From positions 512,001 to 576,000 of the forward strand of contig CAWDOD010000003.1 of NCBI GenBank assembly GCA_963803805.1: 64,000 nucleotides of DNA, written 5' to 3'. The DNA comes from an uncultured cyanobacterium (GTDB lineage: Bacteria; Cyanobacteriota; Cyanobacteriia; Cyanobacteriales; CAWCAG01). Under the pieces are notes generated by a model that saw only the letters and a program-made list of their open reading frames with translations, made no database searches and was not told the DNA's origin. The translations under genes and the position numbers were made by a program. This document shows, in pieces, positions 1 to 64,000 of the stretch; the stretch's first letter is position 1, and each line of letters starts with the position of its first letter.

Positions 1-1
1 A

Positions 2-559
2 AAAGAAGATTTAGTCGCCCAGGAACTACCTCTTAAATTCTTGGAAGTCGATGAAGATCGTAATCGTTTAGTTCTCAGCCATCGTCGCGCTTTGGTAGAA
101 CGGAAGATGAATGGTTTACAAGTAGGGGAAGTAGTTATTGGTTCTGTACGAGGAATCAAACCCTACGGAGCTTTCATCGATATTGGCGGTGTCAGTGGCT
201 TGTTACACATCTCAGAAATATCTCACGATCATATCGATACTCCCCATAGTGTCTTTGGTGTCAATGATGAGTTGAAGGTGATGATTATTGATCTAGATGC
301 AGAAAGGGGAAGAATTTCTCTTTCTACCAAGCAGCTAGAACCAGAACCTGGAGATATGCTCAAAAACCCCAACTTGGTTTTTGAAAAAGCCGAGGAGATG
401 GCAGAAAAATATCGTCAAAAAATGCTTCAAAGTTCAGAACCAGAGCCAGAAGAGGTTGCAGAGCCAGAAGAGGTTGTAGAACCAGAGGTAGTTCTAGATA
501 ATGATTCTGAGTCTGGAGAAAGTTCAACTGAAGAAGCAGTTGTAGCAGTAGAAGAGTAA
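2..559 (+). CDS. rps1: 30S ribosomal protein S1, 3' part (5' end lies outside the window)
   Basis: Frame open from position 2. S1 repeats VRGIKPYGAFIDIGGVSGLLHISEISH and RISLSTKQLE, with an acidic tail. Confidence 0.95.
   Translation, partial: KEDLVAQELPLKFLEVDEDRNRLVLSHRRALVERKMNGLQVGEVVIGSVRGIKPYGAFIDIGGVSGLLHISEISHDHIDTPHSVFGVNDELKVMIIDLDAERGRISLSTKQLEPEPGDMLKNPNLVFEKAEEMAEKYRQKMLQSSEPEPEEVAEPEEVVEPEVVLDNDSESGESSTEEAVVAVEE
443..496 (+). repeat. 18-bp coding tandem repeat (EPEEVA/EPEEVV/EPEVVL) in the S1 tail
   Basis: gagccagaagaggttgca / gagccagaagaggttgta / gaaccagaggtagttcta. Confidence 0.8.
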
Positions 560-651
560 CCATAATTAGCTTTTGAAATATTTCTACAATTAACGAGTAA
601 CGAGTTAAGCTATGTTCTTGGTAACTATTAGAAATATCTAATCTTAAATGT

Positions 652-677
652 GAGGGGGTTTTTCCCTCTTTTTTTTA
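652..677 (+). terminator. Rho-independent terminator after rps1
   Basis: gaggg-ggtttt-tccctc hairpin followed by a T tract. Confidence 0.7.
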
Positions 678-708
678 TGCCTGTAAAATTTAGCAAGAGA
701 AAAGCAAC

Positions 709-1449
709 ATGAGAACTATTCGCTGTCAGGATGTGATATTTACTAACATCAAAGCAATTATCTTTGATAAAGATGGTACTTTGGAAAATTCCCAAAACTT
801 TTTGCGAGAACTAGGACAGAGAAGAGCGCGAATAGTTGATGCTCAAATTCCTGGTATTGGAGAACCCTTACTAATGGCTTTTGGTATTCTGGATGCTCAA
901 CTAGATCCCACAGGTTTAATGGCTGTGGGGAGTCGGAAGGACAATGAAGTTGCTACAGCAGCTTATATTGCAGAAACTGGGAGAGGTTGGTTTGAATCTT
1001 TAGGAATTGCCCGTTCCGCTTTTCAAGAAGCAGAACGCTACCTGAAAAAAAATGCTAATACTTCTCCCCTCTTTACCGGTAGCTTGGAAGTGTTAAAATT
1101 CTTGGCGGAAGCTAATTTGAAGCTAGCAATTCTCTCTGCTGATTCTACTGTTGGAGTCAAAGCTTTTATAGAGAGTCACCAACTTTCTCCTTATATTCAA
1201 CTTGGTATGGGGGTAGAAAAGAGGGGCCAAGCAAGCCAGAATCCTACCCTATTTTTGCAAGCTTGTGATGGTTTAGGAGTAGAAGCAGCCCATACTTTAA
1301 TGATAGGTGATTCAGTAGGAGATATTGAAATGGCAACCAAAGCAGGAGCCGCGGGGACTATTGGTATTTGTTGGGGAGAACCTCAAACTGCTCATTTAGA
1401 AAAAGCTGATGTAGCGATCGCTAGTTTAGATGAGTTAGAAGTTGTTTAA
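709..1449 (+). CDS. HAD-family hydrolase (phosphoglycolate phosphatase-like)
   Basis: Motif I FDKDGTL and motif IV MIGDSVGD. The motif III KP is out of frame (see findings). Confidence 0.85.
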   Translation: MRTIRCQDVIFTNIKAIIFDKDGTLENSQNFLRELGQRRARIVDAQIPGIGEPLLMAFGILDAQLDPTGLMAVGSRKDNEVATAAYIAETGRGWFESLGIARSAFQEAERYLKKNANTSPLFTGSLEVLKFLAEANLKLAILSADSTVGVKAFIESHQLSPYIQLGMGVEKRGQASQNPTLFLQACDGLGVEAAHTLMIGDSVGDIEMATKAGAAGTIGICWGEPQTAHLEKADVAIASLDELEVV

Positions 1450-1585
1450 AACAATTTGGGGCTTACATATCTATCAGTTTGAGTTACAAACCCAAACCTA
1501 ATGATCATAGTAAGTCATAATACTATTACCTTTTCTTTCTCCCATCGCTTCTTTGCAAGACTTTAGCAATTGCTGACTCTCAAAC

Positions 1586-1653
1586 TCATAATCATTCTCA
1601 ATAAAAACTCATAGTTGCAAATAAATCTACTTCAAGATTATTATTGTCAATAA
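1586..1653 (+). promoter_or_regulatory. Fur-box-like sites upstream of furA
   Basis: tcataatcattctcaataa (1587-1605) and gattattattgtcaataa (about 1636-1653) resemble AT-rich GATAATnATTATC/ATTCTCAA Fur boxes. Confidence 0.45.
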
Positions 1654-1676
1654 GTAGAGTTTTCTGAGAAAACATT

Positions 1677-2201
1677 ATGCCTCCATACACAGCCTCTTCT
1701 CTCAAAGCAGAATTAAATTCTCGCGGTTGGCGGATGACACCCCAACGGGAAAAAATTCTGCACTTATTCCAAAACCTTCCTAGAGGCAATCACTTAAGCG
1801 CCGAAGAAGTTTTCAATCTTCTTGACCAAAAAGGTGAACCCATTAGCCTATCAACTATTTATCGTAGCGTTAAATTGATGGCTCGTATGGGTATTTTACG
1901 AGAACTAGAACTAGCTGAAGGACACAAACATTATGAATTAAATCAACCCTATCCTCACCATCACCATCATATGGTTTGCATCCAATGCAATAAAACTACA
2001 GAATTCAAGAATGATTCTATTTTGAAGCAAAGTCTCAAACAGTCTCAAAGAGATGGTTTACAACTAATTGACTGTCAGTTAACAGTAATGACTATTTGCC
2101 CAGAAGCCTTACGCATGGGTTGGCCTTCTGGATTGCCTAGTAGCTGGTCTTGTTCCCGTGCCATTTCCGAAAGCGCCCCCCCCGACTTGGAAAGTGAATA
2201 A
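1677..2201 (+). CDS. fur: Ferric uptake regulator, cyanobacterial FurA type
   Basis: GWRMTPQREKIL, HLSAEE, STIYRSVK, HHHHHMVCIQC, and the C-terminal CPEALRMGWPS typical of FurA. Confidence 0.95.
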   Translation: MPPYTASSLKAELNSRGWRMTPQREKILHLFQNLPRGNHLSAEEVFNLLDQKGEPISLSTIYRSVKLMARMGILRELELAEGHKHYELNQPYPHHHHHMVCIQCNKTTEFKNDSILKQSLKQSQRDGLQLIDCQLTVMTICPEALRMGWPSGLPSSWSCSRAISESAPPDLESE

Positions 2202-2216
2202 GGGCAGTTATTAAAG

Positions 2217-2666
2217 CTACTGAGGTTTGGCAGACATTGCTAACTGGAAACCTAAAGCTTTTTTTTGCATGGTGCGGAAAATATTGTAAAAGCCATTGGC
2301 ACGAGAAGGCGTTAGGCTAACTTTTAAGCCTGTTTCTTCAATAAAATCAGGGGTTACTTGAACAATTTCTTCAGGAGGTAAACCATTTAGCCCTTGTATC
2401 AATAAAGCGACTAAACCCTTGACTAACTGAGCATCAGAATCTCCTTGATACAAGACTTTACCATCTTCTAAGTTAGCTGTAATATAAACCTGGGATACAC
2501 AGCCAGAGACTTTGTTTTCGGGGGTTTTATCTTCTTGGGGCATCTCCTCAAGCTTTTTGGCATACCAAAGAAGTTGTTCGTAACGTTGTTTAGGGTTAGA
2601 ACGTTTTTTGAAACGCTGCACGATACGGTCTAAATTTGCAGGTAAAGATGTTTGAGCAGATGACAT
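2217..2666 (-). CDS. sufE: SufE-family cysteine desulfurase activator
   Basis: NKVSGCVSQVY, GDSDAQLVKGL, SLTPSRANGF. Confidence 0.93.
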   Translation of the reverse strand: MSSAQTSLPANLDRIVQRFKKRSNPKQRYEQLLWYAKKLEEMPQEDKTPENKVSGCVSQVYITANLEDGKVLYQGDSDAQLVKGLVALLIQGLNGLPPEEIVQVTPDFIEETGLKVSLTPSRANGFYNIFRTMQKKALGFQLAMSAKPQ

Positions 2667-2880
2667 AGTTTTACTAATTTACATTAAGAATAATCAATTT
2701 AGATCCTAACAAGAGTTATCCCAGCTTGAAACTGAATTTGTGAATATCAAAGCTTTATCTAGCTTGCTTTTTAACAAAAAACAAGAGTTAATAGCAAACT
2801 TTCTCAATAACTTCTTGAGATACAAGGCAGTCAATTTGTAACCAACTTATATAATGATAAATCTTCAAGGCTCAATGACT

Positions 2881-3948
2881 TCAATCGTCCATTTGCCAGG
2901 GTTCAGTAATAATATTCTCATCAATAATCTTCTTCGGTCGCAAAATTAATACCACTTGCCCCAAAATAGTTAAATCAGGAGCAGTTTCAAACCATTGCAA
3001 CTCAACCTTACCTTCTTTAGTAACAGCAAAATAACTGTTGACATCCCATTGGGTATTTTCCCTATCTACTACCACTAAAACCTGTTCTGGTTTGTTGGGT
3101 AACGATTGTGGTAAATCGTCGCTATTACAGAAAAAGCCCACAGGATCAGCAGCTTTTAGAACTACCTGCCAACCAGGAATAGGAACCAAAGCACTTTTAT
3201 TAGAGGGTTGTACTACTCGGAAAGGTTCAGTTTGTTTTAACTTGGGAATAGCTTGTAAATCTTCTACAGTTATGGGCATCACTCCCGCCACAGAGATAAT
3301 GCGGGGTAACTCTTCTTCTGACTCTAAACGATAAATAGGTAGTAAAGGAGCAGAAAGAGTAGGGACAACGGAAAAATCCCTCAATAGCTTCTCAATTTGC
3401 TCCCTTGCACCTTGGGTATTGGCAAATTTCAATCCCTGGGCAATTAACCGAGAACGATCTTGAAGATCTCTTTTTTGTCTGGCTCGTTTCCAACATTGAT
3501 AAGCGACGGCATCTCCAGCATCACGAGAAAAACCTTCCGGTAGCCGAAATAAGAGGAAAAATTCTTTAACAGCTTTAGCCGCATCCCTAGCTTCATTAAA
3601 ATCTAACTTCTTCTCCATAGCTAATTGCGCCACGGCGCTACGTTGTTCTTGATTGAGGATGCGTAACTCATAAAGAACATCGCTGCGAGGCCCAGTAAGG
3701 TATGACTTCAACTCCTCTGAGGCTCCCCCTTCAACAACGCTATCATAAACCTGAGCAGCAACGATAATTGTATTTTGCTGACTGCCTTGGAAACCTGTTT
3801 CCTCAAAAATCTTCTGGGAATTATAGCCCCCCTGTTGTAACTTCTGACAAGCTTTTCCCCAATCAACCCAATTACCTTCTTTTTGTAATAGAGATCGCAT
3901 CAATTGTTGAGCTTCTTGTTCAGAAAGTTGAGAATGAGGATGGTTCAT
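2881..3948 (-). CDS. raf1: RuBisCO accumulation factor 1
   Basis: KEGNWVDWGKAC, IFEETGF, VAAQVY, DVLYELRIL, and an acidic C-terminal WQMDD. Confidence 0.93.
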   Translation of the reverse strand: MNHPHSQLSEQEAQQLMRSLLQKEGNWVDWGKACQKLQQGGYNSQKIFEETGFQGSQQNTIIVAAQVYDSVVEGGASEELKSYLTGPRSDVLYELRILNQEQRSAVAQLAMEKKLDFNEARDAAKAVKEFFLLFRLPEGFSRDAGDAVAYQCWKRARQKRDLQDRSRLIAQGLKFANTQGAREQIEKLLRDFSVVPTLSAPLLPIYRLESEEELPRIISVAGVMPITVEDLQAIPKLKQTEPFRVVQPSNKSALVPIPGWQVVLKAADPVGFFCNSDDLPQSLPNKPEQVLVVVDRENTQWDVNSYFAVTKEGKVELQWFETAPDLTILGQVVLILRPKKIIDENIITEPWQMDD

Positions 3949-3954
3949 GGTATC

Positions 3955-3973
3955 AAGTCAAAAGTCAAAAGTC
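3955..3973. repeat. Heptamer tandem repeat (aagtcaa)n, STRR-like
   Basis: aagtcaa aagtcaa aagtc just upstream of raf1. Confidence 0.55.
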
Positions 3974-4102
3974 CCTCTTGAAATAATAACTGGTAATAGA
4001 TAAAAGCATCTTTACCTTAAGATTCGAGATACACTAGTAAGGAGCGTCACAGAGCGAGATATGGGCATAAACCCTCTCTATAATAAATTAAGGTTATCCT
4101 AA

Positions 4103-4957
4103 ATGGTCAGTGCAGGAATACAGAAATTAGCGAAAAGACCGATGCCGAAAAGACAGATGAGGCAGAAACAAAGAGTGCAAGACGGCGCACTAGGTCTGGT
4201 ATCAACTCGGAGTTTTCCTGCCATTGTAGGTACGGCTGATATGATGCTCAAATCAGCAGAAGTGTCGTTAGTTGGCTATGAGAAAATTGGTAGCGGTTAC
4301 TGCACTGCTATTGTTCGTGGCAAAACTGCTGATGTGCGTTTAGCAGTGGAAGAAGGGGCCAAGACAGCAGCGAAGTTTGGGCAGTTGATTTCTCAAATTG
4401 TCATACCTCGTCCCATGCCTAACCTAGAAGTTATTTTTCCCATCGATTCTCGCTTACTAGAAATTGCCCGACAGCAAGGTCATAGCAAATTAAGTAACCA
4501 AGCCCTGGGTTTACTAGAAACGAGGGGCTTTCCTGCTCTTGTGGGGGCTGCTGACGCGATGCTGAAAGCCGCAGATGTTCAGCTAGCAGCTTACGAAACC
4601 ATTGGTGATGGTTTATGTACAGCGATTATTAGGGGTTCTGTTTCTAATGTGGCGATCGCAGTGGATGCAGGAATGTATGAAGCAGAGCGCATCGGCGAGC
4701 TTAACTCTGTAATGGTTATTCCTAGACCATTAGAAGAATTAGAACACACCCTACCAATAGCTAGTTGTTGGATAGAGAAAAAAGCCCCCTTACCTTCTTT
4801 GTTACATAGGGTGAAAGAAGAAGAGAAAGAGTTGGTGGAAATTCCTGCTTTAGAAGAGTTATCTATTGCTGAGAAAATTGCTATTCCTAGAGAAACTGAG
4901 TTAGAGAAAGTTCCTCTTCCTAGAAAGATAGATGAACAAAATGAGGTTCAGAAGTAA
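4103..4957 (+). CDS. ccmO: Carboxysome tandem-BMC shell protein CcmO (start may be slightly downstream)
   Basis: Two BMC domains: ALGLVSTRSFPAIVGTADMMLKSA and ALGLLETRGFPALVGAADAMLKAA. Confidence 0.9.
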   Translation: MVSAGIQKLAKRPMPKRQMRQKQRVQDGALGLVSTRSFPAIVGTADMMLKSAEVSLVGYEKIGSGYCTAIVRGKTADVRLAVEEGAKTAAKFGQLISQIVIPRPMPNLEVIFPIDSRLLEIARQQGHSKLSNQALGLLETRGFPALVGAADAMLKAADVQLAAYETIGDGLCTAIIRGSVSNVAIAVDAGMYEAERIGELNSVMVIPRPLEELEHTLPIASCWIEKKAPLPSLLHRVKEEEKELVEIPALEELSIAEKIAIPRETELEKVPLPRKIDEQNEVQK

Positions 4958-5122
4958 GAGAAAAGTAGTTCTACAAGGTTATTTGTCTATTGATCTCTCA
5001 GTACTAACTGAATTTATTGCAATTTTTAGCAATAAAGCCATGGCATAAACATCTATTTTTACGTGTATTTGCAGTCTTTGAAGATTATTACTGATGCTAA
5101 TCAGCCTATCGGCTCTTTCTTC

Positions 5123-6979
5123 TTACTTAATTACTTCCCATTTCGGTCCATTTATAGTTTGTTGTAACTGCCATTTTGGGTAACCAGGAATGGTAATAGA
5201 AAGAATGCCACTGTCTAACTTTTCTTGTACATAGGGGCTATCTAAAACGGGTAAATTCTCTACAACCCTGTGTTTACCATTAATTTCTCCTTTACCAATA
5301 CCGCCTTCCTGGTGGTAAATTAAAGATAAGCGATCGCCTTGAAGACTGGTATAACTTAGCTTACCTAACTCGTTCCAAGAATTATCATCTATCTTAGTTT
5401 GATCCAAAGCTTTTTTTAGGACAGGAAGATCCTCATAATCAGCTACCCTAGCTACTTCAGTAATCCAAGCTGTTTCTTCCCCTTGAGCTACTAAAGCTTG
5501 ATAACCTTGGTACTTTTCTCCTAAATTGGTTAGAGAAAAAACTGTGTCTCCCCAAGGGCGGGCGCAAAGCCAAGTATTTTCTATCTTCCAAATATACCAA
5601 TCTCCGTAGCGTTGGGCTTTGCCGTAACGAAGGGGTAAAACTAATTGGGAACGGTTGGGAACTCCTGCGGCTTGATCTTGGGGATTTAGCCTCAATTGGT
5701 AAATGGTAGTTCCTTTTTCTTGTAAGTATTGATCTCCGGGGCTACTACCTTTGGCTAAGGGGCTAAAATAAGTTCCCCCTAAACTAATCACCGCATTATC
5801 TAACCCCTTGGGATCGCGAACTACTAGTTTATAAGTAGCATACTGAGCATTAATCGTACCTTCTTTATCATAGGAACGTTGCGGGTTGAGTAAAGTACCT
5901 AAACTGTAGTCTGGGGTGACATAAAAAGTTTCTTGAAAATAGTTGCTTTGGTGATAGCTGTAATAACTTGGATGACTAGCTACTACCGAAAATGGTAACG
6001 GGACTTCCTTACGGGCTAACTTGCTTAGTTGTGGAGGGGGGCGATAATCACTCAAAGCAGCAAACAGAGCAACTCTAGTATATTTATCTTTCATAGATTG
6101 AGCTGTGTTTACCTTATCTCCCCACCAAACCCAAGCTAAGGCACTTAACTCGCTTTCATCCCAAGTTCCCCGATCAAAACCCCGACTTTCTACCCCCCCT
6201 GCTGTTCCCCAACTGAGACGTAAAGCGGTGTTGGTGGCATACCAATCCAAAGCTGCTTTAGCTAGTTGTTTTAGTTCAGGAGTTTTCGCAAAATCATAGA
6301 GGTTAAGCAAACCACCAATGGAGTAACCATAATAAGTAGAGGAATGAAACTCTCCTTGCCCAATGGTTAAAAATTTATTCAACTCTGTACGCAACCAAGC
6401 TTCATTAGTAGCAGCTACAGCGGGACGTTCGTTAGGCCAACCGCTACCATCAATTAAAGCCAAACCAGAGATCCTTTGCATAAACATATGATTTTCTGTC
6501 CCCTGTTCATTCCACTCTGTAATACGGGGGGCAGCTAACATACTTTGGTAAGAAGCTTTAACCGACTCAGGCATTGTATCCCTGAACAGGAAGAAAATAC
6601 GAATATCGTAGGGGCTACGAAAATGATATAAGTCCGGTTGCCCTTCTTCTAATTGCAAGAGAATGGGCCAAATTTCTTGGTCGTCATACTTTTTTTCTAA
6701 ACTGAGGCGGGCTAAAATTACCGGAAGCAAGTATTTATGGGGTTCTCGAATATTATTTTCCTGCCACCACTCATTTAATTGTTGTAAATCCTCTGCCGCT
6801 ACTTTTTCAATCAAAGCCTGACTACGTTTTTGTATACCCGTTTCCTGTTCCTTAGCTGTAGATTTAACCTGTTCTAGCTTATAACTGCCAACAAGATTAT
6901 TTTGAAGGGTTTTCTCTTTGGCCGCACAACTAATTAAGGAGAAAAAAGCAATACATAAAATGATTGATTTGTGCTTCAT
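5123..6979 (-). CDS. Hypothetical lipoprotein, possibly a lyase-like alpha/alpha plus beta-sandwich enzyme
   Basis: 618-aa ORF. N-terminal signal with lipobox-like FFSLIS-C, and conserved-looking GTENH and GQGEFHSSTY segments. Confidence 0.6.
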   Translation of the reverse strand: MKHKSIILCIAFFSLISCAAKEKTLQNNLVGSYKLEQVKSTAKEQETGIQKRSQALIEKVAAEDLQQLNEWWQENNIREPHKYLLPVILARLSLEKKYDDQEIWPILLQLEEGQPDLYHFRSPYDIRIFFLFRDTMPESVKASYQSMLAAPRITEWNEQGTENHMFMQRISGLALIDGSGWPNERPAVAATNEAWLRTELNKFLTIGQGEFHSSTYYGYSIGGLLNLYDFAKTPELKQLAKAALDWYATNTALRLSWGTAGGVESRGFDRGTWDESELSALAWVWWGDKVNTAQSMKDKYTRVALFAALSDYRPPPQLSKLARKEVPLPFSVVASHPSYYSYHQSNYFQETFYVTPDYSLGTLLNPQRSYDKEGTINAQYATYKLVVRDPKGLDNAVISLGGTYFSPLAKGSSPGDQYLQEKGTTIYQLRLNPQDQAAGVPNRSQLVLPLRYGKAQRYGDWYIWKIENTWLCARPWGDTVFSLTNLGEKYQGYQALVAQGEETAWITEVARVADYEDLPVLKKALDQTKIDDNSWNELGKLSYTSLQGDRLSLIYHQEGGIGKGEINGKHRVVENLPVLDSPYVQEKLDSGILSITIPGYPKWQLQQTINGPKWEVIK

Positions 6980-7226
6980 GGGCTTATGTGGAGGAAACTA
7001 AGAATGCTGGAAACTATAGAAATGTCTTCTAAGATAGCCCATTGGTAATAAGTTAAGGAATTAAACAAATGCTCAACCCCTAGTGATGAATAGTGTAAAA
7101 CTAGTAACAGAATTAACGAGATTATTACCCAGAGAAGGATTTTTGTGGTGTAATCTTACATAAGTAACTCAACAAGCTGAATCTATCCCCTTTTTTCGTA
7201 CCCTCGCAGACATTTGTACAATTCTC

Positions 7227-8051
7227 TTAACCTCTCACGGGTGCTTTGCTGGCAACATGAACAGCAGAAAGAAAAGAGAGTTGCACGCTATCTCCAAATT
7301 TTTCTAGCTTCTCCCGCAATCCGGCAAAGAGTAACTCTTCCGCTTGTGGCTCTAGTCCCCGATGGGTACTTAAAAGCTTGAGGTAGTCATCAATGCTATA
7401 GGTGACTTCACACGCAGTTTGCTCGACAACCAACTCTTTAAAACAATTAGAGTCTAAAATTTCTTGCTCAAACCCCCTCAAAATCTCCGCTTGAACTTCC
7501 GCACCGTCATATCGGGCAAATGAGGGAGCATAAGCTTGATACACTTCCTCAATCTCTTGGTAAACTTCGTATTTCGGTTCTGGGGTCAGATTCCATAGTA
7601 GAATAAGAAAACCGTTATCACATATTGCCGCTGCTGCCTTGGTATATCTAATTTCTGGTGATATCCAATGGAAGGCATTGGCTCCTAAAACGGCATTGAA
7701 CTGTTCTGCTTCTAGTTCCCACTCCTCAAATGAAGTATTGCAAATTGTAACTTTTGGATATTTATCGCAGTTGTTTTGTGCCAAATGACAAAAATCCTGG
7801 TTTGGCTCAATACACGTCATTGAAAAACCAAATTGAGCAAAAGCCACCGTCGCATTTCCTGGACCGCAACCAATCTCAAGAATCGATGCATCTGGGGAAA
7901 GTTGGGCTAAAGCCACAGACCGATCAATTAGTTCCTTTGGATAGTGCGGTCTTGCATTGTAATAAACATCAGCAACGGGAGAATACCAAGTCCTTCGTTG
8001 TTCCAAATCTATAGAAGCTCTGGCATTTATTTCTTGTCTAAAGTCTTGCAT
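7227..8051 (-). CDS. Class I SAM-dependent methyltransferase
   Basis: ILEIGCGPG motif I, IEP motif II, ANAFHWI. Confidence 0.9.
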   Translation of the reverse strand: MQDFRQEINARASIDLEQRRTWYSPVADVYYNARPHYPKELIDRSVALAQLSPDASILEIGCGPGNATVAFAQFGFSMTCIEPNQDFCHLAQNNCDKYPKVTICNTSFEEWELEAEQFNAVLGANAFHWISPEIRYTKAAAAICDNGFLILLWNLTPEPKYEVYQEIEEVYQAYAPSFARYDGAEVQAEILRGFEQEILDSNCFKELVVEQTACEVTYSIDDYLKLLSTHRGLEPQAEELLFAGLREKLEKFGDSVQLSFLSAVHVASKAPVRG

Positions 8052-8247
8052 AAGCTAGGGCGTGTCAGCTTTTGAGTCCAATTTCGTTTTAGAATCAGCA
8101 AGGGATCTGTCAAAATTTTTATTAAGGTTATTTTGAGTATTTTAACTGATTGACAAAAGGCACTTTATCTTACCTTCTCACGAATAAAGATAGCCTAACG
8201 TATTGAAAGATTTAACATTTACAATTTAGCTTGAAATTTGACATTAT

Positions 8248-10128
8248 TCAATAATAAATTGCTGCACCTTTAACTTGAGGGAGCTTTTTCCTAAACTTAA
8301 AATTGTGACCAGAAAAAACAATTACTTCAAAGTCTCCAGAAAAATTTAATTCTGTTTTGATTCTGGCTTTAAATTGCTCATCATGTAGATAGTTTGCTCC
8401 TCTCCCTTTTACAAACTGGCGGCTAATCCCTAAAATATAGAAGGGCTTGTTAGGAAAATCCTTTACTTGCTTACGAACGAAATGAGCTGTTTTAACTTCT
8501 GGAAAGGTACTTAATTGTTCTGAGAGTTGTCTGATTTCGGCTTCTGGTAAAAGATGAGGTAAAAATTGGTCTTGCTCTGTAATATCGTGTCTTTTCTCAG
8601 CCGCTTTTTTCCAAGCTGCTCCCTCTTCATTAGCTCTGATAATGAGACTTCCAGCTTTTTCTATTTCACCGCTTTGCTGGTAATAACGAGTAAGTAAATG
8701 ACAACCTATTTCCACAAAAGCTGGATCTGATTCAATCGCTTGTTTCAAGTATTCAATACCTTGAAAATCTTGCTGTCCGAAATAAATTCTACCCAATTGA
8801 TAATTAGCGCTTGGATGAGTGCGATCGCTCTCAATAACCTTTTGATAAAGAGGAATTGCTTCATCCTTATTTTGAAGAATCTCTGTTAAATAAGCTAGCT
8901 TGTAAGTTTCTTCTGTCGTTAAATCTCTGACAGTAGCCTTTTGTAACAAGTAAGCAAAATTTTCTTGCTGTTGTTGCGCTTTAAGATTAATCTCTCGCCA
9001 ACTTTGAGCTTCTTCTTCGCCCCATAGCTGATCTAAAGCTGTAGCAAAACTTTCTAAAGCCTCACCTAACAAATAATCAGCACAACTTTCATTCCTTAGT
9101 TGTGATAAACCTTGCCAATTGATTTGATAATTCAACCTTTCGAGACGCTCTTTCAAACAAGGGTGAGTATCTTCGTTATCTGTCTGTTCAGCCAAAGCTA
9201 AGTTAAGAGCAACATTAGCATTTTCGTTAGCTTCTTTCCTTGCTAACTCTTTTAATAACTTAGAAATAGTATCTTGAGGAGGAGCAGATTGCTTTACTGC
9301 TTGACGATAAATTGCTGGCCAAAAAAGTTGCCGTAAAAAATAGTTGGTAATGTGAAGATTAATCAAAGCTTCTGCTTTAGGTTTACTGCCAACATAATGT
9401 GCTGCCCAACTATCAGCTTCATATTCATTCTCTCTAGCTAAAGCAAAACTGTAGGATTGAAAAAAAGGACTATACCAATTGAAAAACCAAGTATAGGGAG
9501 AAAAGATTTTTTGGGAGGATTGCTGATGTTTTTGAGCTAAGGTAGACCAAATTCTACGAAGACGATAAATCCAGTTAGAGAAATGACTATGATTCCCCGA
9601 TAAGTGTGCTAGTTCATGGGCAACAACAGCTTTAAACTGCTCTAAGGAGAGTGCCTGCATTAAGGGTAAACCTAAGATGAGATAGTTTTCTGAGGTTCCA
9701 AAAAAGCCAAACATCGGTCTTTGTAACACCCCTGCATTCATGTTGCTATCTAAAATAATATGCTGAAAATCAGGTGCTTTTAGAGTTTTAGTTAATTCAT
9801 CTACTAAGTTAAACAAGTTGGGAGCTTGTTCTCTAGTTATTGCTATTCCTTTAGGTTTGGGAATGTTAATAACAAACAAACGTAATATATTAAGAGAAAC
9901 CAAGAAAGCTAACCAATTAATTTGATTCGCCATACTAGGTGAGCTAGTAGCAATAACTAACTCTCTTAATCCCCAAAGTAAAGCTAAGATCAAATAAAAA
10001 CTAAGAAGAACATAACCGTAGCCCAAAACCGCTAATAAGCCAACCCGAAATTTATAGTTGCCAGGTTGCTTGGTAAATAGTCTTTCAATTCTTTCTAGTG
10101 AAGGAGTAAACCTTTTTTCCTTTGTCAT
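8248..10128 (-). CDS. M48 (HtpX/Ste24-like) membrane metalloprotease with C-terminal TPRs
   Basis: N-terminal TM helices, HELAH zinc motif, RENEYEAD, THP motif, TPR-like ANYQLGRIY. Confidence 0.88.
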   Translation of the reverse strand: MTKEKRFTPSLERIERLFTKQPGNYKFRVGLLAVLGYGYVLLSFYLILALLWGLRELVIATSSPSMANQINWLAFLVSLNILRLFVINIPKPKGIAITREQAPNLFNLVDELTKTLKAPDFQHIILDSNMNAGVLQRPMFGFFGTSENYLILGLPLMQALSLEQFKAVVAHELAHLSGNHSHFSNWIYRLRRIWSTLAQKHQQSSQKIFSPYTWFFNWYSPFFQSYSFALARENEYEADSWAAHYVGSKPKAEALINLHITNYFLRQLFWPAIYRQAVKQSAPPQDTISKLLKELARKEANENANVALNLALAEQTDNEDTHPCLKERLERLNYQINWQGLSQLRNESCADYLLGEALESFATALDQLWGEEEAQSWREINLKAQQQQENFAYLLQKATVRDLTTEETYKLAYLTEILQNKDEAIPLYQKVIESDRTHPSANYQLGRIYFGQQDFQGIEYLKQAIESDPAFVEIGCHLLTRYYQQSGEIEKAGSLIIRANEEGAAWKKAAEKRHDITEQDQFLPHLLPEAEIRQLSEQLSTFPEVKTAHFVRKQVKDFPNKPFYILGISRQFVKGRGANYLHDEQFKARIKTELNFSGDFEVIVFSGHNFKFRKKLPQVKGAAIYY

Positions 10129-10193
10129 TGTTGGCGCAGGCTACATTGCTCAAAATTATTTGATTGAACCAGAAATTAGCAACTAGCAACAAT

Positions 10194-10613
10194 TTAAAAT
10201 AACTGACCTCCTCGGAAACGCCAACGAGGAAATATAACTCGCATTAAAGATTGAGAGGCCAAATAAACACCTAACCAAACTACGCTGTAATGGCAGATAA
10301 ACCAAAAAAAATCAAATTTTTCTGCTGACACTCCAGGTAAGCCGATCACTTTGATTAAAACTAATATAAATAAAGCTTCCCAAATTCCCGCTAATAATTG
10401 AAAAGCACCAGGCCAATCCCTATCCCAACGAAATTTTTGTATATAAATATAAAGTACATCCCAAGCTATGCCAAATAAAGCCACATAAAACAGAATACAA
10501 AAGAAGAGACTATCTTTATCTTTAACAAAATAGAAAAACAAAGTAATTAAGCTACCAATAGTAGCTAAAAGAAATATACGAGTTTGCCAACGACCAAACA
10601 AAGTAGGAGTCAT
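10194..10613 (-). CDS. Conserved hypothetical membrane protein
   Basis: MTPTLFGRWQTR, QKFRWDRDWP, FPRWRFRGG; about four hydrophobic helices. Confidence 0.75.
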   Translation of the reverse strand: MTPTLFGRWQTRIFLLATIGSLITLFFYFVKDKDSLFFCILFYVALFGIAWDVLYIYIQKFRWDRDWPGAFQLLAGIWEALFILVLIKVIGLPGVSAEKFDFFWFICHYSVVWLGVYLASQSLMRVIFPRWRFRGGQLF

Positions 10614-10650
10614 AGTTATATTAGGATTAATCTTTAACTAATCTAAAAAG

Positions 10651-11541
10651 ATGAATAAATCCCTTATTATCACAACCATAGCAGGAACTTTTTGCTTAAT
10701 GGCCCTTTGTCCAGAAAAGAGTCTTGCTGGTACTCTTTACCAAGGCTGGAATTATGCCCTAGATTCTTTTAGCGATGGAGTTAGTGGTGATATTATTGGG
10801 CCTCGAGGGGCTTTTGAATTTTATAGTCTTGCTGTTAAGGAAGAAGAAAATAACCTTTTTGTTGCTCTCAACGCTAATTTACCTTTAACAGGAGATCCTA
10901 ACCCTAATGTTAGCAATGGCAGTATTGCTTGGGGAGATTTGTTTTTCAATTTCTCTAATCAAGACTTCTTGAGCGCTAGTAATAATAACCAGCTATTTGC
11001 AGTCCGTTTTTCTGCTGCGAATGACTCCAGTATTCCTGAATTAGGAGTTTATAAAAATGTTCAAGCTAAAAGCGTTACCAATGAAAACTCTGGCTTTATC
11101 AGCTTAGAACAGTATAGCAACACTGTAATTAATGGCGGTGGTGTACCAACAATGGCAGATTTAGCAATTAATAACTCCTATTGGGAATATACAGGCTTTG
11201 ATAATATTCTCAATTCCATCGCTACAGGAGAAAAGATTGGTGAGATTAATTTTCTTGATAATCAAAGTCAAAGCTTATTAGGACTAGATTTTGCTCATTT
11301 TAATGCTGTTGGTTCCCAGATCATCGCTTTTAGCTTATCTAAAGATTTATTTCCTTCAGGCTCTTTTATTGCCCATGTGTTAGCAGAATGCGCCAACGAT
11401 GGTATGGCTTTACAAGGGGAACTAGCTACTCAAAAGCCACCGGAGGAAGAAAGTAAGGATGTACCAGAATCTTCAACCCCCATGAGCCTCCTTTGTCTAT
11501 GCTTGCTAGTATTTAGCAAAGGTTTGAGAAAACAACTATAA
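10651..11541 (+). CDS. PEP-CTERM (exosortase-sorted) surface protein, XDD3-like
   Basis: Signal peptide, WNYALDSFSDG and ECANDG motifs, and a C-terminal VPES + hydrophobic stretch + basic tail. Confidence 0.75.
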   Translation: MNKSLIITTIAGTFCLMALCPEKSLAGTLYQGWNYALDSFSDGVSGDIIGPRGAFEFYSLAVKEEENNLFVALNANLPLTGDPNPNVSNGSIAWGDLFFNFSNQDFLSASNNNQLFAVRFSAANDSSIPELGVYKNVQAKSVTNENSGFISLEQYSNTVINGGGVPTMADLAINNSYWEYTGFDNILNSIATGEKIGEINFLDNQSQSLLGLDFAHFNAVGSQIIAFSLSKDLFPSGSFIAHVLAECANDGMALQGELATQKPPEEESKDVPESSTPMSLLCLCLLVFSKGLRKQL

Positions 11542-11603
11542 AATCTTGGTTACAAACTAAACCCTACGTTAAGTTGGAGGGTGAGATTAAAAAATAATGA
11601 ATT

Positions 11604-12302
11604 ATGTTAAGAATAATCACAGACTTCGACGGCCCAATTATGGATGTATCGGAGCGTTATTATCGGGTTTACCAGCTATGTTTAGAAAAAGCCAAAGATT
11701 CTCAGCAACAGATCAAAATGCTATCTAAGCAAGAGTTTTGGCGATTGAAACGCTCAAGAGTTCCTGAAAGGGAAATTGGTAAAATATCTGGTTTATACAG
11801 TGAACAAGCGAAAATATTTGCTCGCTTGCGTCGGGAAACAGTTCATAGCTTACCTTATCTGGTTTACGATAAACCAGTTCCGGGGGCGATCCCCACCTTA
11901 GAAAAAATTCAACAGACACAAACTGATCTCTTCGTTATGACTATGCGTCGTGACGGAGAACTTGAAGATGCTTTTAACCGCTATGACTTAAGAAGATTTT
12001 TCCCCCCCGAACGTTGTTACTGCTTACCCCAAGACTATATTAAAGAAACAGATATTAAAGACAAAACCAAACTAATGGCCAAAGCCTTAGCTGAACTACC
12101 ATTAGCCACCGATAGTTGGATGATTGGTGATACAGAGGCTGATATAGTCGCTGCTAAAACTCACCAAATAAAATCCATAGCTGTTTTATCAGGAATCCGC
12201 GATCGCCCTCAACTAGAAAAATATCAACCCAACTTCATTGTTAACAATCTCAAAGAGGGTGTGGAATTAGTTTGGCAAAAATCCTTACAAATTGTTACCT
12301 AA
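11604..12302 (+). CDS. HAD-family hydrolase
   Basis: ITDFDGPIMD motif I and WMIGDTEAD motif IV. Confidence 0.88.
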   Translation: MLRIITDFDGPIMDVSERYYRVYQLCLEKAKDSQQQIKMLSKQEFWRLKRSRVPEREIGKISGLYSEQAKIFARLRRETVHSLPYLVYDKPVPGAIPTLEKIQQTQTDLFVMTMRRDGELEDAFNRYDLRRFFPPERCYCLPQDYIKETDIKDKTKLMAKALAELPLATDSWMIGDTEADIVAAKTHQIKSIAVLSGIRDRPQLEKYQPNFIVNNLKEGVELVWQKSLQIVT

Positions 12303-12934
12303 CGTAGAAAGGAACTAATGAGCCAGAAAACCACAAAAGTTACTATGGCGCTAAAATCTAGTTGAGTAAAATTCTGACCAGTCCAATTTAAGATACCATT
12401 TTGTAAATCTAGACCATTAGCTAAAGAACTGCCTAAGCCTACTCCGACAATCAAACCAATTAAGGTCAAAAGCATTGAGCGTCCTAAACGATGCTCTTTG
12501 CGGTTGAGGAAGTAAACATTAGCACCTAAGCCGAAGGCTATAAATAGAGGTAAAACAGAAACTTCTTGGGAAATAATGGTTAAAACAATTAGTACAGAAA
12601 ATATTCCCCCAGGCCAAAGAATATCTTCTCGTGAAGGAGTATCTAGTAATTGTTGTACCCAGGAAGAAGAACTACTGGTAGGAACATTGGTTAAACTTAC
12701 TGGTGATTCAATATTACGTTCAGGGAAACGGATACCTTCTGGGACTTTTATCTTTCCTTCCTGGCGCATTTTGAGGCGATCCATAATAATTGCATCATAA
12801 GCACTTTCAATACTTTCGATGATTTTTCTGTCACCCTTATGCTGCTTACTTAAGCGCATTTTCGCTTCCTGGATTTCTTCAAAGGAAGCGTCTTCGGTGA
12901 CTCCAAGCTGTTCATAGACATTTTGTTCACTCAT
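12299..12934 (-). CDS. CPP1-like (J-like domain + TM; DUF3353) protein
   Basis: YEQLGVTEDASFEEIQEA, IESAYDAIIMDRLKMRQEGKIKVPEGIRFPE. ATG at 12934 has a GGAGG RBS, so it is preferred over the TTG at 13012. Confidence 0.85.
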   Translation of the reverse strand: MSEQNVYEQLGVTEDASFEEIQEAKMRLSKQHKGDRKIIESIESAYDAIIMDRLKMRQEGKIKVPEGIRFPERNIESPVSLTNVPTSSSSSWVQQLLDTPSREDILWPGGIFSVLIVLTIISQEVSVLPLFIAFGLGANVYFLNRKEHRLGRSMLLTLIGLIVGVGLGSSLANGLDLQNGILNWTGQNFTQLDFSAIVTFVVFWLISSFLR

Positions 12935-13463
12935 GTAAAACCTCCTTTGATATCTCCAATCCTTATCACTTTTTTGTACAAATTTTAAACTAGTTATAGT
13001 CCATAGCACCAAAGAATTAGGCTGCTCTCCCAGTTTAAGAGATAATTCTTAAAGATAAGTAGATATTTATTTTCCCTTGAGCTAGTTTATCCTGAACTAC
13101 GAGGTACTGGCAGCCTTTTTTCAACAATACTTTTATCTAGCACTTCTTGAGAAACCTAGCCTTTATTCTAGTTGATTAGGAACTAAGCAGTTAGATTGGA
13201 GGTGTTTATTTTCTTCAGTAAAAAGGCAAACTTAAATGAGTGGCTCTCATCTCATCATTAACTTAAGCACTGTCCTATTGCACCTCAGCTTAGAATATGT
13301 CTTAGAGCAATATTGATGCTGAGGATAGGCGTCAAACAGTTTATTCTGATTTAATTAAGGTCTGCTTAGATAGTTATCTAAAATGCTCTTAAAATAGTAC
13401 CTCCCTATTCTCTTAAATCTCAGGCTACAGTCCCTAAGTCAATTTTTTGTACGACATTATGTT

Positions 13464-14156
13464 ATGAGTCCTGATAAGATTCTTGTAGTAGACGACGATC
13501 CCGCAATTAGAAACTTGATTTTCCGTTTTCTTGGCCATAAAGACTACCAAATGGAGTCTGCTGGTGATGGGAAATCAGCTCTAGATAAGTTTGACAAGTT
13601 TAATCCTGATCTAGTTGTCTTGGATGTTAATTTGCCTGATGCTAATGGTTACAATCTCTGTGAACAGATGCAGAGACACACAGATGTCTTTGTCCTCTTT
13701 TTAACTAGTCGTGATGAACCTTCCGCTAAAAGAGAAGGTTTCAGCAAAGGAGGAGATGATTATTTAACCAAGCCTTTTGACTTACAGGAGTTAGAAGACC
13801 GAGTTAGAGCCATCTTAAAGCGTAAGCGCCTAGTAACACCAACGGAAAAACCCAGTCTCGTTTTTGGTGATTTGGTCATTGACCCAGAACGGAGGGAAAT
13901 AAAAGTTAATCAAGAATTTATCACCCTGACAGCTTTGGAATTTGATTTATTACTATTTCTGGCTAGTCACCCTGGTCGTGTTTGGCGACGACGCGAACTT
14001 ATTGAACAGGTCTGGGATTATGACCATGTAGGAGATGAGAGAGTTGTAGACGTACATATTGGGAGCATCCGTAAAAAAATTGAAACTCACTCTGATAAGA
14101 AATCTTTAATTCAAACTATTAGAGGTGTAGGCTACAGATTTGAAACCCCTGTCTAG
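13464..14156 (+). CDS. Orphan OmpR-family response regulator
   Basis: ILVVDDD, VVLDVNLP, DDYLTKPF receiver; winged-helix VVDVHIGSIRKKIE and IQTIRGVGYRF. Confidence 0.93.
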   Translation: MSPDKILVVDDDPAIRNLIFRFLGHKDYQMESAGDGKSALDKFDKFNPDLVVLDVNLPDANGYNLCEQMQRHTDVFVLFLTSRDEPSAKREGFSKGGDDYLTKPFDLQELEDRVRAILKRKRLVTPTEKPSLVFGDLVIDPERREIKVNQEFITLTALEFDLLLFLASHPGRVWRRRELIEQVWDYDHVGDERVVDVHIGSIRKKIETHSDKKSLIQTIRGVGYRFETPV

Positions 14157-14202
14157 CTTGAGCTTAACTGAAGAGTTTTTCCCATGGTGTATCTACTAGT
14201 TC

Positions 14203-14472
14203 TTATGATGTCGTCTCCGCCTCCTCTGTTTTCTGAGTAGTTACAGTCTGGGATTTTTCTGGCTCTAATTGAGCATTCATCTTGACTGCTTCTTCGATTT
14301 GTTCAGCTTCTTTTTTAAATTCGTCTTGAAACTCTCTAGAAGCTTCTTGAAAACCTTTGAGGGCCTTACCTAAACTGCGGCCAATCTCTGGTAATTTTTT
14401 TGGACCAAAAATCAATAATGCGACGACTAAAATCAAAGCCATTTCTGGCAAACCAATACCAAATACGTTCAT
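14203..14472 (-). CDS. tatA: Twin-arginine translocase TatA/E subunit
   Basis: GIGLPEMALILVVALLIFGPKKLPEIGRSLGK. Confidence 0.95.
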   Translation of the reverse strand: MNVFGIGLPEMALILVVALLIFGPKKLPEIGRSLGKALKGFQEASREFQDEFKKEAEQIEEAVKMNAQLEPEKSQTVTTQKTEEAETTS

Positions 14473-14518
14473 AATATTTCTTTTGCTAGTAGTTAGAGAT
14501 TAGTTGAGTATGAAGTAT

Positions 14519-14541
14519 AAAAAAACCCGGACAAGCCGGGA
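14519..14541 (-). terminator. Terminator after psbH
   Basis: Minus strand cccgg-cttgt-ccggg followed by T8. Confidence 0.75.
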
Positions 14542-14584
14542 AATTTAGTTTTTCTTTCTCTCTGTAAAGAGAGAAAACCCAAAG

Positions 14585-14779
14585 TTATTGAGTCCAGTTA
14601 ACATCAAATCCATTGAGGATTAAGGAAGAATTGTAAATCTGCAAAATGATCAACAAGAAAACAAAGAATAAGAGCATGAAAACCGCCATTAATGGTGTTG
14701 TTCCCCAACCGGGTACGACTTTACCATACTCAGAGTTTAAAGGTTTGAGAACATCTCCCAAACGAGTGCGTTGTGCCAT
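14585..14779 (-). CDS. psbH: Photosystem II reaction centre protein H
   Basis: [21 protein letters not shown]...ILQIYNSS. Confidence 0.97.
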
Positions 14780-14808
14780 AATTCACCAATTATGAATCTA
14801 ATCTATTT

Positions 14809-14826
14809 TTTGTAATGTTCTGTAAT
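14809..14826 (-). promoter_or_regulatory. HLR1-like (RpaB) direct repeat in the psbH/psbN divergent promoter
   Basis: Minus strand ATTACAGA-ac-ATTACAAA resembles (G/T)TTACA(T/A)(T/A)-N2-repeat. Confidence 0.4.
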
Positions 14827-14876
14827 ATTATAGAGGGAAGAGGAATAATAATTTATTAAGAAATTTATTTAGAAAT

Positions 14877-15008
14877 ATGGAACAAGCAACAGTTCTTAGC
14901 ATCAGCATAGCTGTAGTATTTGTCGCTATTACAGCTTTTGCAATCTACACAGCTTTTGGCCCTCCTTCTGCGGAATTGAGTGATCCTTTTGAAGATCATG
15001 AAGATTAA
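14877..15008 (+). CDS. psbN: Photosystem II assembly protein PsbN (missing from the ORF track)
   Basis: Hand translation: MEQATVLSISIAVVFVAITAFAIYTAFGPPSAELSDPFEDHED, 43 aa, divergent from psbH as usual. Confidence 0.96.
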   Translation: MEQATVLSISIAVVFVAITAFAIYTAFGPPSAELSDPFEDHED

Positions 15009-15084
15009 CTAGCCCTTTTAAGGTCTTGTAATTCCCCTCAAGTTATAGTTAGTTGAGAAAAAATAGTTGCTAGATGGGGAGCCA

Positions 15085-15354
15085 CTAGTGTTCTGTCAAA
15101 GCACAATTTTAGGGTAAAGAGACTTGAGCTTATCACGAGCATCATCTGTGGTAAACTGCCAGTCTACTCCTCGTTGAGATTGATTGTTACTTGCAGCCCA
15201 GGGCAAGAGTTCACTAAGAAGCCTCTCAATATTACCTGATGCAGGATTTTCCTTTCTTCCTCAGTTAGTCTCACAATATACTTTTTTTGCATCTTTTTTC
15301 TCTATATTTTCTTTTCTTTCTCTATCCTAATTTCTTTCCTTGACTAAACACTAG
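15085..15354 (-). mobile_element. Internally deleted IS630-family element (MITE-like, about 270 bp)
   Basis: Terminal IRs ctagtgttctgtcaa (15085) and ttgactaaacactag (15340-15354), 13/15 match. It retains the transposase N-terminus MQKKYIVRLTEEER and C-terminus VDWQFTTDDARDKLKSLYPKIVL in different frames. Confidence 0.85.
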
Positions 15355-16332
15355 GATTATTTTATCTTTTTCTACTTGGGCGATCGCACCTCCTGGGAGG
15401 GAAGAGATCTGAGAACGATTGGGGGCTTTGATTAGGTTGGTTAGGGCTTCGATTTGCTCAAAGCTGGGGGCTTTGGGTAGATAGGTTTGGAGAAATTGCC
15501 GCATTACTCGCCGTTGTAGGGCTAAAGGGATATTTTGTAACCCCAATCTATTGATTTTCCTCGGTTCTTTGGTAACTTTTTGGTAAATAGTTGTGGCAAC
15601 CTTTTCCTGATACTCTACCTCCCCTCGTAATACTTCTGCTGTTTGGGCTAAGGCTGTTTCTACTTGAGGATTAAAATGGGTTTTGAGGTAGGGAATTAGT
15701 TCTTGGCGAATGCGGTTACGGGCATAACGGAGGTTTTGGTTAACTTTATCTTCCCAAATTGGTAGTTGAAATTGTTGGCAAAATTGGAGGGTTTCTGGGC
15801 GAGAAATATTGAGCAGAGGGCGGACTAATTGGATATTTTTGTTTAAAGGACGCTGCCAAGATAAGGCTTGTAAACCATCTGTTCCTGAACCTCGTACTAA
15901 ATTATAAAGTAGGGTTTCTCCTAAGTCAGTTTTGGTATGACCTGTAACTACAAATTGGAAATCTTCTTCCCTCGCTATTTCCAGCAATACCCCATAACGC
16001 CACTTTCTTGCCGCAGCTTCGGTTTCTTTTAAGGGAATTGGCTGACTATCTGTGGCGGTTTTGAGGTAGAAAGGTAAATCTAGGGTTTGAGTAAATTCTT
16101 TTACCCAAGCAGCAATTCCCACATCGGAAGCCCAACAGTGATCACAATGGGCAATTCCCAGTTGCCATTGCCATTTGGGTTGTAAATCCCTTAGAAGCTT
16201 GCTTAAACAAAGGGAATCTTGTCCCCCAGATACCGCAATTAAAACTCGCCCTCTCTTGGCTATTAACTGGCGCTGGCGCAATGTTTGGTGCAATTGAGCA
16301 TGGAGAGATGTCCAATTAGAAAGTTTGACCAT
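15322..16332 (-). CDS. tilS: tRNA(Ile)-lysidine synthase
   Basis: AVSGGQDS PP-loop, HCDH, EAAARKWRY, TGHTKTD, RPLL, RNRIR. Confidence 0.95.
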   Translation of the reverse strand: MVKLSNWTSLHAQLHQTLRQRQLIAKRGRVLIAVSGGQDSLCLSKLLRDLQPKWQWQLGIAHCDHCWASDVGIAAWVKEFTQTLDLPFYLKTATDSQPIPLKETEAAARKWRYGVLLEIAREEDFQFVVTGHTKTDLGETLLYNLVRGSGTDGLQALSWQRPLNKNIQLVRPLLNISRPETLQFCQQFQLPIWEDKVNQNLRYARNRIRQELIPYLKTHFNPQVETALAQTAEVLRGEVEYQEKVATTIYQKVTKEPRKINRLGLQNIPLALQRRVMRQFLQTYLPKAPSFEQIEALTNLIKAPNRSQISSLPGGAIAQVEKDKIILVFSQGKKLG

Positions 16333-16380
16333 AAAACCATTTGTTTTGTGTCGGAGATACAGTGATTGGGGGCAATGGTA

Positions 16381-17430
16381 TTAATGATTATATAAAAAGT
16401 CTTTTAAACTTAACTCGATAGGTTCAAAGAAACTAGAAGCATACTCACTATAAACTTCTGGTAAAAACGATTTATTACTATTAACAAACAAAGTGTCTCC
16501 TAAAATTTGCAAAGCCCTTTCATTAAGAGACTCAATCAACACTTCTGGCATAGTAGCTTGACGATTTGCCATTTGCTTTAGAGCAGTTTCATCCCCTAAG
16601 ACAATTGCCTTAAATACGCTTCGCTGTTCTTCATTAAGGCTAAGATTAAATTCTCGCCACTCTAACCATTCCTTTGGTATGTAGCTTTCTCTATTTTCTG
16701 GTTCTTCTTTAACTATGGGTTGAGACTTGGGTTCCTTTTCCTGAACTAAAGTTTGAGCTTGAGATTGAGGACTATTAAAACCAGACTCCATCTGCTTTTT
16801 ATAACTAGCTAAGTTATGGAGATATTCATTAATTTGGTTGCGCTGTTTTTGCTTTTCGCCAATTTGTTTATGCAATCCATCTAATTCCCCTCGTAATTGA
16901 TTAAGACGAGTTTCTAACTCCCTAATTTGACCATTTCTTACTGTTAGAGATAAAGTCATTTCTGAACTCAGCTTCTCAAGCTGTTGTACTTGCTCTTGGC
17001 GCTGCTGTAGGCTTGTTTCAAGCTGCTGCTTTTGCTGTTGAATGTAGCCAAGTTCTTGATACAGGGTGTTACGTTGATTATGTAGTTCAGAAACCCTATT
17101 TAGCAAATGATTTGATTCAGTTTGCAGAGCATAGTTTCTCGCTTCTACTTCTTGGATAATTTCTGTAGCTGCCGATAAAGATTGTTGTATTTGAACTTCT
17201 TCTGCTTCTAGTTCTTGAATTTCGTCATAAAGATGGAACCGGAGTTGCTTTTCTTGTCTGATACGGTTTTGTTTAGCAATTATTACCCCTAAATAGGTAG
17301 AAGGAACAGTTATTACCCCTGTTAAAAGCGCTTTAGCAAAGCTACGCTGAAGAATTAGCCCTAGCCCAAAACTTATACCGAAGGCAACTGAACCAAGAAC
17401 GATCTGATTAACTGGCTTGCTGAATCTCAT
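16381..17430 (-). CDS. Membrane-anchored coiled-coil protein with a TerB-C-like C-terminal domain
   Basis: Two N-terminal TM segments, a long Q/E-rich heptad region, and C-terminal MPEVLIESLNERALQILGD typical of TerB_C. Confidence 0.7.
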   Translation of the reverse strand: MRFSKPVNQIVLGSVAFGISFGLGLILQRSFAKALLTGVITVPSTYLGVIIAKQNRIRQEKQLRFHLYDEIQELEAEEVQIQQSLSAATEIIQEVEARNYALQTESNHLLNRVSELHNQRNTLYQELGYIQQQKQQLETSLQQRQEQVQQLEKLSSEMTLSLTVRNGQIRELETRLNQLRGELDGLHKQIGEKQKQRNQINEYLHNLASYKKQMESGFNSPQSQAQTLVQEKEPKSQPIVKEEPENRESYIPKEWLEWREFNLSLNEEQRSVFKAIVLGDETALKQMANRQATMPEVLIESLNERALQILGDTLFVNSNKSFLPEVYSEYASSFFEPIELSLKDFLYNH

Positions 17431-17670
17431 ATCTCAGACAGAGCGACGATTCCTAAAATGGCGGTTATGTACTGAAACTAATATGATTAGTTGCCCATTA
17501 TCTTACTATTCTGCCATAGGGGAGTAGCTCAGTAGTGAATATAACGCTTTTTCTTCATCGTCGATTTGATTTGGTCATGGTTTGATGACTAATTATTTTT
17601 CCACTAAAGCCATTTTAAAATACTGACTACTTCCTCGTAAGGGAAGCAAAAGGAACTTATCTGAAGAATT

Positions 17671-17708
17671 ATAGCGCCATACCTACTTCATCGTAGATAC
17701 GGCGCTAT
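17671..17708 (-). terminator. 16-bp stem-loop (terminator or structured RNA) downstream of yqeG
   Basis: Minus strand atagcgccgtatctac-gatgaa-gtaggtatggcgctat, fully paired with two G.U pairs. Confidence 0.6.
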
Positions 17709-17852
17709 TAAAGTCATTTTATTATGTTTAGGGTCTTTATATTGGCTGACCCCATTTGAATCACTCTTCAATATTGCCAGAAATGATGGGGATCTCCTTC
17801 ATTTATTAATGATTTCTTTATATTTCATCTAATGAAGTTTTGTGAAGCCAAG

Positions 17853-18380
17853 TTAATTTTTGCTTATTTGCTGAAGTGATACTCCTAATGCCTTAGATAA
17901 CCATACTTCAAAAGAACGTATAGGATAAGAAGCGGCCACGATGGCGGGGTCAACCATAGGTTCAACTAAAATAGTGAACATACCCTGACGATTTCCGGCC
18001 AAAACATCAGTAAACAGGCGATCGCCAACCATAGCAACTTGTCCTACTGGCAAATTCATTTCTTGGGCAGCTTGCTTTAATTTGCGTCGAGAGGGCTTTT
18101 TAGCTGCCAGCAAATAGGGTAAATCAAGTTCTTTAGCAATATTGCCGATGCGAGTTTCACTTAGGTTATTGCTGACTAACCATATTTGTGCTATTTCCCT
18201 CGTCCGTTCGATCCACAGAGCAACATCAGGAGAAACTTGCTTAATTTTAATGGGGACTAGGGTTTCATCTACATCTAAAATTAGACCCTTGAGATTGTAT
18301 TTTTGCAGTATATCTGGAGTAATACCAATTACTGGACCTTCTAGAACTAAGTCCGGTTGTAAGTTTGATGCCCAAGCCAT
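17853..18380 (-). CDS. yqeG: YqeG-family HAD IIIA phosphatase
   Basis: LILDVDETL, LVSNN, AKKP, MVGDRLFTDVLAGNR. Confidence 0.9.
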   Translation of the reverse strand: MAWASNLQPDLVLEGPVIGITPDILQKYNLKGLILDVDETLVPIKIKQVSPDVALWIERTREIAQIWLVSNNLSETRIGNIAKELDLPYLLAAKKPSRRKLKQAAQEMNLPVGQVAMVGDRLFTDVLAGNRQGMFTILVEPMVDPAIVAASYPIRSFEVWLSKALGVSLQQISKN

Positions 18381-18431
18381 AGTTTTTTAGTTATTAAGTG
18401 ACAATGTATTATAGATTGCTAAGAACTTAAC

Positions 18432-19508
18432 CTACTGCTGAGCCTCTTCTCTTTGTTGGCGAATAGCATTTTTAGCTGCTTCATGTTCTTGCACAGTCTT
18501 GCTAAAGAAGTGAGTGCCGTCGTAGCGAGCAACAAAATAGAGGTAAGGGGTATCTTCTGGATTAAGGGCAGCTTTGAGACTAGCTAAACCAGGATTAGCA
18601 ATAGGAGTAGGGGGAAAACCGGCATTAAGATAGGTATTATAGGGAGAAGGAGTATTAACTTGAGAAAGGCTTAGGGGTTGGTCAGCAGTTTGTTGAATAT
18701 TTAAACCATATTCAACGGTGGGGTCGGTTTCGAGTTTCATACCTTGTCGCAGGCGGTTCATGAAGACTCCGGCAATAGTAGAACGTTCTTCATCTACCAC
18801 CGCTTCTTTTTCCACAATACTAGCTAAATTAAGCCATTGATAAAAAGTTAGTCCTTTATTTTCTCCTTGTTGATATACCGGTAAAGCCACCTCTTCAAAG
18901 CGCTTTAACATCATCTCAATAACTTGTTGAGGAGTAACGCGATCGCTGGCTAATTGATAGGTATCTGGATACAAAAAACCTTCTAAATGGGGTAAATCCT
19001 GGGGCAACCAAGCATATTCTCCTTGGGGAATTTGTCTGGTAGCATTCACAAAATCTGCTGCGGCAAAATATCCTAAAGACTCAAAATAGCTGGCCATTTG
19101 CTTAATTGTCCAACCTTCAGGAATAGTAAATTCCAGTTTGATGACATCCCCTTGCCAGATAGTGCGGGCAATAGTAGGTAAAGATTCTGTGGGGGAAACC
19201 TTGTAAGTACCAGCCTTAAAATCCCCCTTGGGTTCTTTTATTTTCATTTGTAAAGCCCATAGTTGCCAAGCTTGATGAGAATTAATTAAACCAGCAGCTT
19301 GCAAATCTTCCCCGATTTGCTTAGTGGCAGTTCCAGGGGGAATATTGATTTGTACAGTTTCATTTGATTCGTTGGCTTCAGAATCAGATTGAGCTTTAGC
19401 TTCTGTTGGGGAAATAGCCCAACTAAACCAACTCCAACCTTGCAAAGCACAGAAACTTAAGAAAATGGGCAAAATCAGCAAATAATAAAACCATTTGAAA
19501 ACTTTCAT
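18432..19508 (-). CDS. mltG: Endolytic transglycosylase MltG
   Basis: TIPEG, LEGFLYPDTY, LASIVEKE, LETDPTV, SPYNTY, PPTPIANPG. Confidence 0.95.
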   Translation of the reverse strand: MKVFKWFYYLLILPIFLSFCALQGWSWFSWAISPTEAKAQSDSEANESNETVQINIPPGTATKQIGEDLQAAGLINSHQAWQLWALQMKIKEPKGDFKAGTYKVSPTESLPTIARTIWQGDVIKLEFTIPEGWTIKQMASYFESLGYFAAADFVNATRQIPQGEYAWLPQDLPHLEGFLYPDTYQLASDRVTPQQVIEMMLKRFEEVALPVYQQGENKGLTFYQWLNLASIVEKEAVVDEERSTIAGVFMNRLRQGMKLETDPTVEYGLNIQQTADQPLSLSQVNTPSPYNTYLNAGFPPTPIANPGLASLKAALNPEDTPYLYFVARYDGTHFFSKTVQEHEAAKNAIRQQREEAQQ

Positions 19509-19604
19509 AAGCTAGGCTCAAATTTAACTACTGCTATTGAATCAAAAATTATTGTTGTGGCTTCCAGCTTAAGAAATAAATATGGGTTAAGTTACACAAA
19601 AAAA

Positions 19605-20177
19605 TTAATCGAGATCTTCAAAAAGTAATTCTTCTAGGAAAGGTTGCAATAGTTCAAACTCTTCTGGTGAAGTTAACTCTAGTTGATCGCCGCGGGTGGT
19701 TTTAGCAAAAAATAGTAAAGGTGCTAAGGGGGTATAAATTTCGTATTCTTTGCCGTGATGATAAAAAGTTGCTAAGAACTGATACTCCTCTGCTTCTGAG
19801 TTACCTTCATCTTCTTCAATTTCCAGGATCAGGATATCATCTTCAGATGTTGCAGGTAGTTCTCCAGTTGCTGTCAAAGTAAAGGCACTATGCTGAAGAG
19901 TTAAATTGTGTTCAGCCAAGACAGCTTTCGCATCTCCAAAAATCTCTTTGATTTCTGCTTCATCTTCAAGCCAGACAGCGCCAGAGTCTTGATCATTATT
20001 GTCCCAAGCAATAATTGTCACTGCTGCAGCTATGGGCATCAGCATTAGATAAGTGGAGCCTTCGATTTCAAAAGAACGCTCTACATAACAATCAAGGGAG
20101 CGTTCATCTTCGTCAATTAGGGTGACAATTTCCGTGCCAGATTGATCGTTCTCATTGGGAAATTGGGGCAGGGACAT
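19605..20177 (-). CDS. Acidic cyanobacterial DUF3727/DUF1292-type protein
   Basis: VTLIDEDERSLDCYVE, AKAVLAE, QFLATFYH, EYEIYTPL; usual position upstream of mltG. Confidence 0.75.
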   Translation of the reverse strand: MSLPQFPNENDQSGTEIVTLIDEDERSLDCYVERSFEIEGSTYLMLMPIAAAVTIIAWDNNDQDSGAVWLEDEAEIKEIFGDAKAVLAEHNLTLQHSAFTLTATGELPATSEDDILILEIEEDEGNSEAEEYQFLATFYHHGKEYEIYTPLAPLLFFAKTTRGDQLELTSPEEFELLQPFLEELLFEDLD

Positions 20178-20322
20178 ACTTTAATAAATATTTATGCTGT
20201 GAGTAGCTAACAATCTCAATGAATTTGTTAGACAGTTAAATATTTAATCCTATCATGTTGAGTCCCCTATCTTCCAACCCAACAAAATCGCAGCTCAAAA
20301 ACCTAATACTTTGGTATGACTC

Positions 20323-23300
20323 CTACCCACGGCAAAGATTATCCCGCAAGCTCTTTTCTTGTTGTTTAACTGCTGCTAATAGTTCGGCGTGTTGGATAAT
20401 TACTCCAGCTTGGGAGTTGAAAATATCCATATACTTCTCATCATTTTGATCAAAGCTAGTACAAAAATCTGCCGGTATTTCTTCGTGGACTTCTCTATAG
20501 ACTTCGCCGTAGTCTCCAGAGAGTTTCTTGTTAACTAGTTGAGTTACGCCAATCAAATCCCCATCAGGATTCCACACTGGGGTACAAAGCAAGCTACAGG
20601 TACGATAACCAGTCTTGCTATCGGTTTTTTTAGCCATCTCCGATTGGGGATGGGTGTACAAATCAAAGGGGATATTTAAAGACTCTTTGGTTTTAGCTAC
20701 CGAACCCGCATAACCAACTCCCACCTTGATTCTTAATTCTTGGAGTGAACCATCCTCAAAAGGAATTTTTGTCCACAATTCATTACTACGCCGATCCAAT
20801 AACCAAAGGGTACTGCGGTCAGAGTTAATTAATTCTTTCGCCGCTTCCATAACCCGCTTGAGTATATCCTCTGGTTCTAAGGTACTTTGGTTAACAGAAC
20901 GAGTAGCTGCCATCAAAGCTGCAGCTACCCTTTGCCCCCTAGCGGTTTTGTGGTAGGAACGGAAGCTTTCTAAAATCATTTGGATTAAGGGGACTTGGGA
21001 AGCGAAGCGTTCCTCATCTTTAGCCGTAAATCCTTCTTGGTCAATTCTTTCGGGTAAAGGGGCATTTTGATCCCTAAAGCGTTTCAGTTTGTTAAGACAT
21101 TGGACAACGGCAAATAAATCTCCTTGTTCATTTAAAAGAGGGAAATTCAACATACTGTAGGTACGATAGCCATTTCTGCGATCTTGTTCTTTGGCTGTGA
21201 GGGAACGGGTATCGTCATAAAAGTCGTAGGGAATATTCATAACTTTCTTGCTAGCAGCAACTTCCCCCACAATACCTTTGTTGATGGGAATGCGAATTTC
21301 TAAGGAGCGATCGCCTTCTGCTTGGGCCACAATTGACCAAAATTCATCTCTTTCTTCATCAAGGAGGAATATACTGGTACGATCTGCTTCAACGGATTTA
21401 CCGAGTTTTTGAGAAATAGAGCGCAAAGTAGAGTCCATCACTTCATCGAAACCCTGACTTTCCATTACTTGGGTTAACATGGCTAGGGTTTGACTAACCA
21501 CATTTTGGGGATTACCTTCTGCTTGTTCTTTCATGGCAGCGAATTGTTTGGCGTTTTGAATAGCGACCCCAACTTGAGAATTAAATATTTGCATATATTT
21601 CTGGGAGTTGGCATCGAAGCTTGCTTGAAAACATTCCGGTGCTTCTGGCCAGTCAACAGGATTATAAGCAGGAAAATTTCCTGGTTTCCTTTTATTTACG
21701 AGTTGAGTAACGCCAATTAGTTCCCCATCAGGACTCCAAACAGGCATACACAATAAGCTACAGGTGCGATAACCGGTTTTTTGGTCGGTTTCTTGGGCTG
21801 TTTCTGAATCTATGTGGTTATAGAGGTCAAAACCAATATTTAAAGGCTCTTCGGTGGCAGCAACTTTCCCGGCATAACCCTGACCTACTTGTACTTCTAA
21901 TTCTTTGACACTACCATCTTCAAAGAGAATTTTAGTCCATAGTTTGTTAGCGTCCCTATCCAGTAACCATAAAGTACTGCGGTCGGCATTCATCAATTTT
22001 TTAGCCGCATTCATAACATTGTGAATCACCTCATCGGAGTCGAGACTACTTTGGGAAACGACTCGGGTAGCAAAGGTGAGGGCTTCGGAGGCTTGTAATC
22101 TTTGGGTTAATTTATAGCAGTATTGACATCTTTCAATGATTCGTAAAAGTTCTGGTGCATATTCACTAAATTGCTTTTGGTCAGCTTCGTTAAAACCTTC
22201 GCGATCAATACGATTAATTAAGGATTCAGTGGGATGATTGTTTTCTTCTAACTTGTTAATTAAGTTAACAACTGCAACTAATTTATTATGTTTATTTAAT
22301 AAAGGGACAGCTAAAAGGGTGTAGGTGGGATAACCTGTTTGTAAATCGACATTTTCCGGTTTTTCAAAGTTACTATCTTGGGCATAACCAAAAGGCACTT
22401 TGACCATCTCTTTTAAACTTGTAACCAAATCAACAATTTCGCGATTAGCACTAACTTCTACTTCCGAGCCAAAATAGTTACTTTGATTCCGGGCAATAAT
22501 TGACCAAATTTCACTTTTTTCTTCATCAATTAAATAGATGTTAATGCGATCAACACAAAGCAAATCGCTCATTTTTAAGGTAATAGAACCTAAAATTTCG
22601 TCGAGGATATAATCAAAGCCTTTCCCTTCCATAAAGTTAAGCATGGAGAGGAGTTTTTGCTCTTGTTTGGCTACTACTTGCATAAAGTCAGCGTGCAAAT
22701 TAGCTAAAGCTTTATTAACCCAATTCCAATTGAATACAGCAGCATAAATGCGATTATAAATACTTAAAATAGGGGTGGACTCTTTCTTCCCTAACCATCT
22801 TTTAACCACCAAACCAGAAAGCCGTAATTCCATTTGTTCAGGAGTTTCTTCAGCAGGAATTTCTCCTAAATTACTTTCTTCGGTAGCAGATTGGGCAGAA
22901 AGTAAAATTTGCTGATAAAGCTGCAAAAGAGGGCCACTCCTTTGACCAATTCTTAAGATGCGATCGCGGATAGTTTTCAAATGAGGCGGATCATCAGTGG
23001 CTTCCCAGTTATCAATGATGCGTCTGCGGACGATATCTTCTACCCACCTAGCAATATCACGACCATAAATATCTCCTTCATTTTCTACTTCTTGTAAGAT
23101 TAAATAACAAATTTTTTGGGTTAAAAAAGGTTGTCCTCCGGTCCAATATAAAACCGCTTCTAAGACTTCCTGGGGTTGACTGATTTTTCCTTCTAAGCCT
23201 TTAGCTAAAGGTTTGGCTTCTGCTAACTTAAAACCATTTAATTCAATACCACGACCAATATTAAAAGGAGTACAAGTTTTATCTTGAATTAAATCTGAAG

Positions 23301-23853
23301 GAGTTGCTACCCCCAACAAAGCAAAAGTGAGGCGTTGATATTCAATACAAGCGCGGATAAAAGCAAAGAAATCATCAGTACTAAAATTTAAGCTGAGAAT
23401 ACTATCAATTTCATCAATAAAAATAACAATTTTGCCCGGTACAGATTCTAATAAAACCTGTTCAATAAACTCGCTTAAACGCTGTACCGGGGGGAGAAAT
23501 TCTCTTTCTTTTAGCCAACGTTGCAGTTTGATGCGATCAGCTAATTTAAAATTCATGACTAAGCGTCGCATCACCCCGGCATACCATTGTTCTGGGGTAA
23601 TATCCTGGGAACCAATTTTAGTTAAATCAACAGCCCCACAAGCTACACCTTCTGCTTGCAAGCGATGCATCGTTCTTACTCGCAAGCTAGTTTTACCCAT
23701 TTGTCGTGAATTAAGAACGTAACAAAATTCCCCTGCTTTCAACCCCTGATATAACTCTTTATCTGCTTGGCGCACCACATAAGTAGGAGCATCCAAATGT
23801 AGATGTCCGCCAACTTTGTAGCTATAACTTAAGGTTCGCTCTTGACTTATCAT
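20323..23853 (-). CDS. AAA_35 ATPase fused to four GAF domains
   Basis: YVVRQAD, Walker [10 protein letters not shown], Walker [25 protein letters not shown]. Four GAFs, each with an NK...F motif; two carry YRTCSLLC. Confidence 0.88.
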
Positions 23854-23885
23854 TTATGATTTATCATTAAACATTTATCAATTGA

Positions 23886-25709
23886 TTAATTTCCTAAGCG
23901 ATCTCTAAAATATTGACGATACAATTCAAAGCGAGGCGTTACCTCATTTCTTTTTAGTTTGACTAAGCCGAGACTATGTAGCTTAAATGCTAATACAGAT
24001 TCCAACTCTATAGGTTTTTCCATAGTTACTACTTGAGAAAAAGCTAATGCTAACTCTGGATGTTGTTGTAAATTCCAAAGGTGGCGACGTAAGTGATCTC
24101 CATAAACACCGGCTTCGGTAGGAGCAGTTTCTGCTAGCTTTTCTAGGGTAAGCTGATGTTTAACTAGATGATAGAGAGCGACCTGCACTAAATAGGGATG
24201 TCCCCCCACAACATTCATTAACTGTTCCACTTGCTCGGAGTGCCAACTAAGTCCGTAGCGTTGAGCAAGATCAGCCACTTGAGCGTTGGTAAATTCCCTT
24301 AATTCAATGGGTAATCCTACATTAAAGGGAGATTGATTAACATTCAAGGGTAGATATACCTCTGTTGAATGTACTACCACCAACCTCAGCTTCTCCCAGA
24401 GATCGCTGTCACCATAACCATAACCAGCTTCTTCGTACCAAGCCCTTAAAAGTCCGAAAAAGTCGTCGGCTATTTTGGGATATTGGAAAACTCGGTCAAC
24501 TTCATCTAAGCCTAATACTAAAGGTTTGTCAGCTTCTGGCAAAAGCAGATCCTCAAAAATAGCAGTGCAGTTATCTTTGCTACCGTAGGTATCTGTCCAG
24601 TAATCATCTACTTTATAAGGTAAACGCAATTTACGGCAAACTTTAGTACAAAACCAGCGCAGAAGTTGATCGAGGTTGGTAAATACTCCCTTATCTGCGT
24701 GTTGAAAACTCAAAGGTACGGTGCGATATCCTTGTTCTTTGGCTTGGTAAAGAATTCTTGCCATCAAAGAAGTTTTACCCATTTGCCTGGGTGCTTTGAG
24801 GCGTATCAAAGCCCCTGGTTTAACAATTTCCTGGTAACATTGTTCTTCTCCAGGAACCCTTTTAATATAAAAAGCAGAAGCTAGACGTACTTGCCCTTTT
24901 GGTAATTCTGGTTCAGCGACGGGTAACGGAGGAGTAGTACTAAGATGGTAAGTCGGGGTTGCTTCGTCAATTAAGGGGAGACACCACCCCCCCTGATCAG
25001 ACAAAATATTGGTAATCTCTTGAATAATGCCAGGAGTTTCTTCTGGCGATCGCCAATCTCTTTGATAGGTTCCTTGGAGGTATCTACGGAGGTCGTGGTT
25101 AAGGGGAACTGTCGGGGGGCAGTTAATTCTGATTGTGAGGATAATCGGTTTAGTTTGGAAATCCTTATCCTTGGCTTGCCTCAACTCCTCAATTAACATT
25201 TCACTTGTTGCTGCTTGAGGAGAAAGGAGAAGTAAAAAGTAATCACACTGTTCTAATTCCGAATCAATTTGTGCTAACCAATTTTCCTCCGTTAAACCGA
25301 CACTAGCCCTAAAAGCTTGGTGTCCCGATGCTTCTATGGCCGTGGCTAATTGGGTAGCTAATTCATAGTCTGGTTCTTGGTTTAAATAGCTAAGGAAGAC
25401 TCGCTTAATTTCTTGGCTGGTTTCTTCTTTAACCTCAACTCCATCCTCTTCGTGACGTTTTAAAGCCCGTTCTAAGGCCCCTCTAATCCTCTTTTTCGTA
25501 ACCTTCTCCCCTAGTGCATTAGAGAGTTTTTGCCATAATTTGTAACCGACATACTTTTCGATGTATTGGGGATTGAGAGGGTAAATCTCTTCATAGGTTC
25601 GTCCTTGGCAAGAACCGATAAAAACTTCTCTTTCCAGGTCATTAAGGTGTTTACCAACTTTTTGATAAACTAAGCGATCTACTAATTCTAAAGCTTTCTC
25701 AAAGTCCAT
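23886..25709 (-). CDS. HTH - TIR - AAA_35 protein
   Basis: N-terminal HTH (GKHLNDLERE...TYEEI...LWQKLSNALGEKVTKK). TIR (VFLSY, CDYFLLLLSPQAATSEMLIEEL). Walker A APRQMGKTS, Walker B LGLDEVD, SPFNVG, GGHPYL. Confidence 0.85.
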   Translation of the reverse strand: MDFEKALELVDRLVYQKVGKHLNDLEREVFIGSCQGRTYEEIYPLNPQYIEKYVGYKLWQKLSNALGEKVTKKRIRGALERALKRHEEDGVEVKEETSQEIKRVFLSYLNQEPDYELATQLATAIEASGHQAFRASVGLTEENWLAQIDSELEQCDYFLLLLSPQAATSEMLIEELRQAKDKDFQTKPIILTIRINCPPTVPLNHDLRRYLQGTYQRDWRSPEETPGIIQEITNILSDQGGWCLPLIDEATPTYHLSTTPPLPVAEPELPKGQVRLASAFYIKRVPGEEQCYQEIVKPGALIRLKAPRQMGKTSLMARILYQAKEQGYRTVPLSFQHADKGVFTNLDQLLRWFCTKVCRKLRLPYKVDDYWTDTYGSKDNCTAIFEDLLLPEADKPLVLGLDEVDRVFQYPKIADDFFGLLRAWYEEAGYGYGDSDLWEKLRLVVVHSTEVYLPLNVNQSPFNVGLPIELREFTNAQVADLAQRYGLSWHSEQVEQLMNVVGGHPYLVQVALYHLVKHQLTLEKLAETAPTEAGVYGDHLRRHLWNLQQHPELALAFSQVVTMEKPIELESVLAFKLHSLGLVKLKRNEVTPRFELYRQYFRDRLGN

Positions 25710-25887
25710 ATATATACTGATAAGACTATGATTAATTTTAATCTGAAACTCAAGATGTAGTAAGGGGTGATGGGGAAGTTAAAAGTGATTTTTTTGGGGT
25801 TTTTACTTAATGATTTTGAACCTAATTACCAACTAAATTAAGTGTTTATTCTTGAATTAAGATTTTAGTTATGAGATCCTTTAAAAT

Positions 25888-25903
25888 ACTGATTCAGATC
25901 ACA
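25888..25903. promoter_or_regulatory. CRP/SyCRP1-like box
   Basis: ACTGA-TTCAGA-TCACA matches 12/16 of TGTGATCTAGATCACA. Confidence 0.4.
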
Positions 25904-26235
25904 GCCAAGGTAAAGCTCATTAGTCTATTTTTTATATAAAGACGTGGGAATATAAGTGCTTTCCTTAAGTTATTTTTTGTTAAGTCATAGCTAGTATGGG
26001 GTTTTATGAGGTCTGAAATAAAGATGTTTTTCGCGATAGATTTATAGCATCAGCAAGAACTAAGAAACTTATGGTATTTTCTGGTTCTCATAGCTCAAAT
26101 ATTTAGTTAAAACTATATAAAGTAAGCAATATTCAATCGTTGTTTAATTAATTAATAGAAAAACTGAAATAGTTAAATTTATTCAGTTATTTCACTTGGA
26201 TTGAAGCAAAAGTAAAGTCCACTAGGTAAACAGAA

Positions 26236-27228
26236 ATGTTTAACTTAACTCAAGAAAGAATCGATAGCTGCGTGCGGCGTTTGCAAGGGGGTTACTTCCG
26301 GATATACGGTAGCTCCAGGGCTGAATATGCTGAGTTGATTGCTAGTGTAGCTAGGGTTGCTTTAGAAAATATTGCCCGTAGCGATGCTGCTTATCACGAT
26401 GTAGATCATACTATTCTTGTTACCTTAGCCGGACAAGAAATATTGCGAGGAAAACATATCCGCGAAGGCAATGTTTCTTGCGATAATTGGTTTCATTCTA
26501 TTATTTCTTTGTTGTGTCATGATATTGGTTATATCAAAGGAATTTGTCGCCAAGATCGCCCTCAAGAAAAGTTGTTCGTTACAGGTAAAGATAGGGAAGT
26601 AATCGCCTTAAAACCAGGAGCCACTGATGCGGCTTTGACTGATTACCATGTAGACAGGGGCAAACTATTTGTTGAAGAGAACTTTTCTGGTTATAAACTA
26701 ATTGATATAGGAGTTATCAATGACAACATTGAAATGACTCGTTTCCCTATTCCCAAAGAGGGAAAGTATCAACAAACTAGTACCTATGCAGCCTTGGCTA
26801 GGGCCGCTGATTTAATTGGTCAATTGGCAGATCCCCACTACTTGCAAAAAATGCCCGCTTTGTTTTATGAGTTCTGGGAAAACGGTACTAGCGAAAAACT
26901 AGGTTATAGCCATCCAGGGGATTTGCGTTCTGCTTATCCTAACTTCTTTAAAACCGTTGTTAGTCCTTATATTCAAGAGGGTTTGCACCACTTAGAAGTT
27001 ACCAGACAAGGGCGAGAAATTATTGCCAGCTTGTATGAAAATGTTTGGGTTGTGGAAAATGAGTTAAAGGATAAAGATGGTAGTAGTTCCGAGGATCATC
27101 CTCAAACTCTAGTTTCTATCCCTCCTTTACCTGATGTAGGTACTCTTGCTGCCAAAGCTAACCTTTTCTCCAGTGAGGGTGGGCTAAGAAACTGGTTGCC
27201 TAAGTCCTTGCGTATTAGTCATGCCTAA
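26236..27228 (+). CDS. HD-domain metal-dependent phosphohydrolase (Npun_R2479-like)
   Basis: YHDVDHT, CHDIGY, YHVDRG, RAADLIGQLADP. Confidence 0.85.
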   Translation: MFNLTQERIDSCVRRLQGGYFRIYGSSRAEYAELIASVARVALENIARSDAAYHDVDHTILVTLAGQEILRGKHIREGNVSCDNWFHSIISLLCHDIGYIKGICRQDRPQEKLFVTGKDREVIALKPGATDAALTDYHVDRGKLFVEENFSGYKLIDIGVINDNIEMTRFPIPKEGKYQQTSTYAALARAADLIGQLADPHYLQKMPALFYEFWENGTSEKLGYSHPGDLRSAYPNFFKTVVSPYIQEGLHHLEVTRQGREIIASLYENVWVVENELKDKDGSSSEDHPQTLVSIPPLPDVGTLAAKANLFSSEGGLRNWLPKSLRISHA

Positions 27229-27243
27229 TGGTAAATAACCATT

Positions 27244-27888
27244 ATGAAGACTACTTGTGATTTCAACCCCGATAAATATGGTTTTGCCCTCCATAGTACT
27301 AGTCCTCAATTAGGATTAGCCATAAGTAACTTTACAAATCCCTTCCTCTGTCAAACTTTTGAATTAGGGAGGGATTTGTCATCACAGCTACACCTGCAAA
27401 TACTAGAGTTTCTCCAGCCCTATTGTTGGGAAGATTTAGCTTTCATCAGTGTGGCGAAAGGCCCTGGTAGCTTCACTAGTACTCGCATTGGTATGGTGAC
27501 AGCCCGTACCCTTGCCCAGCAGTTAAATATTCCCCTCTTTGTCTTTTCTAGCCTTGCTGCGATCGCTTGGTTAGAAGGAGATAAACACCTGCAAGAAACC
27601 ATTGCTGTAGAAATGCCAGCCCGACGCAATGAGTTATTTGTGGGAGTTTATCAAGTTTCCCAGGCTGGTTTAGTGGAGATTCTACCTGATACAAGCACAG
27701 AAGCAGCATCATGGCAAGATACTCTTAACAGTTTAGATAGTTATAAATTAATTCAAACTCCAGTTAATCTTGGTTATACAGTTACTAGCCTCCTAGAGTT
27801 AGCCCTATTGAGTTGGCAACAAGGAAACAAACCCCATTGGTCTAAGGCTTTACCATTTTACGGTCAACATCCTGTAAGCAATTGCTAA
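27244..27888 (+). CDS. tsaB: tRNA t6A biosynthesis protein TsaB
   Basis: VAKGPGSFTSTRIG, ARTLAQQL, PARRNE, ALPFYGQHPV. Confidence 0.92.
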   Translation: MKTTCDFNPDKYGFALHSTSPQLGLAISNFTNPFLCQTFELGRDLSSQLHLQILEFLQPYCWEDLAFISVAKGPGSFTSTRIGMVTARTLAQQLNIPLFVFSSLAAIAWLEGDKHLQETIAVEMPARRNELFVGVYQVSQAGLVEILPDTSTEAASWQDTLNSLDSYKLIQTPVNLGYTVTSLLELALLSWQQGNKPHWSKALPFYGQHPVSNC

Positions 27889-27908
27889 ACTGTAGAGTAA
27901 TTCTCTAA

Positions 27909-28475
27909 GTGAAACTCTTTAGTTTTCTTGCTTTTAAGTTGTATCTTTCCTTGCTATCAATACTCAGAAAATTGTGGCATACAGTGGCACAATTCCAGTT
28001 TGTTTCTTCTCAACCTCCCCCAGGTAAGTCTGGGCTGTTGAGGTATTATCGTTATTGGTTGAAGCGTTTTTCTCGCTTAAAAGATAGTCCCAGGAGAATT
28101 GCACGGGGTTTGGCAGCAGGAGTGTTTACAGGTTGCTTTCCCCTGTTAGGTTTGCAAACTATTTTAGGTATTTTGGTAGCTTGGTTAATTAGAGGCAATA
28201 AAATTGCTGCGGCTGCGGGAACTTGGATTAGCAACCCCTTAACCTATTTACCAATTTTTACCTTCAATTTTGGTATTGGTAGAATTGTGACAAGAGGAGA
28301 AGATTTAGCTTTAAGTGATGTTCATTGGGAAAATTGGTCAGAGTTATTAGATTTGGGGACAACTTTTGTTGCTACTTTGATGATTGGCTCTTTTTTAGTA
28401 GGTTTGGTTACGGCAGTTTGTGCTTATTTTTTAAGTTTATGGTTATTGGTGAAGTTGCGAAAGTCTGGAGATTGA
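27909..28475 (+). CDS. DUF2062 membrane protein (start uncertain)
   Basis: DSPRRIARGLAAGVF, GTWISNPLT. Confidence 0.85.
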   Translation: MKLFSFLAFKLYLSLLSILRKLWHTVAQFQFVSSQPPPGKSGLLRYYRYWLKRFSRLKDSPRRIARGLAAGVFTGCFPLLGLQTILGILVAWLIRGNKIAAAAGTWISNPLTYLPIFTFNFGIGRIVTRGEDLALSDVHWENWSELLDLGTTFVATLMIGSFLVGLVTAVCAYFLSLWLLVKLRKSGD

Positions 28476-28523
28476 AAATTATTTATCATTGATCATTAAA
28501 CTACGAAGTCCCTAAAATTCTGA

Positions 28524-28547
28524 ACTTATTACTTATTACTTATTACT
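28524..28547 (-). repeat. (TAAGTAA)n heptamer tandem repeat overlapping the dndE stop
   Basis: acttatt x3 + act. Confidence 0.75.
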
Positions 28548-28937
28548 TTCTCCTGCCTGACAACTTAGCTGTATTAAATCTTCAATCCTCTTTAATTTAG
28601 GATCTCCTGCTAAATAACTAATGCCACGATGTAAATGTAAGCGAAATTGATAAGCAAGGGTTTCCTTATCTGTACCTAAACCATCTTGATGGCAACGCTG
28701 TTTTAAGGCCAAAATAAAAACATCGGACATTTTGCCAGAAAAGACTTGCCAGGTTAATTCTATATTACTATCAGCAGGAATTGGTACAGGAGAAGGAATC
28801 GAGGGTTCAGCAAGAGAACGACAAAAACCCCAGCGACAGAGTACATTCCAATGTTCAATTTTGGTGAGACGTTTGAGTTTAATTAGCTGATCTCTAGCTG
28901 TGTTGGAGAGTTTGATGTTGTTGACAGGAGGCTGCAT
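28536..28937 (-). CDS. dndE: DNA phosphorothioation protein DndE
   Basis: IKLSNTARDQLIKLKRLT, WNVLCRWGFCRSL, FRLHLHRGI. Confidence 0.93.
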   Translation of the reverse strand: MQPPVNNIKLSNTARDQLIKLKRLTKIEHWNVLCRWGFCRSLAEPSIPSPVPIPADSNIELTWQVFSGKMSDVFILALKQRCHQDGLGTDKETLAYQFRLHLHRGISYLAGDPKLKRIEDLIQLSCQAGESNK

Positions 28938-28988
28938 TTTAATTGATAATTGTACGGCTTTGCCGTTGTCGTAAACTAAATTGAATTA

Positions 28989-30974
28989 TTACCAGAAATA
29001 GCCTTCTTCTATGGTAGTTTCTTGGTTTTCATGGTTGTATTTTAATAAATATTCCTTGGCGATCGCCCCGGATTTTCTTAACTGTTCTACCTCCATTTTA
29101 CCTATTTCTGTATCCGTAGAAAGGAGGATAACTTGATGAGAAGCAGCCGGAAAATAGCGTTCCACTAAATTATGGCGGTGTTCTGAATCTAATCTTCCTA
29201 AAGGCGTGTCAATAGCTACGGGCAAATTGCGTCCTGAAACCCTTGCTAGTCCCCATAAAAAAGCAATTGCTAGGAGTTGTTTTTCCCCGGCGGAAAGGCG
29301 ATGTTTGGGTACAGATTCTCCTTGAAGATTATAAAGTGAAAGGCAGAAATTTTCGCTGTCAATAGCAATGCGATGCACTAAATCTTCTTTGTGGAGGAGA
29401 TAGCGGAAGCATTCTGTCACTTCTACCTCTAAACGATTTAACTTTTTTAAAGTTAATTTTTCTCTAAATAATTGTAGGGTTTTTTGTACCTTAGCTGCGG
29501 ATTTAATAATATGTTCGTCGTTGCTGCGATCAATATGTTCTTCTCCATATTTTTGCAACTCTTTTTTCGTTTCTACAATCTCTCGTTCTATTTCCGTACA
29601 CTTTTTATTACCTGATTCATATTCAGCCTGTACTTTACCTAACTCTTTTTGGGCTTTTGCTACTGCTTTTTCTAATTTTTCATAGGCTTCTGGGGGGGCA
29701 GCAGTTTCTAGTTGACATTCTTGAGAGTTTATTTCTAATTCAATTTGTTCTAACTTTTCTAATCGCTCTTTTGCCAAAGAAATTTGTCTCGGAACTTCTC
29801 TATAGATAAGATGGTTTAATTGCTTAACTTCCTCACTTCCGCATCCCAAATAAGCATCTCTTTCTGCTTTTATTTCTGTGTCTAAAGATTGATTTTCTGC
29901 TGCTAAAAAAGCTTCGATTTGCTTAAACTTATTTTTAGCTAAAGAAATAGATTGTATATATTCTAGCAAACGTTCATCTCTTTCTACTAACACTTCTCTA
30001 GCAATTTGTGCCTGTTCTCTTTTAACTTCTACTTCCCCTTGTTGGTAGGTTTCTTTTAACAAAGGTACAATCAATCCTAAAGGCAGAACATCCCCCACAA
30101 CTTCTTTCAAACCTTGACGCTGTTCTTCTTGTTCCTTTTGTAATTGTTTAAGTCCTGCTTCTAACTGAGAACGCTTTGCGGCAATTTTCCCTCCTTCTAC
30201 AATAAAGTTACTTGTTGCTATTTGCTGTTTTTCCTGTGCCTTAGCTAACTTTTCTTGTAACTCAGATAACTCTTGCTTAGCAATTACCAAATCATCTTTT
30301 TGTTGCTTAATCCTCTTTTCAATAGCTTCAATATCAAGGCGCTGCTTTTGCGTAGCTAAAGCTTTTCTTTTGCGAGTAACTAAAATATCTAAATCGACAC
30401 TCAACCTTTCTGCTAACTCCAACCCCAAAAGAGATTGAATTGCTTCAACAACCATAATTGGTGGAGTCTCTAACTCTGCCAATTCCTTTACCTGTTCCCC
30501 ATCAAAAAGGAATAGATTAGCAATACCTAAAGGAAAAATATCTTCTATTCTCTCATCCCAGGTTTTGGTTAAAGCATCATCAAACCATTTATCAACGGCG
30601 ATATTTAAAGTATCTTTACCATTTCTCGGATTCCTTAACCAACTCCTTCTAATCCGAAAAACGGCTTGTTGGCTATTATAAATATGTTCAAAAGCTAACT
30701 CCACACAAGTCTCTTCTGTCGCTTTTGCTAATTTATGTACCGATTGGGTAAGAAAGTCTCCGTAACTTAAGTTACCACGGGTAGAACATTGGGCGCGGCT
30801 ACCATAAAAAGCAAGGCGTATGGCATCCATAAGCGTAGTTTTACCACCGCCATTCATTCCTCCTAACAGGATAATAGGGCTTGTATTTTCTTCCTCAACC
30901 GGAAATTGGAAATTAAGTATATTACGCCCCCTATAAGGGCCGAAATTTTGTAAAACTAGTTCGCAGAATCTCAC
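28989..30974 (-). CDS. dndD: DNA phosphorothioation SMC-like ATPase DndD
   Basis: NFGPYRG, GMNGGGKTT, LFLFDGEQV, long coiled coil, LSAGEKQ, IDTPLGRLD, QVILLSTDTEI. Confidence 0.95.
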   Translation of the reverse strand: MRFCELVLQNFGPYRGRNILNFQFPVEEENTSPIILLGGMNGGGKTTLMDAIRLAFYGSRAQCSTRGNLSYGDFLTQSVHKLAKATEETCVELAFEHIYNSQQAVFRIRRSWLRNPRNGKDTLNIAVDKWFDDALTKTWDERIEDIFPLGIANLFLFDGEQVKELAELETPPIMVVEAIQSLLGLELAERLSVDLDILVTRKRKALATQKQRLDIEAIEKRIKQQKDDLVIAKQELSELQEKLAKAQEKQQIATSNFIVEGGKIAAKRSQLEAGLKQLQKEQEEQRQGLKEVVGDVLPLGLIVPLLKETYQQGEVEVKREQAQIAREVLVERDERLLEYIQSISLAKNKFKQIEAFLAAENQSLDTEIKAERDAYLGCGSEEVKQLNHLIYREVPRQISLAKERLEKLEQIELEINSQECQLETAAPPEAYEKLEKAVAKAQKELGKVQAEYESGNKKCTEIEREIVETKKELQKYGEEHIDRSNDEHIIKSAAKVQKTLQLFREKLTLKKLNRLEVEVTECFRYLLHKEDLVHRIAIDSENFCLSLYNLQGESVPKHRLSAGEKQLLAIAFLWGLARVSGRNLPVAIDTPLGRLDSEHRHNLVERYFPAASHQVILLSTDTEIGKMEVEQLRKSGAIAKEYLLKYNHENQETTIEEGYFW

Positions 30975-31057
30975 TCATTTACCTGGGGAAGTACCAACAA
31001 GTGCAAAATACTATCACTATTAGGTTAAGGAGTGCAAGATTACTCCTGGAATATTTT

Positions 31058-32617
31058 TTAAGAGTTAGGAAATTTCAAATTTCCCCAAGTTAATTGTTGA
31101 GACTCTAATTCGCTTTTTAAAGCATTAACATCTCCTTCTGTAGCAGCGTTCTTAATATTCCTTTTTGAGTGAGCATTTTTAATAGCTTCGTCCTTAGAAC
31201 GAGAACTAGTTACAAAGCATTCTTCCAAGGCTTGATAAATACCACTTCGTGTTGCTTTAGTATAATACTGCCGTTCCGTATCTATTAGTTTCGCCATCAA
31301 TTCTAAGTCCATAGCATCGTCGCAAATTTCTGTTAAAGTATGCCATTCTTCTACTCCCAGTAAGCTACTATCTGCCCCTGGGCGAGTATCAACAAACTTT
31401 TCTCCTGTTACTTCTTCATAAATACTAGGCAAGCTATCATCAAATTCATGCTTTTCTTCTAACCAAATGCGGCGTATTTCACTCAGTTCTTCCGGGGTAA
31501 TTAAGGTTATATTTTCCATGTTTTCTGGTGCAGTTTTGCGAACTTTTGTTTGGGCTTCTAATACTCTTTTTAACCAATGTTCGCGCCAATATCTTGTATA
31601 AGGGCCTGGTATATTTTCTACAGAAGTTTTCCCTTCTTTTTCTCTTTCAAAAAGTTGAACTTTACCAAATATACGACGAAAATCACGGCGATCGCGGTCA
31701 TTTTCAACATCTAATTCATTTCTGATATCTAAAAGAGGTTGCATCCATTCTTTTTCGGTGTCATTTTGGATCATTGCCTCCATAGATTTATCTTTATTAA
31801 CTAAGGTACAAACCCAACAACCAAAGCGGGAACTACCACAGCTAGGAGTGGAAGTATCAACTACTAAAGGACATTCATTATCTGCTGTTGCCCCCCGATA
31901 CATAGTAAATAAGTCTTTGTTATCAACTCCCCAAGGATTTTTCCACTGATTGAGATAAAGCCAAACTTCGTCAGTACGCCAGTCTTCAATGGGGGAATAA
32001 ATCAAGGAGTTAGGTAAACTACCATGAGGGCTAAGGTGATTCCGCAATCTTTTTGCTTCGTGTTTCTCCATTGTCGCTGCCCGTTTAGAGCTTTCCGCTT
32101 TGCGTGTACCTAAAGCTAAAATTGTTTCTCCATGCTCCCTAACTACTTCTCGTATGAAATGATTAGCCGGTTTAATTTTTAATCTTTCTGTACACCAACG
32201 AAAATGATTTCTGGGGGCAGGATAACCTTTACCAATTAAGCAAGCCCAAAAAGTATCTTTAACAGCAGGATAAGTTAAATGAGTTTCTATGGGCATTTTT
32301 TGTTGTTGGGCTGCTGATTCCATCTTTTCTAAAGATTTACGTACCCAAGCAGAAACTACAGGATTTTCTACTAATGTATCGTTAGTAATGACATGAATAG
32401 TTTTAGTTCTTTTTTCTAGAGGAAGAGCTGCGATCGCATTCCAAATTAGTTGCAGCACTGTAGTGCTATCTTTCCCTCCAGATACACCAACAATCCAAGG
32501 TATTGAGTCTAGGGAATATAACTCTTGTATTTCAGTAGTTAGAGCCTTGATATCTTCTACTAGTTCTTTAACACTACGCTTATTTGGCTTTTCTTTTACT
32601 TGTTTTGAGTTAACCAT
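31058..32617 (-). CDS. dndC: DNA phosphorothioation sulfurtransferase DndC (PAPS-reductase fold)
   Basis: PWIVGVSGGKDS, DTLVENP, GKGYPAP, FRWCTERLKI, SCGSSRFGCWVC. Confidence 0.96.
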   Translation of the reverse strand: MVNSKQVKEKPNKRSVKELVEDIKALTTEIQELYSLDSIPWIVGVSGGKDSTTVLQLIWNAIAALPLEKRTKTIHVITNDTLVENPVVSAWVRKSLEKMESAAQQQKMPIETHLTYPAVKDTFWACLIGKGYPAPRNHFRWCTERLKIKPANHFIREVVREHGETILALGTRKAESSKRAATMEKHEAKRLRNHLSPHGSLPNSLIYSPIEDWRTDEVWLYLNQWKNPWGVDNKDLFTMYRGATADNECPLVVDTSTPSCGSSRFGCWVCTLVNKDKSMEAMIQNDTEKEWMQPLLDIRNELDVENDRDRRDFRRIFGKVQLFEREKEGKTSVENIPGPYTRYWREHWLKRVLEAQTKVRKTAPENMENITLITPEELSEIRRIWLEEKHEFDDSLPSIYEEVTGEKFVDTRPGADSSLLGVEEWHTLTEICDDAMDLELMAKLIDTERQYYTKATRSGIYQALEECFVTSSRSKDEAIKNAHSKRNIKNAATEGDVNALKSELESQQLTWGNLKFPNS

Positions 32618-32803
32618 TCTCTCCCTTCTGTGACTATTACCCCATATTTGAGCATAAGAGATTATTGAACTCTTTTAGCTATATTTAGAACATTCAAAAG
32701 TTATAAATATATAAGTGTTGTATTTTTCTTCCTTGACATGATATTATGTACATGGTGGAAAAGGTGCGCTCCTAAAAAATGATTTTCCCAAAGCTTTAGT
32801 AAG

Positions 32804-32884
32804 GTAGGTTGGTTTAGGCTTGAGATATCATCACGTAGGGACGAGCCGTCTATGTTATTTTAGTTGCCTACAAACCAAACTTAT
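32804..32884. repeat. Imperfect GTAG-type palindromic element upstream of dndC
   Basis: gtaggttggtttaggc ... gcctacaaaccaaacttat. Confidence 0.45.
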
Positions 32885-32918
32885 TGAGTTGCTTTTGACA
32901 AGGATTAAATGGAGGGCA

Positions 32919-32977
32919 GGCGACCCAATGTAATCAGTTTTTAACTCTTCAAGTTCATGAAAACGGGCCGCCTCTAC
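32919..32977. repeat. 59-bp REP/SDR-like palindromic element
   Basis: ggcgacccaat...aaacgggccgcctctac; same ends and length as 41701-41759. Confidence 0.7.
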
Positions 32978-33000
32978 AGAGAATATTGTTTTTTATATCA

Positions 33001-35309
33001 CTATTGTTTAATCGCTTCTTGTACTCTTTCTATTTGTTTAGGTGCTGGTATATTGCTGAATAATTGAATCGCTTTCTCGAAGTTTTCTTTACTTTTAGCC
33101 GTTTCTTCCATATCTTGATAGGTTAAAGCGAGTTGAAAATAAGCTTCTGCAAGGTCACATTTAGCACCGATTTTATCAAGCATTTCTATAGATTCTGTAT
33201 GATGAGAGAGCGCTGTTGTAAATTCTTTTTGCAAGCGATAAAGTTCTGCAAGTCCTGTTAGAGATTTAGCTTTTACTTGTTTGTAGTTACTTTCTTCTGC
33301 ATATTTAATTGCTTGACGATACATTTCAAACGATTCTGTTATTTGTTCTAGATTTTTGTAGGTCTTGCCTAGAAACAATAAGCTATATCCTTTAGACCAA
33401 GAACTTAGTTTTCTTTTTTCTGCAAACTCCCAATATCTAGATAAGAGTGCTTTTGCTTCTTCTCGGAATCCAAAGTGAGATTTCAAATAACTTAGACAGA
33501 ATAAAGAGTCAGATGTAAAAAATTTTTGATGTTTTTATATTCTTTAACAAGTAAAATAGTTCGCTCGAAATAATCTACTGCCCTATCCAACTCAAAATAG
33601 TCTAAGTAACATAGACCTTGATTATAAGTCGCAAATGCTTCTTGTTCTTTGTTTTTGATTTTGCGAGCGACATCTCCAGATAATTTATGAGACTTTATGC
33701 TCTTTCCTAAATTTCCTTTTATCCAGTATAAATCTCCCAATATACCCAATATTCTAGTAGTTACAGCTAAGTTATTTATTTTACTAACTAGTCTTTCAAT
33801 TGCCAAAATCATTATTTGCAACAAGCCTAATCGGTAAAAAGACATACCGAGAGATTCATCTTCATCCCAAGGATTAGCTCTAAAATTGTTAATTACAGAA
33901 CTAGCTGCATCAACATCATCAACTTCTAAATAATGGTGATAAGCTTCAAAAGCTTGGAAAGCATCTTTTTCATCTTCAACTGTTTCAACGCTTTCTGTCC
34001 AAAATTGTGCTGCATCACGATTAGCTTTCTCCCAATCTTCACTACTTTTCAACCTCGCAACCGCTTCAGCACGAATAACTGGATGTAACCAATATTCACC
34101 CTTAAAAAACTCAATCAAAGAGCGATCGCGCAAAACATTAACAACCTTCAGTCGTTCCCTTTCTGCCACATCCCAAAGTAAACAGAAAATCCCTTCTAAA
34201 GGAACAGTTGCAACATCTTGATAGCGATAACATCCCAAACGACACAAGAGATTATAAGCAGCTATGTTTTGCTTTGCTAAACGCTGAAACTGACAACTAA
34301 CTAAATCTTCTAACTCTCCTTCACTGGGTAAATACTTTTGATTAGCTTGCCAATATGCTTTAATGTCGCTGTCGTAATCCTGTTGAATAGCACTGCTAAG
34401 AATTTCCATCGCTTTAGCATTACCGCCATAGTATTTATGTATAGCTTCTAAACTAATCAAGTCAAATTCTTCACCAACCGACACCCTATCAAAACGACGA
34501 ACAAAAAACTCTTGCCAAGCAGCAAAATCTAAACCTGACAAGTGATAACCAGAAAAATTTAGGGCAGATTCTCTGATGCGATCGCGGCTAGTAATCAAAG
34601 TAAGAGATTTCAACTGAGGAGTAGTTAAAATTCTCAACAACTCTACATAGCGGCGATGGGGTGTAACCAACTTACCCTTCTCATCTAAAGCAGGTTCAAA
34701 GTTATCAATCAATAAGCCAATTTTCTCCTGCTTTAGCTTCTGTTTCAACCTTTCCAAAGATACCCCAAACTCTCTACCAGGTTCCTCCCCTAACTGCTTT
34801 AACTTCTCCTCCAACAAACTTTCTACTGAAGTAATATTTTGAGTTTCTTTAGCAATGGGAAACTCAATAAAACGGCTAAACCTTTGCTGAAGATATCTTC
34901 TTGCTAAAGTAGTTTTCCCGACACCACCGCCAGCATAAATTAAAACAACTTTCGCACCTTTGTTAATCAAGTCATCTAAATCGGCGATCGCCCCCTCTCT
35001 ACCGACAAAACTGAGATCCGCTATTTTATCTACCGTCTCCTTTTCCTTTTCAGGTGCAACCAACTCTGGTTTATACTTAGCAAACAGTGCCAGTAAATTC
35101 GGTCTTTGGGAACGACGAGCATCTGGGAAATCGTTAATTAAACCAAACTCTGTACAAATTCCTGAGATATGCTGTCTCACCGTTGCTCTCTCAATGTGTA
35201 AAGCTTGAGCAATTTCTGTATCACTTTTCCCCGCCAAAAATTTCTCTAACACCTCTCTACGCCTTGGTGATAGCTTTTTGAAAGTTCGCTCGAACTGTTC
35301 CCTAATCAT
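33001..35309 (-). pseudogene. LuxR-type HTH / NB-ARC (STAND) / TPR gene split by a frameshift near 33517-33522 (pseudogene, assembly error or -1 recoding)
   Basis: HTH LSPRRREVL...GKSDTEIAQALHIERATVRQHI. FVGRE, Walker A GGVGKTTLA, LLIDNFE, LITSR, WLHPVIR. TPRs continue in ORF 33001-33486, and the -1 frame reads FTSDSLFCLSYLKSHFG across the gap. Confidence 0.8.
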
Positions 35310-35315
35310 ATTTTC

Positions 35316-35378
35316 ACAGGTGTTTATGCTGTTTGTAGATAAAAACTCACAAGCTTTGTGCAACAGATGTTTATGATG
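35316..35378. promoter_or_regulatory. Direct repeat pair flanking a short palindrome (candidate operator)
   Basis: acaggtgtttatgctg (35316-35331) and acagatgtttatgatg (35363-35378), 14/16 identical, with cacaa-gct-ttgtg (35348-35360) between them. Confidence 0.55.
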
Positions 35379-35433
35379 CCAATGCCACTATTGAGGTGGT
35401 TATTTATCTTGCGTATTTAGGAGTCAAAACCCG

Positions 35434-35598
35434 ATGACTACTTTCGAGCGTAACTATCTCATTATCAGTTTGATTAATCTAATTGTACATTTATCCACTC
35501 TAGCTATTCAACTCAACCCCAACCATGCTTCTTCTCTCATCGAAAACCAATTATCACCGCAAGTTCCCTTAACGGAAACTTATCAATCCTCTGATTAA
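35434..35598 (+). CDS. Unannotated 54-aa small protein with a hydrophobic N-terminal helix
   Basis: AGGAG at 35419-35423. Hand translation: MTTFERNYLIISLINLIVHLSTLAIQLNPNHASSLIENQLSPQVPLTETYQSSD. Confidence 0.5.
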   Translation: MTTFERNYLIISLINLIVHLSTLAIQLNPNHASSLIENQLSPQVPLTETYQSSD

Positions 35599-35730
35599 GG
35601 TTTTTACAGCCTGACTGGTTGGAAGTTCGTTTCTCTTAATTTGGTGTGAGACAATTATTTCACAAACCCTGCATTAGTTTTTAAAAACTTTTGTTGAGTT
35701 TTTGTTTTTTGGGTAATAGTTTGTCCTTTG

Positions 35731-37287
35731 ATGGAGAAACCAACCCAAAATCCAGGCTTGATGAATCTCAGCAAACAACTCCTCAAAACCAACCTTTCCC
35801 CACAAGAAGAAATTTTTGTTCAAAAAACTCAGATGGGCAGCACAGAAGCTTATCTTGGTACAGTTACCTTAGAATGGGTAGCTAGTCGCCTTCGCTTCGC
35901 CGCACAACTGCCCTTATTTCAAAACAAATTTGACCCTAAAACCAACAACACTATCCGGGATGCTACCACCATTGAAAAATTGCAACAACGTCCCTTAAAT
36001 TGGTCGCGTCAAGCTTTGTTAGCACAGTATTTAGCAGTACGCAAACATCATAAATTTCCTGCCCTTCTGGTTGTTCTCAGCCCACCTTGGGTAGATAATC
36101 CAGAAGCGGAAACCTGGTGTCAACAAAAGGCTTTGCATTCAGCAGCTAACTTCACTGCATTAGATGAGGAAGGTAATCTGGGATTTTTAGATATCTCCTC
36201 AAACATTGCCATTTTTGCCCTTGATGGACAACATCGACTCATGGGTATTCAAGGTTTAATGGAGTTGCTGAAAACTGGACAGTTAATTAAATACAATAAA
36301 CACAAAAAACCAACAGGAAAAGTTCTTACCACTGCTAATTTAAGCAAAGAATACAACCTTGATCCTGCATACCTACAAAACCTGGCACAGGAAAAGATTG
36401 GCATTGAATTTATCCCCGCTGTGGTTAAAGGGGAAACTAGGGAAGAAGCCAGACGGAGAGTGCGTTCTATTTTTGTCCACGTTAACCTCATGTCTGTTAA
36501 CCTCAGCAAAGGACAACTCGCCCTATTAAATGAAGATGATGGCTTCTCCATTGTGGCAAGAAACATTGCTGTCACCCACCCCCTATTCCGGGAAGAAGAA
36601 TGGCGCAACCCCCGCGTTAATTGGGATAGTGCCACTGTTGCTGCCAAAGCCACAGTGTTAACCACTCTCCAAGCCTTAAAAGATATGGCGGAAGCATACT
36701 TAAAGCCTAAATTTCCCCACTGGCAACCTGTAGAAAAGGGTTTAATCCCGTTGCGTCCTGAAGATGAAGAATTAGAGTTAGGATGTCAAGAGTTTGCTAA
36801 ACTTTTTGATAACCTCGCTACTCTACACAGTTATAAAAGACTGAATAAAGGTACAGAAACTCCTCAACTACGCCGCTTCAGTCATGAACAGGGTAAAGGA
36901 GAAGCGAACATTCTCTTTCGCCCGGTGGGACAAATTGCTTTAGCACAAGCATTGGGAATTTTAGTTACCCAAAAGAAGTTAAAACTGAAAACTATTTTCA
37001 CTAAACTGCGTCAATACGATAAACAAGGAGGATTTAGTGGTATGGAATTTCCTTCCTCTCCTTGGTATGGGGTTTTATACAATCCGCAAAAAAAGCGGAT
37101 TCAAATTTCTGGTAAAGATTTAGCTAGTAAATTAATAGTTTATTTGGTGGCAGGAATAGAAGATGAATTAGACTATGCCAAACTCCGTACAGCCGTAGCT
37201 AAAGCCAGAATAGTAGGAGAAAATCAAGCAATGGGTTTTAATGGGGAAATTGTTAAGCCCAAAGAGGTAGGTTTGCCAGAAAGGTAA
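35731..37287 (+). CDS. DGQHR-domain (DndB-like) protein
   Basis: QQRPLNWSR, HHKFPALL, FALDGQHRL, RSIFVHVN, LALLNEDD. Confidence 0.9.
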   Translation: MEKPTQNPGLMNLSKQLLKTNLSPQEEIFVQKTQMGSTEAYLGTVTLEWVASRLRFAAQLPLFQNKFDPKTNNTIRDATTIEKLQQRPLNWSRQALLAQYLAVRKHHKFPALLVVLSPPWVDNPEAETWCQQKALHSAANFTALDEEGNLGFLDISSNIAIFALDGQHRLMGIQGLMELLKTGQLIKYNKHKKPTGKVLTTANLSKEYNLDPAYLQNLAQEKIGIEFIPAVVKGETREEARRRVRSIFVHVNLMSVNLSKGQLALLNEDDGFSIVARNIAVTHPLFREEEWRNPRVNWDSATVAAKATVLTTLQALKDMAEAYLKPKFPHWQPVEKGLIPLRPEDEELELGCQEFAKLFDNLATLHSYKRLNKGTETPQLRRFSHEQGKGEANILFRPVGQIALAQALGILVTQKKLKLKTIFTKLRQYDKQGGFSGMEFPSSPWYGVLYNPQKKRIQISGKDLASKLIVYLVAGIEDELDYAKLRTAVAKARIVGENQAMGFNGEIVKPKEVGLPER

Positions 37288-37293
37288 GTAATA

Positions 37294-38305
37294 ACGTGAG
37301 TTCGACGGAGGAAAAAGAGAGAAAAGAAAAGCATCAGAGGTATGCTGAAAATGAATCTTAATCAGAATCTGATGCTATGTCCAATATTGTATCTCGTCTC
37401 GATATCACCCAAATATTCTGTCAGGTAGATGACTTTTATCAAAGGTTTGAGAGGCATTGGCAACAACAGCCAATGTTAACAGCAACTTGTGGAGAGCGTC
37501 TATGTCGCTCCCGCCTAAGCCTAAGCGAAGTGATGACCATTGTCATTGCCTTTCATGGTTCGGGATTTCGCACTTTTAAAGAATTTTACACTCTACAAGT
37601 CTTGCCTTACTGGAAGAAAGCTTTTCCCAACTTGGTCAGTTACACTCGATTCGTAGAGCTAATGCCGTGGAGCTTAATGCTTCTTTGCTGTTTTCTACAT
37701 ACTCTTCGAGGAGAAATTACCGGCATCAGCTTTATTGATTCTACCCCCATTGAGGTCTGCCACCCGAATCGCTCCAAAAGCCACCGTGTTTTTGAAGGTT
37801 TGGTAGGTTGGGGCAAAAATGCTATGGGATGGCATTATGGCTTCAAGCTACATCTAATTATTAATGACAAAGGTGAGCTGCTTGCTTTCAAACTTACAGA
37901 GGGTAATACTGATGACCGTAACCCTGTGCCAGATATGGCTGATGGCTTGATTGGTAAGTTATTTGGCGACCGAGGTTATATTTCTCAGGATTTGTTTGAG
38001 AAACTCTATGAACAAAGACTACAACTGATTACACACCGCAAGAAAAATATGAAGCCGAAGTTAATGCGTCTTCAGGATAAGATTCTCCTACGTAAGCGTT
38101 CTCTGATTGAGACTGTTAATGACCAGCTCAAGAATATCTGTCAGATTCAGCATTCAAGACACCGTAGCGTTTGGAATTTTTTGGTTAATCTCTTAGCTGG
38201 TCTAATCGCTTATACTTTCTTGCCCAAAAAGCCTTCCCTTGACCTTGACCCCAAAGGCCTAGCTGAACTTCCTTCTGCTGTTTTTTAACTTCATCGAACT
38301 CACGT
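37294..38305 (+). mobile_element. IS982-family insertion sequence, apparently intact
   Basis: IRs acgtgagttcgacggag and cttcatcgaactcacgt (15/17), TAATA on both flanks, one transposase ORF. Confidence 0.93.
37377..38288 (+). CDS. IS982-family DDE transposase
   Basis: SEVMTI, VSYTRF, FIDSTP, GWHYGFKLHL, LFGDRGY, RKRSLIETVNDQLK. Confidence 0.95.
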   Translation: MSNIVSRLDITQIFCQVDDFYQRFERHWQQQPMLTATCGERLCRSRLSLSEVMTIVIAFHGSGFRTFKEFYTLQVLPYWKKAFPNLVSYTRFVELMPWSLMLLCCFLHTLRGEITGISFIDSTPIEVCHPNRSKSHRVFEGLVGWGKNAMGWHYGFKLHLIINDKGELLAFKLTEGNTDDRNPVPDMADGLIGKLFGDRGYISQDLFEKLYEQRLQLITHRKKNMKPKLMRLQDKILLRKRSLIETVNDQLKNICQIQHSRHRSVWNFLVNLLAGLIAYTFLPKKPSLDLDPKGLAELPSAVF

Positions 38306-38336
38306 TAATAAGTAACAAGTAATAAGTAATAAGTAA
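38306..38336 (+). repeat. (TAAGTAA)n heptamer array, interrupted by IS982
   Basis: taataagtaacaagtaataagtaataagtaa; the left part taagtaata lies at 37285-37293. Confidence 0.75.
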
Positions 38337-38344
38337 AGAAGGTT

Positions 38345-40069
38345 ATGCAAAAACGGTCTAGTTATTGGTTGCTTTTACCCCTAATTCGTTCTCAAATAAG
38401 TACGATTATTAAAGCCTTAAGCTGTACTTTAGCTTTTACAGTATTTTGGCCCATTTTAGCTTGGTTAGCGGGGAGGATGGCGGGATATATTGGGCAAGGA
38501 AATATTGAGGCGATCGCACAATTAGCAGGAGTTGCGGCGGTTATTTTCCTGATTCGGGGTGCTGTGCAATACGGGCAAGATGCTTTGATGGCGAAAGCAG
38601 CATTGAAAATCTCTCTCAATCTACGCAAGCAGGTATATTCTCATTTGCAACAACTCAGCCTCGATTATTTTGAAACTGCCAAAACCGGAGACTTAACCTA
38701 TCGCCTCACCGAAGATACAGATCGGGTGGGGGAGGTAATTAACAAAATCTTCCATCAATTTGTACCTTGCATACTGCAACTGGTGGTAGTTTTAGGTTAT
38801 ATGTTTTACCTCAACTGGCAATTAACCCTGGCTGCATTGATTATTGCCCCAGCAATGGCAGTGTTAATTGGGGCTTTTGGGGAGAGGTTGCTAAAGTTTT
38901 CCCGCCGTAGTCAAAACCGTATCTCTAACCTCTCTTCCCTCCTCACTGAAGTATTTAGCGGTATTCGTTTAGTCAAAGCTTTCGCCGCAGAAGATTATGA
39001 AATTCAACGCTTCGCCCAAGAAGCAGAACAAAATCGCCGGGCCAAATATTTAGCAGAAAAAGTTAAAGCCTTTCAATTCGTTGCCGTGGGTTTCCTCGAA
39101 GCCATGAGTGTCATTTTGCTCTTTTTCTTAGGGGGTTGGCAAATTTCCCAAGGTAACTTAACCGGTAGTGATTTTGTCGCTTACATCGCCGCCGTTGCTT
39201 TATTAATCGATCCTATCGCCATCACCACCAGCAACTACAACGAGTTCAAAGAAGGAGAAGCTTCTGTAGATCGGGTATTTGAACTTTTAGCCATTGAAGC
39301 AACGGTACAAGAAAACCCCCAAGCAACTAACCTTCCGGCTGTAACCGGGAAAGTGCAGTACCAAAACATCAACTTCGCCTACCACAGCAATCAACCCGTC
39401 TTACAAAACCTCAGCTTCCTCGCCCATCCCGGAGATACCATCGCCTTAGTAGGTTCTTCTGGGGCAGGAAAAACCACCCTAGTTAACCTCCTACCTCGCT
39501 TCTACGATACCCAAGGGGGACAAATTCTCATTGATGGTATTGATATTCAAAAAGTAACTTTAAAAAGCCTCCGTCGCCAAATTGGGATTGTTCCCCAAGA
39601 AACCATCCTCTTTTCCGGCACTATCGCCCAAAATATTGCCTTTGGACAAACAGAATATGAACTTAAAGATATCGAAGCAGCCGCGAAAATAGCCAACGCT
39701 CACCAATTTATTAGCCAATTCTCCCAAGGCTACCATACCTATGTCGGGGAAAGGGGAGTTAACCTTTCCGGGGGACAAAAACAAAGAATTGCGATCGCCC
39801 GTGCAGTCTTATTAAATCCCCGCATCTTAATCTTAGATGAAGCAACTTCTGCATTAGATTCAGAATCAGAAGCTTTGGTACAAGAAGCTTTGCAACGTAT
39901 TATGGAAGAGCGTACCGTATTCGTCATCGCCCACCGTCTCGCGACTGTGCGTAGTGCAAGTCGCATTTTAGTTTTAGAAAAAGGACAAATCGTGGAATCC
40001 GGTACTCACGAAGAGTTGTTAACCAAGCAAGGGCGTTATGCAACTTTTCATGCCAGACAGTTTCAGTGA
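38345..40069 (+). CDS. ABC exporter, fused permease/ATPase (MsbA-like)
   Basis: TM domain, GSSGAGKTT, LSGGQKQR, ILILDEATSALD, IAHRL. Confidence 0.95.
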   Translation: MQKRSSYWLLLPLIRSQISTIIKALSCTLAFTVFWPILAWLAGRMAGYIGQGNIEAIAQLAGVAAVIFLIRGAVQYGQDALMAKAALKISLNLRKQVYSHLQQLSLDYFETAKTGDLTYRLTEDTDRVGEVINKIFHQFVPCILQLVVVLGYMFYLNWQLTLAALIIAPAMAVLIGAFGERLLKFSRRSQNRISNLSSLLTEVFSGIRLVKAFAAEDYEIQRFAQEAEQNRRAKYLAEKVKAFQFVAVGFLEAMSVILLFFLGGWQISQGNLTGSDFVAYIAAVALLIDPIAITTSNYNEFKEGEASVDRVFELLAIEATVQENPQATNLPAVTGKVQYQNINFAYHSNQPVLQNLSFLAHPGDTIALVGSSGAGKTTLVNLLPRFYDTQGGQILIDGIDIQKVTLKSLRRQIGIVPQETILFSGTIAQNIAFGQTEYELKDIEAAAKIANAHQFISQFSQGYHTYVGERGVNLSGGQKQRIAIARAVLLNPRILILDEATSALDSESEALVQEALQRIMEERTVFVIAHRLATVRSASRILVLEKGQIVESGTHEELLTKQGRYATFHARQFQ

Positions 40070-40142
40070 ATTGCTACTTGCTAAAATCTTGGTGCGATCG
40101 CACTGCACTTTTTTGTGCATAAAATTACTATCCCCTAATCTC

Positions 40143-40211
40143 GGTGCGTTACGGCAGTATTTAATGTTATTCATTGAACCTTATTGATAATAACCGCCTA
40201 ACGCACCCTAC
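40143..40211. repeat. GTAG-type REP-like palindrome
   Basis: ggtgcgttacggc ... gcctaacgcacc-ctac between convergent genes. Confidence 0.7.
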
Positions 40212-40375
40212 TGGCTAATGATTTTTCTCAATCTCACCCATCAGCCTTCACTTCTACAGTTTGCTGGTATTATTCGTGATTAAATTTAGTTGCACATCCC
40301 GTTAGTAAGGTGTTGGGATAGGAATTAACGACAGGGTAAAGAGTACCTATCTCCTTATTGATTTTATATTAATAA

Positions 40376-41152
40376 CTAGGGGCGGGGGATAATCGTATTT
40401 TCTAACAAACCAATCCCTTCAATGGTAATTTGAACGCGATCGCCTTTATTTAAAGTCCCTATTCCCTCTGGCGTACCCGTGAGAATAATATCCCCTGGTA
40501 GTAGGGTCATTACCTGGGAAATAAAGGCAACCAGGACATTAGGGGGAAAAACCATTTCATTAATCAAGGCTGATTGCCTTGGTTCAGGAGCATCATTAAC
40601 AAAAGTCTCTAATCTTGCCCCAGGGCTTAATTCTCGGACGATCCAAGGGCCTAAAGGACAAAAAGTATCAAACCCTTTAGCCCGTGTCCACTGACCATCC
40701 TGACGCTGCAAATCCCGCGCTGTGACATCATTGGCAATGGTATAACCCCAAATACAATCTTCTGCCTCCTCTGGGGAACAATGGCTACAGCGATCGCCAA
40801 TGACTAAAGCCAATTCTCCTTCATAATCAACTTGCTGTGCCTGGGAAGGATAATGAATAGGCTGTCCACTAGCGATAATCGTAGTAGGGGGTTTAATAAA
40901 CAGCAACGGTTCTTGAGGTACAGGAGTCCCCATTTCCGCAGCATGGCGATGATAATTTTTACCCACCGCAACAACTTTAGAAGGGGCGCAAGGAGCTAAT
41001 AAATTATAGCGTTCTGCTTCTAATTCCATATCCGTAGGTCTTCCTCCCAACCAAGGGGGGGCATCAAGAACCTGGACATTGCGGCTTAACAGGAGTAAGC
41101 CATAGTAAGTTTGACCTTGATGAGTTTTTACTCTAACGTAGCGTTGCGCCAT
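40376..41152 (-). CDS. Fumarylacetoacetate hydrolase family protein
   Basis: VGKNY, PLLFIKP, VDYEGEL, ANDVTARD, RAKGFDTFCPLGP, ILTGTPEG. Confidence 0.93.
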   Translation of the reverse strand: MAQRYVRVKTHQGQTYYGLLLLSRNVQVLDAPPWLGGRPTDMELEAERYNLLAPCAPSKVVAVGKNYHRHAAEMGTPVPQEPLLFIKPPTTIIASGQPIHYPSQAQQVDYEGELALVIGDRCSHCSPEEAEDCIWGYTIANDVTARDLQRQDGQWTRAKGFDTFCPLGPWIVRELSPGARLETFVNDAPEPRQSALINEMVFPPNVLVAFISQVMTLLPGDIILTGTPEGIGTLNKGDRVQITIEGIGLLENTIIPRP

Positions 41153-41243
41153 AGAAAAGGTAGAAGTATCTTAAATTTAAGTTTGGAGATATTACTAATT
41201 TAGAAAACTAGCAAAGATTACCATAGTAGTAGTAAGATTTTAA

Positions 41244-41325
41244 TTCCTTGCTTCTTTATTTGAGGACAAAAAAGAATAATTTTTTTTGCTGCCAATGTCA
41301 AGAAGCCATATTGCCCACAAGGAGA
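41244..41325 (+). promoter_or_regulatory. Candidate S6:S18 (rpsF) leader structure
   Basis: ccttg (41246) pairs with caagg of the SD (41318), and cttct pairs with agaag; a CC-rich internal loop precedes the SD stem. Confidence 0.5.
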
Positions 41326-41333
41326 TAATTTTC

Positions 41334-41666
41334 ATGGCTAGTTACGAGTTAATGTACATCATCCGTCCCGATATTCCAGAGGAGCGGGTAGAGGAAACCA
41401 TCAATAAATATCGCACTTTTTTAGTTGATCAAGGAGCCGAAGATATCCAAATACAGAATCGAGGTAAGCGCCGCCTAGCTTATGAGATTCAAAACTTTCA
41501 AGATGGCATTTATATCCAGGTCAATTACCAAGCTGGAGGTACTCATGTAGCGCTTATGGAGCGTTCTATGCGTTTGAGCGAGGAAGTTATTCGTTATATG
41601 ACCTTGAGAGTAAACGAGCCAAAACCTGCCCCTGCTGAAGCAGAAGATGTGGCAACTGAAGCTTAG
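41334..41666 (+). CDS. rpsF: 30S ribosomal protein S6
   Basis: [33 protein letters not shown] upstream of the ATG at 41334. Confidence 0.96.
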
Positions 41667-41672
41667 ACTTTT

Positions 41673-41778
41673 AATTGATAGTTGATAATTGATAGTTGAT
41701 GGGCGACCCAATTTAGATCCTGGTTTGTCAATCATATCTGGGAAACGGGTTGCCCCTACGTTGATAACTGATAACTGA
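41673..41778. repeat. 59-bp REP/SDR-like element (41701-41759) embedded in a (gttgata/aattgat) heptamer array
   Basis: gggcgaccc...gggttgcccctac, flanked by gttgat on both sides. Confidence 0.75.
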
Positions 41779-41783
41779 AACTA

Positions 41784-44021
41784 TTGATAACTGTTCGGCC
41801 TATTACCCAAGATTTGGTATTAATTGGTGGTGGGCATTCTCATGCGATCGCTTTGAGAATGTTGGCCATGAATCCTTTATTGGGAGTACGCCTTACTTTA
41901 ATTACTGATACATCCCATACTCCCTACTCAGGGATGCTACCAGGGCATATAGCGGGTTTTTATAGTTATGACGAAACTCATATTGATTTGCGGCGTTTAG
42001 CTGAGTTTGCTGGGGCGCAATTATATGTCGATCAAGCAGTTGGTTTGAATTTAGAAACTAAGCAGGTAATTTGCGCCCTTCATCCCCCGGTGAGTTTTGA
42101 TTATTTATCTATTGATATTGGTAGTACTCCTCAAGCTATTAATGTTCCTGGGGCGCAACATTGGGCAATTCCTGCTAAACCTGTGCCTGAGTTTCTTGCT
42201 AGTTGGAATCGTTTGTGTGCAGAAGTTGGTAATAATCCTAACCAAGCTATTAGTTTAGGTATTGTGGGTGGAGGGGCTGGGGGTGTTGAATTGGCTTTGA
42301 ATATGCAAAGGCATTTGCATAATTTGCTCAAGCAACATCAGCAGGATATTAATAATTTAACTATTCATCTTTTCCATCGTGGTCAGGAATTATTATCTAA
42401 TCATAATTCTTGGGTTAGTAAGCGTTTAGAAAATATTTTAATTAAACGAGGTATTCAATTACATTTGCTAGAAGATGTGGTGGAAATAACTGGGACATCG
42501 AGTAATCATAAAAGAGTTATTTGTCAATCTGGTTTAAAAAAAGAATGTAACTCTGTATTTTGGGTCACTAATGCTAGTGCGCCAGGTTGGATTCAAGAGT
42601 CTGGTTTAGCCACTGATCATCAAGGCTTTATTTTAGTTAAAGAGACTCTGCAATCTCTTTCCCATCCCTACATTTTTGCCGCAGGGGATATTGCCACCAT
42701 GCAAAATCATTCCCGCCCTAAAGCGGGAGTTTTTGCCGTACGACAAGGTAAACCTTTAGGCAAAAACCTGCGACATATTTTATTAGGAGAAACCTTAGAT
42801 TCATATGTACCTCAAAAACGCTACCTCGCCTTAATTGGTACGGGGGATAAACAGGCGATCGCTTCTTGGTGGCGTTTTGGTTGGCAATCGTCTTGGTTAT
42901 GGCGGTGGAAGGATCGTATTGATCGCCAGTTTATGGATATGTTTGCAGATTTGCCGAGTATGGAGGCAGAAACTAAAACTGATAATCCTCCTTTAATGCC
43001 TTGTTCTGGTTGCGGTTCTAAGGTAGGAAGTAGTACATTAAATGCTGTTTTAAAAAGGCTACAAATCTCAGAAAATGAAGATGTAATTATCGGTATTAAT
43101 AACCCTGATGATGCTGCTATTGTTAGGGTTCCAGCAGGTAAATTAATGGTACATACCGTTGACTATTTCCCTAGTTTAATTAATGACCCCTTTATTTTTG
43201 GTCAAATTGCTACTAATCATTGTTTAAGTGATATTTTTGCTATGGGCGCCACCCCTCAAACTGCCTTAGCAATAGTAACAGTTCCCTATGGCATTGAAGA
43301 GAAAGTCGCCGAAACACTTTATCAATTACTTTCCGGGGCTAATAAAGTTTTGCAACAGAGTAAAACTTCTTTAGTTGGGGGTCATACTATAGAAGGAAAA
43401 GAACTGTCTTTTGGTTTGAGTTGTAACGGGTTGGTAGAAGGAGAGAAATTACTCAGAAAAAGCAATTTACAACCAGGACAAATACTAATTTTAACTAAAG
43501 CAATTGGAACCGGAACCTTATTTGCTGCTAATATGCGTTACCAAGCTAAGGGTAGATGGATAGAAAAAGCAGTAACATCGATGCTGATATCTAACCAAAA
43601 AGCTGCCGAAATTTTCCTTCAATATGGTGCAACAGCTTGTACTGATATTACCGGTTTTGGTTTATTGGGGCATTTAATAGAAATGGTTAAAGCTTCCGAA
43701 GTTAATCTTGAATTAGACTTAGAAAAAATCTCGATTTTACCAGGTGCGATCGCAACAATCAAAAAAGGTATTACCAGTTCTTTACAAGCCCAAAATTTTC
43801 GCGCCGCAACCTATATTCAAAATGCTTCAGAAGTGAGTTATAAACCGGAGTATCAACTTCTTTTTGATCCCCAAACTTCTGGCGGCTTGTTAGCAACTTT
43901 ACCTCCAGAAAAAGCTGAGTCTTGTTTAAGAGAGTTGCGACAGCAAGGTTATGAAGATAGCAGTTTGATTGGTAGGGTTTTGCCTTTTGACTCTGAGGTT
44001 GCACCCGTTTTAATTGGCTAA
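41784..44021 (+). CDS. selD: FAD-dependent oxidoreductase fused to selenide,water dikinase
   Basis: LVLIGGGHSH, YSGMLPG, VGGGAGGVE, FAAGD; then CSGCGSKV, DDAA, TVDYF, SDIFAMG, GGHT, TDITGFGLLGHL, DPQTSGGLL. Confidence 0.9.
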   Translation: MITVRPITQDLVLIGGGHSHAIALRMLAMNPLLGVRLTLITDTSHTPYSGMLPGHIAGFYSYDETHIDLRRLAEFAGAQLYVDQAVGLNLETKQVICALHPPVSFDYLSIDIGSTPQAINVPGAQHWAIPAKPVPEFLASWNRLCAEVGNNPNQAISLGIVGGGAGGVELALNMQRHLHNLLKQHQQDINNLTIHLFHRGQELLSNHNSWVSKRLENILIKRGIQLHLLEDVVEITGTSSNHKRVICQSGLKKECNSVFWVTNASAPGWIQESGLATDHQGFILVKETLQSLSHPYIFAAGDIATMQNHSRPKAGVFAVRQGKPLGKNLRHILLGETLDSYVPQKRYLALIGTGDKQAIASWWRFGWQSSWLWRWKDRIDRQFMDMFADLPSMEAETKTDNPPLMPCSGCGSKVGSSTLNAVLKRLQISENEDVIIGINNPDDAAIVRVPAGKLMVHTVDYFPSLINDPFIFGQIATNHCLSDIFAMGATPQTALAIVTVPYGIEEKVAETLYQLLSGANKVLQQSKTSLVGGHTIEGKELSFGLSCNGLVEGEKLLRKSNLQPGQILILTKAIGTGTLFAANMRYQAKGRWIEKAVTSMLISNQKAAEIFLQYGATACTDITGFGLLGHLIEMVKASEVNLELDLEKISILPGAIATIKKGITSSLQAQNFRAATYIQNASEVSYKPEYQLLFDPQTSGGLLATLPPEKAESCLRELRQQGYEDSSLIGRVLPFDSEVAPVLIG

Positions 44022-44490
44022 GTTATATATGATTAGATTATTCAAAAAACTATCGGTTGAAATTAATTTTGATGAAACCATACATATTTCTCTTTATTGT
44101 TAGTATACTCAGTGGTCATGCTCTGAAAAATAATTGCGATCGCCCTTATTTAGATATCTTGTTACTAGGAATTTGATAGCTTTCATCTTTTCTATCACTT
44201 GTTCGTCAGTAAACGAAGGATTCTCTCTAAGAATAGTCCAATAGAGAATATAATCATTTACTCTATCCTGTAAATTCTGACCTTTACCATGTTTATCAAT
44301 TCATCCTTGTACTTCTTTCCTAGTAGGTACTTGAGGACTTTTAGTAAAGCTGAAGGCTTTACATTTATCTCTTATTTCTTACAAAGTATTTATAAAGTTT
44401 TTTAAAAATATCTATAAAATATTCAAAACTATAGCTAAACTATCTAATAAGTATGTCATACTATATTTGTAACTTAAGCAAATAAACATT

Positions 44491-44946
44491 ATGGCAAATA
44501 CAATTCTTACCTATACTAGGAACGACTTAGAGTACATCAAGTCTAAAGGATGTGACGATGGTTGGGTTCTTAATGAAAATCGGGCAGGGTCTTGTGAGTA
44601 TTTAGTTTGTTGTAATTCACAAGGAGCTAAACAAAGAAGTGCTTTTTTAGTAGGGTTAATAAGTAGAATTCGCCATATTGAGGAAAAACGTTGGGCAATA
44701 CATATTTCCGAGTATGCAAGTGTTGATGTTTCTGATGTGTGGAAAGGTTGGCAAAATCCCGTTCATTACACCACTTTAGAAGAGTTGGGAATTGAGCCTT
44801 CTGTTCTCAAGTTTCAAAAAATTGAACAAGAAGAAAAAACGGAAATCAAAGAAATTCCTTCTTTATCAATCGAACAAGCAAAAGAGGGAATATCAAAGAA
44901 ATTTAATATTTCCCCAGACCAAATTGAAATTGTCATCAAAGGTTAA
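44491..44946 (+). CDS. Hypothetical protein
   Basis: 151-aa ORF with WVL, YLVCC, NPVHY and a C-terminal LSIEQAKEG...IEIVIKG. Confidence 0.7.
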   Translation: MANTILTYTRNDLEYIKSKGCDDGWVLNENRAGSCEYLVCCNSQGAKQRSAFLVGLISRIRHIEEKRWAIHISEYASVDVSDVWKGWQNPVHYTTLEELGIEPSVLKFQKIEQEEKTEIKEIPSLSIEQAKEGISKKFNISPDQIEIVIKG

Positions 44947-45058
44947 TAAAAAATTGTTCGCATAAATGGCTCTCTCAACACAATGGGGTAAAAAATGAAA
45001 ATTAGATCAACTCAAAAACAATTACACAAAGTTGCGTACGCGTGGGGAAGTCTATTCT

Positions 45059-46864
45059 TTATTGACAAACGTAAAAGCAACTATATAGATGTTCTTCCCC
45101 TGTGGGTTCAAACTTGTTGGTTATCCAAGCAGATTGGTAGGGTTGCAGTACAAATTCAGAATAAAGATCCTCAATTTGATAGCCGCTGATGAGATCAGCC
45201 CAAGAATCTGTACCTACTAAATTCAAATCTCCTAAGTTAATTTTTTGAGTGCGATCGCTCAAATTATGCAAACAGAAAATGCTTTGATCTCTGATAATAC
45301 TTTGTCGCCAAAAAGCAAAAATTTCTGGGGCAATATGAAGAGTATATTGAGTCGCGTTGGGGTGAAATGCCCCTTGTTGGCGACGGATTTTAATTAAGCG
45401 AGAAAGTTCTTTTAAAACAATAGCTTGAGGAGATTTTGTATCTTGCAGTTTTTGATTTAACTCCTCATAATTCCATTGGTAGCGATTAATAGAACGGTTT
45501 CTTCCTGTACGCTTAACCCCTTCATGATCATTTGGCGTTGCTAACAAACTATGAATATAAAAAGCAGGGATACCTTCTAAGGACATCATCACAGTTTGAG
45601 AACAAACAAAGCGTTGAATTTGCCAATTATCCTCCCCATTAGCAGTACCTTTTAAAGCATCAAAAAGAGAAATATTTACCTCATAAGGACTTTCTGTACC
45701 ATCGTCCTTCATCCTCATACTAATTTCCCCACCAAATTGCTTCATACAACTAAGTAGAGTTTGATATTCATCATCAGATAACAACCCTTCAGCAGGGCGC
45801 AAACCAATACCATCGTGGGAAGCGGTAAAGTTGAGATAAGCACATCCTAGGGGTGCAGGAGGCATACTCATCATCCAAGTTTTGAGGTGAACGCATTTCC
45901 CTTGGAGTAAAGCATTAAGTAATAGAGGTGGCAAACTAAAATTATAAATCATATGAGCCTCATTACGGTTGCCGAAGTAACTGAGGTTTTCTTTATTCGG
46001 TACGTTAGTTTCTGTGATTAAGGCAATGGAGGGATCTACCATTTGCAAAATTTCCCGCATCAGCTTAATAGCCGTATGAGTCTCTACCAAATGGATACAA
46101 GGAGTCCCCAAACACTTCCACAAATACCCAATAGCATCAAGGCGAATATATTTTGCCCCGGCTTGAATATAAAAAATAATGATCTTAATAAACTCGATTA
46201 AAACATCTGGATTAGCAAAATTAAGATCGATTTGATCATGACTAAAGGTTGCCCAAACATACTTTTCCCCCTTAACTGTATCTACTTTTACCAGTAAAGG
46301 ACTGCTACGGGGGCGAACAACACCGGAAGTATCGATATTAGGTTCTACTTCTATAAAATAATCACAACCGGGCTTCTCTCCTTGCTTAAACTGTTCAAAC
46401 CAAGCACTTTGACTAGAAACATGGTTAATAACTAAATCCGCCATTAAATCGAATTTATCGGCAATTCGCTTAATATCCTGCCAATCTCCCAAAGCAGGAT
46501 TAACTGCTAAATAATCAATAACCGCAAAGCCGTCATCAGAACTATAGGGACAAAAAGGTAAAATATGTACCCCAGTAATGGTATCTTCTAAATGCTCTTC
46601 TAAAAAACGGCTCAGGGTAACTAAAGATTTTTCTCCAGAATCGCTATAAATGCTATCCCCGTAGGTAATGAGTAGAACCTTATCTTCACTCCATTTCGTT
46701 AAATTCTCTTCTAGTGAAGTAGCAAAATATTCTTGCAGTTCAGCAAATAACTTTTGTAATAAGGCCTCTATATCCTCATCTACATAGATTTTTTCTAAAA
46801 GAGCCTTAACTCGTACAGAAAAATGAGCATAGCGATCGCTGGTACTGATGGTTGATACAGTCAT
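45059..46864 (-). CDS. GH13_18 sugar phosphorylase, probably glucosylglycerate phosphorylase
   Basis: LITYGD, HILPF, SSDDGF, DLVINH, RLDAIGY nucleophile, ITETNVP acid/base, ASHDGIG, PYEVN. Confidence 0.85.
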   Translation of the reverse strand: MTVSTISTSDRYAHFSVRVKALLEKIYVDEDIEALLQKLFAELQEYFATSLEENLTKWSEDKVLLITYGDSIYSDSGEKSLVTLSRFLEEHLEDTITGVHILPFCPYSSDDGFAVIDYLAVNPALGDWQDIKRIADKFDLMADLVINHVSSQSAWFEQFKQGEKPGCDYFIEVEPNIDTSGVVRPRSSPLLVKVDTVKGEKYVWATFSHDQIDLNFANPDVLIEFIKIIIFYIQAGAKYIRLDAIGYLWKCLGTPCIHLVETHTAIKLMREILQMVDPSIALITETNVPNKENLSYFGNRNEAHMIYNFSLPPLLLNALLQGKCVHLKTWMMSMPPAPLGCAYLNFTASHDGIGLRPAEGLLSDDEYQTLLSCMKQFGGEISMRMKDDGTESPYEVNISLFDALKGTANGEDNWQIQRFVCSQTVMMSLEGIPAFYIHSLLATPNDHEGVKRTGRNRSINRYQWNYEELNQKLQDTKSPQAIVLKELSRLIKIRRQQGAFHPNATQYTLHIAPEIFAFWRQSIIRDQSIFCLHNLSDRTQKINLGDLNLVGTDSWADLISGYQIEDLYSEFVLQPYQSAWITNKFEPTGEEHLYSCFYVCQ

Positions 46865-47003
46865 GATGATATCTAGCTAGTATGTCCAGAGTAAATTTGG
46901 GGATAGTTTTTAACCTCACCATAACTAGCATATAAATATCTCTGCTCCTGGTAAAAAAAGTCACAAATTTCATCCTTAAGGGAAATTTGTACAGTTTTAA
47001 TTT

Positions 47004-47645
47004 TCACTCATTACTATTCTCAAGAAAATTATCTCTACCCGCCACACTTTCTATCGCCGCTTTTACTGCACGGGAGGCAGCCATAATATCTTGCTCTGCC
47101 CCTCCCAAATAAAGTCGTCCGAAACTACCTACAGCACTAATTTGTAGTATATTAATTCGGGCTGCTTTTTCCGCCTCATTCGCAGCTAAAGCAGCATAAG
47201 CCGCAGGCTGTACTTCAAAAACAAAAAGAGTTTGTCCGGCGAGAATCATTTGTCCTCGACAGGTACGATTAATTAGTTGGGCTTGGTGAGAGTCCAGATT
47301 ACGAATAATTTGATTGGAGACAATGCGGGGTTTGAGACATTCTTCTTTGCTAACTCCCAAAGCACTAAGAATTGCCCTACCAGCAGCCCTGGTTTCCCCT
47401 TGGGAGCTAGAATGAATTTCCAGGACTCCATAAAGCCTTTCCACCATTTGTACCCCAGGACGAACCGCAGTGGATTTTAGGGCAACATCAGTAATGCGAT
47501 TAATTTCAATGCCCGGTGAGATTTCAACCCACAGTGAAGTATCTCCTGGTAGAGGCAAAAAGCCTATAGCTACTTTGCCCATATAAGCAGCGTGTTGAGC
47601 CTGTAAGTTATCAAGAAATACGTAACTGCGTAGTTCTATGCCCAA
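47004..47645 (-). CDS. ccmP: Carboxysome circularly permuted BMC-T shell protein CcmP
   Basis: [59 protein letters not shown]. Confidence 0.92.
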
Positions 47646-47720
47646 GGTTTGGATCTCCTGAGTATTGTGGGGTGGCTGGATTACCCCTTAACTATTTTCT
47701 TGCTCAGCCTTGCCCAAATA

Positions 47721-48356
47721 CTATACAGGATTAGAGGATTCTTCAGTTTTCTCTTCTTCAGTTTCTACTATGGCAATTGGCAAAATTTGCTTAACTCGAA
47801 AACCAGGTATAACAAAATCTTGGGTTAGTGTATTACGATCCCAAGGCTCTTGCTGCCCAAACTGCTCTTGACTAGTAGTCAGTACACCCAAGACACTGAC
47901 AGGAATTTGCAAAAATAAATTACTAGCCAAAAAACCTAAAGCTGCTAACAATAACCCAGCAAAACGCCATTGAGGAGGGAAAGGCGCTACCATCGCTACG
48001 GCGGGAGCAACTAAATAGATTTTCCATAGTAACCAAAACAAAAAAACCGCCGTAACGACAGCTATTAAGCGATGTTTAGTAGTTTTAAATAAACTTAAAA
48101 TTTTGAGCTGTTCTGGGGTTAACTCTTCTGATTTAATAGCTAAAATCAAAATACTAAAAATATCAAAAGGACGATTCCACTGCATCCACAACACAGGTAA
48201 AATACCCACTACAGCAATAGGCAGAAATTCTAACCAGAAAGGTAATACAGGATCTCCTACTGCTAACCCCAGCCATACAGCTTGTAAAAATAGGGGTAAA
48301 ACAGCTAAACCAGATAAATGAATCCAGAGGAAAGGTTCAGAGCGAAAGGAACGCAT
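47721..48356 (-). CDS. Cyanobacterial low-complexity-tail membrane protein (typically downstream of infB)
   Basis: EPFLWIHLSGLA, LAVGDP, MQWNRPFDIFS, SNLFLQIPVS. Confidence 0.75.
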   Translation of the reverse strand: MRSFRSEPFLWIHLSGLAVLPLFLQAVWLGLAVGDPVLPFWLEFLPIAVVGILPVLWMQWNRPFDIFSILILAIKSEELTPEQLKILSLFKTTKHRLIAVVTAVFLFWLLWKIYLVAPAVAMVAPFPPQWRFAGLLLAALGFLASNLFLQIPVSVLGVLTTSQEQFGQQEPWDRNTLTQDFVIPGFRVKQILPIAIVETEEEKTEESSNPV

Positions 48357-48385
48357 TGTACTTGATGAGGTAAAGGTTGGCTGTT

Positions 48386-48422
48386 GGTTAGGTTAAAGAA
48401 GCTCGGAGTCTTTAACCTAACC
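48386..48422. terminator. 14-bp stem-loop after infB
   Basis: ggttaggttaaaga-N9-tctttaacctaacc. Confidence 0.65.
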
Positions 48423-48452
48423 ACCTTTGTAATTATTAACTAACGCCACGGT

Positions 48453-51400
48453 CTATTTAGCCGCTAGTGTTCGTCTTCTAGTAACCATTTGATAGGTTTC
48501 GATAATATCTCCTTCTTGCCAACTATTGAACTTATCTATGTTGATACCACATTCAAAGCCAGCGTTGACTTCTTTGACATCATCTTTCATTCGTTTGAGG
48601 GAATCGATACTTCCTTCATAAACGACTTCACCCTTCCTACGAACTCGCGCTTTACAGTTACGGACAACCTTGCCTGATTGTACATAACAACCAGCTACAG
48701 ACCCACGACCAACTTGGAAGACAGCTCTTACTTCTGTTTGACCTAAGTGTTCTTCTACTTCTTCAGGGTCAAGTAAACCTTCCATTGCTCCTTGAATGTC
48801 ATCAAGTAGCTTATAAATGATGTCATATTCGCGGATATAAACCCCTTCTCGGTCAGCGGCTTGACGAGCGCCAGTAGCTAAGGTGGTATTGAAGCCAATT
48901 ACTATGGCTCCACTAGCTGCGGCTAGATCTACATCTGTTTCGGTTATTTCACCAGGGGCAGAGAAGAGAACCCTAACTTGAACTTCGTTTTGAGGTAACT
49001 GTTGTAATGTACCGAGAATCGCTTCTACAGAGCCTTGAACATCTGCTTTCAAGATTAAGTTGAGTTCTTTAAGTTCTCCTTCTTGAGCTTTGGCAGATAT
49101 ATCTCCAAGGGTAACGCGGCGGGAAGACATCGCTTTTTGTAAGCGAGATTCTCGCTTATTATCGGAGCGATCATCCGCTACAGCCCGGGCCTCTTTTTCG
49201 CTAGCAAAAGCTTCAAATTCGTCCCCGGCGGCGGGAACATCCCCCATACCTAATATTTCTACAGCAAAGGAAGGAGTTGCTTTTTCTACTCTTTCACCTC
49301 GGTCGTCAATCATTGCTCGAATCTTACCAAAGGTTGAGCCAGCAACAATGGGATCACCAACCTTTAAAGTTCCGTTCTGCACTAATAAAGTAGCCACAGG
49401 ACCTCTGGATTTATCAAGGTTGGCTTCAATTACTGTTCCTTTGGCTAAGCGATCAGGATTTGCAGATAGTTCTTCAATTTCCGATACCAGCAAGATCATT
49501 TCCAAAAGGGTATTTAGGTTTTCCCCTTTAATGGCGCTCACTGGAACCATGATGGTGTCGCCACCCCATTCTTCAGGAACTAAACCATGTTCAGTTAACT
49601 CTTGCTTGACTCTATCTGGTTCAGCACCAGCCTTATCTACTTTATTAACCGCTACCACAATGGGAACCCCTGCTGCTTTAGCATGGCTAATGGCTTCCCT
49701 GGTTTGAGGTTGAACCCCATCATCAGCAGCCACTACCAAGATGGCAATATCTGTTACCCTTGCTCCCCTAGCCCGCATGGCAGTGAAAGCTTCGTGACCA
49801 GGAGTATCTAGGAAAACAACCTGTTGGTCAGAGCCATTATGCTCCACATCAACGTGATAAGCGCCGATGTGCTGGGTAATCCCTCCGGCTTCCCCTTCTG
49901 CTACCTTAGTTTTGCGTATAGCATCAAGAAGAGTAGTTTTACCATGGTCAACGTGACCCATAATTGTCACCACTGGAGGACGGTGTTGGAGTTGTCCTTT
50001 GTCTCCTTCTTCCACCATTTCGGTAACTTTAGTAGCAGCAGAAGTTTCTTCCGGAATTTCGACTAAGACACCTAATTCTTCTGCCACCATTTTGGCTGTA
50101 TCAATTTCTAAGGTTTCGGTGATGTTAACCGCTACACCTTTGGAGAACAACTGCTTGATTATGTCTGTTTCTGGGGTATTCAACAGATCAGCTAACTCTC
50201 TGAGAGTAAGGTTGTTGCTCAAAGTGATCATTTCTGGCAACTCTTCAGCTACTTGGCGATCGCCTTTTTTCTGCTTCCTCTCAAAGGCAGCAGTTTTGTT
50301 ACCTCCTTTACTAGGAGCAGCAGGCCTCTTTTCTTTACGTCTGCTAGGAGATGAGGTTTGCTTCGTTAAAGATTTAGGTTTAGGAGGACGAGCTACAGAC
50401 ATACTAGCTACCATGGGGACAAGGGATTTGTCTTTGTCTCCGTTCAAATCATCATCATCCTCTTCAATAATGAGAGAACGACGCTTTTTAGCAGCAGCCT
50501 TGCTAGCTTTATTTTTATTTTCTTGAATTTCCTCTTCTTCTTCTTCCCACTCTTTGCGTTTAGCCGGACGAGGAGTAGGACGTTTTAGTTTTGGTTGTTT
50601 CCTGGCTGACTTCTCTAATACTCCTACTTCATCACCAATGCTGTCATCAAAGTTATCACTACCATCCTTATCATCAGGGGTATCTAAGTCTTCCTGTTTA
50701 ACTTTCTTACTAGTTTGGGGAGGTTTTGGTAGGTTGGGCTTCTGTTGTAACTTAACCAGAGTTGGTGGAGTCGGTGCTTCTTTCTCTATTTTAACTGTAG
50801 CTGGTTTTTGAGAAGGTTTCTCCCCTTGAGGGGGTGAAGAGGTAGATTTCCTAGCCTTTTTAGGAACGGGTTTTTCTACCTTAACTGAACGGCGATTATT
50901 ATCTCGCTTTGGTCTAGGAGGGGGACCTATAAGTTGGAGAGATGCTTCTTCTTGTGTACTTATAGTTTCTTTTCCTTGGGTAGGTTCTTGCTGGGAAAAG
51001 TTTTCTTCTGGGGCTTCAACTGGCCTTAGTTCTTCAGGAGAAGAAGGAGATTTAAGCTGTTGAGTCGAAGATTTGTTTTGTCCTGATGAGGGTGGTGGTT
51101 GTAGTTTGGCAGCAGTATGAGGAGGAACAGCTAATTGCTCAGAGCTAGAGGTATCCACTTCTTTAGCGTTCAGATCCCCCTTAGAAGTGTTGCGCAACTT
51201 AGGCTGCTTACGAATTTCTAAGATTTCTTGCTTGCGCTTTTTTTGGGGGCGGACAGCTTTTAAGTTTGGGCTATTGTTTGCCCCTCCGGATGATTTAGCT
51301 CCGTCTTTGTTGTTGCCATTATTAGAAGACCGAACATAACGCTCTGCCCCTGTTTTAATCAATTCTGCTTGAGATTCGGTGATGGTGCTACTGTGACTTT

Positions 51401-51500
51401 TAACTGAAATATTTAGCTGGTCGCAAATTGCTAGAATATCCTTGTTGTCCAAATTCAATTCCTTTGATAATTCGTAAATTCTGACTTTGCCGTTGTTCAT
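48453..51500 (-). CDS. infB: Translation initiation factor IF-2
   Basis: [59 protein letters not shown]. Confidence 0.98.
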
Positions 51501-52237
51501 CCACTATGCCCCGTATTGTTTTGCAGTTGTTTTTATTCCATGAGCAATAAAATTTTGTTCATTTTTGTTGCTTGTTTTATGGTGAAGACTGAAATTCTGA
51601 CATTACCTCGTCATAAAAAGTTAATAATAAATTTGTTTGGGCTAGGGCCTCCTACTTAAAATCTATTTTAAAAAACAGCTATTTTACTTAATTATTACCA
51701 AACTAGGGAAAAAACCTAAAATTTTAGTCTATCTGTTATGAGAGCTTATTTAGCTAATGAAGATTACTAAGTTTAGTGATTTTAACCTTTTTAGTTTACT
51801 TCAAGGGCCTAAGCTTAATTCCAGGATAGAAAGAAAATCGTCTAGTTGGCAGCTTTTTTGCTCTACTATTACCCGTTAGTAGCGGCACTAGGTGACTATA
51901 GAATTTATAACTCTACCACCTTCTCTCTACTAAGTCCTCAATGACTGAATATATATATATTATTCCTGTTCGACGATGTCCTCAGAAGTAATATTTCTTT
52001 TGTTCCGAGTAACTACGGTTTTTTGAGAGTAGTTGAGAGAAGTTATCCTTTTACTATTTTAATACCTAAGTTAGCTAAGGGACTTGCCGTTTGATAATCT
52101 GCCAATTATTTGGCTACTCCTTCAAGAATTTGATGTAAGAGCTGGTATTCTATATTTTGCCCCAGTCCCTAACTGCTAAAAGAGCCATACTATCGATAAT
52201 TGGTAGAACATTTGGGTTTCATGATTAATAACTATTG

Positions 52238-53749
52238 TTATTCTGTCCACTTTTTACCTTTGTCAGCAGCTTTAGGAGGTCTAACTTTTGGGGTTTTATA
52301 ACTTACGGGGGAAGGTAAAATCTCTAATTGTTTAGGTTTATTTTTATTGACTTTTTTGGGTTTGGTTACTACGGCTTGAGTATTTTTCCCTCTTCTTCTT
52401 TGGGAAATTCCTTCTTCGCTCGTGTCTTCTGTAACTACCTCATAAAGCAAAGCCAATTTTTCTCCTGTGCTTCCTCGGCGCAATACTCTACCTTTGCGTT
52501 GAATAAATTCTCGCTCTGAACTAGTCCCGGATAAAATAATAGCGATCCCCGCATCAGGTACGTCTACCCCTTCATTAAGGACATGGGAAGCAATTAAAGT
52601 TTTATACTCCCCTTCTCGAAAACGAGTGAGGATATCATGGCGTTCTTTTACTGGAGTTTGGTGAGTTATAGCGGGGAGCAGAAATTCCTGAGAGACTTTA
52701 TAAACCGTAGCATTATCATTGGTGAAAATAAGTATTCGCTCTGGGTAATGACGATTGATTAAATCTGTTAACACTCGCAGCTTAGCATCAGTTCCTAAAG
52801 CAATTTCTTTGGCTTCTCGGTGAGCTAACATAGCTCTTCTACCTTGAGGAGAACGGGCGCTAGCTTGGACAAATAGTTGCCAACCTTTAAGACTCCCTAA
52901 AGAAATTTTAGCTTCTTTTAAGAAATCGTTGCGAGTCTTGATTGCTTTTTCGTAAAGTTCCCTTTCTTGTTGAGATAATTTGACTTTAATTTGTACAGTT
53001 TTGTGTTCGGCTAAAGCTTGGCCAGATAATTCTTCTGGGGTTTTACTATAAACTACCGGCCCAATTAAATTATTTAAGTCTCGGTGTTTGCCATCAGAAC
53101 GATCTGGAGTTGCCGTTAATCCTAAACGATAAGGTGCGATCGCATATTCGGCGATGACGCGGTAAAAATCTGAGGGCAAATGGTGGCACTCATCAAATAT
53201 CAACAAAGCATACTGGTTCCCTAAAGCTTCAGCATGGATAGCAGCACTATCATAGGTGGAAATTAATATGGGTGTACGATCCCTTGATCCCCCCCCCAAT
53301 AAACCTATTTCAACATCAGGAAAAGCTGCTAATAACTGAGCATACCATTGGTGCATTAAATCCAAAGTGGGTACAAGAATCAAGGTACTGCGACAGGTAG
53401 ACTGCATTGCGAGTTGAGCTAAATAGGTTTTTCCCGCCGCCGTCGGTAAAACAACTACCCCTCTTCTGCCTCTTTGTTGCCACTCTGCTAGGGCCTCACT
53501 TTGGTGGGGATAAGGTTCCATCTCAAAGCTAGAAGCTAACTCTAAGGGAGTAAATTCCTTCGCTTCATCAACAAAGTTATCACCATTAGCTTGCAAAGAC
53601 TCTACTAAGGAGCGGTAATGAAGGGCTTGAATGCGAAACTTTTCTACACGATCATCCCAAGTAGCATAGTCTACCCAAGCTTTACCCCTTGGCGGTGGAT
53701 GCAGGATTAATGTGCCTCGGTTAAAGGTTAAGGTTGGGGTACGAACCAT
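52238..53749 (-). CDS. XPB/Rad25-like superfamily 2 helicase
   Basis: PYPHQ, LPTAAGKT, FDECHH, LGLTATP, VLNEGVDVP, QRKGRVLR. Confidence 0.88.
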   Translation of the reverse strand: MVRTPTLTFNRGTLILHPPPRGKAWVDYATWDDRVEKFRIQALHYRSLVESLQANGDNFVDEAKEFTPLELASSFEMEPYPHQSEALAEWQQRGRRGVVVLPTAAGKTYLAQLAMQSTCRSTLILVPTLDLMHQWYAQLLAAFPDVEIGLLGGGSRDRTPILISTYDSAAIHAEALGNQYALLIFDECHHLPSDFYRVIAEYAIAPYRLGLTATPDRSDGKHRDLNNLIGPVVYSKTPEELSGQALAEHKTVQIKVKLSQQERELYEKAIKTRNDFLKEAKISLGSLKGWQLFVQASARSPQGRRAMLAHREAKEIALGTDAKLRVLTDLINRHYPERILIFTNDNATVYKVSQEFLLPAITHQTPVKERHDILTRFREGEYKTLIASHVLNEGVDVPDAGIAIILSGTSSEREFIQRKGRVLRRGSTGEKLALLYEVVTEDTSEEGISQRRRGKNTQAVVTKPKKVNKNKPKQLEILPSPVSYKTPKVRPPKAADKGKKWTE

Positions 53750-53879
53750 TTCTTCACTTTCGCTGCCTTGGATATTTTACCAATGGCTAATTATTATTGC
53801 CCTTATCTTAACCATAAGTTGCTACAATCCAGTTATTTTAAATTATCAACAAAAAATAATTGAAGGATATTTAAGGAAT

Positions 53880-54329
53880 ATGACTGTTAGAAATGGTAGG
53901 GCAAAAGTCGGGGGATTTTGGCAGGATTTTCGTGACTTTGCCCTCAAAGGAAATGTGGTTGATTTAGCCGTCGCGGTTATTATTGGAGCAGCCTTTGGTA
54001 AGATCGTTACTTCCTTGATTGAAGATATTATTACCCCAGCAATTCTCAATCCCGCTATGGAAGCAGCAGGGGTAGATCAACTATCGGAGTTATCTTTTAA
54101 TGGTATTAAATACGGCTCTTTTTTAGCGGCTGTACTCAACTTTCTTGTGATCGCCTTGGTCATCTTCTTGATGATTCGTGCTATTGAAGGGGCGCGCAGG
54201 AAATTACAACGAAAAGAAGCTTTGGCTGAGGAAGTTTCACCGGAAGAAGCTGTAGCAGTAGAAGAAAGGTTAATTGAGTCTCTTGAACGTCTCAACAATA
54301 CTATAGAGTCTCGGAATCAAACGGTTTAA
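53880..54329 (+). CDS. mscL: Large-conductance mechanosensitive channel
   Basis: FRDFALKGNVVDLAVAVIIGAAFGKIVTSL, YGSFLAAVLNF. ATG at 53880 has an AAGGA RBS. Confidence 0.95.
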   Translation: MTVRNGRAKVGGFWQDFRDFALKGNVVDLAVAVIIGAAFGKIVTSLIEDIITPAILNPAMEAAGVDQLSELSFNGIKYGSFLAAVLNFLVIALVIFLMIRAIEGARRKLQRKEALAEEVSPEEAVAVEERLIESLERLNNTIESRNQTV

Positions 54330-54332
54330 ACT

Positions 54333-54364
54333 AAGTAGAGGCACTGCATATAGTGTCTCTACTT
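54333..54364. terminator. GTAG-type palindrome / bidirectional terminator
   Basis: aagtagaggcact-gcatat-agtgtctctactt between convergent genes. Confidence 0.65.
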
Positions 54365-54386
54365 TTAAAAAATATATCTAACCTTT

Positions 54387-54731
54387 TTATCCTACTACTT
54401 CCACTAACCGCCAGCTATTGCACTCCGAAATGGCTTTTCTGACATTTTCAAATACTTGCTGGCAGTGGTTTTGTGTTTGCAAGGGTAGTTCTTCGTTTTT
54501 AATTACCAAATTGACTCTGACAGCATCTTGAGTAGCCGTAGTCTTATCAATCAAAGCCTCTACAGTCACAAGTTGAGAAAATGCTACATTACCAGGGCGC
54601 TCACGGGCCATGAGGTAATCTATGGTTTGGTAAATAATGTTAAAATTACAAGATTCTAGAACTTCCACTAAATATTGAGGGAGGCTAGGGAGAGGGACAG
54701 AAAGAGTATAAGAACAAGTATAACGAGCCAT
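54387..54731 (-). CDS. Conserved cyanobacterial hypothetical protein
   Basis: MARYTCSY, DYLMARERPG, LVTVEALID, KNEELPL, NHC. Confidence 0.75.
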   Translation of the reverse strand: MARYTCSYTLSVPLPSLPQYLVEVLESCNFNIIYQTIDYLMARERPGNVAFSQLVTVEALIDKTTATQDAVRVNLVIKNEELPLQTQNHCQQVFENVRKAISECNSWRLVEVVG

Positions 54732-55148
54732 AATGAGAGTAACCTTATAGTGCAACAGAGCTAGACCTTGATTACAAACTTACTCCTCACAATTCAAGGT
54801 TGCGAATAAGTTTTTACTTGAGGAAGATTGTAATTTTTGATTGCTATATCCTTTACTAGCTACCGTACCTCGTGTCGGGATGAAAATCACTGGTACGAAA
54901 AAATCAAGAGTTTAAGAGAGGAAACTACTTTGCTTGCTACGATTATAGTCTTTTCTGGTCTGTAACAAGACTCTGAAAAAGAACGAAACAAAATTTAATT
55001 CTTAAATAAAAATGTAGATCCTACCTTGTAAGGCAAATATAACAACAACAATTAAAGTCTAGGTTAACAAACTTTGCCATACACAGCGATTTATGCTCTG
55101 ATTCTAACATTTAATTTTAGAGAAATAATAAAGAAGATATTTATTTCC

Positions 55149-56375
55149 TCATTCTTGTTTATTTTCAATAATTTCTAACACTGCTTTAGGGGACAATTTT
55201 TCTTTGAACCAAATAATCTGGGCTGGTACATCGGTGAATTTAACTCCTGCTTTATCTAAATTTAGACGTTCAGAAATAGCTAAGATAAGATTATCTACTT
55301 GACCACGACGTACTTGATAGAACTTTTTCCTTAAATATTCTGGCCGCCAAAAACCAATAATTTCTAATACATATATACGTCCGTCGGGATGTACTAAGCG
55401 AAAGTCAGGAATCATGACGCTACCAGGAAGAGGGATCAAATTCACTTCCCTTTCTAAAACCCATGCAGTTTTCTGTTTTTCCCAACGATTTGCAAAAGCT
55501 TTTTCTAGCATACTGTCAAAAGGTTTTCCCGGTGGATAATGGGTTACCAAACCACACTTATCATTAATACGGAAATAACCAATTTTTTTCGCTCCGGTGT
55601 AAGCATCTTTTTGTTGTAAGGTAGCTTTGAGATTCCACTTGCTAACGTGCAAGAGAGCTGGTAACATTTTCGCCATAGCTAAACCATAACGAGTACTAGG
55701 CTTAAACAAGCTAGTAGGGCCATCAATGGCAATGGTGAAGCCGTGGTCTGCATCTCCTTCTATGTAACTCATTAACTGGAAGAGCTTTAGGTAGCGGAAA
55801 AGTAACTTATACTGCCCAGGAACATTGCGATGAGCGTTAATAACAATTTCACTGGCGCGGTAAAAAATGCCCTGAACTTGAGAGAGATTGTAGCGATGCA
55901 GTAAGGCTTCAGGGGTTGGGGCTTCAAATTGAGTTAGTAGGCGATTTTCTTGCAAATCTGCGTACAGTCCGATTTGAATCTCCGGAGGCAAAATTTCTCG
56001 TTTTAGTTCCTGGGAGAGGCTGTGAGCTAAAGTTTCTAAGGTTGTTGGTCTTTGTTGTGGTGTAGGCACTGATTGAGCCGCTAAGGCGAAAACTCTTTTT
56101 CTTAGATCCGGTGGTTCTAAAGGGCTAACGATTTCAAAAGTAGAAAAACCACTTTTGAGTAGATGAGCTAATCCTCTTTTAAGCCGGTAATCAGTGCTAT
56201 CTCCTTCAAATTCTAATAGTTTTTTGTCAAGTTCTCCTTGGGTTTTTCCCTTAGCTTCCTGAAAAAAGGTAATTAGTTCTTCAGCAAGGCTAAGATTTTT
56301 GTCTTCAATAGGTATATGTTTAGGAACAATTGTCTCGCCGTTTAAGCGATTAATGAGCAAGTCTGTAGGTAGCAT
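55149..56375 (-). CDS. DUF790 / Bax1-family endonuclease
   Basis: MLPTDLL, LYADL, LLHRYNL, IDGP, FDSMLEK, and PD-(D/E)xK-like MIPDF...LEIIGFW. Confidence 0.88.
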   Translation of the reverse strand: MLPTDLLINRLNGETIVPKHIPIEDKNLSLAEELITFFQEAKGKTQGELDKKLLEFEGDSTDYRLKRGLAHLLKSGFSTFEIVSPLEPPDLRKRVFALAAQSVPTPQQRPTTLETLAHSLSQELKREILPPEIQIGLYADLQENRLLTQFEAPTPEALLHRYNLSQVQGIFYRASEIVINAHRNVPGQYKLLFRYLKLFQLMSYIEGDADHGFTIAIDGPTSLFKPSTRYGLAMAKMLPALLHVSKWNLKATLQQKDAYTGAKKIGYFRINDKCGLVTHYPPGKPFDSMLEKAFANRWEKQKTAWVLEREVNLIPLPGSVMIPDFRLVHPDGRIYVLEIIGFWRPEYLRKKFYQVRRGQVDNLILAISERLNLDKAGVKFTDVPAQIIWFKEKLSPKAVLEIIENKQE

Positions 56376-56436
56376 TTTTGAGGCGAAGGAGGAAAACTAT
56401 TGCCTATTTACTAATAGTCGTTAGCAAAAGACTAGA

Positions 56437-56688
56437 CTATTCATCTTTACCCTCTTCTTGAAGAAGCTTATCTTTTGATTCTCCCCAATAGGCACTATAA
56501 GTCCAAACTTCTTGGTTTCCTTTTTGTTCTCCCTTCCAGCGATAAATGGCTGACTTAGGATTGATTCCAACCTCAATTAATTTAGCACCCATATAATATT
56601 CAGTTTGACGCTGTTTCTTGTTTCTAATTGCTGAAGAAGCGTCACGACTCCATGTTTGAGACATATGTGCCTGGGTAGGCTTGGCCAT
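56437..56688 (-). CDS. Small conserved hypothetical protein
   Basis: MAKPTQAH, EYYMGAKLIEVGINP, YRW, WTYSAYWG; GAGG RBS. Confidence 0.7.
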   Translation of the reverse strand: MAKPTQAHMSQTWSRDASSAIRNKKQRQTEYYMGAKLIEVGINPKSAIYRWKGEQKGNQEVWTYSAYWGESKDKLLQEEGKDE

Positions 56689-56769
56689 TATTTTATTTAC
56701 CTCTTTTGTTAAACGAGAAGACTATTATTAGATTATTTCATAAATTTTATTTTAGATGTAAAAAATCAG

Positions 56770-57882
56770 CTAAATTGTCATTGGTGACTCCACATAAACA
56801 GTTGGTTCTTGTAAGACAAAATCTATCTTGTGAGTGGTTAACTTTTTGGTCATACTTTCGTTAGCTAATTCCAGTAGACGCTTACGTAGTTGAAGAGAAT
56901 TTTCACTAGATCCTAAGATAAAAAAGGTTACTCTTGCACGACTGCCTGGCTTATCTTCTGGTTCAAATAAGGTTATTTTCGTACTACCAGGGTCAATGCC
57001 AAAAAGAGAATCTGTACTTTCTTTAACCACTTGTTCTACTAAGGCACATTCGCTCTTTTCTAAAAGTTTAGCAAAGTCAAGATATAACAATACCATAACC
57101 TTTTTCCCCCTAGTTACGTTCTCAATTTCAAAATTAGCCATATTAGAATTAGGGACAATCATCAGAGTGCTTTTAGCGGCGGTACGAATTTTTGTAGAGC
57201 GTAAACCAATAGATTCAACTCTACCGAATGTACCATTGGGAAGGCGAATGTATTCTCCTGTAATAAAAGGACGATCTAAGTATAAAACAATGGTTCCTAA
57301 AAGCTGTTGTAAAGTGTTTTGAGCAGCAAAGGCGATCGCTAATCCCCCAATACCTAAACCAGCTAATAAACCGACTAAATCGATGTTCTGGCTACGGGCA
57401 AAAGATATAGCTGCGATGAAGCCGATGGTTATGTTAGCTAAGGTTTCAAAAATTAGTAATAATTCATCAACTTCTCGACCTAACTTCCTAACTAAGTTGA
57501 TACCGTAAATACGGACAACTTGTTTTAATAAACGAGAAATAACCCAAGCGAGGCTAATAGTTACTGCCAAATCCAGGAAGAACTTAAGAAAATTATATAA
57601 CCCTTCATAGGTTTTGAGCCAAGAGAAGGATAAGTAAACTAAAATTAGAGTCCCAGCAATTTTGACTGAAGGTGCAATAGGAGTGATTATGCTTGTATAA
57701 ATGTCTTTTCCCTGTTGAGGAAACCAGCGGTAAACAATGATCCTCACCAGAGTAGGAGTGAATCTTCCTACTAAAATTGCCAACAATAGGAAGCTTAAGA
57801 AAACAGCATAATTAGGAACATTATAGTCAGAGAGTATCGTTTTAAACTGACTAATATTATCCTGAAATTGGGATAAATCCAT
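56770..57882 (-). CDS. MscS-family mechanosensitive channel
   Basis: GIGGLAIAFAAQ, DRPF, GRVESIGLRSTKIRT, VPNS. Confidence 0.92.
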   Translation of the reverse strand: MDLSQFQDNISQFKTILSDYNVPNYAVFLSFLLLAILVGRFTPTLVRIIVYRWFPQQGKDIYTSIITPIAPSVKIAGTLILVYLSFSWLKTYEGLYNFLKFFLDLAVTISLAWVISRLLKQVVRIYGINLVRKLGREVDELLLIFETLANITIGFIAAISFARSQNIDLVGLLAGLGIGGLAIAFAAQNTLQQLLGTIVLYLDRPFITGEYIRLPNGTFGRVESIGLRSTKIRTAAKSTLMIVPNSNMANFEIENVTRGKKVMVLLYLDFAKLLEKSECALVEQVVKESTDSLFGIDPGSTKITLFEPEDKPGSRARVTFFILGSSENSLQLRKRLLELANESMTKKLTTHKIDFVLQEPTVYVESPMTI

Positions 57883-57885
57883 AGA

Positions 57886-58989
57886 TTAGATTGTAATGGG
57901 GGAATCTACATTAATAGTTTTCTCTTCTAATTCAAAGGCAATACCATATTCTTTTAACTGCTTGGTGATATTTTGATTGGCAATGTCTAAAAGCTGGCGA
58001 CGTAAATCCATAGAAACTTCCCCTGAACCAAGAATAAAAAAGTTGATTTGAGCTTGGGTGATCTTTTTTTCTTCTTCGTTAACTAATTCTTTGAAAACGA
58101 CTTCTGTACTACGAGAATCAATGCCAAAAATATCCGTAGTGCTTTCAAGAATAACTTGTCGAATAAAGGCTCTTTCTTCTTGAGGTAGAGAGCGATAAAA
58201 AGTTAAGTAGATAAGAGAAATAACTTTTTTTGCCCCTGTGAAGTTCTCAATATTCATCTGTGTCAGAGCATTATTAGGAACAATCATTAAAGTGCCTTTA
58301 CCCGAAGTTCTAATTTTAGTAGAACGTAAACCAATAGATTCTACTCTACCGAATGTACCATCAGGTAAGCCAATATAATCATCAGCAACAAAAGGACTAT
58401 CTACATATAGAACAATACCACCTAGTAATTGTTCTAAAGTTTTTTGGGCTGCAAAAGCGACAGCTAATCCCCCTACTCCTAAACTGGCGAGTAAACCCAA
58501 GATATTAATTTTATGGGTTTGGGCAAACAGAAAGACAACAAGTAAAATAATTACTGTGTTAGCTACTAGTTTAGCTAAGATGAGTATTTCGCTATTAACT
58601 TTCCGCTTGCTTTGTATAGCCGCATCTAATAAGTAAAGCTCAAAGAAACGCCTGAAAAGTTTAGAACCAAGCCAAATAAAGATAGTACTTAAACTCAGAC
58701 TAATTGGTATTTCAATTGACTCAAACCAATCCGGTGTCGAAGTAATTAAAATAGCTAAATCTGTAAAGGTGAGAAGGGCTACTACAACTAACCAGCCTTG
58801 ATAGGGTTGAAATATTTTTTGGTATACTTCTTGGTATTGAGGAGAAAATAATCGTTTTATTCTCTGATACAATTTATTGCCCAAATAAATAATGACAAGA
58901 ATCGAAATGATTCCTGTCAAAGTTGATAAAGCAGCTAATAAAATTGGCTGGCTTTTAATAGTTGATAACACAGCATTAATCATCAACAA
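57886..58989 (-). CDS. MscS-family mechanosensitive channel (tandem paralog)
   Basis: GVGGLAVAFAAQ, GRVESIGLRSTKIRT, VPNN; shared C-terminal V(E/D)SP(M/I)TI. Confidence 0.92.
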   Translation of the reverse strand: MLMINAVLSTIKSQPILLAALSTLTGIISILVIIYLGNKLYQRIKRLFSPQYQEVYQKIFQPYQGWLVVVALLTFTDLAILITSTPDWFESIEIPISLSLSTIFIWLGSKLFRRFFELYLLDAAIQSKRKVNSEILILAKLVANTVIILLVVFLFAQTHKINILGLLASLGVGGLAVAFAAQKTLEQLLGGIVLYVDSPFVADDYIGLPDGTFGRVESIGLRSTKIRTSGKGTLMIVPNNALTQMNIENFTGAKKVISLIYLTFYRSLPQEERAFIRQVILESTTDIFGIDSRSTEVVFKELVNEEEKKITQAQINFFILGSGEVSMDLRRQLLDIANQNITKQLKEYGIAFELEEKTINVDSPITI

Positions 58990-59051
58990 ATACCTCTATT
59001 TGCTATTAATCTTCCCTGATCAATGACCAATGTCTGTATGTTCCCAAAAAA

Positions 59052-59492
59052 CTAATTAGGTGCTTCTCCCCCAACACTAATACCTGTGTTGAAAATTTGA
59101 GCGCCAGTTAGATTCAGATCTTCCATAGATGCACCTGAGACGTTGGCATCATAGATAATAGCATTTCGTAAGTTGACTTCATCTAAATCAGCTTGTTTAA
59201 AAATAGCGTTAGTGAGGAAAGCTGCTGTAAGGTTAGCACCTTCTAAGTTAGCACCTGTGAGGTCAGCACCTTCTAAGTTAGCTTCAATCAGGTTAGCACC
59301 TTCTAGGTTAGCATCCCTTAAATCTACTCCAATAAGATGAGTTTGAGATAAATCAGCCCCAGAGAGATTACAGCCTACACAAGCCCTCGTATTCATTAAT
59401 TGTTCAATGTGTGAAGGGTTAGCCGCTTTAGCTGGGCTGGTGAAAAATAAAGGTGTGAGGGCAGCAAGGGCGGCTAAAAGGTTGATTCTCAT
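59052..59492 (-). CDS. Exported pentapeptide-repeat protein
   Basis: Signal peptide, CVGCNL, A(N/D)LxG repeats. Confidence 0.92.
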   Translation of the reverse strand: MRINLLAALAALTPLFFTSPAKAANPSHIEQLMNTRACVGCNLSGADLSQTHLIGVDLRDANLEGANLIEANLEGADLTGANLEGANLTAAFLTNAIFKQADLDEVNLRNAIIYDANVSGASMEDLNLTGAQIFNTGISVGGEAPN

Positions 59493-59505
59493 GTCTAGAT
59501 TGGTT

Positions 59506-59674
59506 TTTGTTAGTACAAAGTAATTTTATCGTTATTACTATAATAGAAAGTATCAAGGTTTTTGTCAAGGCAAAAACCATACTTTGTTAGTACAAATGGC
59601 AAAATTTTACAGGGCAGTTTCCTAAAACAGTGTTATGATACCGTTAAGACAATCAATGTACACTGTAAGTACAA
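59506..59674. promoter_or_regulatory. Three TGT-(T/A)AGT-ACAA palindromic boxes in a divergent promoter
   Basis: tttgttagtacaaa identical at 59506-59519 and 59583-59596; tgtaagtacaa at 59664-59674. Confidence 0.6.
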
Positions 59675-59680
59675 TTTTCC

Positions 59681-59857
59681 ATGACACGAACAAAACCAAA
59701 ATCAGATAAAGTCCTTACTATACGTCTTCCAGAAAAAGACTTGAAACATTTAGAGGCTTACTGTATTAATCAAGGCAAAACAAAAACAGAAGTTTTGAGA
59801 GGACTAATTCATAGTCTTCCGGCATCTGTATCCACTCAAGAGATGGTTTCTGTGTAG
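59681..59857 (+). CDS. Ribbon-helix-helix (CopG-like) regulator, 58 aa (missing from the ORF track)
   Basis: Hand translation: MTRTKPKSDKVLTIRLPEKDLKHLEAYCINQGKTKTEVLRGLIHSLPASVSTQEMVSV; beta-strand LTIRL followed by two helices. Confidence 0.8.
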   Translation: MTRTKPKSDKVLTIRLPEKDLKHLEAYCINQGKTKTEVLRGLIHSLPASVSTQEMVSV

Positions 59858-59858
59858 T

Positions 59859-59938
59859 AAGTAGAGGCGGGTTACAAAAAGTTTGCCAACTAATCAACTA
59901 AATTAAATAATTATCAATTAATAAACTCGCTTCTACTT
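59859..59938. repeat. GTAG-type REP-like inverted repeat
   Basis: aagtagaggcgggtt ... aactcgcttctactt between convergent genes. Confidence 0.6.
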
Positions 59939-59962
59939 CGCTTTAAAGTTTTTGTACTTTGA

Positions 59963-60478
59963 TTAAGCAGTCTGTTTAACAGATTGCTTTAGTTTTTTCC
60001 TCAAAAGACGCAGGGTTTTTAACCAAGTTTTAGCTGGTTTATCATAAAAGCTGAAAATGTCACCATAAGCAACATTGGCATTTTGATGATGTAGCCAATG
60101 TCTTTCTGGAGTAGTAATAGAAAAGAAGTTACAAACTTTGAGAATAGGTTCGGGTGTTTTCCACTTCAGCAAGGAAACGTGCCGCCACACAACATGGAAT
60201 TCTCCTAAAAGAAGTCCTAGTATTGTTCCTGCTGCTGATATTTGCCATAACCAAGGAACAAAGAGGAAGTAGGGTAAAGCCCCTAAAGCACCATCTAAAA
60301 TTGCTAAAGGATTTCTTGTTAAGACGGCGTAGTGGATAAAGCTACGGTTTTTGCTATGGTGAACTGCGGTATGAAATTTGCCAAAAACGTGTTCTGGAAC
60401 ATGATATAAAAATGTTGAAATCAAGTCTCCTACAAGCAGGAGAATTATAGCTACAGAAACTGCTTTAATAATTTCCAA
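59963..60478 (-). CDS. Sterol desaturase / fatty-acid hydroxylase family protein
   Basis: His boxes HVPEH, HTAVHH, HVVWRH, HWLHH; TTG start with an AGGAG SD. Confidence 0.82.
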   Translation of the reverse strand: MEIIKAVSVAIILLLVGDLISTFLYHVPEHVFGKFHTAVHHSKNRSFIHYAVLTRNPLAILDGALGALPYFLFVPWLWQISAAGTILGLLLGEFHVVWRHVSLLKWKTPEPILKVCNFFSITTPERHWLHHQNANVAYGDIFSFYDKPAKTWLKTLRLLRKKLKQSVKQTA

Positions 60479-60480
60479 AA

Positions 60481-60524
60481 TTAACTCCTCGTTACCTAAG
60501 ACAAACTTAGTTACTAGGAGTTAA
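60481..60524 (-). promoter_or_regulatory. Hairpin sequestering the SD of the desaturase gene
   Basis: Minus strand ttaactcct...ctaag-tttgt-cttag...aggagttaa directly before the TTG start. Confidence 0.55.
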
Positions 60525-60582
60525 ATTTTCTTAAGGTTGAGGTTAATTTAGATTTATCTGGTTATTAAGGTTTTCAAAAGTA

Positions 60583-60637
60583 ACAATCCTGGGAATTTGA
60601 TGAAAACTTTTAATTTTCACCAAATTCTCAGGATTGT
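60583..60637. terminator. Long stem-loop after ho1
   Basis: acaatcctgggaatttg...caaattctcaggattgt (16/17), plus inner tgaaaa/ttttca. Confidence 0.65.
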
Positions 60638-60673
60638 CAAAGTTTAGTTCAAATAGCAAGCAATCACAGCAAT

Positions 60674-61390
60674 TTAATCAGCAGTAGCTAATTCTGTACT
60701 CCCACGAATACGCCGCTTAGTTAAGCTATTGAACAGCATCTTACCAACAGCTTTAATTAAGTTGCCTTCCAATTCTTGGAACAGTTTCATATTCATTGCA
60801 AAAGCAGCATTAGCTTCATCAACAATATCTTCTGCTGTTTGTTGATCGATAGGCAAATTATTCATTGCTTCGCGATACTTACTTTTAAAAGCTTTCTCGT
60901 CGGGAATGTCTGCAAATTCATAAAAAGCAGTTCCCTCACCCTCAGAAAGATTCATTGCCTTTTGAGCAATCTTTTTCAGGATTTGCCCTCCGGATAAATC
61001 TCCTAAATAGCGGGTATAAAGGTGAGCCAGCAGTAATTCAGGACGCGAGTTAGCTACTTCTCTAATACGCGCTACATAAGCTTTACCCGCATCGCTGAGG
61101 GCAATTTCATTTTTCCAGTTGGAGCCGTAATAGTAATGTAAGTCCTTTTCTAAACTTTGTTGGCGATTTAACTCAGGAAAGTAAACTTTAGAAATTACAG
61201 GATGATCCCGCAATCTTTCCATCTCTTCTTCCATCGCTGAATAAACGTAGTAGAGATTGGTAACTAGCTTTCTATAAGATTTTTTCTCAACAACTCCTTT
61301 TAAAAAGCACTTGACAAAGCCTACATTTTCTGCCATCGTGTGGGACTTTTTTGTCCCCTCGCGCAACATAGTAGCTAAATTTACACTCAT
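60674..61390 (-). CDS. ho1: Heme oxygenase 1 (biliverdin-producing)
   Basis: LREGTKKSHTMAENVGF, AHLYTRYLGDLSGGQIL, EANAAF, FQELEGNL. Confidence 0.96.
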   Translation of the reverse strand: MSVNLATMLREGTKKSHTMAENVGFVKCFLKGVVEKKSYRKLVTNLYYVYSAMEEEMERLRDHPVISKVYFPELNRQQSLEKDLHYYYGSNWKNEIALSDAGKAYVARIREVANSRPELLLAHLYTRYLGDLSGGQILKKIAQKAMNLSEGEGTAFYEFADIPDEKAFKSKYREAMNNLPIDQQTAEDIVDEANAAFAMNMKLFQELEGNLIKAVGKMLFNSLTKRRIRGSTELATAD

Positions 61391-61697
61391 GTTAAATTTC
61401 CTGTTCTATGATTATCAAAAACCAGGGACTAGTGGGAAGATCCCTAAAAAAAAGCACCTAGTTTGCTAGATTAAACTGATTTAATGAGGATTTTGATTAA
61501 GAATTTTGAAGTCAAGAATTTCTGAAAGAAGTCCTCGACAAAAATGGACTATTGTGCATATCTTTGCTGTAAGACAATCAGTAACTAGCCATTAGCCATT
61601 AAAATCTGTTGCAAAAACCGTAACCAAGCAAACTTCCGGGTATTGAAGCAGGCATACTGGATTGAAAAATAAATGCAGTAACTCTACAGGTAAGCTT

Positions 61698-62567
61698 ATG
61701 CTGCTCAAAGATGCCCGTGATTATCAAATTCTGTTCCTTTCTGTATTCCTTGTTTTGGGTATTGGTACTAGGGATTGGACTTTGCGTACAGATTTAATGC
61801 TAGTAACTGTTGGTAGTTGTTTAGTGACTCAGTGGCTACTAGTTTCCCTTGTTCCTTATATCCAAGGAAAAATGCAACTCCAATGGTCTTCTTCTCCTAA
61901 ATCTATCCTCACTTTACTACCAACCCTTTCTACTTTTCGTAGTGCTGCTATCACCTCATTAGGTCTTTGCTTACTGTTGCGAGGAAATAATTATCATACT
62001 ATGGCCTTGGCTGGCTGTTTAGCGATCGCCAGTAAGTTTTTGTTTCAATACAAAGCCAAGCACTTTTTCAACCCAGCTAATTTTGGCATTATCGCTGCCC
62101 TTTTATTAACCAATGATGCTTGGATATCTCCTGGACAATGGGGGACTGATTGGTGGTATTTACTGCTGTTTGCTGGTACAGGAGGAATGATTCTCAAGCG
62201 AGTTGGGCGTTGGGATACTTCTGCTGCTTTCTTCCTTAGCTACGCAGCCTTAGAAGCGGGACGTAATTTTTGGTTAGGTTTTGGTTGGGATGTACTTATA
62301 CACCAATTAATGAGCGGTTCTTTATTACTATTCGCTCTGTTTATGCTCACCGATCCTCGCTCTATTCCTAACGCTACCACGAGCCGTTTAATTTGGGCGA
62401 TCGCAATTGCCCTATTAACCTTTATTTTGCAACATCAATTTTTCGTCGAAAGTGCCATCTTCTGGGCTTTATTCGCCCTTTCTCCTGTCACCATTTTCTT
62501 AGATGAATTTTGGTTGGCCCCCAGGTTTACTTGGCAACAGGTGAAGCTTGTAGCAAGTAATAACTAA
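61698..62567 (+). CDS. Stand-alone RnfD/NqrB-like membrane protein
   Basis: DARDYQI, IASKF, HFFNPANFG, WISPGQWG, FALFMLTDP. Confidence 0.82.
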   Translation: MLLKDARDYQILFLSVFLVLGIGTRDWTLRTDLMLVTVGSCLVTQWLLVSLVPYIQGKMQLQWSSSPKSILTLLPTLSTFRSAAITSLGLCLLLRGNNYHTMALAGCLAIASKFLFQYKAKHFFNPANFGIIAALLLTNDAWISPGQWGTDWWYLLLFAGTGGMILKRVGRWDTSAAFFLSYAALEAGRNFWLGFGWDVLIHQLMSGSLLLFALFMLTDPRSIPNATTSRLIWAIAIALLTFILQHQFFVESAIFWALFALSPVTIFLDEFWLAPRFTWQQVKLVASNN

Positions 62568-62587
62568 TAAGTAATAAGTAATAAGTA
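62560..62587 (+). repeat. (TAAGTAA)n heptamer array
   Basis: taactaataagtaataagtaataagta in the short intergenic gap. Confidence 0.65.
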
Positions 62588-62593
62588 CGGAAA

Positions 62594-63928
62594 ATGAAAA
62601 ACTTTCGAGTAATAGCTACGTGGTTAATCGCTTGCGTCGCTACATTGGCATTAGCACAACCCGCTTGGGCCTTCTGTGGCTTTTATGTGGCTAAAGCGGA
62701 TACAGATTTATATAACCAAGCTTCTCAAGTAATTATTGCTAGAGACGGCGATCGCACAGTATTAACAATGGCGAATGACTACCAAGGTGAAGCAAAAGAT
62801 TTCGCTATGGTAGTACCGGTTCCAGTAATTTTACAGGAAGATCAAGTTAATGTTGCAGAACCAAAAATTCTCGAACGCCTTGATAATTTTAGCGCACCGC
62901 GTTTAGTAGAATATTTTGATGAAGATCCTTGTTTGATAAGGGATTATGAAGAATTTGATGGTGCAGTACTACGAAGTGAAGCCCCACCTTCACCTACGGC
63001 TAAAGCTAGAAATGAAAGCTTAGGAGTAACAATAGAATCACAGTTTAGCGTGGGAGAATATGACATTGTTATCCTCAGTGCCACTGAATCTGATGGTTTA
63101 GAAACTTGGTTGCAAGAAAATGATTATCAGATTCCCGACGGGGCAAGCAAACTTTTACAACCCTACATTCGCCAAAATCTCAAATTCTTTGTTGCCAAAG
63201 TCAACCTCCAAGAATTTGAAAAAAGTGAATTCCAATCCCTACGCCCTTTAATGATGGCTTACGAGTCCTCCAGATTTATGTTACCCATTCGCTTGGGAAC
63301 TATGAATGCGAAAGGGCCCCAGGATTTAATTGTTTATCTTCTTTCACCCAAAGGACAAACGGAATTAACCAATTACCGTCTGGTAAAGATTCCTTCTGAT
63401 ACGGAATTACCAGAATTTGTTGAAGAGGAATTTGGTGATTTTTATCAGTCCATGTTCCAAACTTCTTATGAAAGGGAAAATCAAAAGGTTGCTTTCTTAG
63501 AATACGCTTGGGATATGGCTTGGTGTGACCCTTGTGCAGCCAACCCCTTAAACCCAGAAGAATTGCGCCAAGCAGGGGTATTTTGGCTTAATCAAGGGGG
63601 AAATCCCAATTTAGGTAGTCCAGCCCAAAATGTCTTTATTACCCGTCTCCACGTCCGTTATACCAGGGATAAGTTTCCTGAAGACTTAAGGTTTGCAGAA
63701 ACCGGAAATCGAGAAAATTTCCAAGGGCGTTATGTGATTCGTCATCCCTTTACTGGAGAGATGGATTGTCCCCAGGCTAAAGAATACAAACAAGCTTTAG
63801 CACAACGTCAAGAAAAAGAAGTGCAAACCCTCGCTAAGTTAACTAAGTGGGATATTGCCGAGATTCGCAAGAAAGCAGACATCAAAGTAAATAATCCCAC
63901 TCCTTGGTGGCAGAATATTTTCCGTTAA
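62594..63928 (+). CDS. DUF2330 domain exported protein
   Basis: Signal peptide then AFCGFYVA; FAMVVPVP, SAPRLVEYFD, FFVAKV, MLPIRLG, WCDPCAA, TRLHVRY, FQGRY. Confidence 0.88.
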   Translation: MKNFRVIATWLIACVATLALAQPAWAFCGFYVAKADTDLYNQASQVIIARDGDRTVLTMANDYQGEAKDFAMVVPVPVILQEDQVNVAEPKILERLDNFSAPRLVEYFDEDPCLIRDYEEFDGAVLRSEAPPSPTAKARNESLGVTIESQFSVGEYDIVILSATESDGLETWLQENDYQIPDGASKLLQPYIRQNLKFFVAKVNLQEFEKSEFQSLRPLMMAYESSRFMLPIRLGTMNAKGPQDLIVYLLSPKGQTELTNYRLVKIPSDTELPEFVEEEFGDFYQSMFQTSYERENQKVAFLEYAWDMAWCDPCAANPLNPEELRQAGVFWLNQGGNPNLGSPAQNVFITRLHVRYTRDKFPEDLRFAETGNRENFQGRYVIRHPFTGEMDCPQAKEYKQALAQRQEKEVQTLAKLTKWDIAEIRKKADIKVNNPTPWWQNIFR

Positions 63929-63959
63929 GCCAAATTCGTTACAATACAATCTATCTAAT

Positions 63960-63996
63960 CGGTCTTGTTCTTAAAGCAAGGCCGTTCCTTTTTTTT
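63960..63996 (+). terminator. Terminator after the DUF2330 gene
   Basis: cggtcttg...caaggccg stem followed by a T tract. Confidence 0.6.
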
Positions 63997-64000
63997 GAGT

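Follow-up and report, generated by a model that had tools for sequence, protein, structure and literature searches.

A conserved three-gene locus of filamentous cyanobacteria with paired AAA_35 ATPases, CyaB-type GAF domains and a phosphodiesterase-like HD protein

Do three neighboring genes of an uncultured cyanobacterium, coding for two ATPases and a divergent HD protein, belong together and, if so, what would they sense and do? The window analyzed is a stretch of 64,000 nucleotides, in whose ORF list the three appear as neighbors (P0001, P0002 and P0003, Table 1). A first-pass annotation had proposed here a nucleotide-signaling module with a GAF array as sensor, a TIR/HTH protein as output and the HD protein as eraser. 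Its observations, i.e., the three genes, the gaps between them (32 bp for P0001/P0002 and 526 bp for P0002/P0003) and the motifs quoted, were all recovered in place. Of its interpretation, the synteny of the HD gene, the cyclic-nucleotide GAFs and the HD eraser found support, that for the N-terminal HTH being weak. Literature searches found no published description of this three-gene module. The genes look like one uncharacterized signaling unit of filamentous cyanobacteria.

Table 1. Features of the three-gene locus (positions within the window)
Feature	Position	Strand	Basis
P0001, sensor ATPase, 1176 aa: AAA_35-like NTPase, then four GAFs	20323..23853	-	ORF list, Pfam
P0001 GAF3-GAF4, residues 786-1176, second CyaB-type GAF-A/GAF-B tandem	20326..21498	-	1YKD match
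P0001 GAF1-GAF2, residues 396-785, first CyaB-type GAF-A/GAF-B tandem	21499..22668	-	1YKD match
P0001 NTPase module, residues 1-395; Walker A RQMGKTS, Walker B IFIDEID, GGQPFL	22669..23853	-	sequence
P0002, output ATPase, 607 aa: helical N-terminus, TIR, AAA_35 NTPase	23886..25709	-	ORF list, Pfam
P0002 AAA_35 module, residues 262-607; RQMGKTS, Walker B LGLDEVD, GGHPYL	23889..24926	-	Pfam
P0002 TIR domain, residues 99-238	24996..25415	-	Pfam TIR_2, model vs PDB
P0002 N-terminal helical domain, residues 1-98, candidate HTH of VMAP-M9 type	25416..25709	-	AF2 model, Atlas
Box A, two 10-bp tandem units; unit on P0002 strand CCTCATAAAA	25992..26011	-	
Box B, 18-bp conserved box, 150 nt upstream of HD start codon	26069..26086	-	
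P0003, 330 aa, Npun_R2479-family HD metalloprotein with class I phosphodiesterase fold	26236..27228	+	NCBIfam, AF2

Gene order and distribution

The first-pass annotation had named the synteny of the HD gene as a test of its proposal, and the link survived it: of the 33 genomes that were informative, 31 have the HD gene and the TIR-ATPase gene in head-to-head arrangement. All three genes were adjacent in each of the nine full-length cases among 61 relatives, in the five further orthologues (at least 59% identity) from a 401-genome sample of the phylum, in 12 further named genomes and in a one-GAF variant (G235). The P0001 orthologue was unlinked in 5 of the 33 genomes, and in four of these five the P0002 orthologue retained its divergent HD gene. 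No AAA_35 gene was found within 5 kb of solo HD loci (0/42), nor an HD gene at paralogous TIR-AAA_35 loci (0/21). The order is retained across at least nine family codes and two orders, and all other flanks of the module change outside the genus. The distribution is patchy (9/401 genomes of the phylum sample). As for the surroundings, the other flanking genes in the window (tsaB, DUF2062 and yceG) are ordinary housekeeping ones, and in this genome a dnd cluster adjoins the module, a neighborhood that was common only to a genome of the same genus.

P0001, an ATPase with a CyaB-type GAF array

Pfam recovered AAA_35 at residues 16-255 (77 bits, cut-off 27) and GAF over four stretches (159.7 bits), in agreement with the four GAFs annotated before; no output domain was found by sequence or Pfam, and nothing follows the last GAF. 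The NTPase modules of P0001 and P0002 both carry the Walker A motif RQMGKTS, as had been noticed from the sequence, and have invariant G-K-S, D-E and GG.P.L columns in common; the Walker motifs of both are intact. Fourteen full-length orthologues of P0001 could be aligned (54-98% identity). Taken by itself, its NTPase module has hundreds of paralogues across 58 of the 61 related genomes, which are 52-64% identical and fused to different C-terminal parts.

The best PDB relative of the GAF region is the tandem of Anabaena CyaB2 (1YKD; E 1.3e-168 over the whole region), followed by the GAFs of PDE5, 2, 10 and 6 (E 2e-19 to 4e-5). GAF3-GAF4 matched residues 9-292 of 1YKD with 338.6 bits and GAF2 the GAF-B of CyaB2 with 235 bits. 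The two tandems, GAF1-2 and GAF3-4, are duplicates of each other within the protein (about 46% identity), and the identity of the P0001 GAFs to the CyaB2 tandem with bound cAMP is about 65-70%. A selectivity of about 50,000-fold for cAMP, with T293 and I308 as contacts of the ligand, is given for the CyaB2 tandem in PMC4411481, and the ADRSTLW and WTKI motifs holding these contact residues are retained in GAF2 and GAF4. The NKFDE pattern attributed to the array turned out to be complete in GAF3 and GAF4 and incomplete in GAF1 and GAF2, which end in D-Q and S-Q, respectively; the GAF4 of most orthologues has D-Q instead. Homology to the CyaB2 tandem thus strongly supports the earlier proposal that these GAFs would sense a cyclic nucleotide.

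P0002, a TIR-bearing ATPase with a helical N-terminus

Both large domains assigned to P0002 were recovered by Pfam: TIR_2 at residues 104-206 (48.9 bits, cut-off 28) and AAA_35 at residues 270-602 (500 bits, the whole model being covered). Fourteen orthologues were aligned, with 58-93% identity. A sequence search for solved relatives of the AAA_35 module found none, the best match being archaeal ORC2 (E 0.016). The TIR model superimposes on the TIR domains of IL-18R-beta (Z 13.8, rmsd 2.7, 130 residues aligned) and SARM1 (Z 13.4, rmsd 3.1, 128 aligned, 22% identity) and on Cat1 (Z 12.6, rmsd 2.5, 124 aligned). The SEMLIEE motif pointed out before lies at residues 169-175, and the alignment to Cat1 (E 0.048) places the canonical TIR glutamate at E175. 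This position is a glutamate in 9 of the 14 orthologues and is lost in five; E170 and E174 are invariant.

The N-terminal HTH fared less well. The AF2 model is indeed helical (residues 3-18, 24-34, 39-42, 47-66 and 75-88; pLDDT about 87-94), and paralogues of P0002 carry genuine HTHs in the corresponding position. Neither Pfam nor NCBIfam had a matching model, and the hhalign profile comparison with the GerE and sigma-70-r4 HTHs of those paralogues was not significant. The nearest Atlas clusters belong to PF26355 (HTH_VMAP-M9, scores 0.87-0.90), which is a lead only. These data weakly suggest that the domain may be a DNA-binding HTH.

P0003, an HD protein with the fold of class I phosphodiesterases

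P0003 had no Pfam match, even at E<=10, and is assigned by NCBIfam NF045583 to the "Npun_R2479 family HD domain-containing metalloprotein" (432 bits, cut-off 400), a family that is uncharacterized. Its AF2 model (pLDDT 88.3, pTM 0.85) is ordered except for residues 285-330, a stretch seen only within the genus. Among the Foldseek matches listed, 50 of 50 were class I PDE catalytic domains. In a VIA search, run without Foldseek, ranks 1-17 were all class I PDEs (Z 14.6-16.7, rmsd 3.4-4.7, 224-253 residues aligned) at 10-14% identity, and generic HD hydrolases reached Z<=13.4 with 126-201 residues aligned. The profile of the HD family matched PDE10A only (34 of the 34 PDB matches listed), with E values of about 0.7-0.9 that are not significant; in this non-significant alignment YHNxEH...CHD falls over YHNWKH...CHD of PDE10A. 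P0003 reads HDIGY and, four residues past the HD histidine, lacks the further histidine that PDE10A has in that alignment. What P0003 acts on cannot be read from the common fold. Still, the proposal that the HD protein erases the signal gains specific support from the full class I PDE fold of the model, and P0003 may be regarded as a putative cyclic-nucleotide phosphodiesterase. With more than 4500 members, the HD family occurs mainly in settings unlike this one (an OppC-type permease adjoins about 15 of the 42 solo copies examined), and the members linked to the pair do not form a single clade (AU test, p 0.0025).

A cis-element specific to the module

The spacer between the divergent genes contains two conserved elements. 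The two-unit pattern of Box A is unique to this spacer within the 5.3-Mb genome, and other genomes have two to three units. Box B, which has 0-4 mismatches of 18 at the 14 loci that defined it, was found with at most four mismatches at 15 of 17 further module loci, and in the controls at 2 of 42 solo-HD upstream regions and 0 of 20 paralogue upstream regions. Box B and the 10-bp tandem repeats make up a cis-element specific to this module. A simple scan for sigma-70-type promoters in the spacer found none (3.2 expected in shuffles).

A wider family of paired ATPases

P0001 and P0002 represent one subtype of a gene pair that is abundant in cyanobacteria, effector-TIR-AAA_35 plus AAA_35-sensor. 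A sensor-type AAA_35 gene lies near 13-14 of 21 TIR-AAA_35 paralogues, and it is this pairing across the family that speaks for a contact between the two ATPases. Among the paralogues trypsin or cyclase domains precede the TIR, and among their partners there are WD40 arrays or TRADD-like_N. Another contig of the same genome encodes a cyclase-TIR-AAA_35 paralogue. In one diverged variant (G285:C100), the GAF4 sensor has as neighbors an AAA_35-cyclase fusion and, divergently placed, a CyaB-like GAF-GAF-PAS-cyclase. This is a second link to cNMPs, and we count it in favor of the reading proposed below.

A proposed mechanism and its relatives

Our preferred reading, which we hold tentatively but consider a serious possibility, is that of a STAND-like cAMP switch split between two proteins, in which DNA binding and the TIR domain would be the output and a phosphodiesterase would provide feedback. 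P0001 would sense cAMP (less likely another 3',5'-cNMP) through its two tandems, and binding would free its NTPase module, which could then assemble with the paralogous module of P0002. This contact would bring the N-terminal domains of P0002 together, so that the HTH-like domains might bind the 10-bp-phased repeats in the shared spacer; as Pfam, NCBIfam and hhalign do not recognize an HTH there, P0002 as the box-binding protein is something that we infer, and the direction of regulation is likewise deduced. The TIR domains would pack as a scaffold or as a NAD-cleaving enzyme. P0003 would hydrolyze the cyclic nucleotide, and the module would therefore reset itself. Counting against this reading, besides the unrecognized HTH, are the unlinked sensor gene of 5 of the 33 genomes, the negative promoter scan, the loss of the TIR glutamate in five orthologues, the histidine that P0003 lacks relative to PDE10A, the other contexts and the lack of a single clade in the HD family, the incomplete pattern of GAF1 and GAF2 and the patchy distribution.

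Each part has known relatives. As in Anabaena CyaB1/CyaB2, the GAFs are arranged GAF-A/GAF-B and the cAMP-contact motifs of CyaB2 are kept in the GAF-B-type domains, but here the tandem is duplicated and has an AAA_35 NTPase as its fusion partner in place of the PAS and cyclase domains; the regulated output would therefore be an ATPase switch and not cAMP synthesis. The animal phosphodiesterases PDE2, 5, 6, 10 and 11 also combine cNMP-binding GAF-A/GAF-B tandems with the class I PDE fold, whereas here the two parts are on separate, opposite-strand genes bridged by two ATPases. TIR-NLR/STAND receptors and sensor-helper pairs (plant RPS4-RRS1, NAIP-NLRC4, bacterial Avs and bNACHT) offer a third comparison. 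The module resembles such receptors in its N-terminal TIR effector, P-loop switch (Walker A/B, GG.P.L) and C-terminal ligand-binding array, and the sensor-helper pairs in the splitting of these parts between two paralogous neighbors. It differs from the receptors in that the NTPase is AAA_35 (PF14516) and not NB-ARC or NACHT, the proposed ligand is a small endogenous messenger and not a pathogen protein, and it has, in addition, an HTH-like domain and a PDE-like partner. A further relative is the STAND ATPase MalT of E. coli, with its LuxR-type HTH; like it, the module would be a ligand-gated STAND-type ATPase oligomerizing on arrays of roughly 10-bp asymmetric boxes, and the Box A unit presumably resembles the MalT box in its core. 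Unlike in MalT, the HTH-like domain is N-terminal and not detectably LuxR-type, the sensor for the ligand belongs to a second protein and a TIR is present. Finally, the logic of a nucleotide signal, a TIR/effector output and a dedicated hydrolase is that of signal-plus-eraser immune pathways such as type III CRISPR with ring nucleases and Thoeris, but components of CRISPR, ThsA/SLOG and SAVED are missing, and PADLOC and NCBIfam gave only domain-level TIR matches.

Alternative explanations

A rival reading is an NLR-like anti-phage or cell-death system, in which a cyclase would respond to infection with a cyclic-nucleotide alarm, the GAF array would sense it, the pair would oligomerize, the TIR would destroy NAD+ or make an ADPR-derived signal, and the PDE-like enzyme would set a threshold or switch the system off, like the ring nucleases of type III CRISPR. 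The trypsin, cyclase, WD40 and TRADD-like_N domains of the wider family are conflict-system traits, of a kind tied to conflict systems of multicellular bacteria in Kaur et al. 2020 (PMC7159879) and Kaur et al. 2021 (PMC8195603). The cyclase-TIR-AAA_35 paralogue elsewhere in the genome, the patchy distribution, the adjoining dnd cluster and a TIR model closest to SARM1-, RPS4- and Cat1-type TIRs fit as well. We nevertheless consider this reading rather unlikely. PADLOC gave no system-level match, only TIR-level ones (SAVED_TIR, E 8.6e-6; ThsB, 0.0055), and the Thoeris ThcB4 model of NCBIfam scored 22 bits (cut-off 220). Five of 14 orthologues have lost the canonical catalytic glutamate, the GAFs belong to a type whose ligand is cAMP of the cell itself, the orthologues are well conserved (54-98%) with a common cis-element, unlike hypervariable sensors, and the dnd neighborhood is confined to the genus.

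Less probable still is that the HD protein, as a target of regulation or a partner, does not erase cAMP and has another substrate, such as a TIR-made ADPR derivative, a 2',3'-cNMP, (p)ppGpp or a dNTP, or else that it only has a promoter region in common with P0002. HD-superfamily folds do act on many substrates (SpoT/Rel, small alarmone hydrolases, YpgQ and HD-GYP match at Z 8-12 in VIA), and PMC4222275 describes a cyclase locus whose predicted class III PDE proved to prefer 2',3'-cAMP, a precedent that counts for another substrate. Upon separation, the HD gene follows the TIR protein and not the GAF protein (4/5 genomes), and members of its family are mostly in unrelated contexts. Against this, the 17 best structural matches are 3',5'-cNMP phosphodiesterases, covering about 250 of the 285 ordered residues and scoring clearly higher than the remaining HD enzymes, YHN..H and CHD fall over the corresponding motifs of PDE10A and the partner gene has cAMP-type GAFs. 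It is very unlikely that the genes are functionally unrelated and adjacent by accident of descent. The lack of a single clade among pair-linked HDs and the housekeeping flanks (tsaB, DUF2062, yceG) would fit such an accident, but not the gene order kept across families and two orders while other flanks change, nor a shared spacer with a module-specific conserved element. If the split cAMP switch that we prefer is true, these cyanobacteria would have a switch of STAND/NLR-like design that takes as its ligand a second messenger of the cell itself.

Gene content and conservation of the locus

The three open reading frames proposed in the first-pass annotation, coding for the sensor ATPase (P0001), the output ATPase (P0002) and the HD protein (P0003), were recovered in the window with the same coordinates and both intergenic gaps (see table). 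Membership of the AAA_35 family (PF14516) was taken as a score above the Pfam gathering cut-off of 27 bits, which was exceeded by P0002 (500.4 bits, model positions 2-330) and by P0001 (77 bits, positions 4-246). Pfam also places four GAF stretches in P0001 and a TIR_2 domain (PF13676, 48.9 bits, cut-off 28) in P0002.

Features of the module and its surroundings in the window
Feature	Position	Strand	Remarks
349-aa protein	16381-17430		TerB-C domain and long coiled-coil region
P0001, sensor ATPase	20323-23853	-	ORF, 1176 aa
P0002, output ATPase	23886-25709	-	ORF, 607 aa; on the P0001 strand, 32 bp upstream of it
Box A	25992-26011	-	P0002 strand; 10-bp tandem units
Box B	26069-26086	-	P0002 strand; 18 bp, conserved
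P0003, HD protein	26236-27228	+	ORF, 330 aa; divergent from P0002 across 526 bp
DndE	28536-28937	-	dnd cluster; at this position common to the same-genus genome only
DndD-like SMC ATPase	28989-30974	-	dnd cluster
DndC candidate, PAPS-reductase-type	31058-32617	-	dnd cluster
623-aa ORF without Pfam match	33492-35363	-	within the dnd cluster
DndB-like gene	35728-37287	+	dnd cluster
IS, DDE_Tnp_1_3 transposase (303 aa)	37377-38288		directly after dndB

Among 61 related genomes, nine contained a full-length P0001 orthologue (a tenth was interrupted by a contig end), and all nine had the order HD <-> TIR-ATPase -> GAF-ATPase; the remaining flanking genes were common to the same-genus genome only. 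An even sample of the phylum gave P0001 matches at E<=1e-180 in 9 of 401 genomes, and the five new orthologues with at least 59% identity all had the identical three-gene order. Of two more distant relatives in this sample, one (G426, 49% identity) has neither partner gene, and in the other (G285:C100, 47% identity) the sensor comes after a fusion of AAA_35 with a cyclase, and a CyaB-like GAF-GAF-PAS-cyclase is encoded divergently. The latter locus (L095, G285:C100:181543-198995) has neither HD nor TIR, and codes for the GAF-GAF-PAS-cyclase (841 aa), the divergent AAA_35 protein with C-terminal cyclase (636 aa) and an AAA_35-GAF4 sensor of 1157 aa.

A scan of named genomes, one per species and covering the best 80 of 602 relatives, added 21 genomes with a near-full-length P0001 orthologue at no less than 52% identity, with two repeats of previously counted genomes set aside. 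These orthologues come from filamentous cyanobacteria, e.g., Symplocastrum, Stenomitos, Zarconia, Microseira, Floridaenema, Phormidium, Planktothrix and Coleofasciculus, among others. The three genes are adjacent in 12 of the 21. One genome has the pair of ATPase genes without HD within the available 3 kb, another has the TIR gene 3.7 kb upstream of the GAF-ATPase gene with the HD side beyond the DNA examined, and in two the locus is cut by contig ends. The GAF-ATPase gene stands alone in the other five; all of these have a P0002 orthologue (62-70% identity) on another contig, which keeps its divergent HD gene in four. The genomes of L105 and G037 are perhaps not independent, since their HD proteins are nearly identical. 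A P0002 search at E<=1e-190 was too strict for counting, as it misses insert-bearing orthologues in G107, G215, G285 and G347, but it pointed to a one-GAF variant in G235. Overall, 31 of 33 informative genomes have the HD and TIR-ATPase genes side by side, which supports the earlier proposal that the HD gene belongs with the pair, and 29 of 34 have the two ATPase genes as neighbors. At one locus (L089:6007-7945), three small genes separate the ATPase genes, coding for a DUF4058 protein, a RusA-like resolvase and an AHJR-like nuclease.

As a control, we looked at HD genes of the same family located away from the pair (solo HDs), and found an AAA_35 gene within 5 kb of none of 42 loci (of 69 listed). 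An OppC-type permease gene adjoins about 15 of these 42, and this neighborhood is a second conserved context of the family. The slowly evolving HD/PDE-like paralogue beside the OppC-type ABC permease gene is found in the window's own genome (C6:233337-234212) and at L025, L029, L037, L040, L044, L045, L049, L052, L055, L060, L062-L064 and L068. In the tree of the family, the pair-linked HDs have long branches and cluster strongly, with none of 500 label shuffles giving as few changes. They do not form a single clade (five changes on both trees, the second of which leaves out two very long branches; AU test, p 0.0025), and a few solo HDs nest among them, e.g., the sister group of the window HD.

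Conserved elements in the spacer

The intergenic spacer between the P0002 and P0003 genes carries two conserved elements. Box B has 0 to 4 mismatches in the 14 loci that define it, at a distance of 69-205 nt to the start codon of HD; Box A, with two or three 10-bp tandem units, is found 60-90 bp from Box B toward P0002. Outside the defining set, and allowing up to 4 mismatches, Box B was present in 15 of 17 further module spacers (including four with an unlinked sensor gene), in 2 of 42 upstream regions of solo HDs and in none of 20 upstream regions of paralogous TIR-AAA_35 genes; the background in other DNA was 17 matches in 777 kb. The two-unit Box A pattern is unique to the spacer in the window's own 5.3-Mb genome. 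A promoter scan of the spacer returned no sites. The Box A repeats, phased by one helical turn, would suit an oligomerising DNA-binding protein, and P0002 may be the protein that binds these boxes.

The GAF array resembles the cAMP-binding tandem of CyaB2

When residues 396-1176 of P0001 were compared with all PDB sequences, the best match was 1YKD, the cAMP-bound GAF-A/GAF-B tandem of Anabaena CyaB2 (E 1.3e-168), and P0001 can thus be described as an NTPase followed by two CyaB-type tandems. GAF3-GAF4 scored 338.6 bits and GAF2 235.4 bits against this structure, with an identity to the CyaB2 tandem of ca. 65-70% as estimated from the alignments; the GAFs of PDE5, PDE2, PDE10 and PDE6 were far weaker matches. 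The two tandems of P0001 (GAF1-2 and GAF3-4) are ca. 46% identical to each other. According to PMC4411481, CyaB2 is activated by cAMP and not by cGMP, its tandem is ca. 50,000-fold selective for cAMP, and T293 and I308 contact the ligand. GAF2 and GAF4 keep the motifs that hold these two residues (ADRSTLW and WTKI). By homology and contact residues, the P0001 GAFs are thus predicted to be a cyclic-nucleotide-binding array of the CyaB/PDE type. Of the four GAFs in the window, GAF3 and GAF4 have the whole NKFDE signature, GAF1 reads NKFD-Q and GAF2 NKF-SQ; most orthologues have D-Q in GAF4. The number of sensor GAFs varies between loci. G235 has all three genes and a sensor with a single GAF, of the GAF-B type (L180). 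At L172, the sensor has 1013 aa, its match to P0001 spans about one GAF tandem only (sensor residues 477-864), and its partner is a 442-aa AAA_35 protein without TIR that still faces an HD gene.

The ATPase modules and the wider family of AAA_35 gene pairs

Both ATPase modules have a Walker A (RQMGKTS), a Walker B (hhhhDE) and a GG(H/Q)P(Y/F)L motif, and the GKT/S, hhhhDE and GG(H/Q)P(Y/F)L columns are invariant across 30 aligned modules of both types. STAND NTPases, as Leipe et al. reportedly set out in 2004, have a related fold in which a helical module bearing a GxP-type motif comes after Walker A and B. Against the PDB, the AAA_35 profile found nothing but ORC2 (E 0.016) and P-loop-level matches to RecA, and the P0002 sequence gave no relevant match.

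Paralogues of the first 390 residues of P0001 (52-64% identity) number in the hundreds and occur in 58 of the 61 related genomes, in fusions with WD40 arrays, with a TRADD-like_N domain or with unknown regions. P0002-type proteins have an HTH, a class III cyclase or a trypsin domain N-terminal to TIR. A P0001-type gene was found near 13-14 of 21 paralogous TIR-AAA_35 genes, so that the window pair is a subtype of a common two-gene architecture. The HD gene is no general companion of AAA_35 pairs, being present at none of these 21 loci. The window's own genome also codes for a 699-aa paralogue with class III cyclase, TIR_2 and AAA_35 domains (C2:503520-505619; L027:5903-8002), on another contig, next to a YbjN-domain protein gene and with no sensor-type AAA_35 gene nearby; within this genome, a cyclic-nucleotide signal might originate from it.

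Adjoining the module is a cluster for DNA phosphorothioation (dnd, window 28536-37287), which also includes a TPR protein gene. A second copy of the IS beyond dndB, with equal Pfam scores, adjoins the stand-alone AAA_35-WD40 gene of the same genome (C10:89750-90661).

The output ATPase has a TIR domain behind a predicted helical domain

In the model of residues 1-262 of P0002 (pLDDT 85.3), five helices make up the N-terminal domain and a TIR fold comes next. An HTH at the N terminus found no support in Pfam for any of nine orthologous N termini at E<=10, nor in the NCBIfam scan of P0002. Paralogues carry GerE or sigma-70 region 4 HTHs at the same position, and the P0002 domain shows no significant similarity to these LuxR/GerE or sigma-70 region 4 HTHs (hhalign probabilities of 0.2 and 0.9%). 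In an Atlas language-model look-up, the three best named clusters carry PF26355 (HTH_VMAP-M9), which score 0.90, 0.88 and 0.87 and have 194-196 of 256 features in common with it; the HTH_VMAP-M9 model is absent from the Pfam-scan matches of the P0002 N termini, and we take this type as a lead only.

The TIR domain combines a Pfam score above the cut-off with a flavodoxin-like TIR fold. TIR matches filled the list of a VIA structure search with the N-terminal and TIR model; the closest PDB structures were IL-18R-beta (Z 13.8, rmsd 2.7, 130 aligned), SARM1 (Z 13.4, rmsd 3.1, 128 aligned), RPS4 (Z 13.3, rmsd 3.0, 138 aligned), TIR-1 and Cat1, all within Z 12.6-13.8. The hallmark of NAD-cleaving TIRs is a catalytic glutamate in the helix that follows strand C, and profile alignment to Cat1 (E 0.048) places it at E175 of P0002. 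Glutamate occupies this position in the window and in 9 of 14 orthologues, and is replaced by T, I, V, Q or Q in the others; E170 and E174 do not vary (E174 in 14 of 14).

The HD protein has the predicted fold of class I phosphodiesterases

P0003 belongs to NCBIfam NF045583, the Npun_R2479 family HD domain-containing metalloproteins (432.1 bits, positions 1-275 of 275, equivalog cut-off 400). We judged membership of the HD superfamily by a Pfam model match and the H...HD...D metal ligands. P0003 has no Pfam match at E<=10, HD (PF01966) included; all of the 51 family members compared have H54, H58, H95 and D199, and at least 90% of them have D96 and D192. The AlphaFold2 model built with these 51 sequences (pLDDT 88.3, pTM 0.85) is disordered at residues 285-330. 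All 50 PDB matches listed by Foldseek were class I cyclic-nucleotide phosphodiesterase catalytic domains (PDE1B, PDE10A, PDE6, PDE4B; E from 8e-4, TM ca. 0.5). The VIA all-against-representatives search likewise placed class I PDEs at ranks 1 to 17 (Z 14.6-16.7, rmsd 3.4-4.7, 224-253 residues aligned), including PDE7A, Leishmania PDEB1, PDE5, PDE9A, PDE3A, RhoPDE, PDE8A, PDE4D, PDE2, PDE1B, PDE4B, a trypanosome PDE and yeast PDE2, whereas other HD hydrolases reached Z<=13.4 with 126-201 residues aligned.

The family profile against the PDB had PDE10A in 34 of 34 rows, at a nonsignificant E of ca. 0.7-0.9, and this alignment sets the family YHNxEH...CHD on YHNWKH...CHD of PDE10A. PMC4222275 gives the class I PDE motif as H(X)3H(X)25-35(D/E), which the family consensus H54-x3-H58-x25-D84 fits; P0003 itself has N84 at this position and D83 one residue earlier. 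By its model, P0003 has the class I PDE catalytic-domain fold and may work like such an enzyme. We have not filed it as a member of the class because the resemblance is one of predicted fold, with no significant sequence similarity. The Npun_R2479 family comprises >4500 proteins at E<=1e-5, among 8000 candidates scored, annotated only as HD metalloprotein, metal-dependent phosphohydrolase or hypothetical protein. To our knowledge, class I cAMP phosphodiesterases are usually described only from eukaryotes.

A putative split cAMP switch

Our tentative reading, which we consider quite possible, is that the module is a split STAND-like signaling switch with cAMP as input, a DNA-binding/TIR output and a phosphodiesterase partner. 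P0001 would sense cAMP, as its strong GAF homology suggests, and would presumably assemble with P0002, whose putative DNA-binding domain and TIR domain might deliver the output. P0003, with its conserved synteny and predicted fold and a gene that shares the regulated spacer, would be the phosphodiesterase-type partner, its substrate being putative. That the module serves infection-triggered defense, instead of cAMP homeostasis and behavior, appears less likely to us. It does not resemble known anti-phage models: no PADLOC system was found, P0001 and P0003 had no match in PADLOC-DB and P0002 had TIR-level matches only, and against the Thoeris model ThcB4 of NCBIfam P0002 scored 22 bits, with a cut-off of 220.

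Beyond the split cAMP switch, it is a rather doubtful conjunction that the Npun_R2479 HD family is the equivalent in bacteria of the class I cAMP phosphodiesterases and, at the same time, the module is a self-contained homeostat or alarm for cAMP. Cyanobacteria make use of cAMP, and their adenylate cyclases are numerous. Our literature search found no assigned cyanobacterial 3',5'-cAMP phosphodiesterase of the class-I-PDE-fold HD type, no description of the module or of an AAA_35 pair, and no paper on PF14516 or the Npun_R2479 HD family. The available text of Kaur et al. 2020 (PMC7159879) has no mention of AAA-like, PF14516 or paired/two STAND proteins, and names GAF solely where it lists nucleotide-binding domains in general; that of Kaur et al. 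2021 (PMC8195603) does not mention GAF, AAA-like or PF14516.

If that doubtful conjunction is true, a split NLR-like receptor would take an endogenous second messenger as ligand, with both TIR assembly and the transcription of its own eraser coupled to this ligand; the GAF-PDE logic of animal PDE2/5/6/10/11 would then exist in a prokaryote, spread over several proteins. We know of no earlier case of a STAND/NLR-like ATPase pair with a classical second messenger as input. The >4500 "HD metalloproteins" with the predicted class I PDE fold would be a concrete candidate for the cyanobacterial cAMP phosphodiesterase. Among the abundant AAA_35 pairs, the window module is a member whose ligand (cAMP), DNA site and feedback enzyme can all be guessed, and the whole cyanobacterial AAA_35-pair family may therefore become experimentally approachable.
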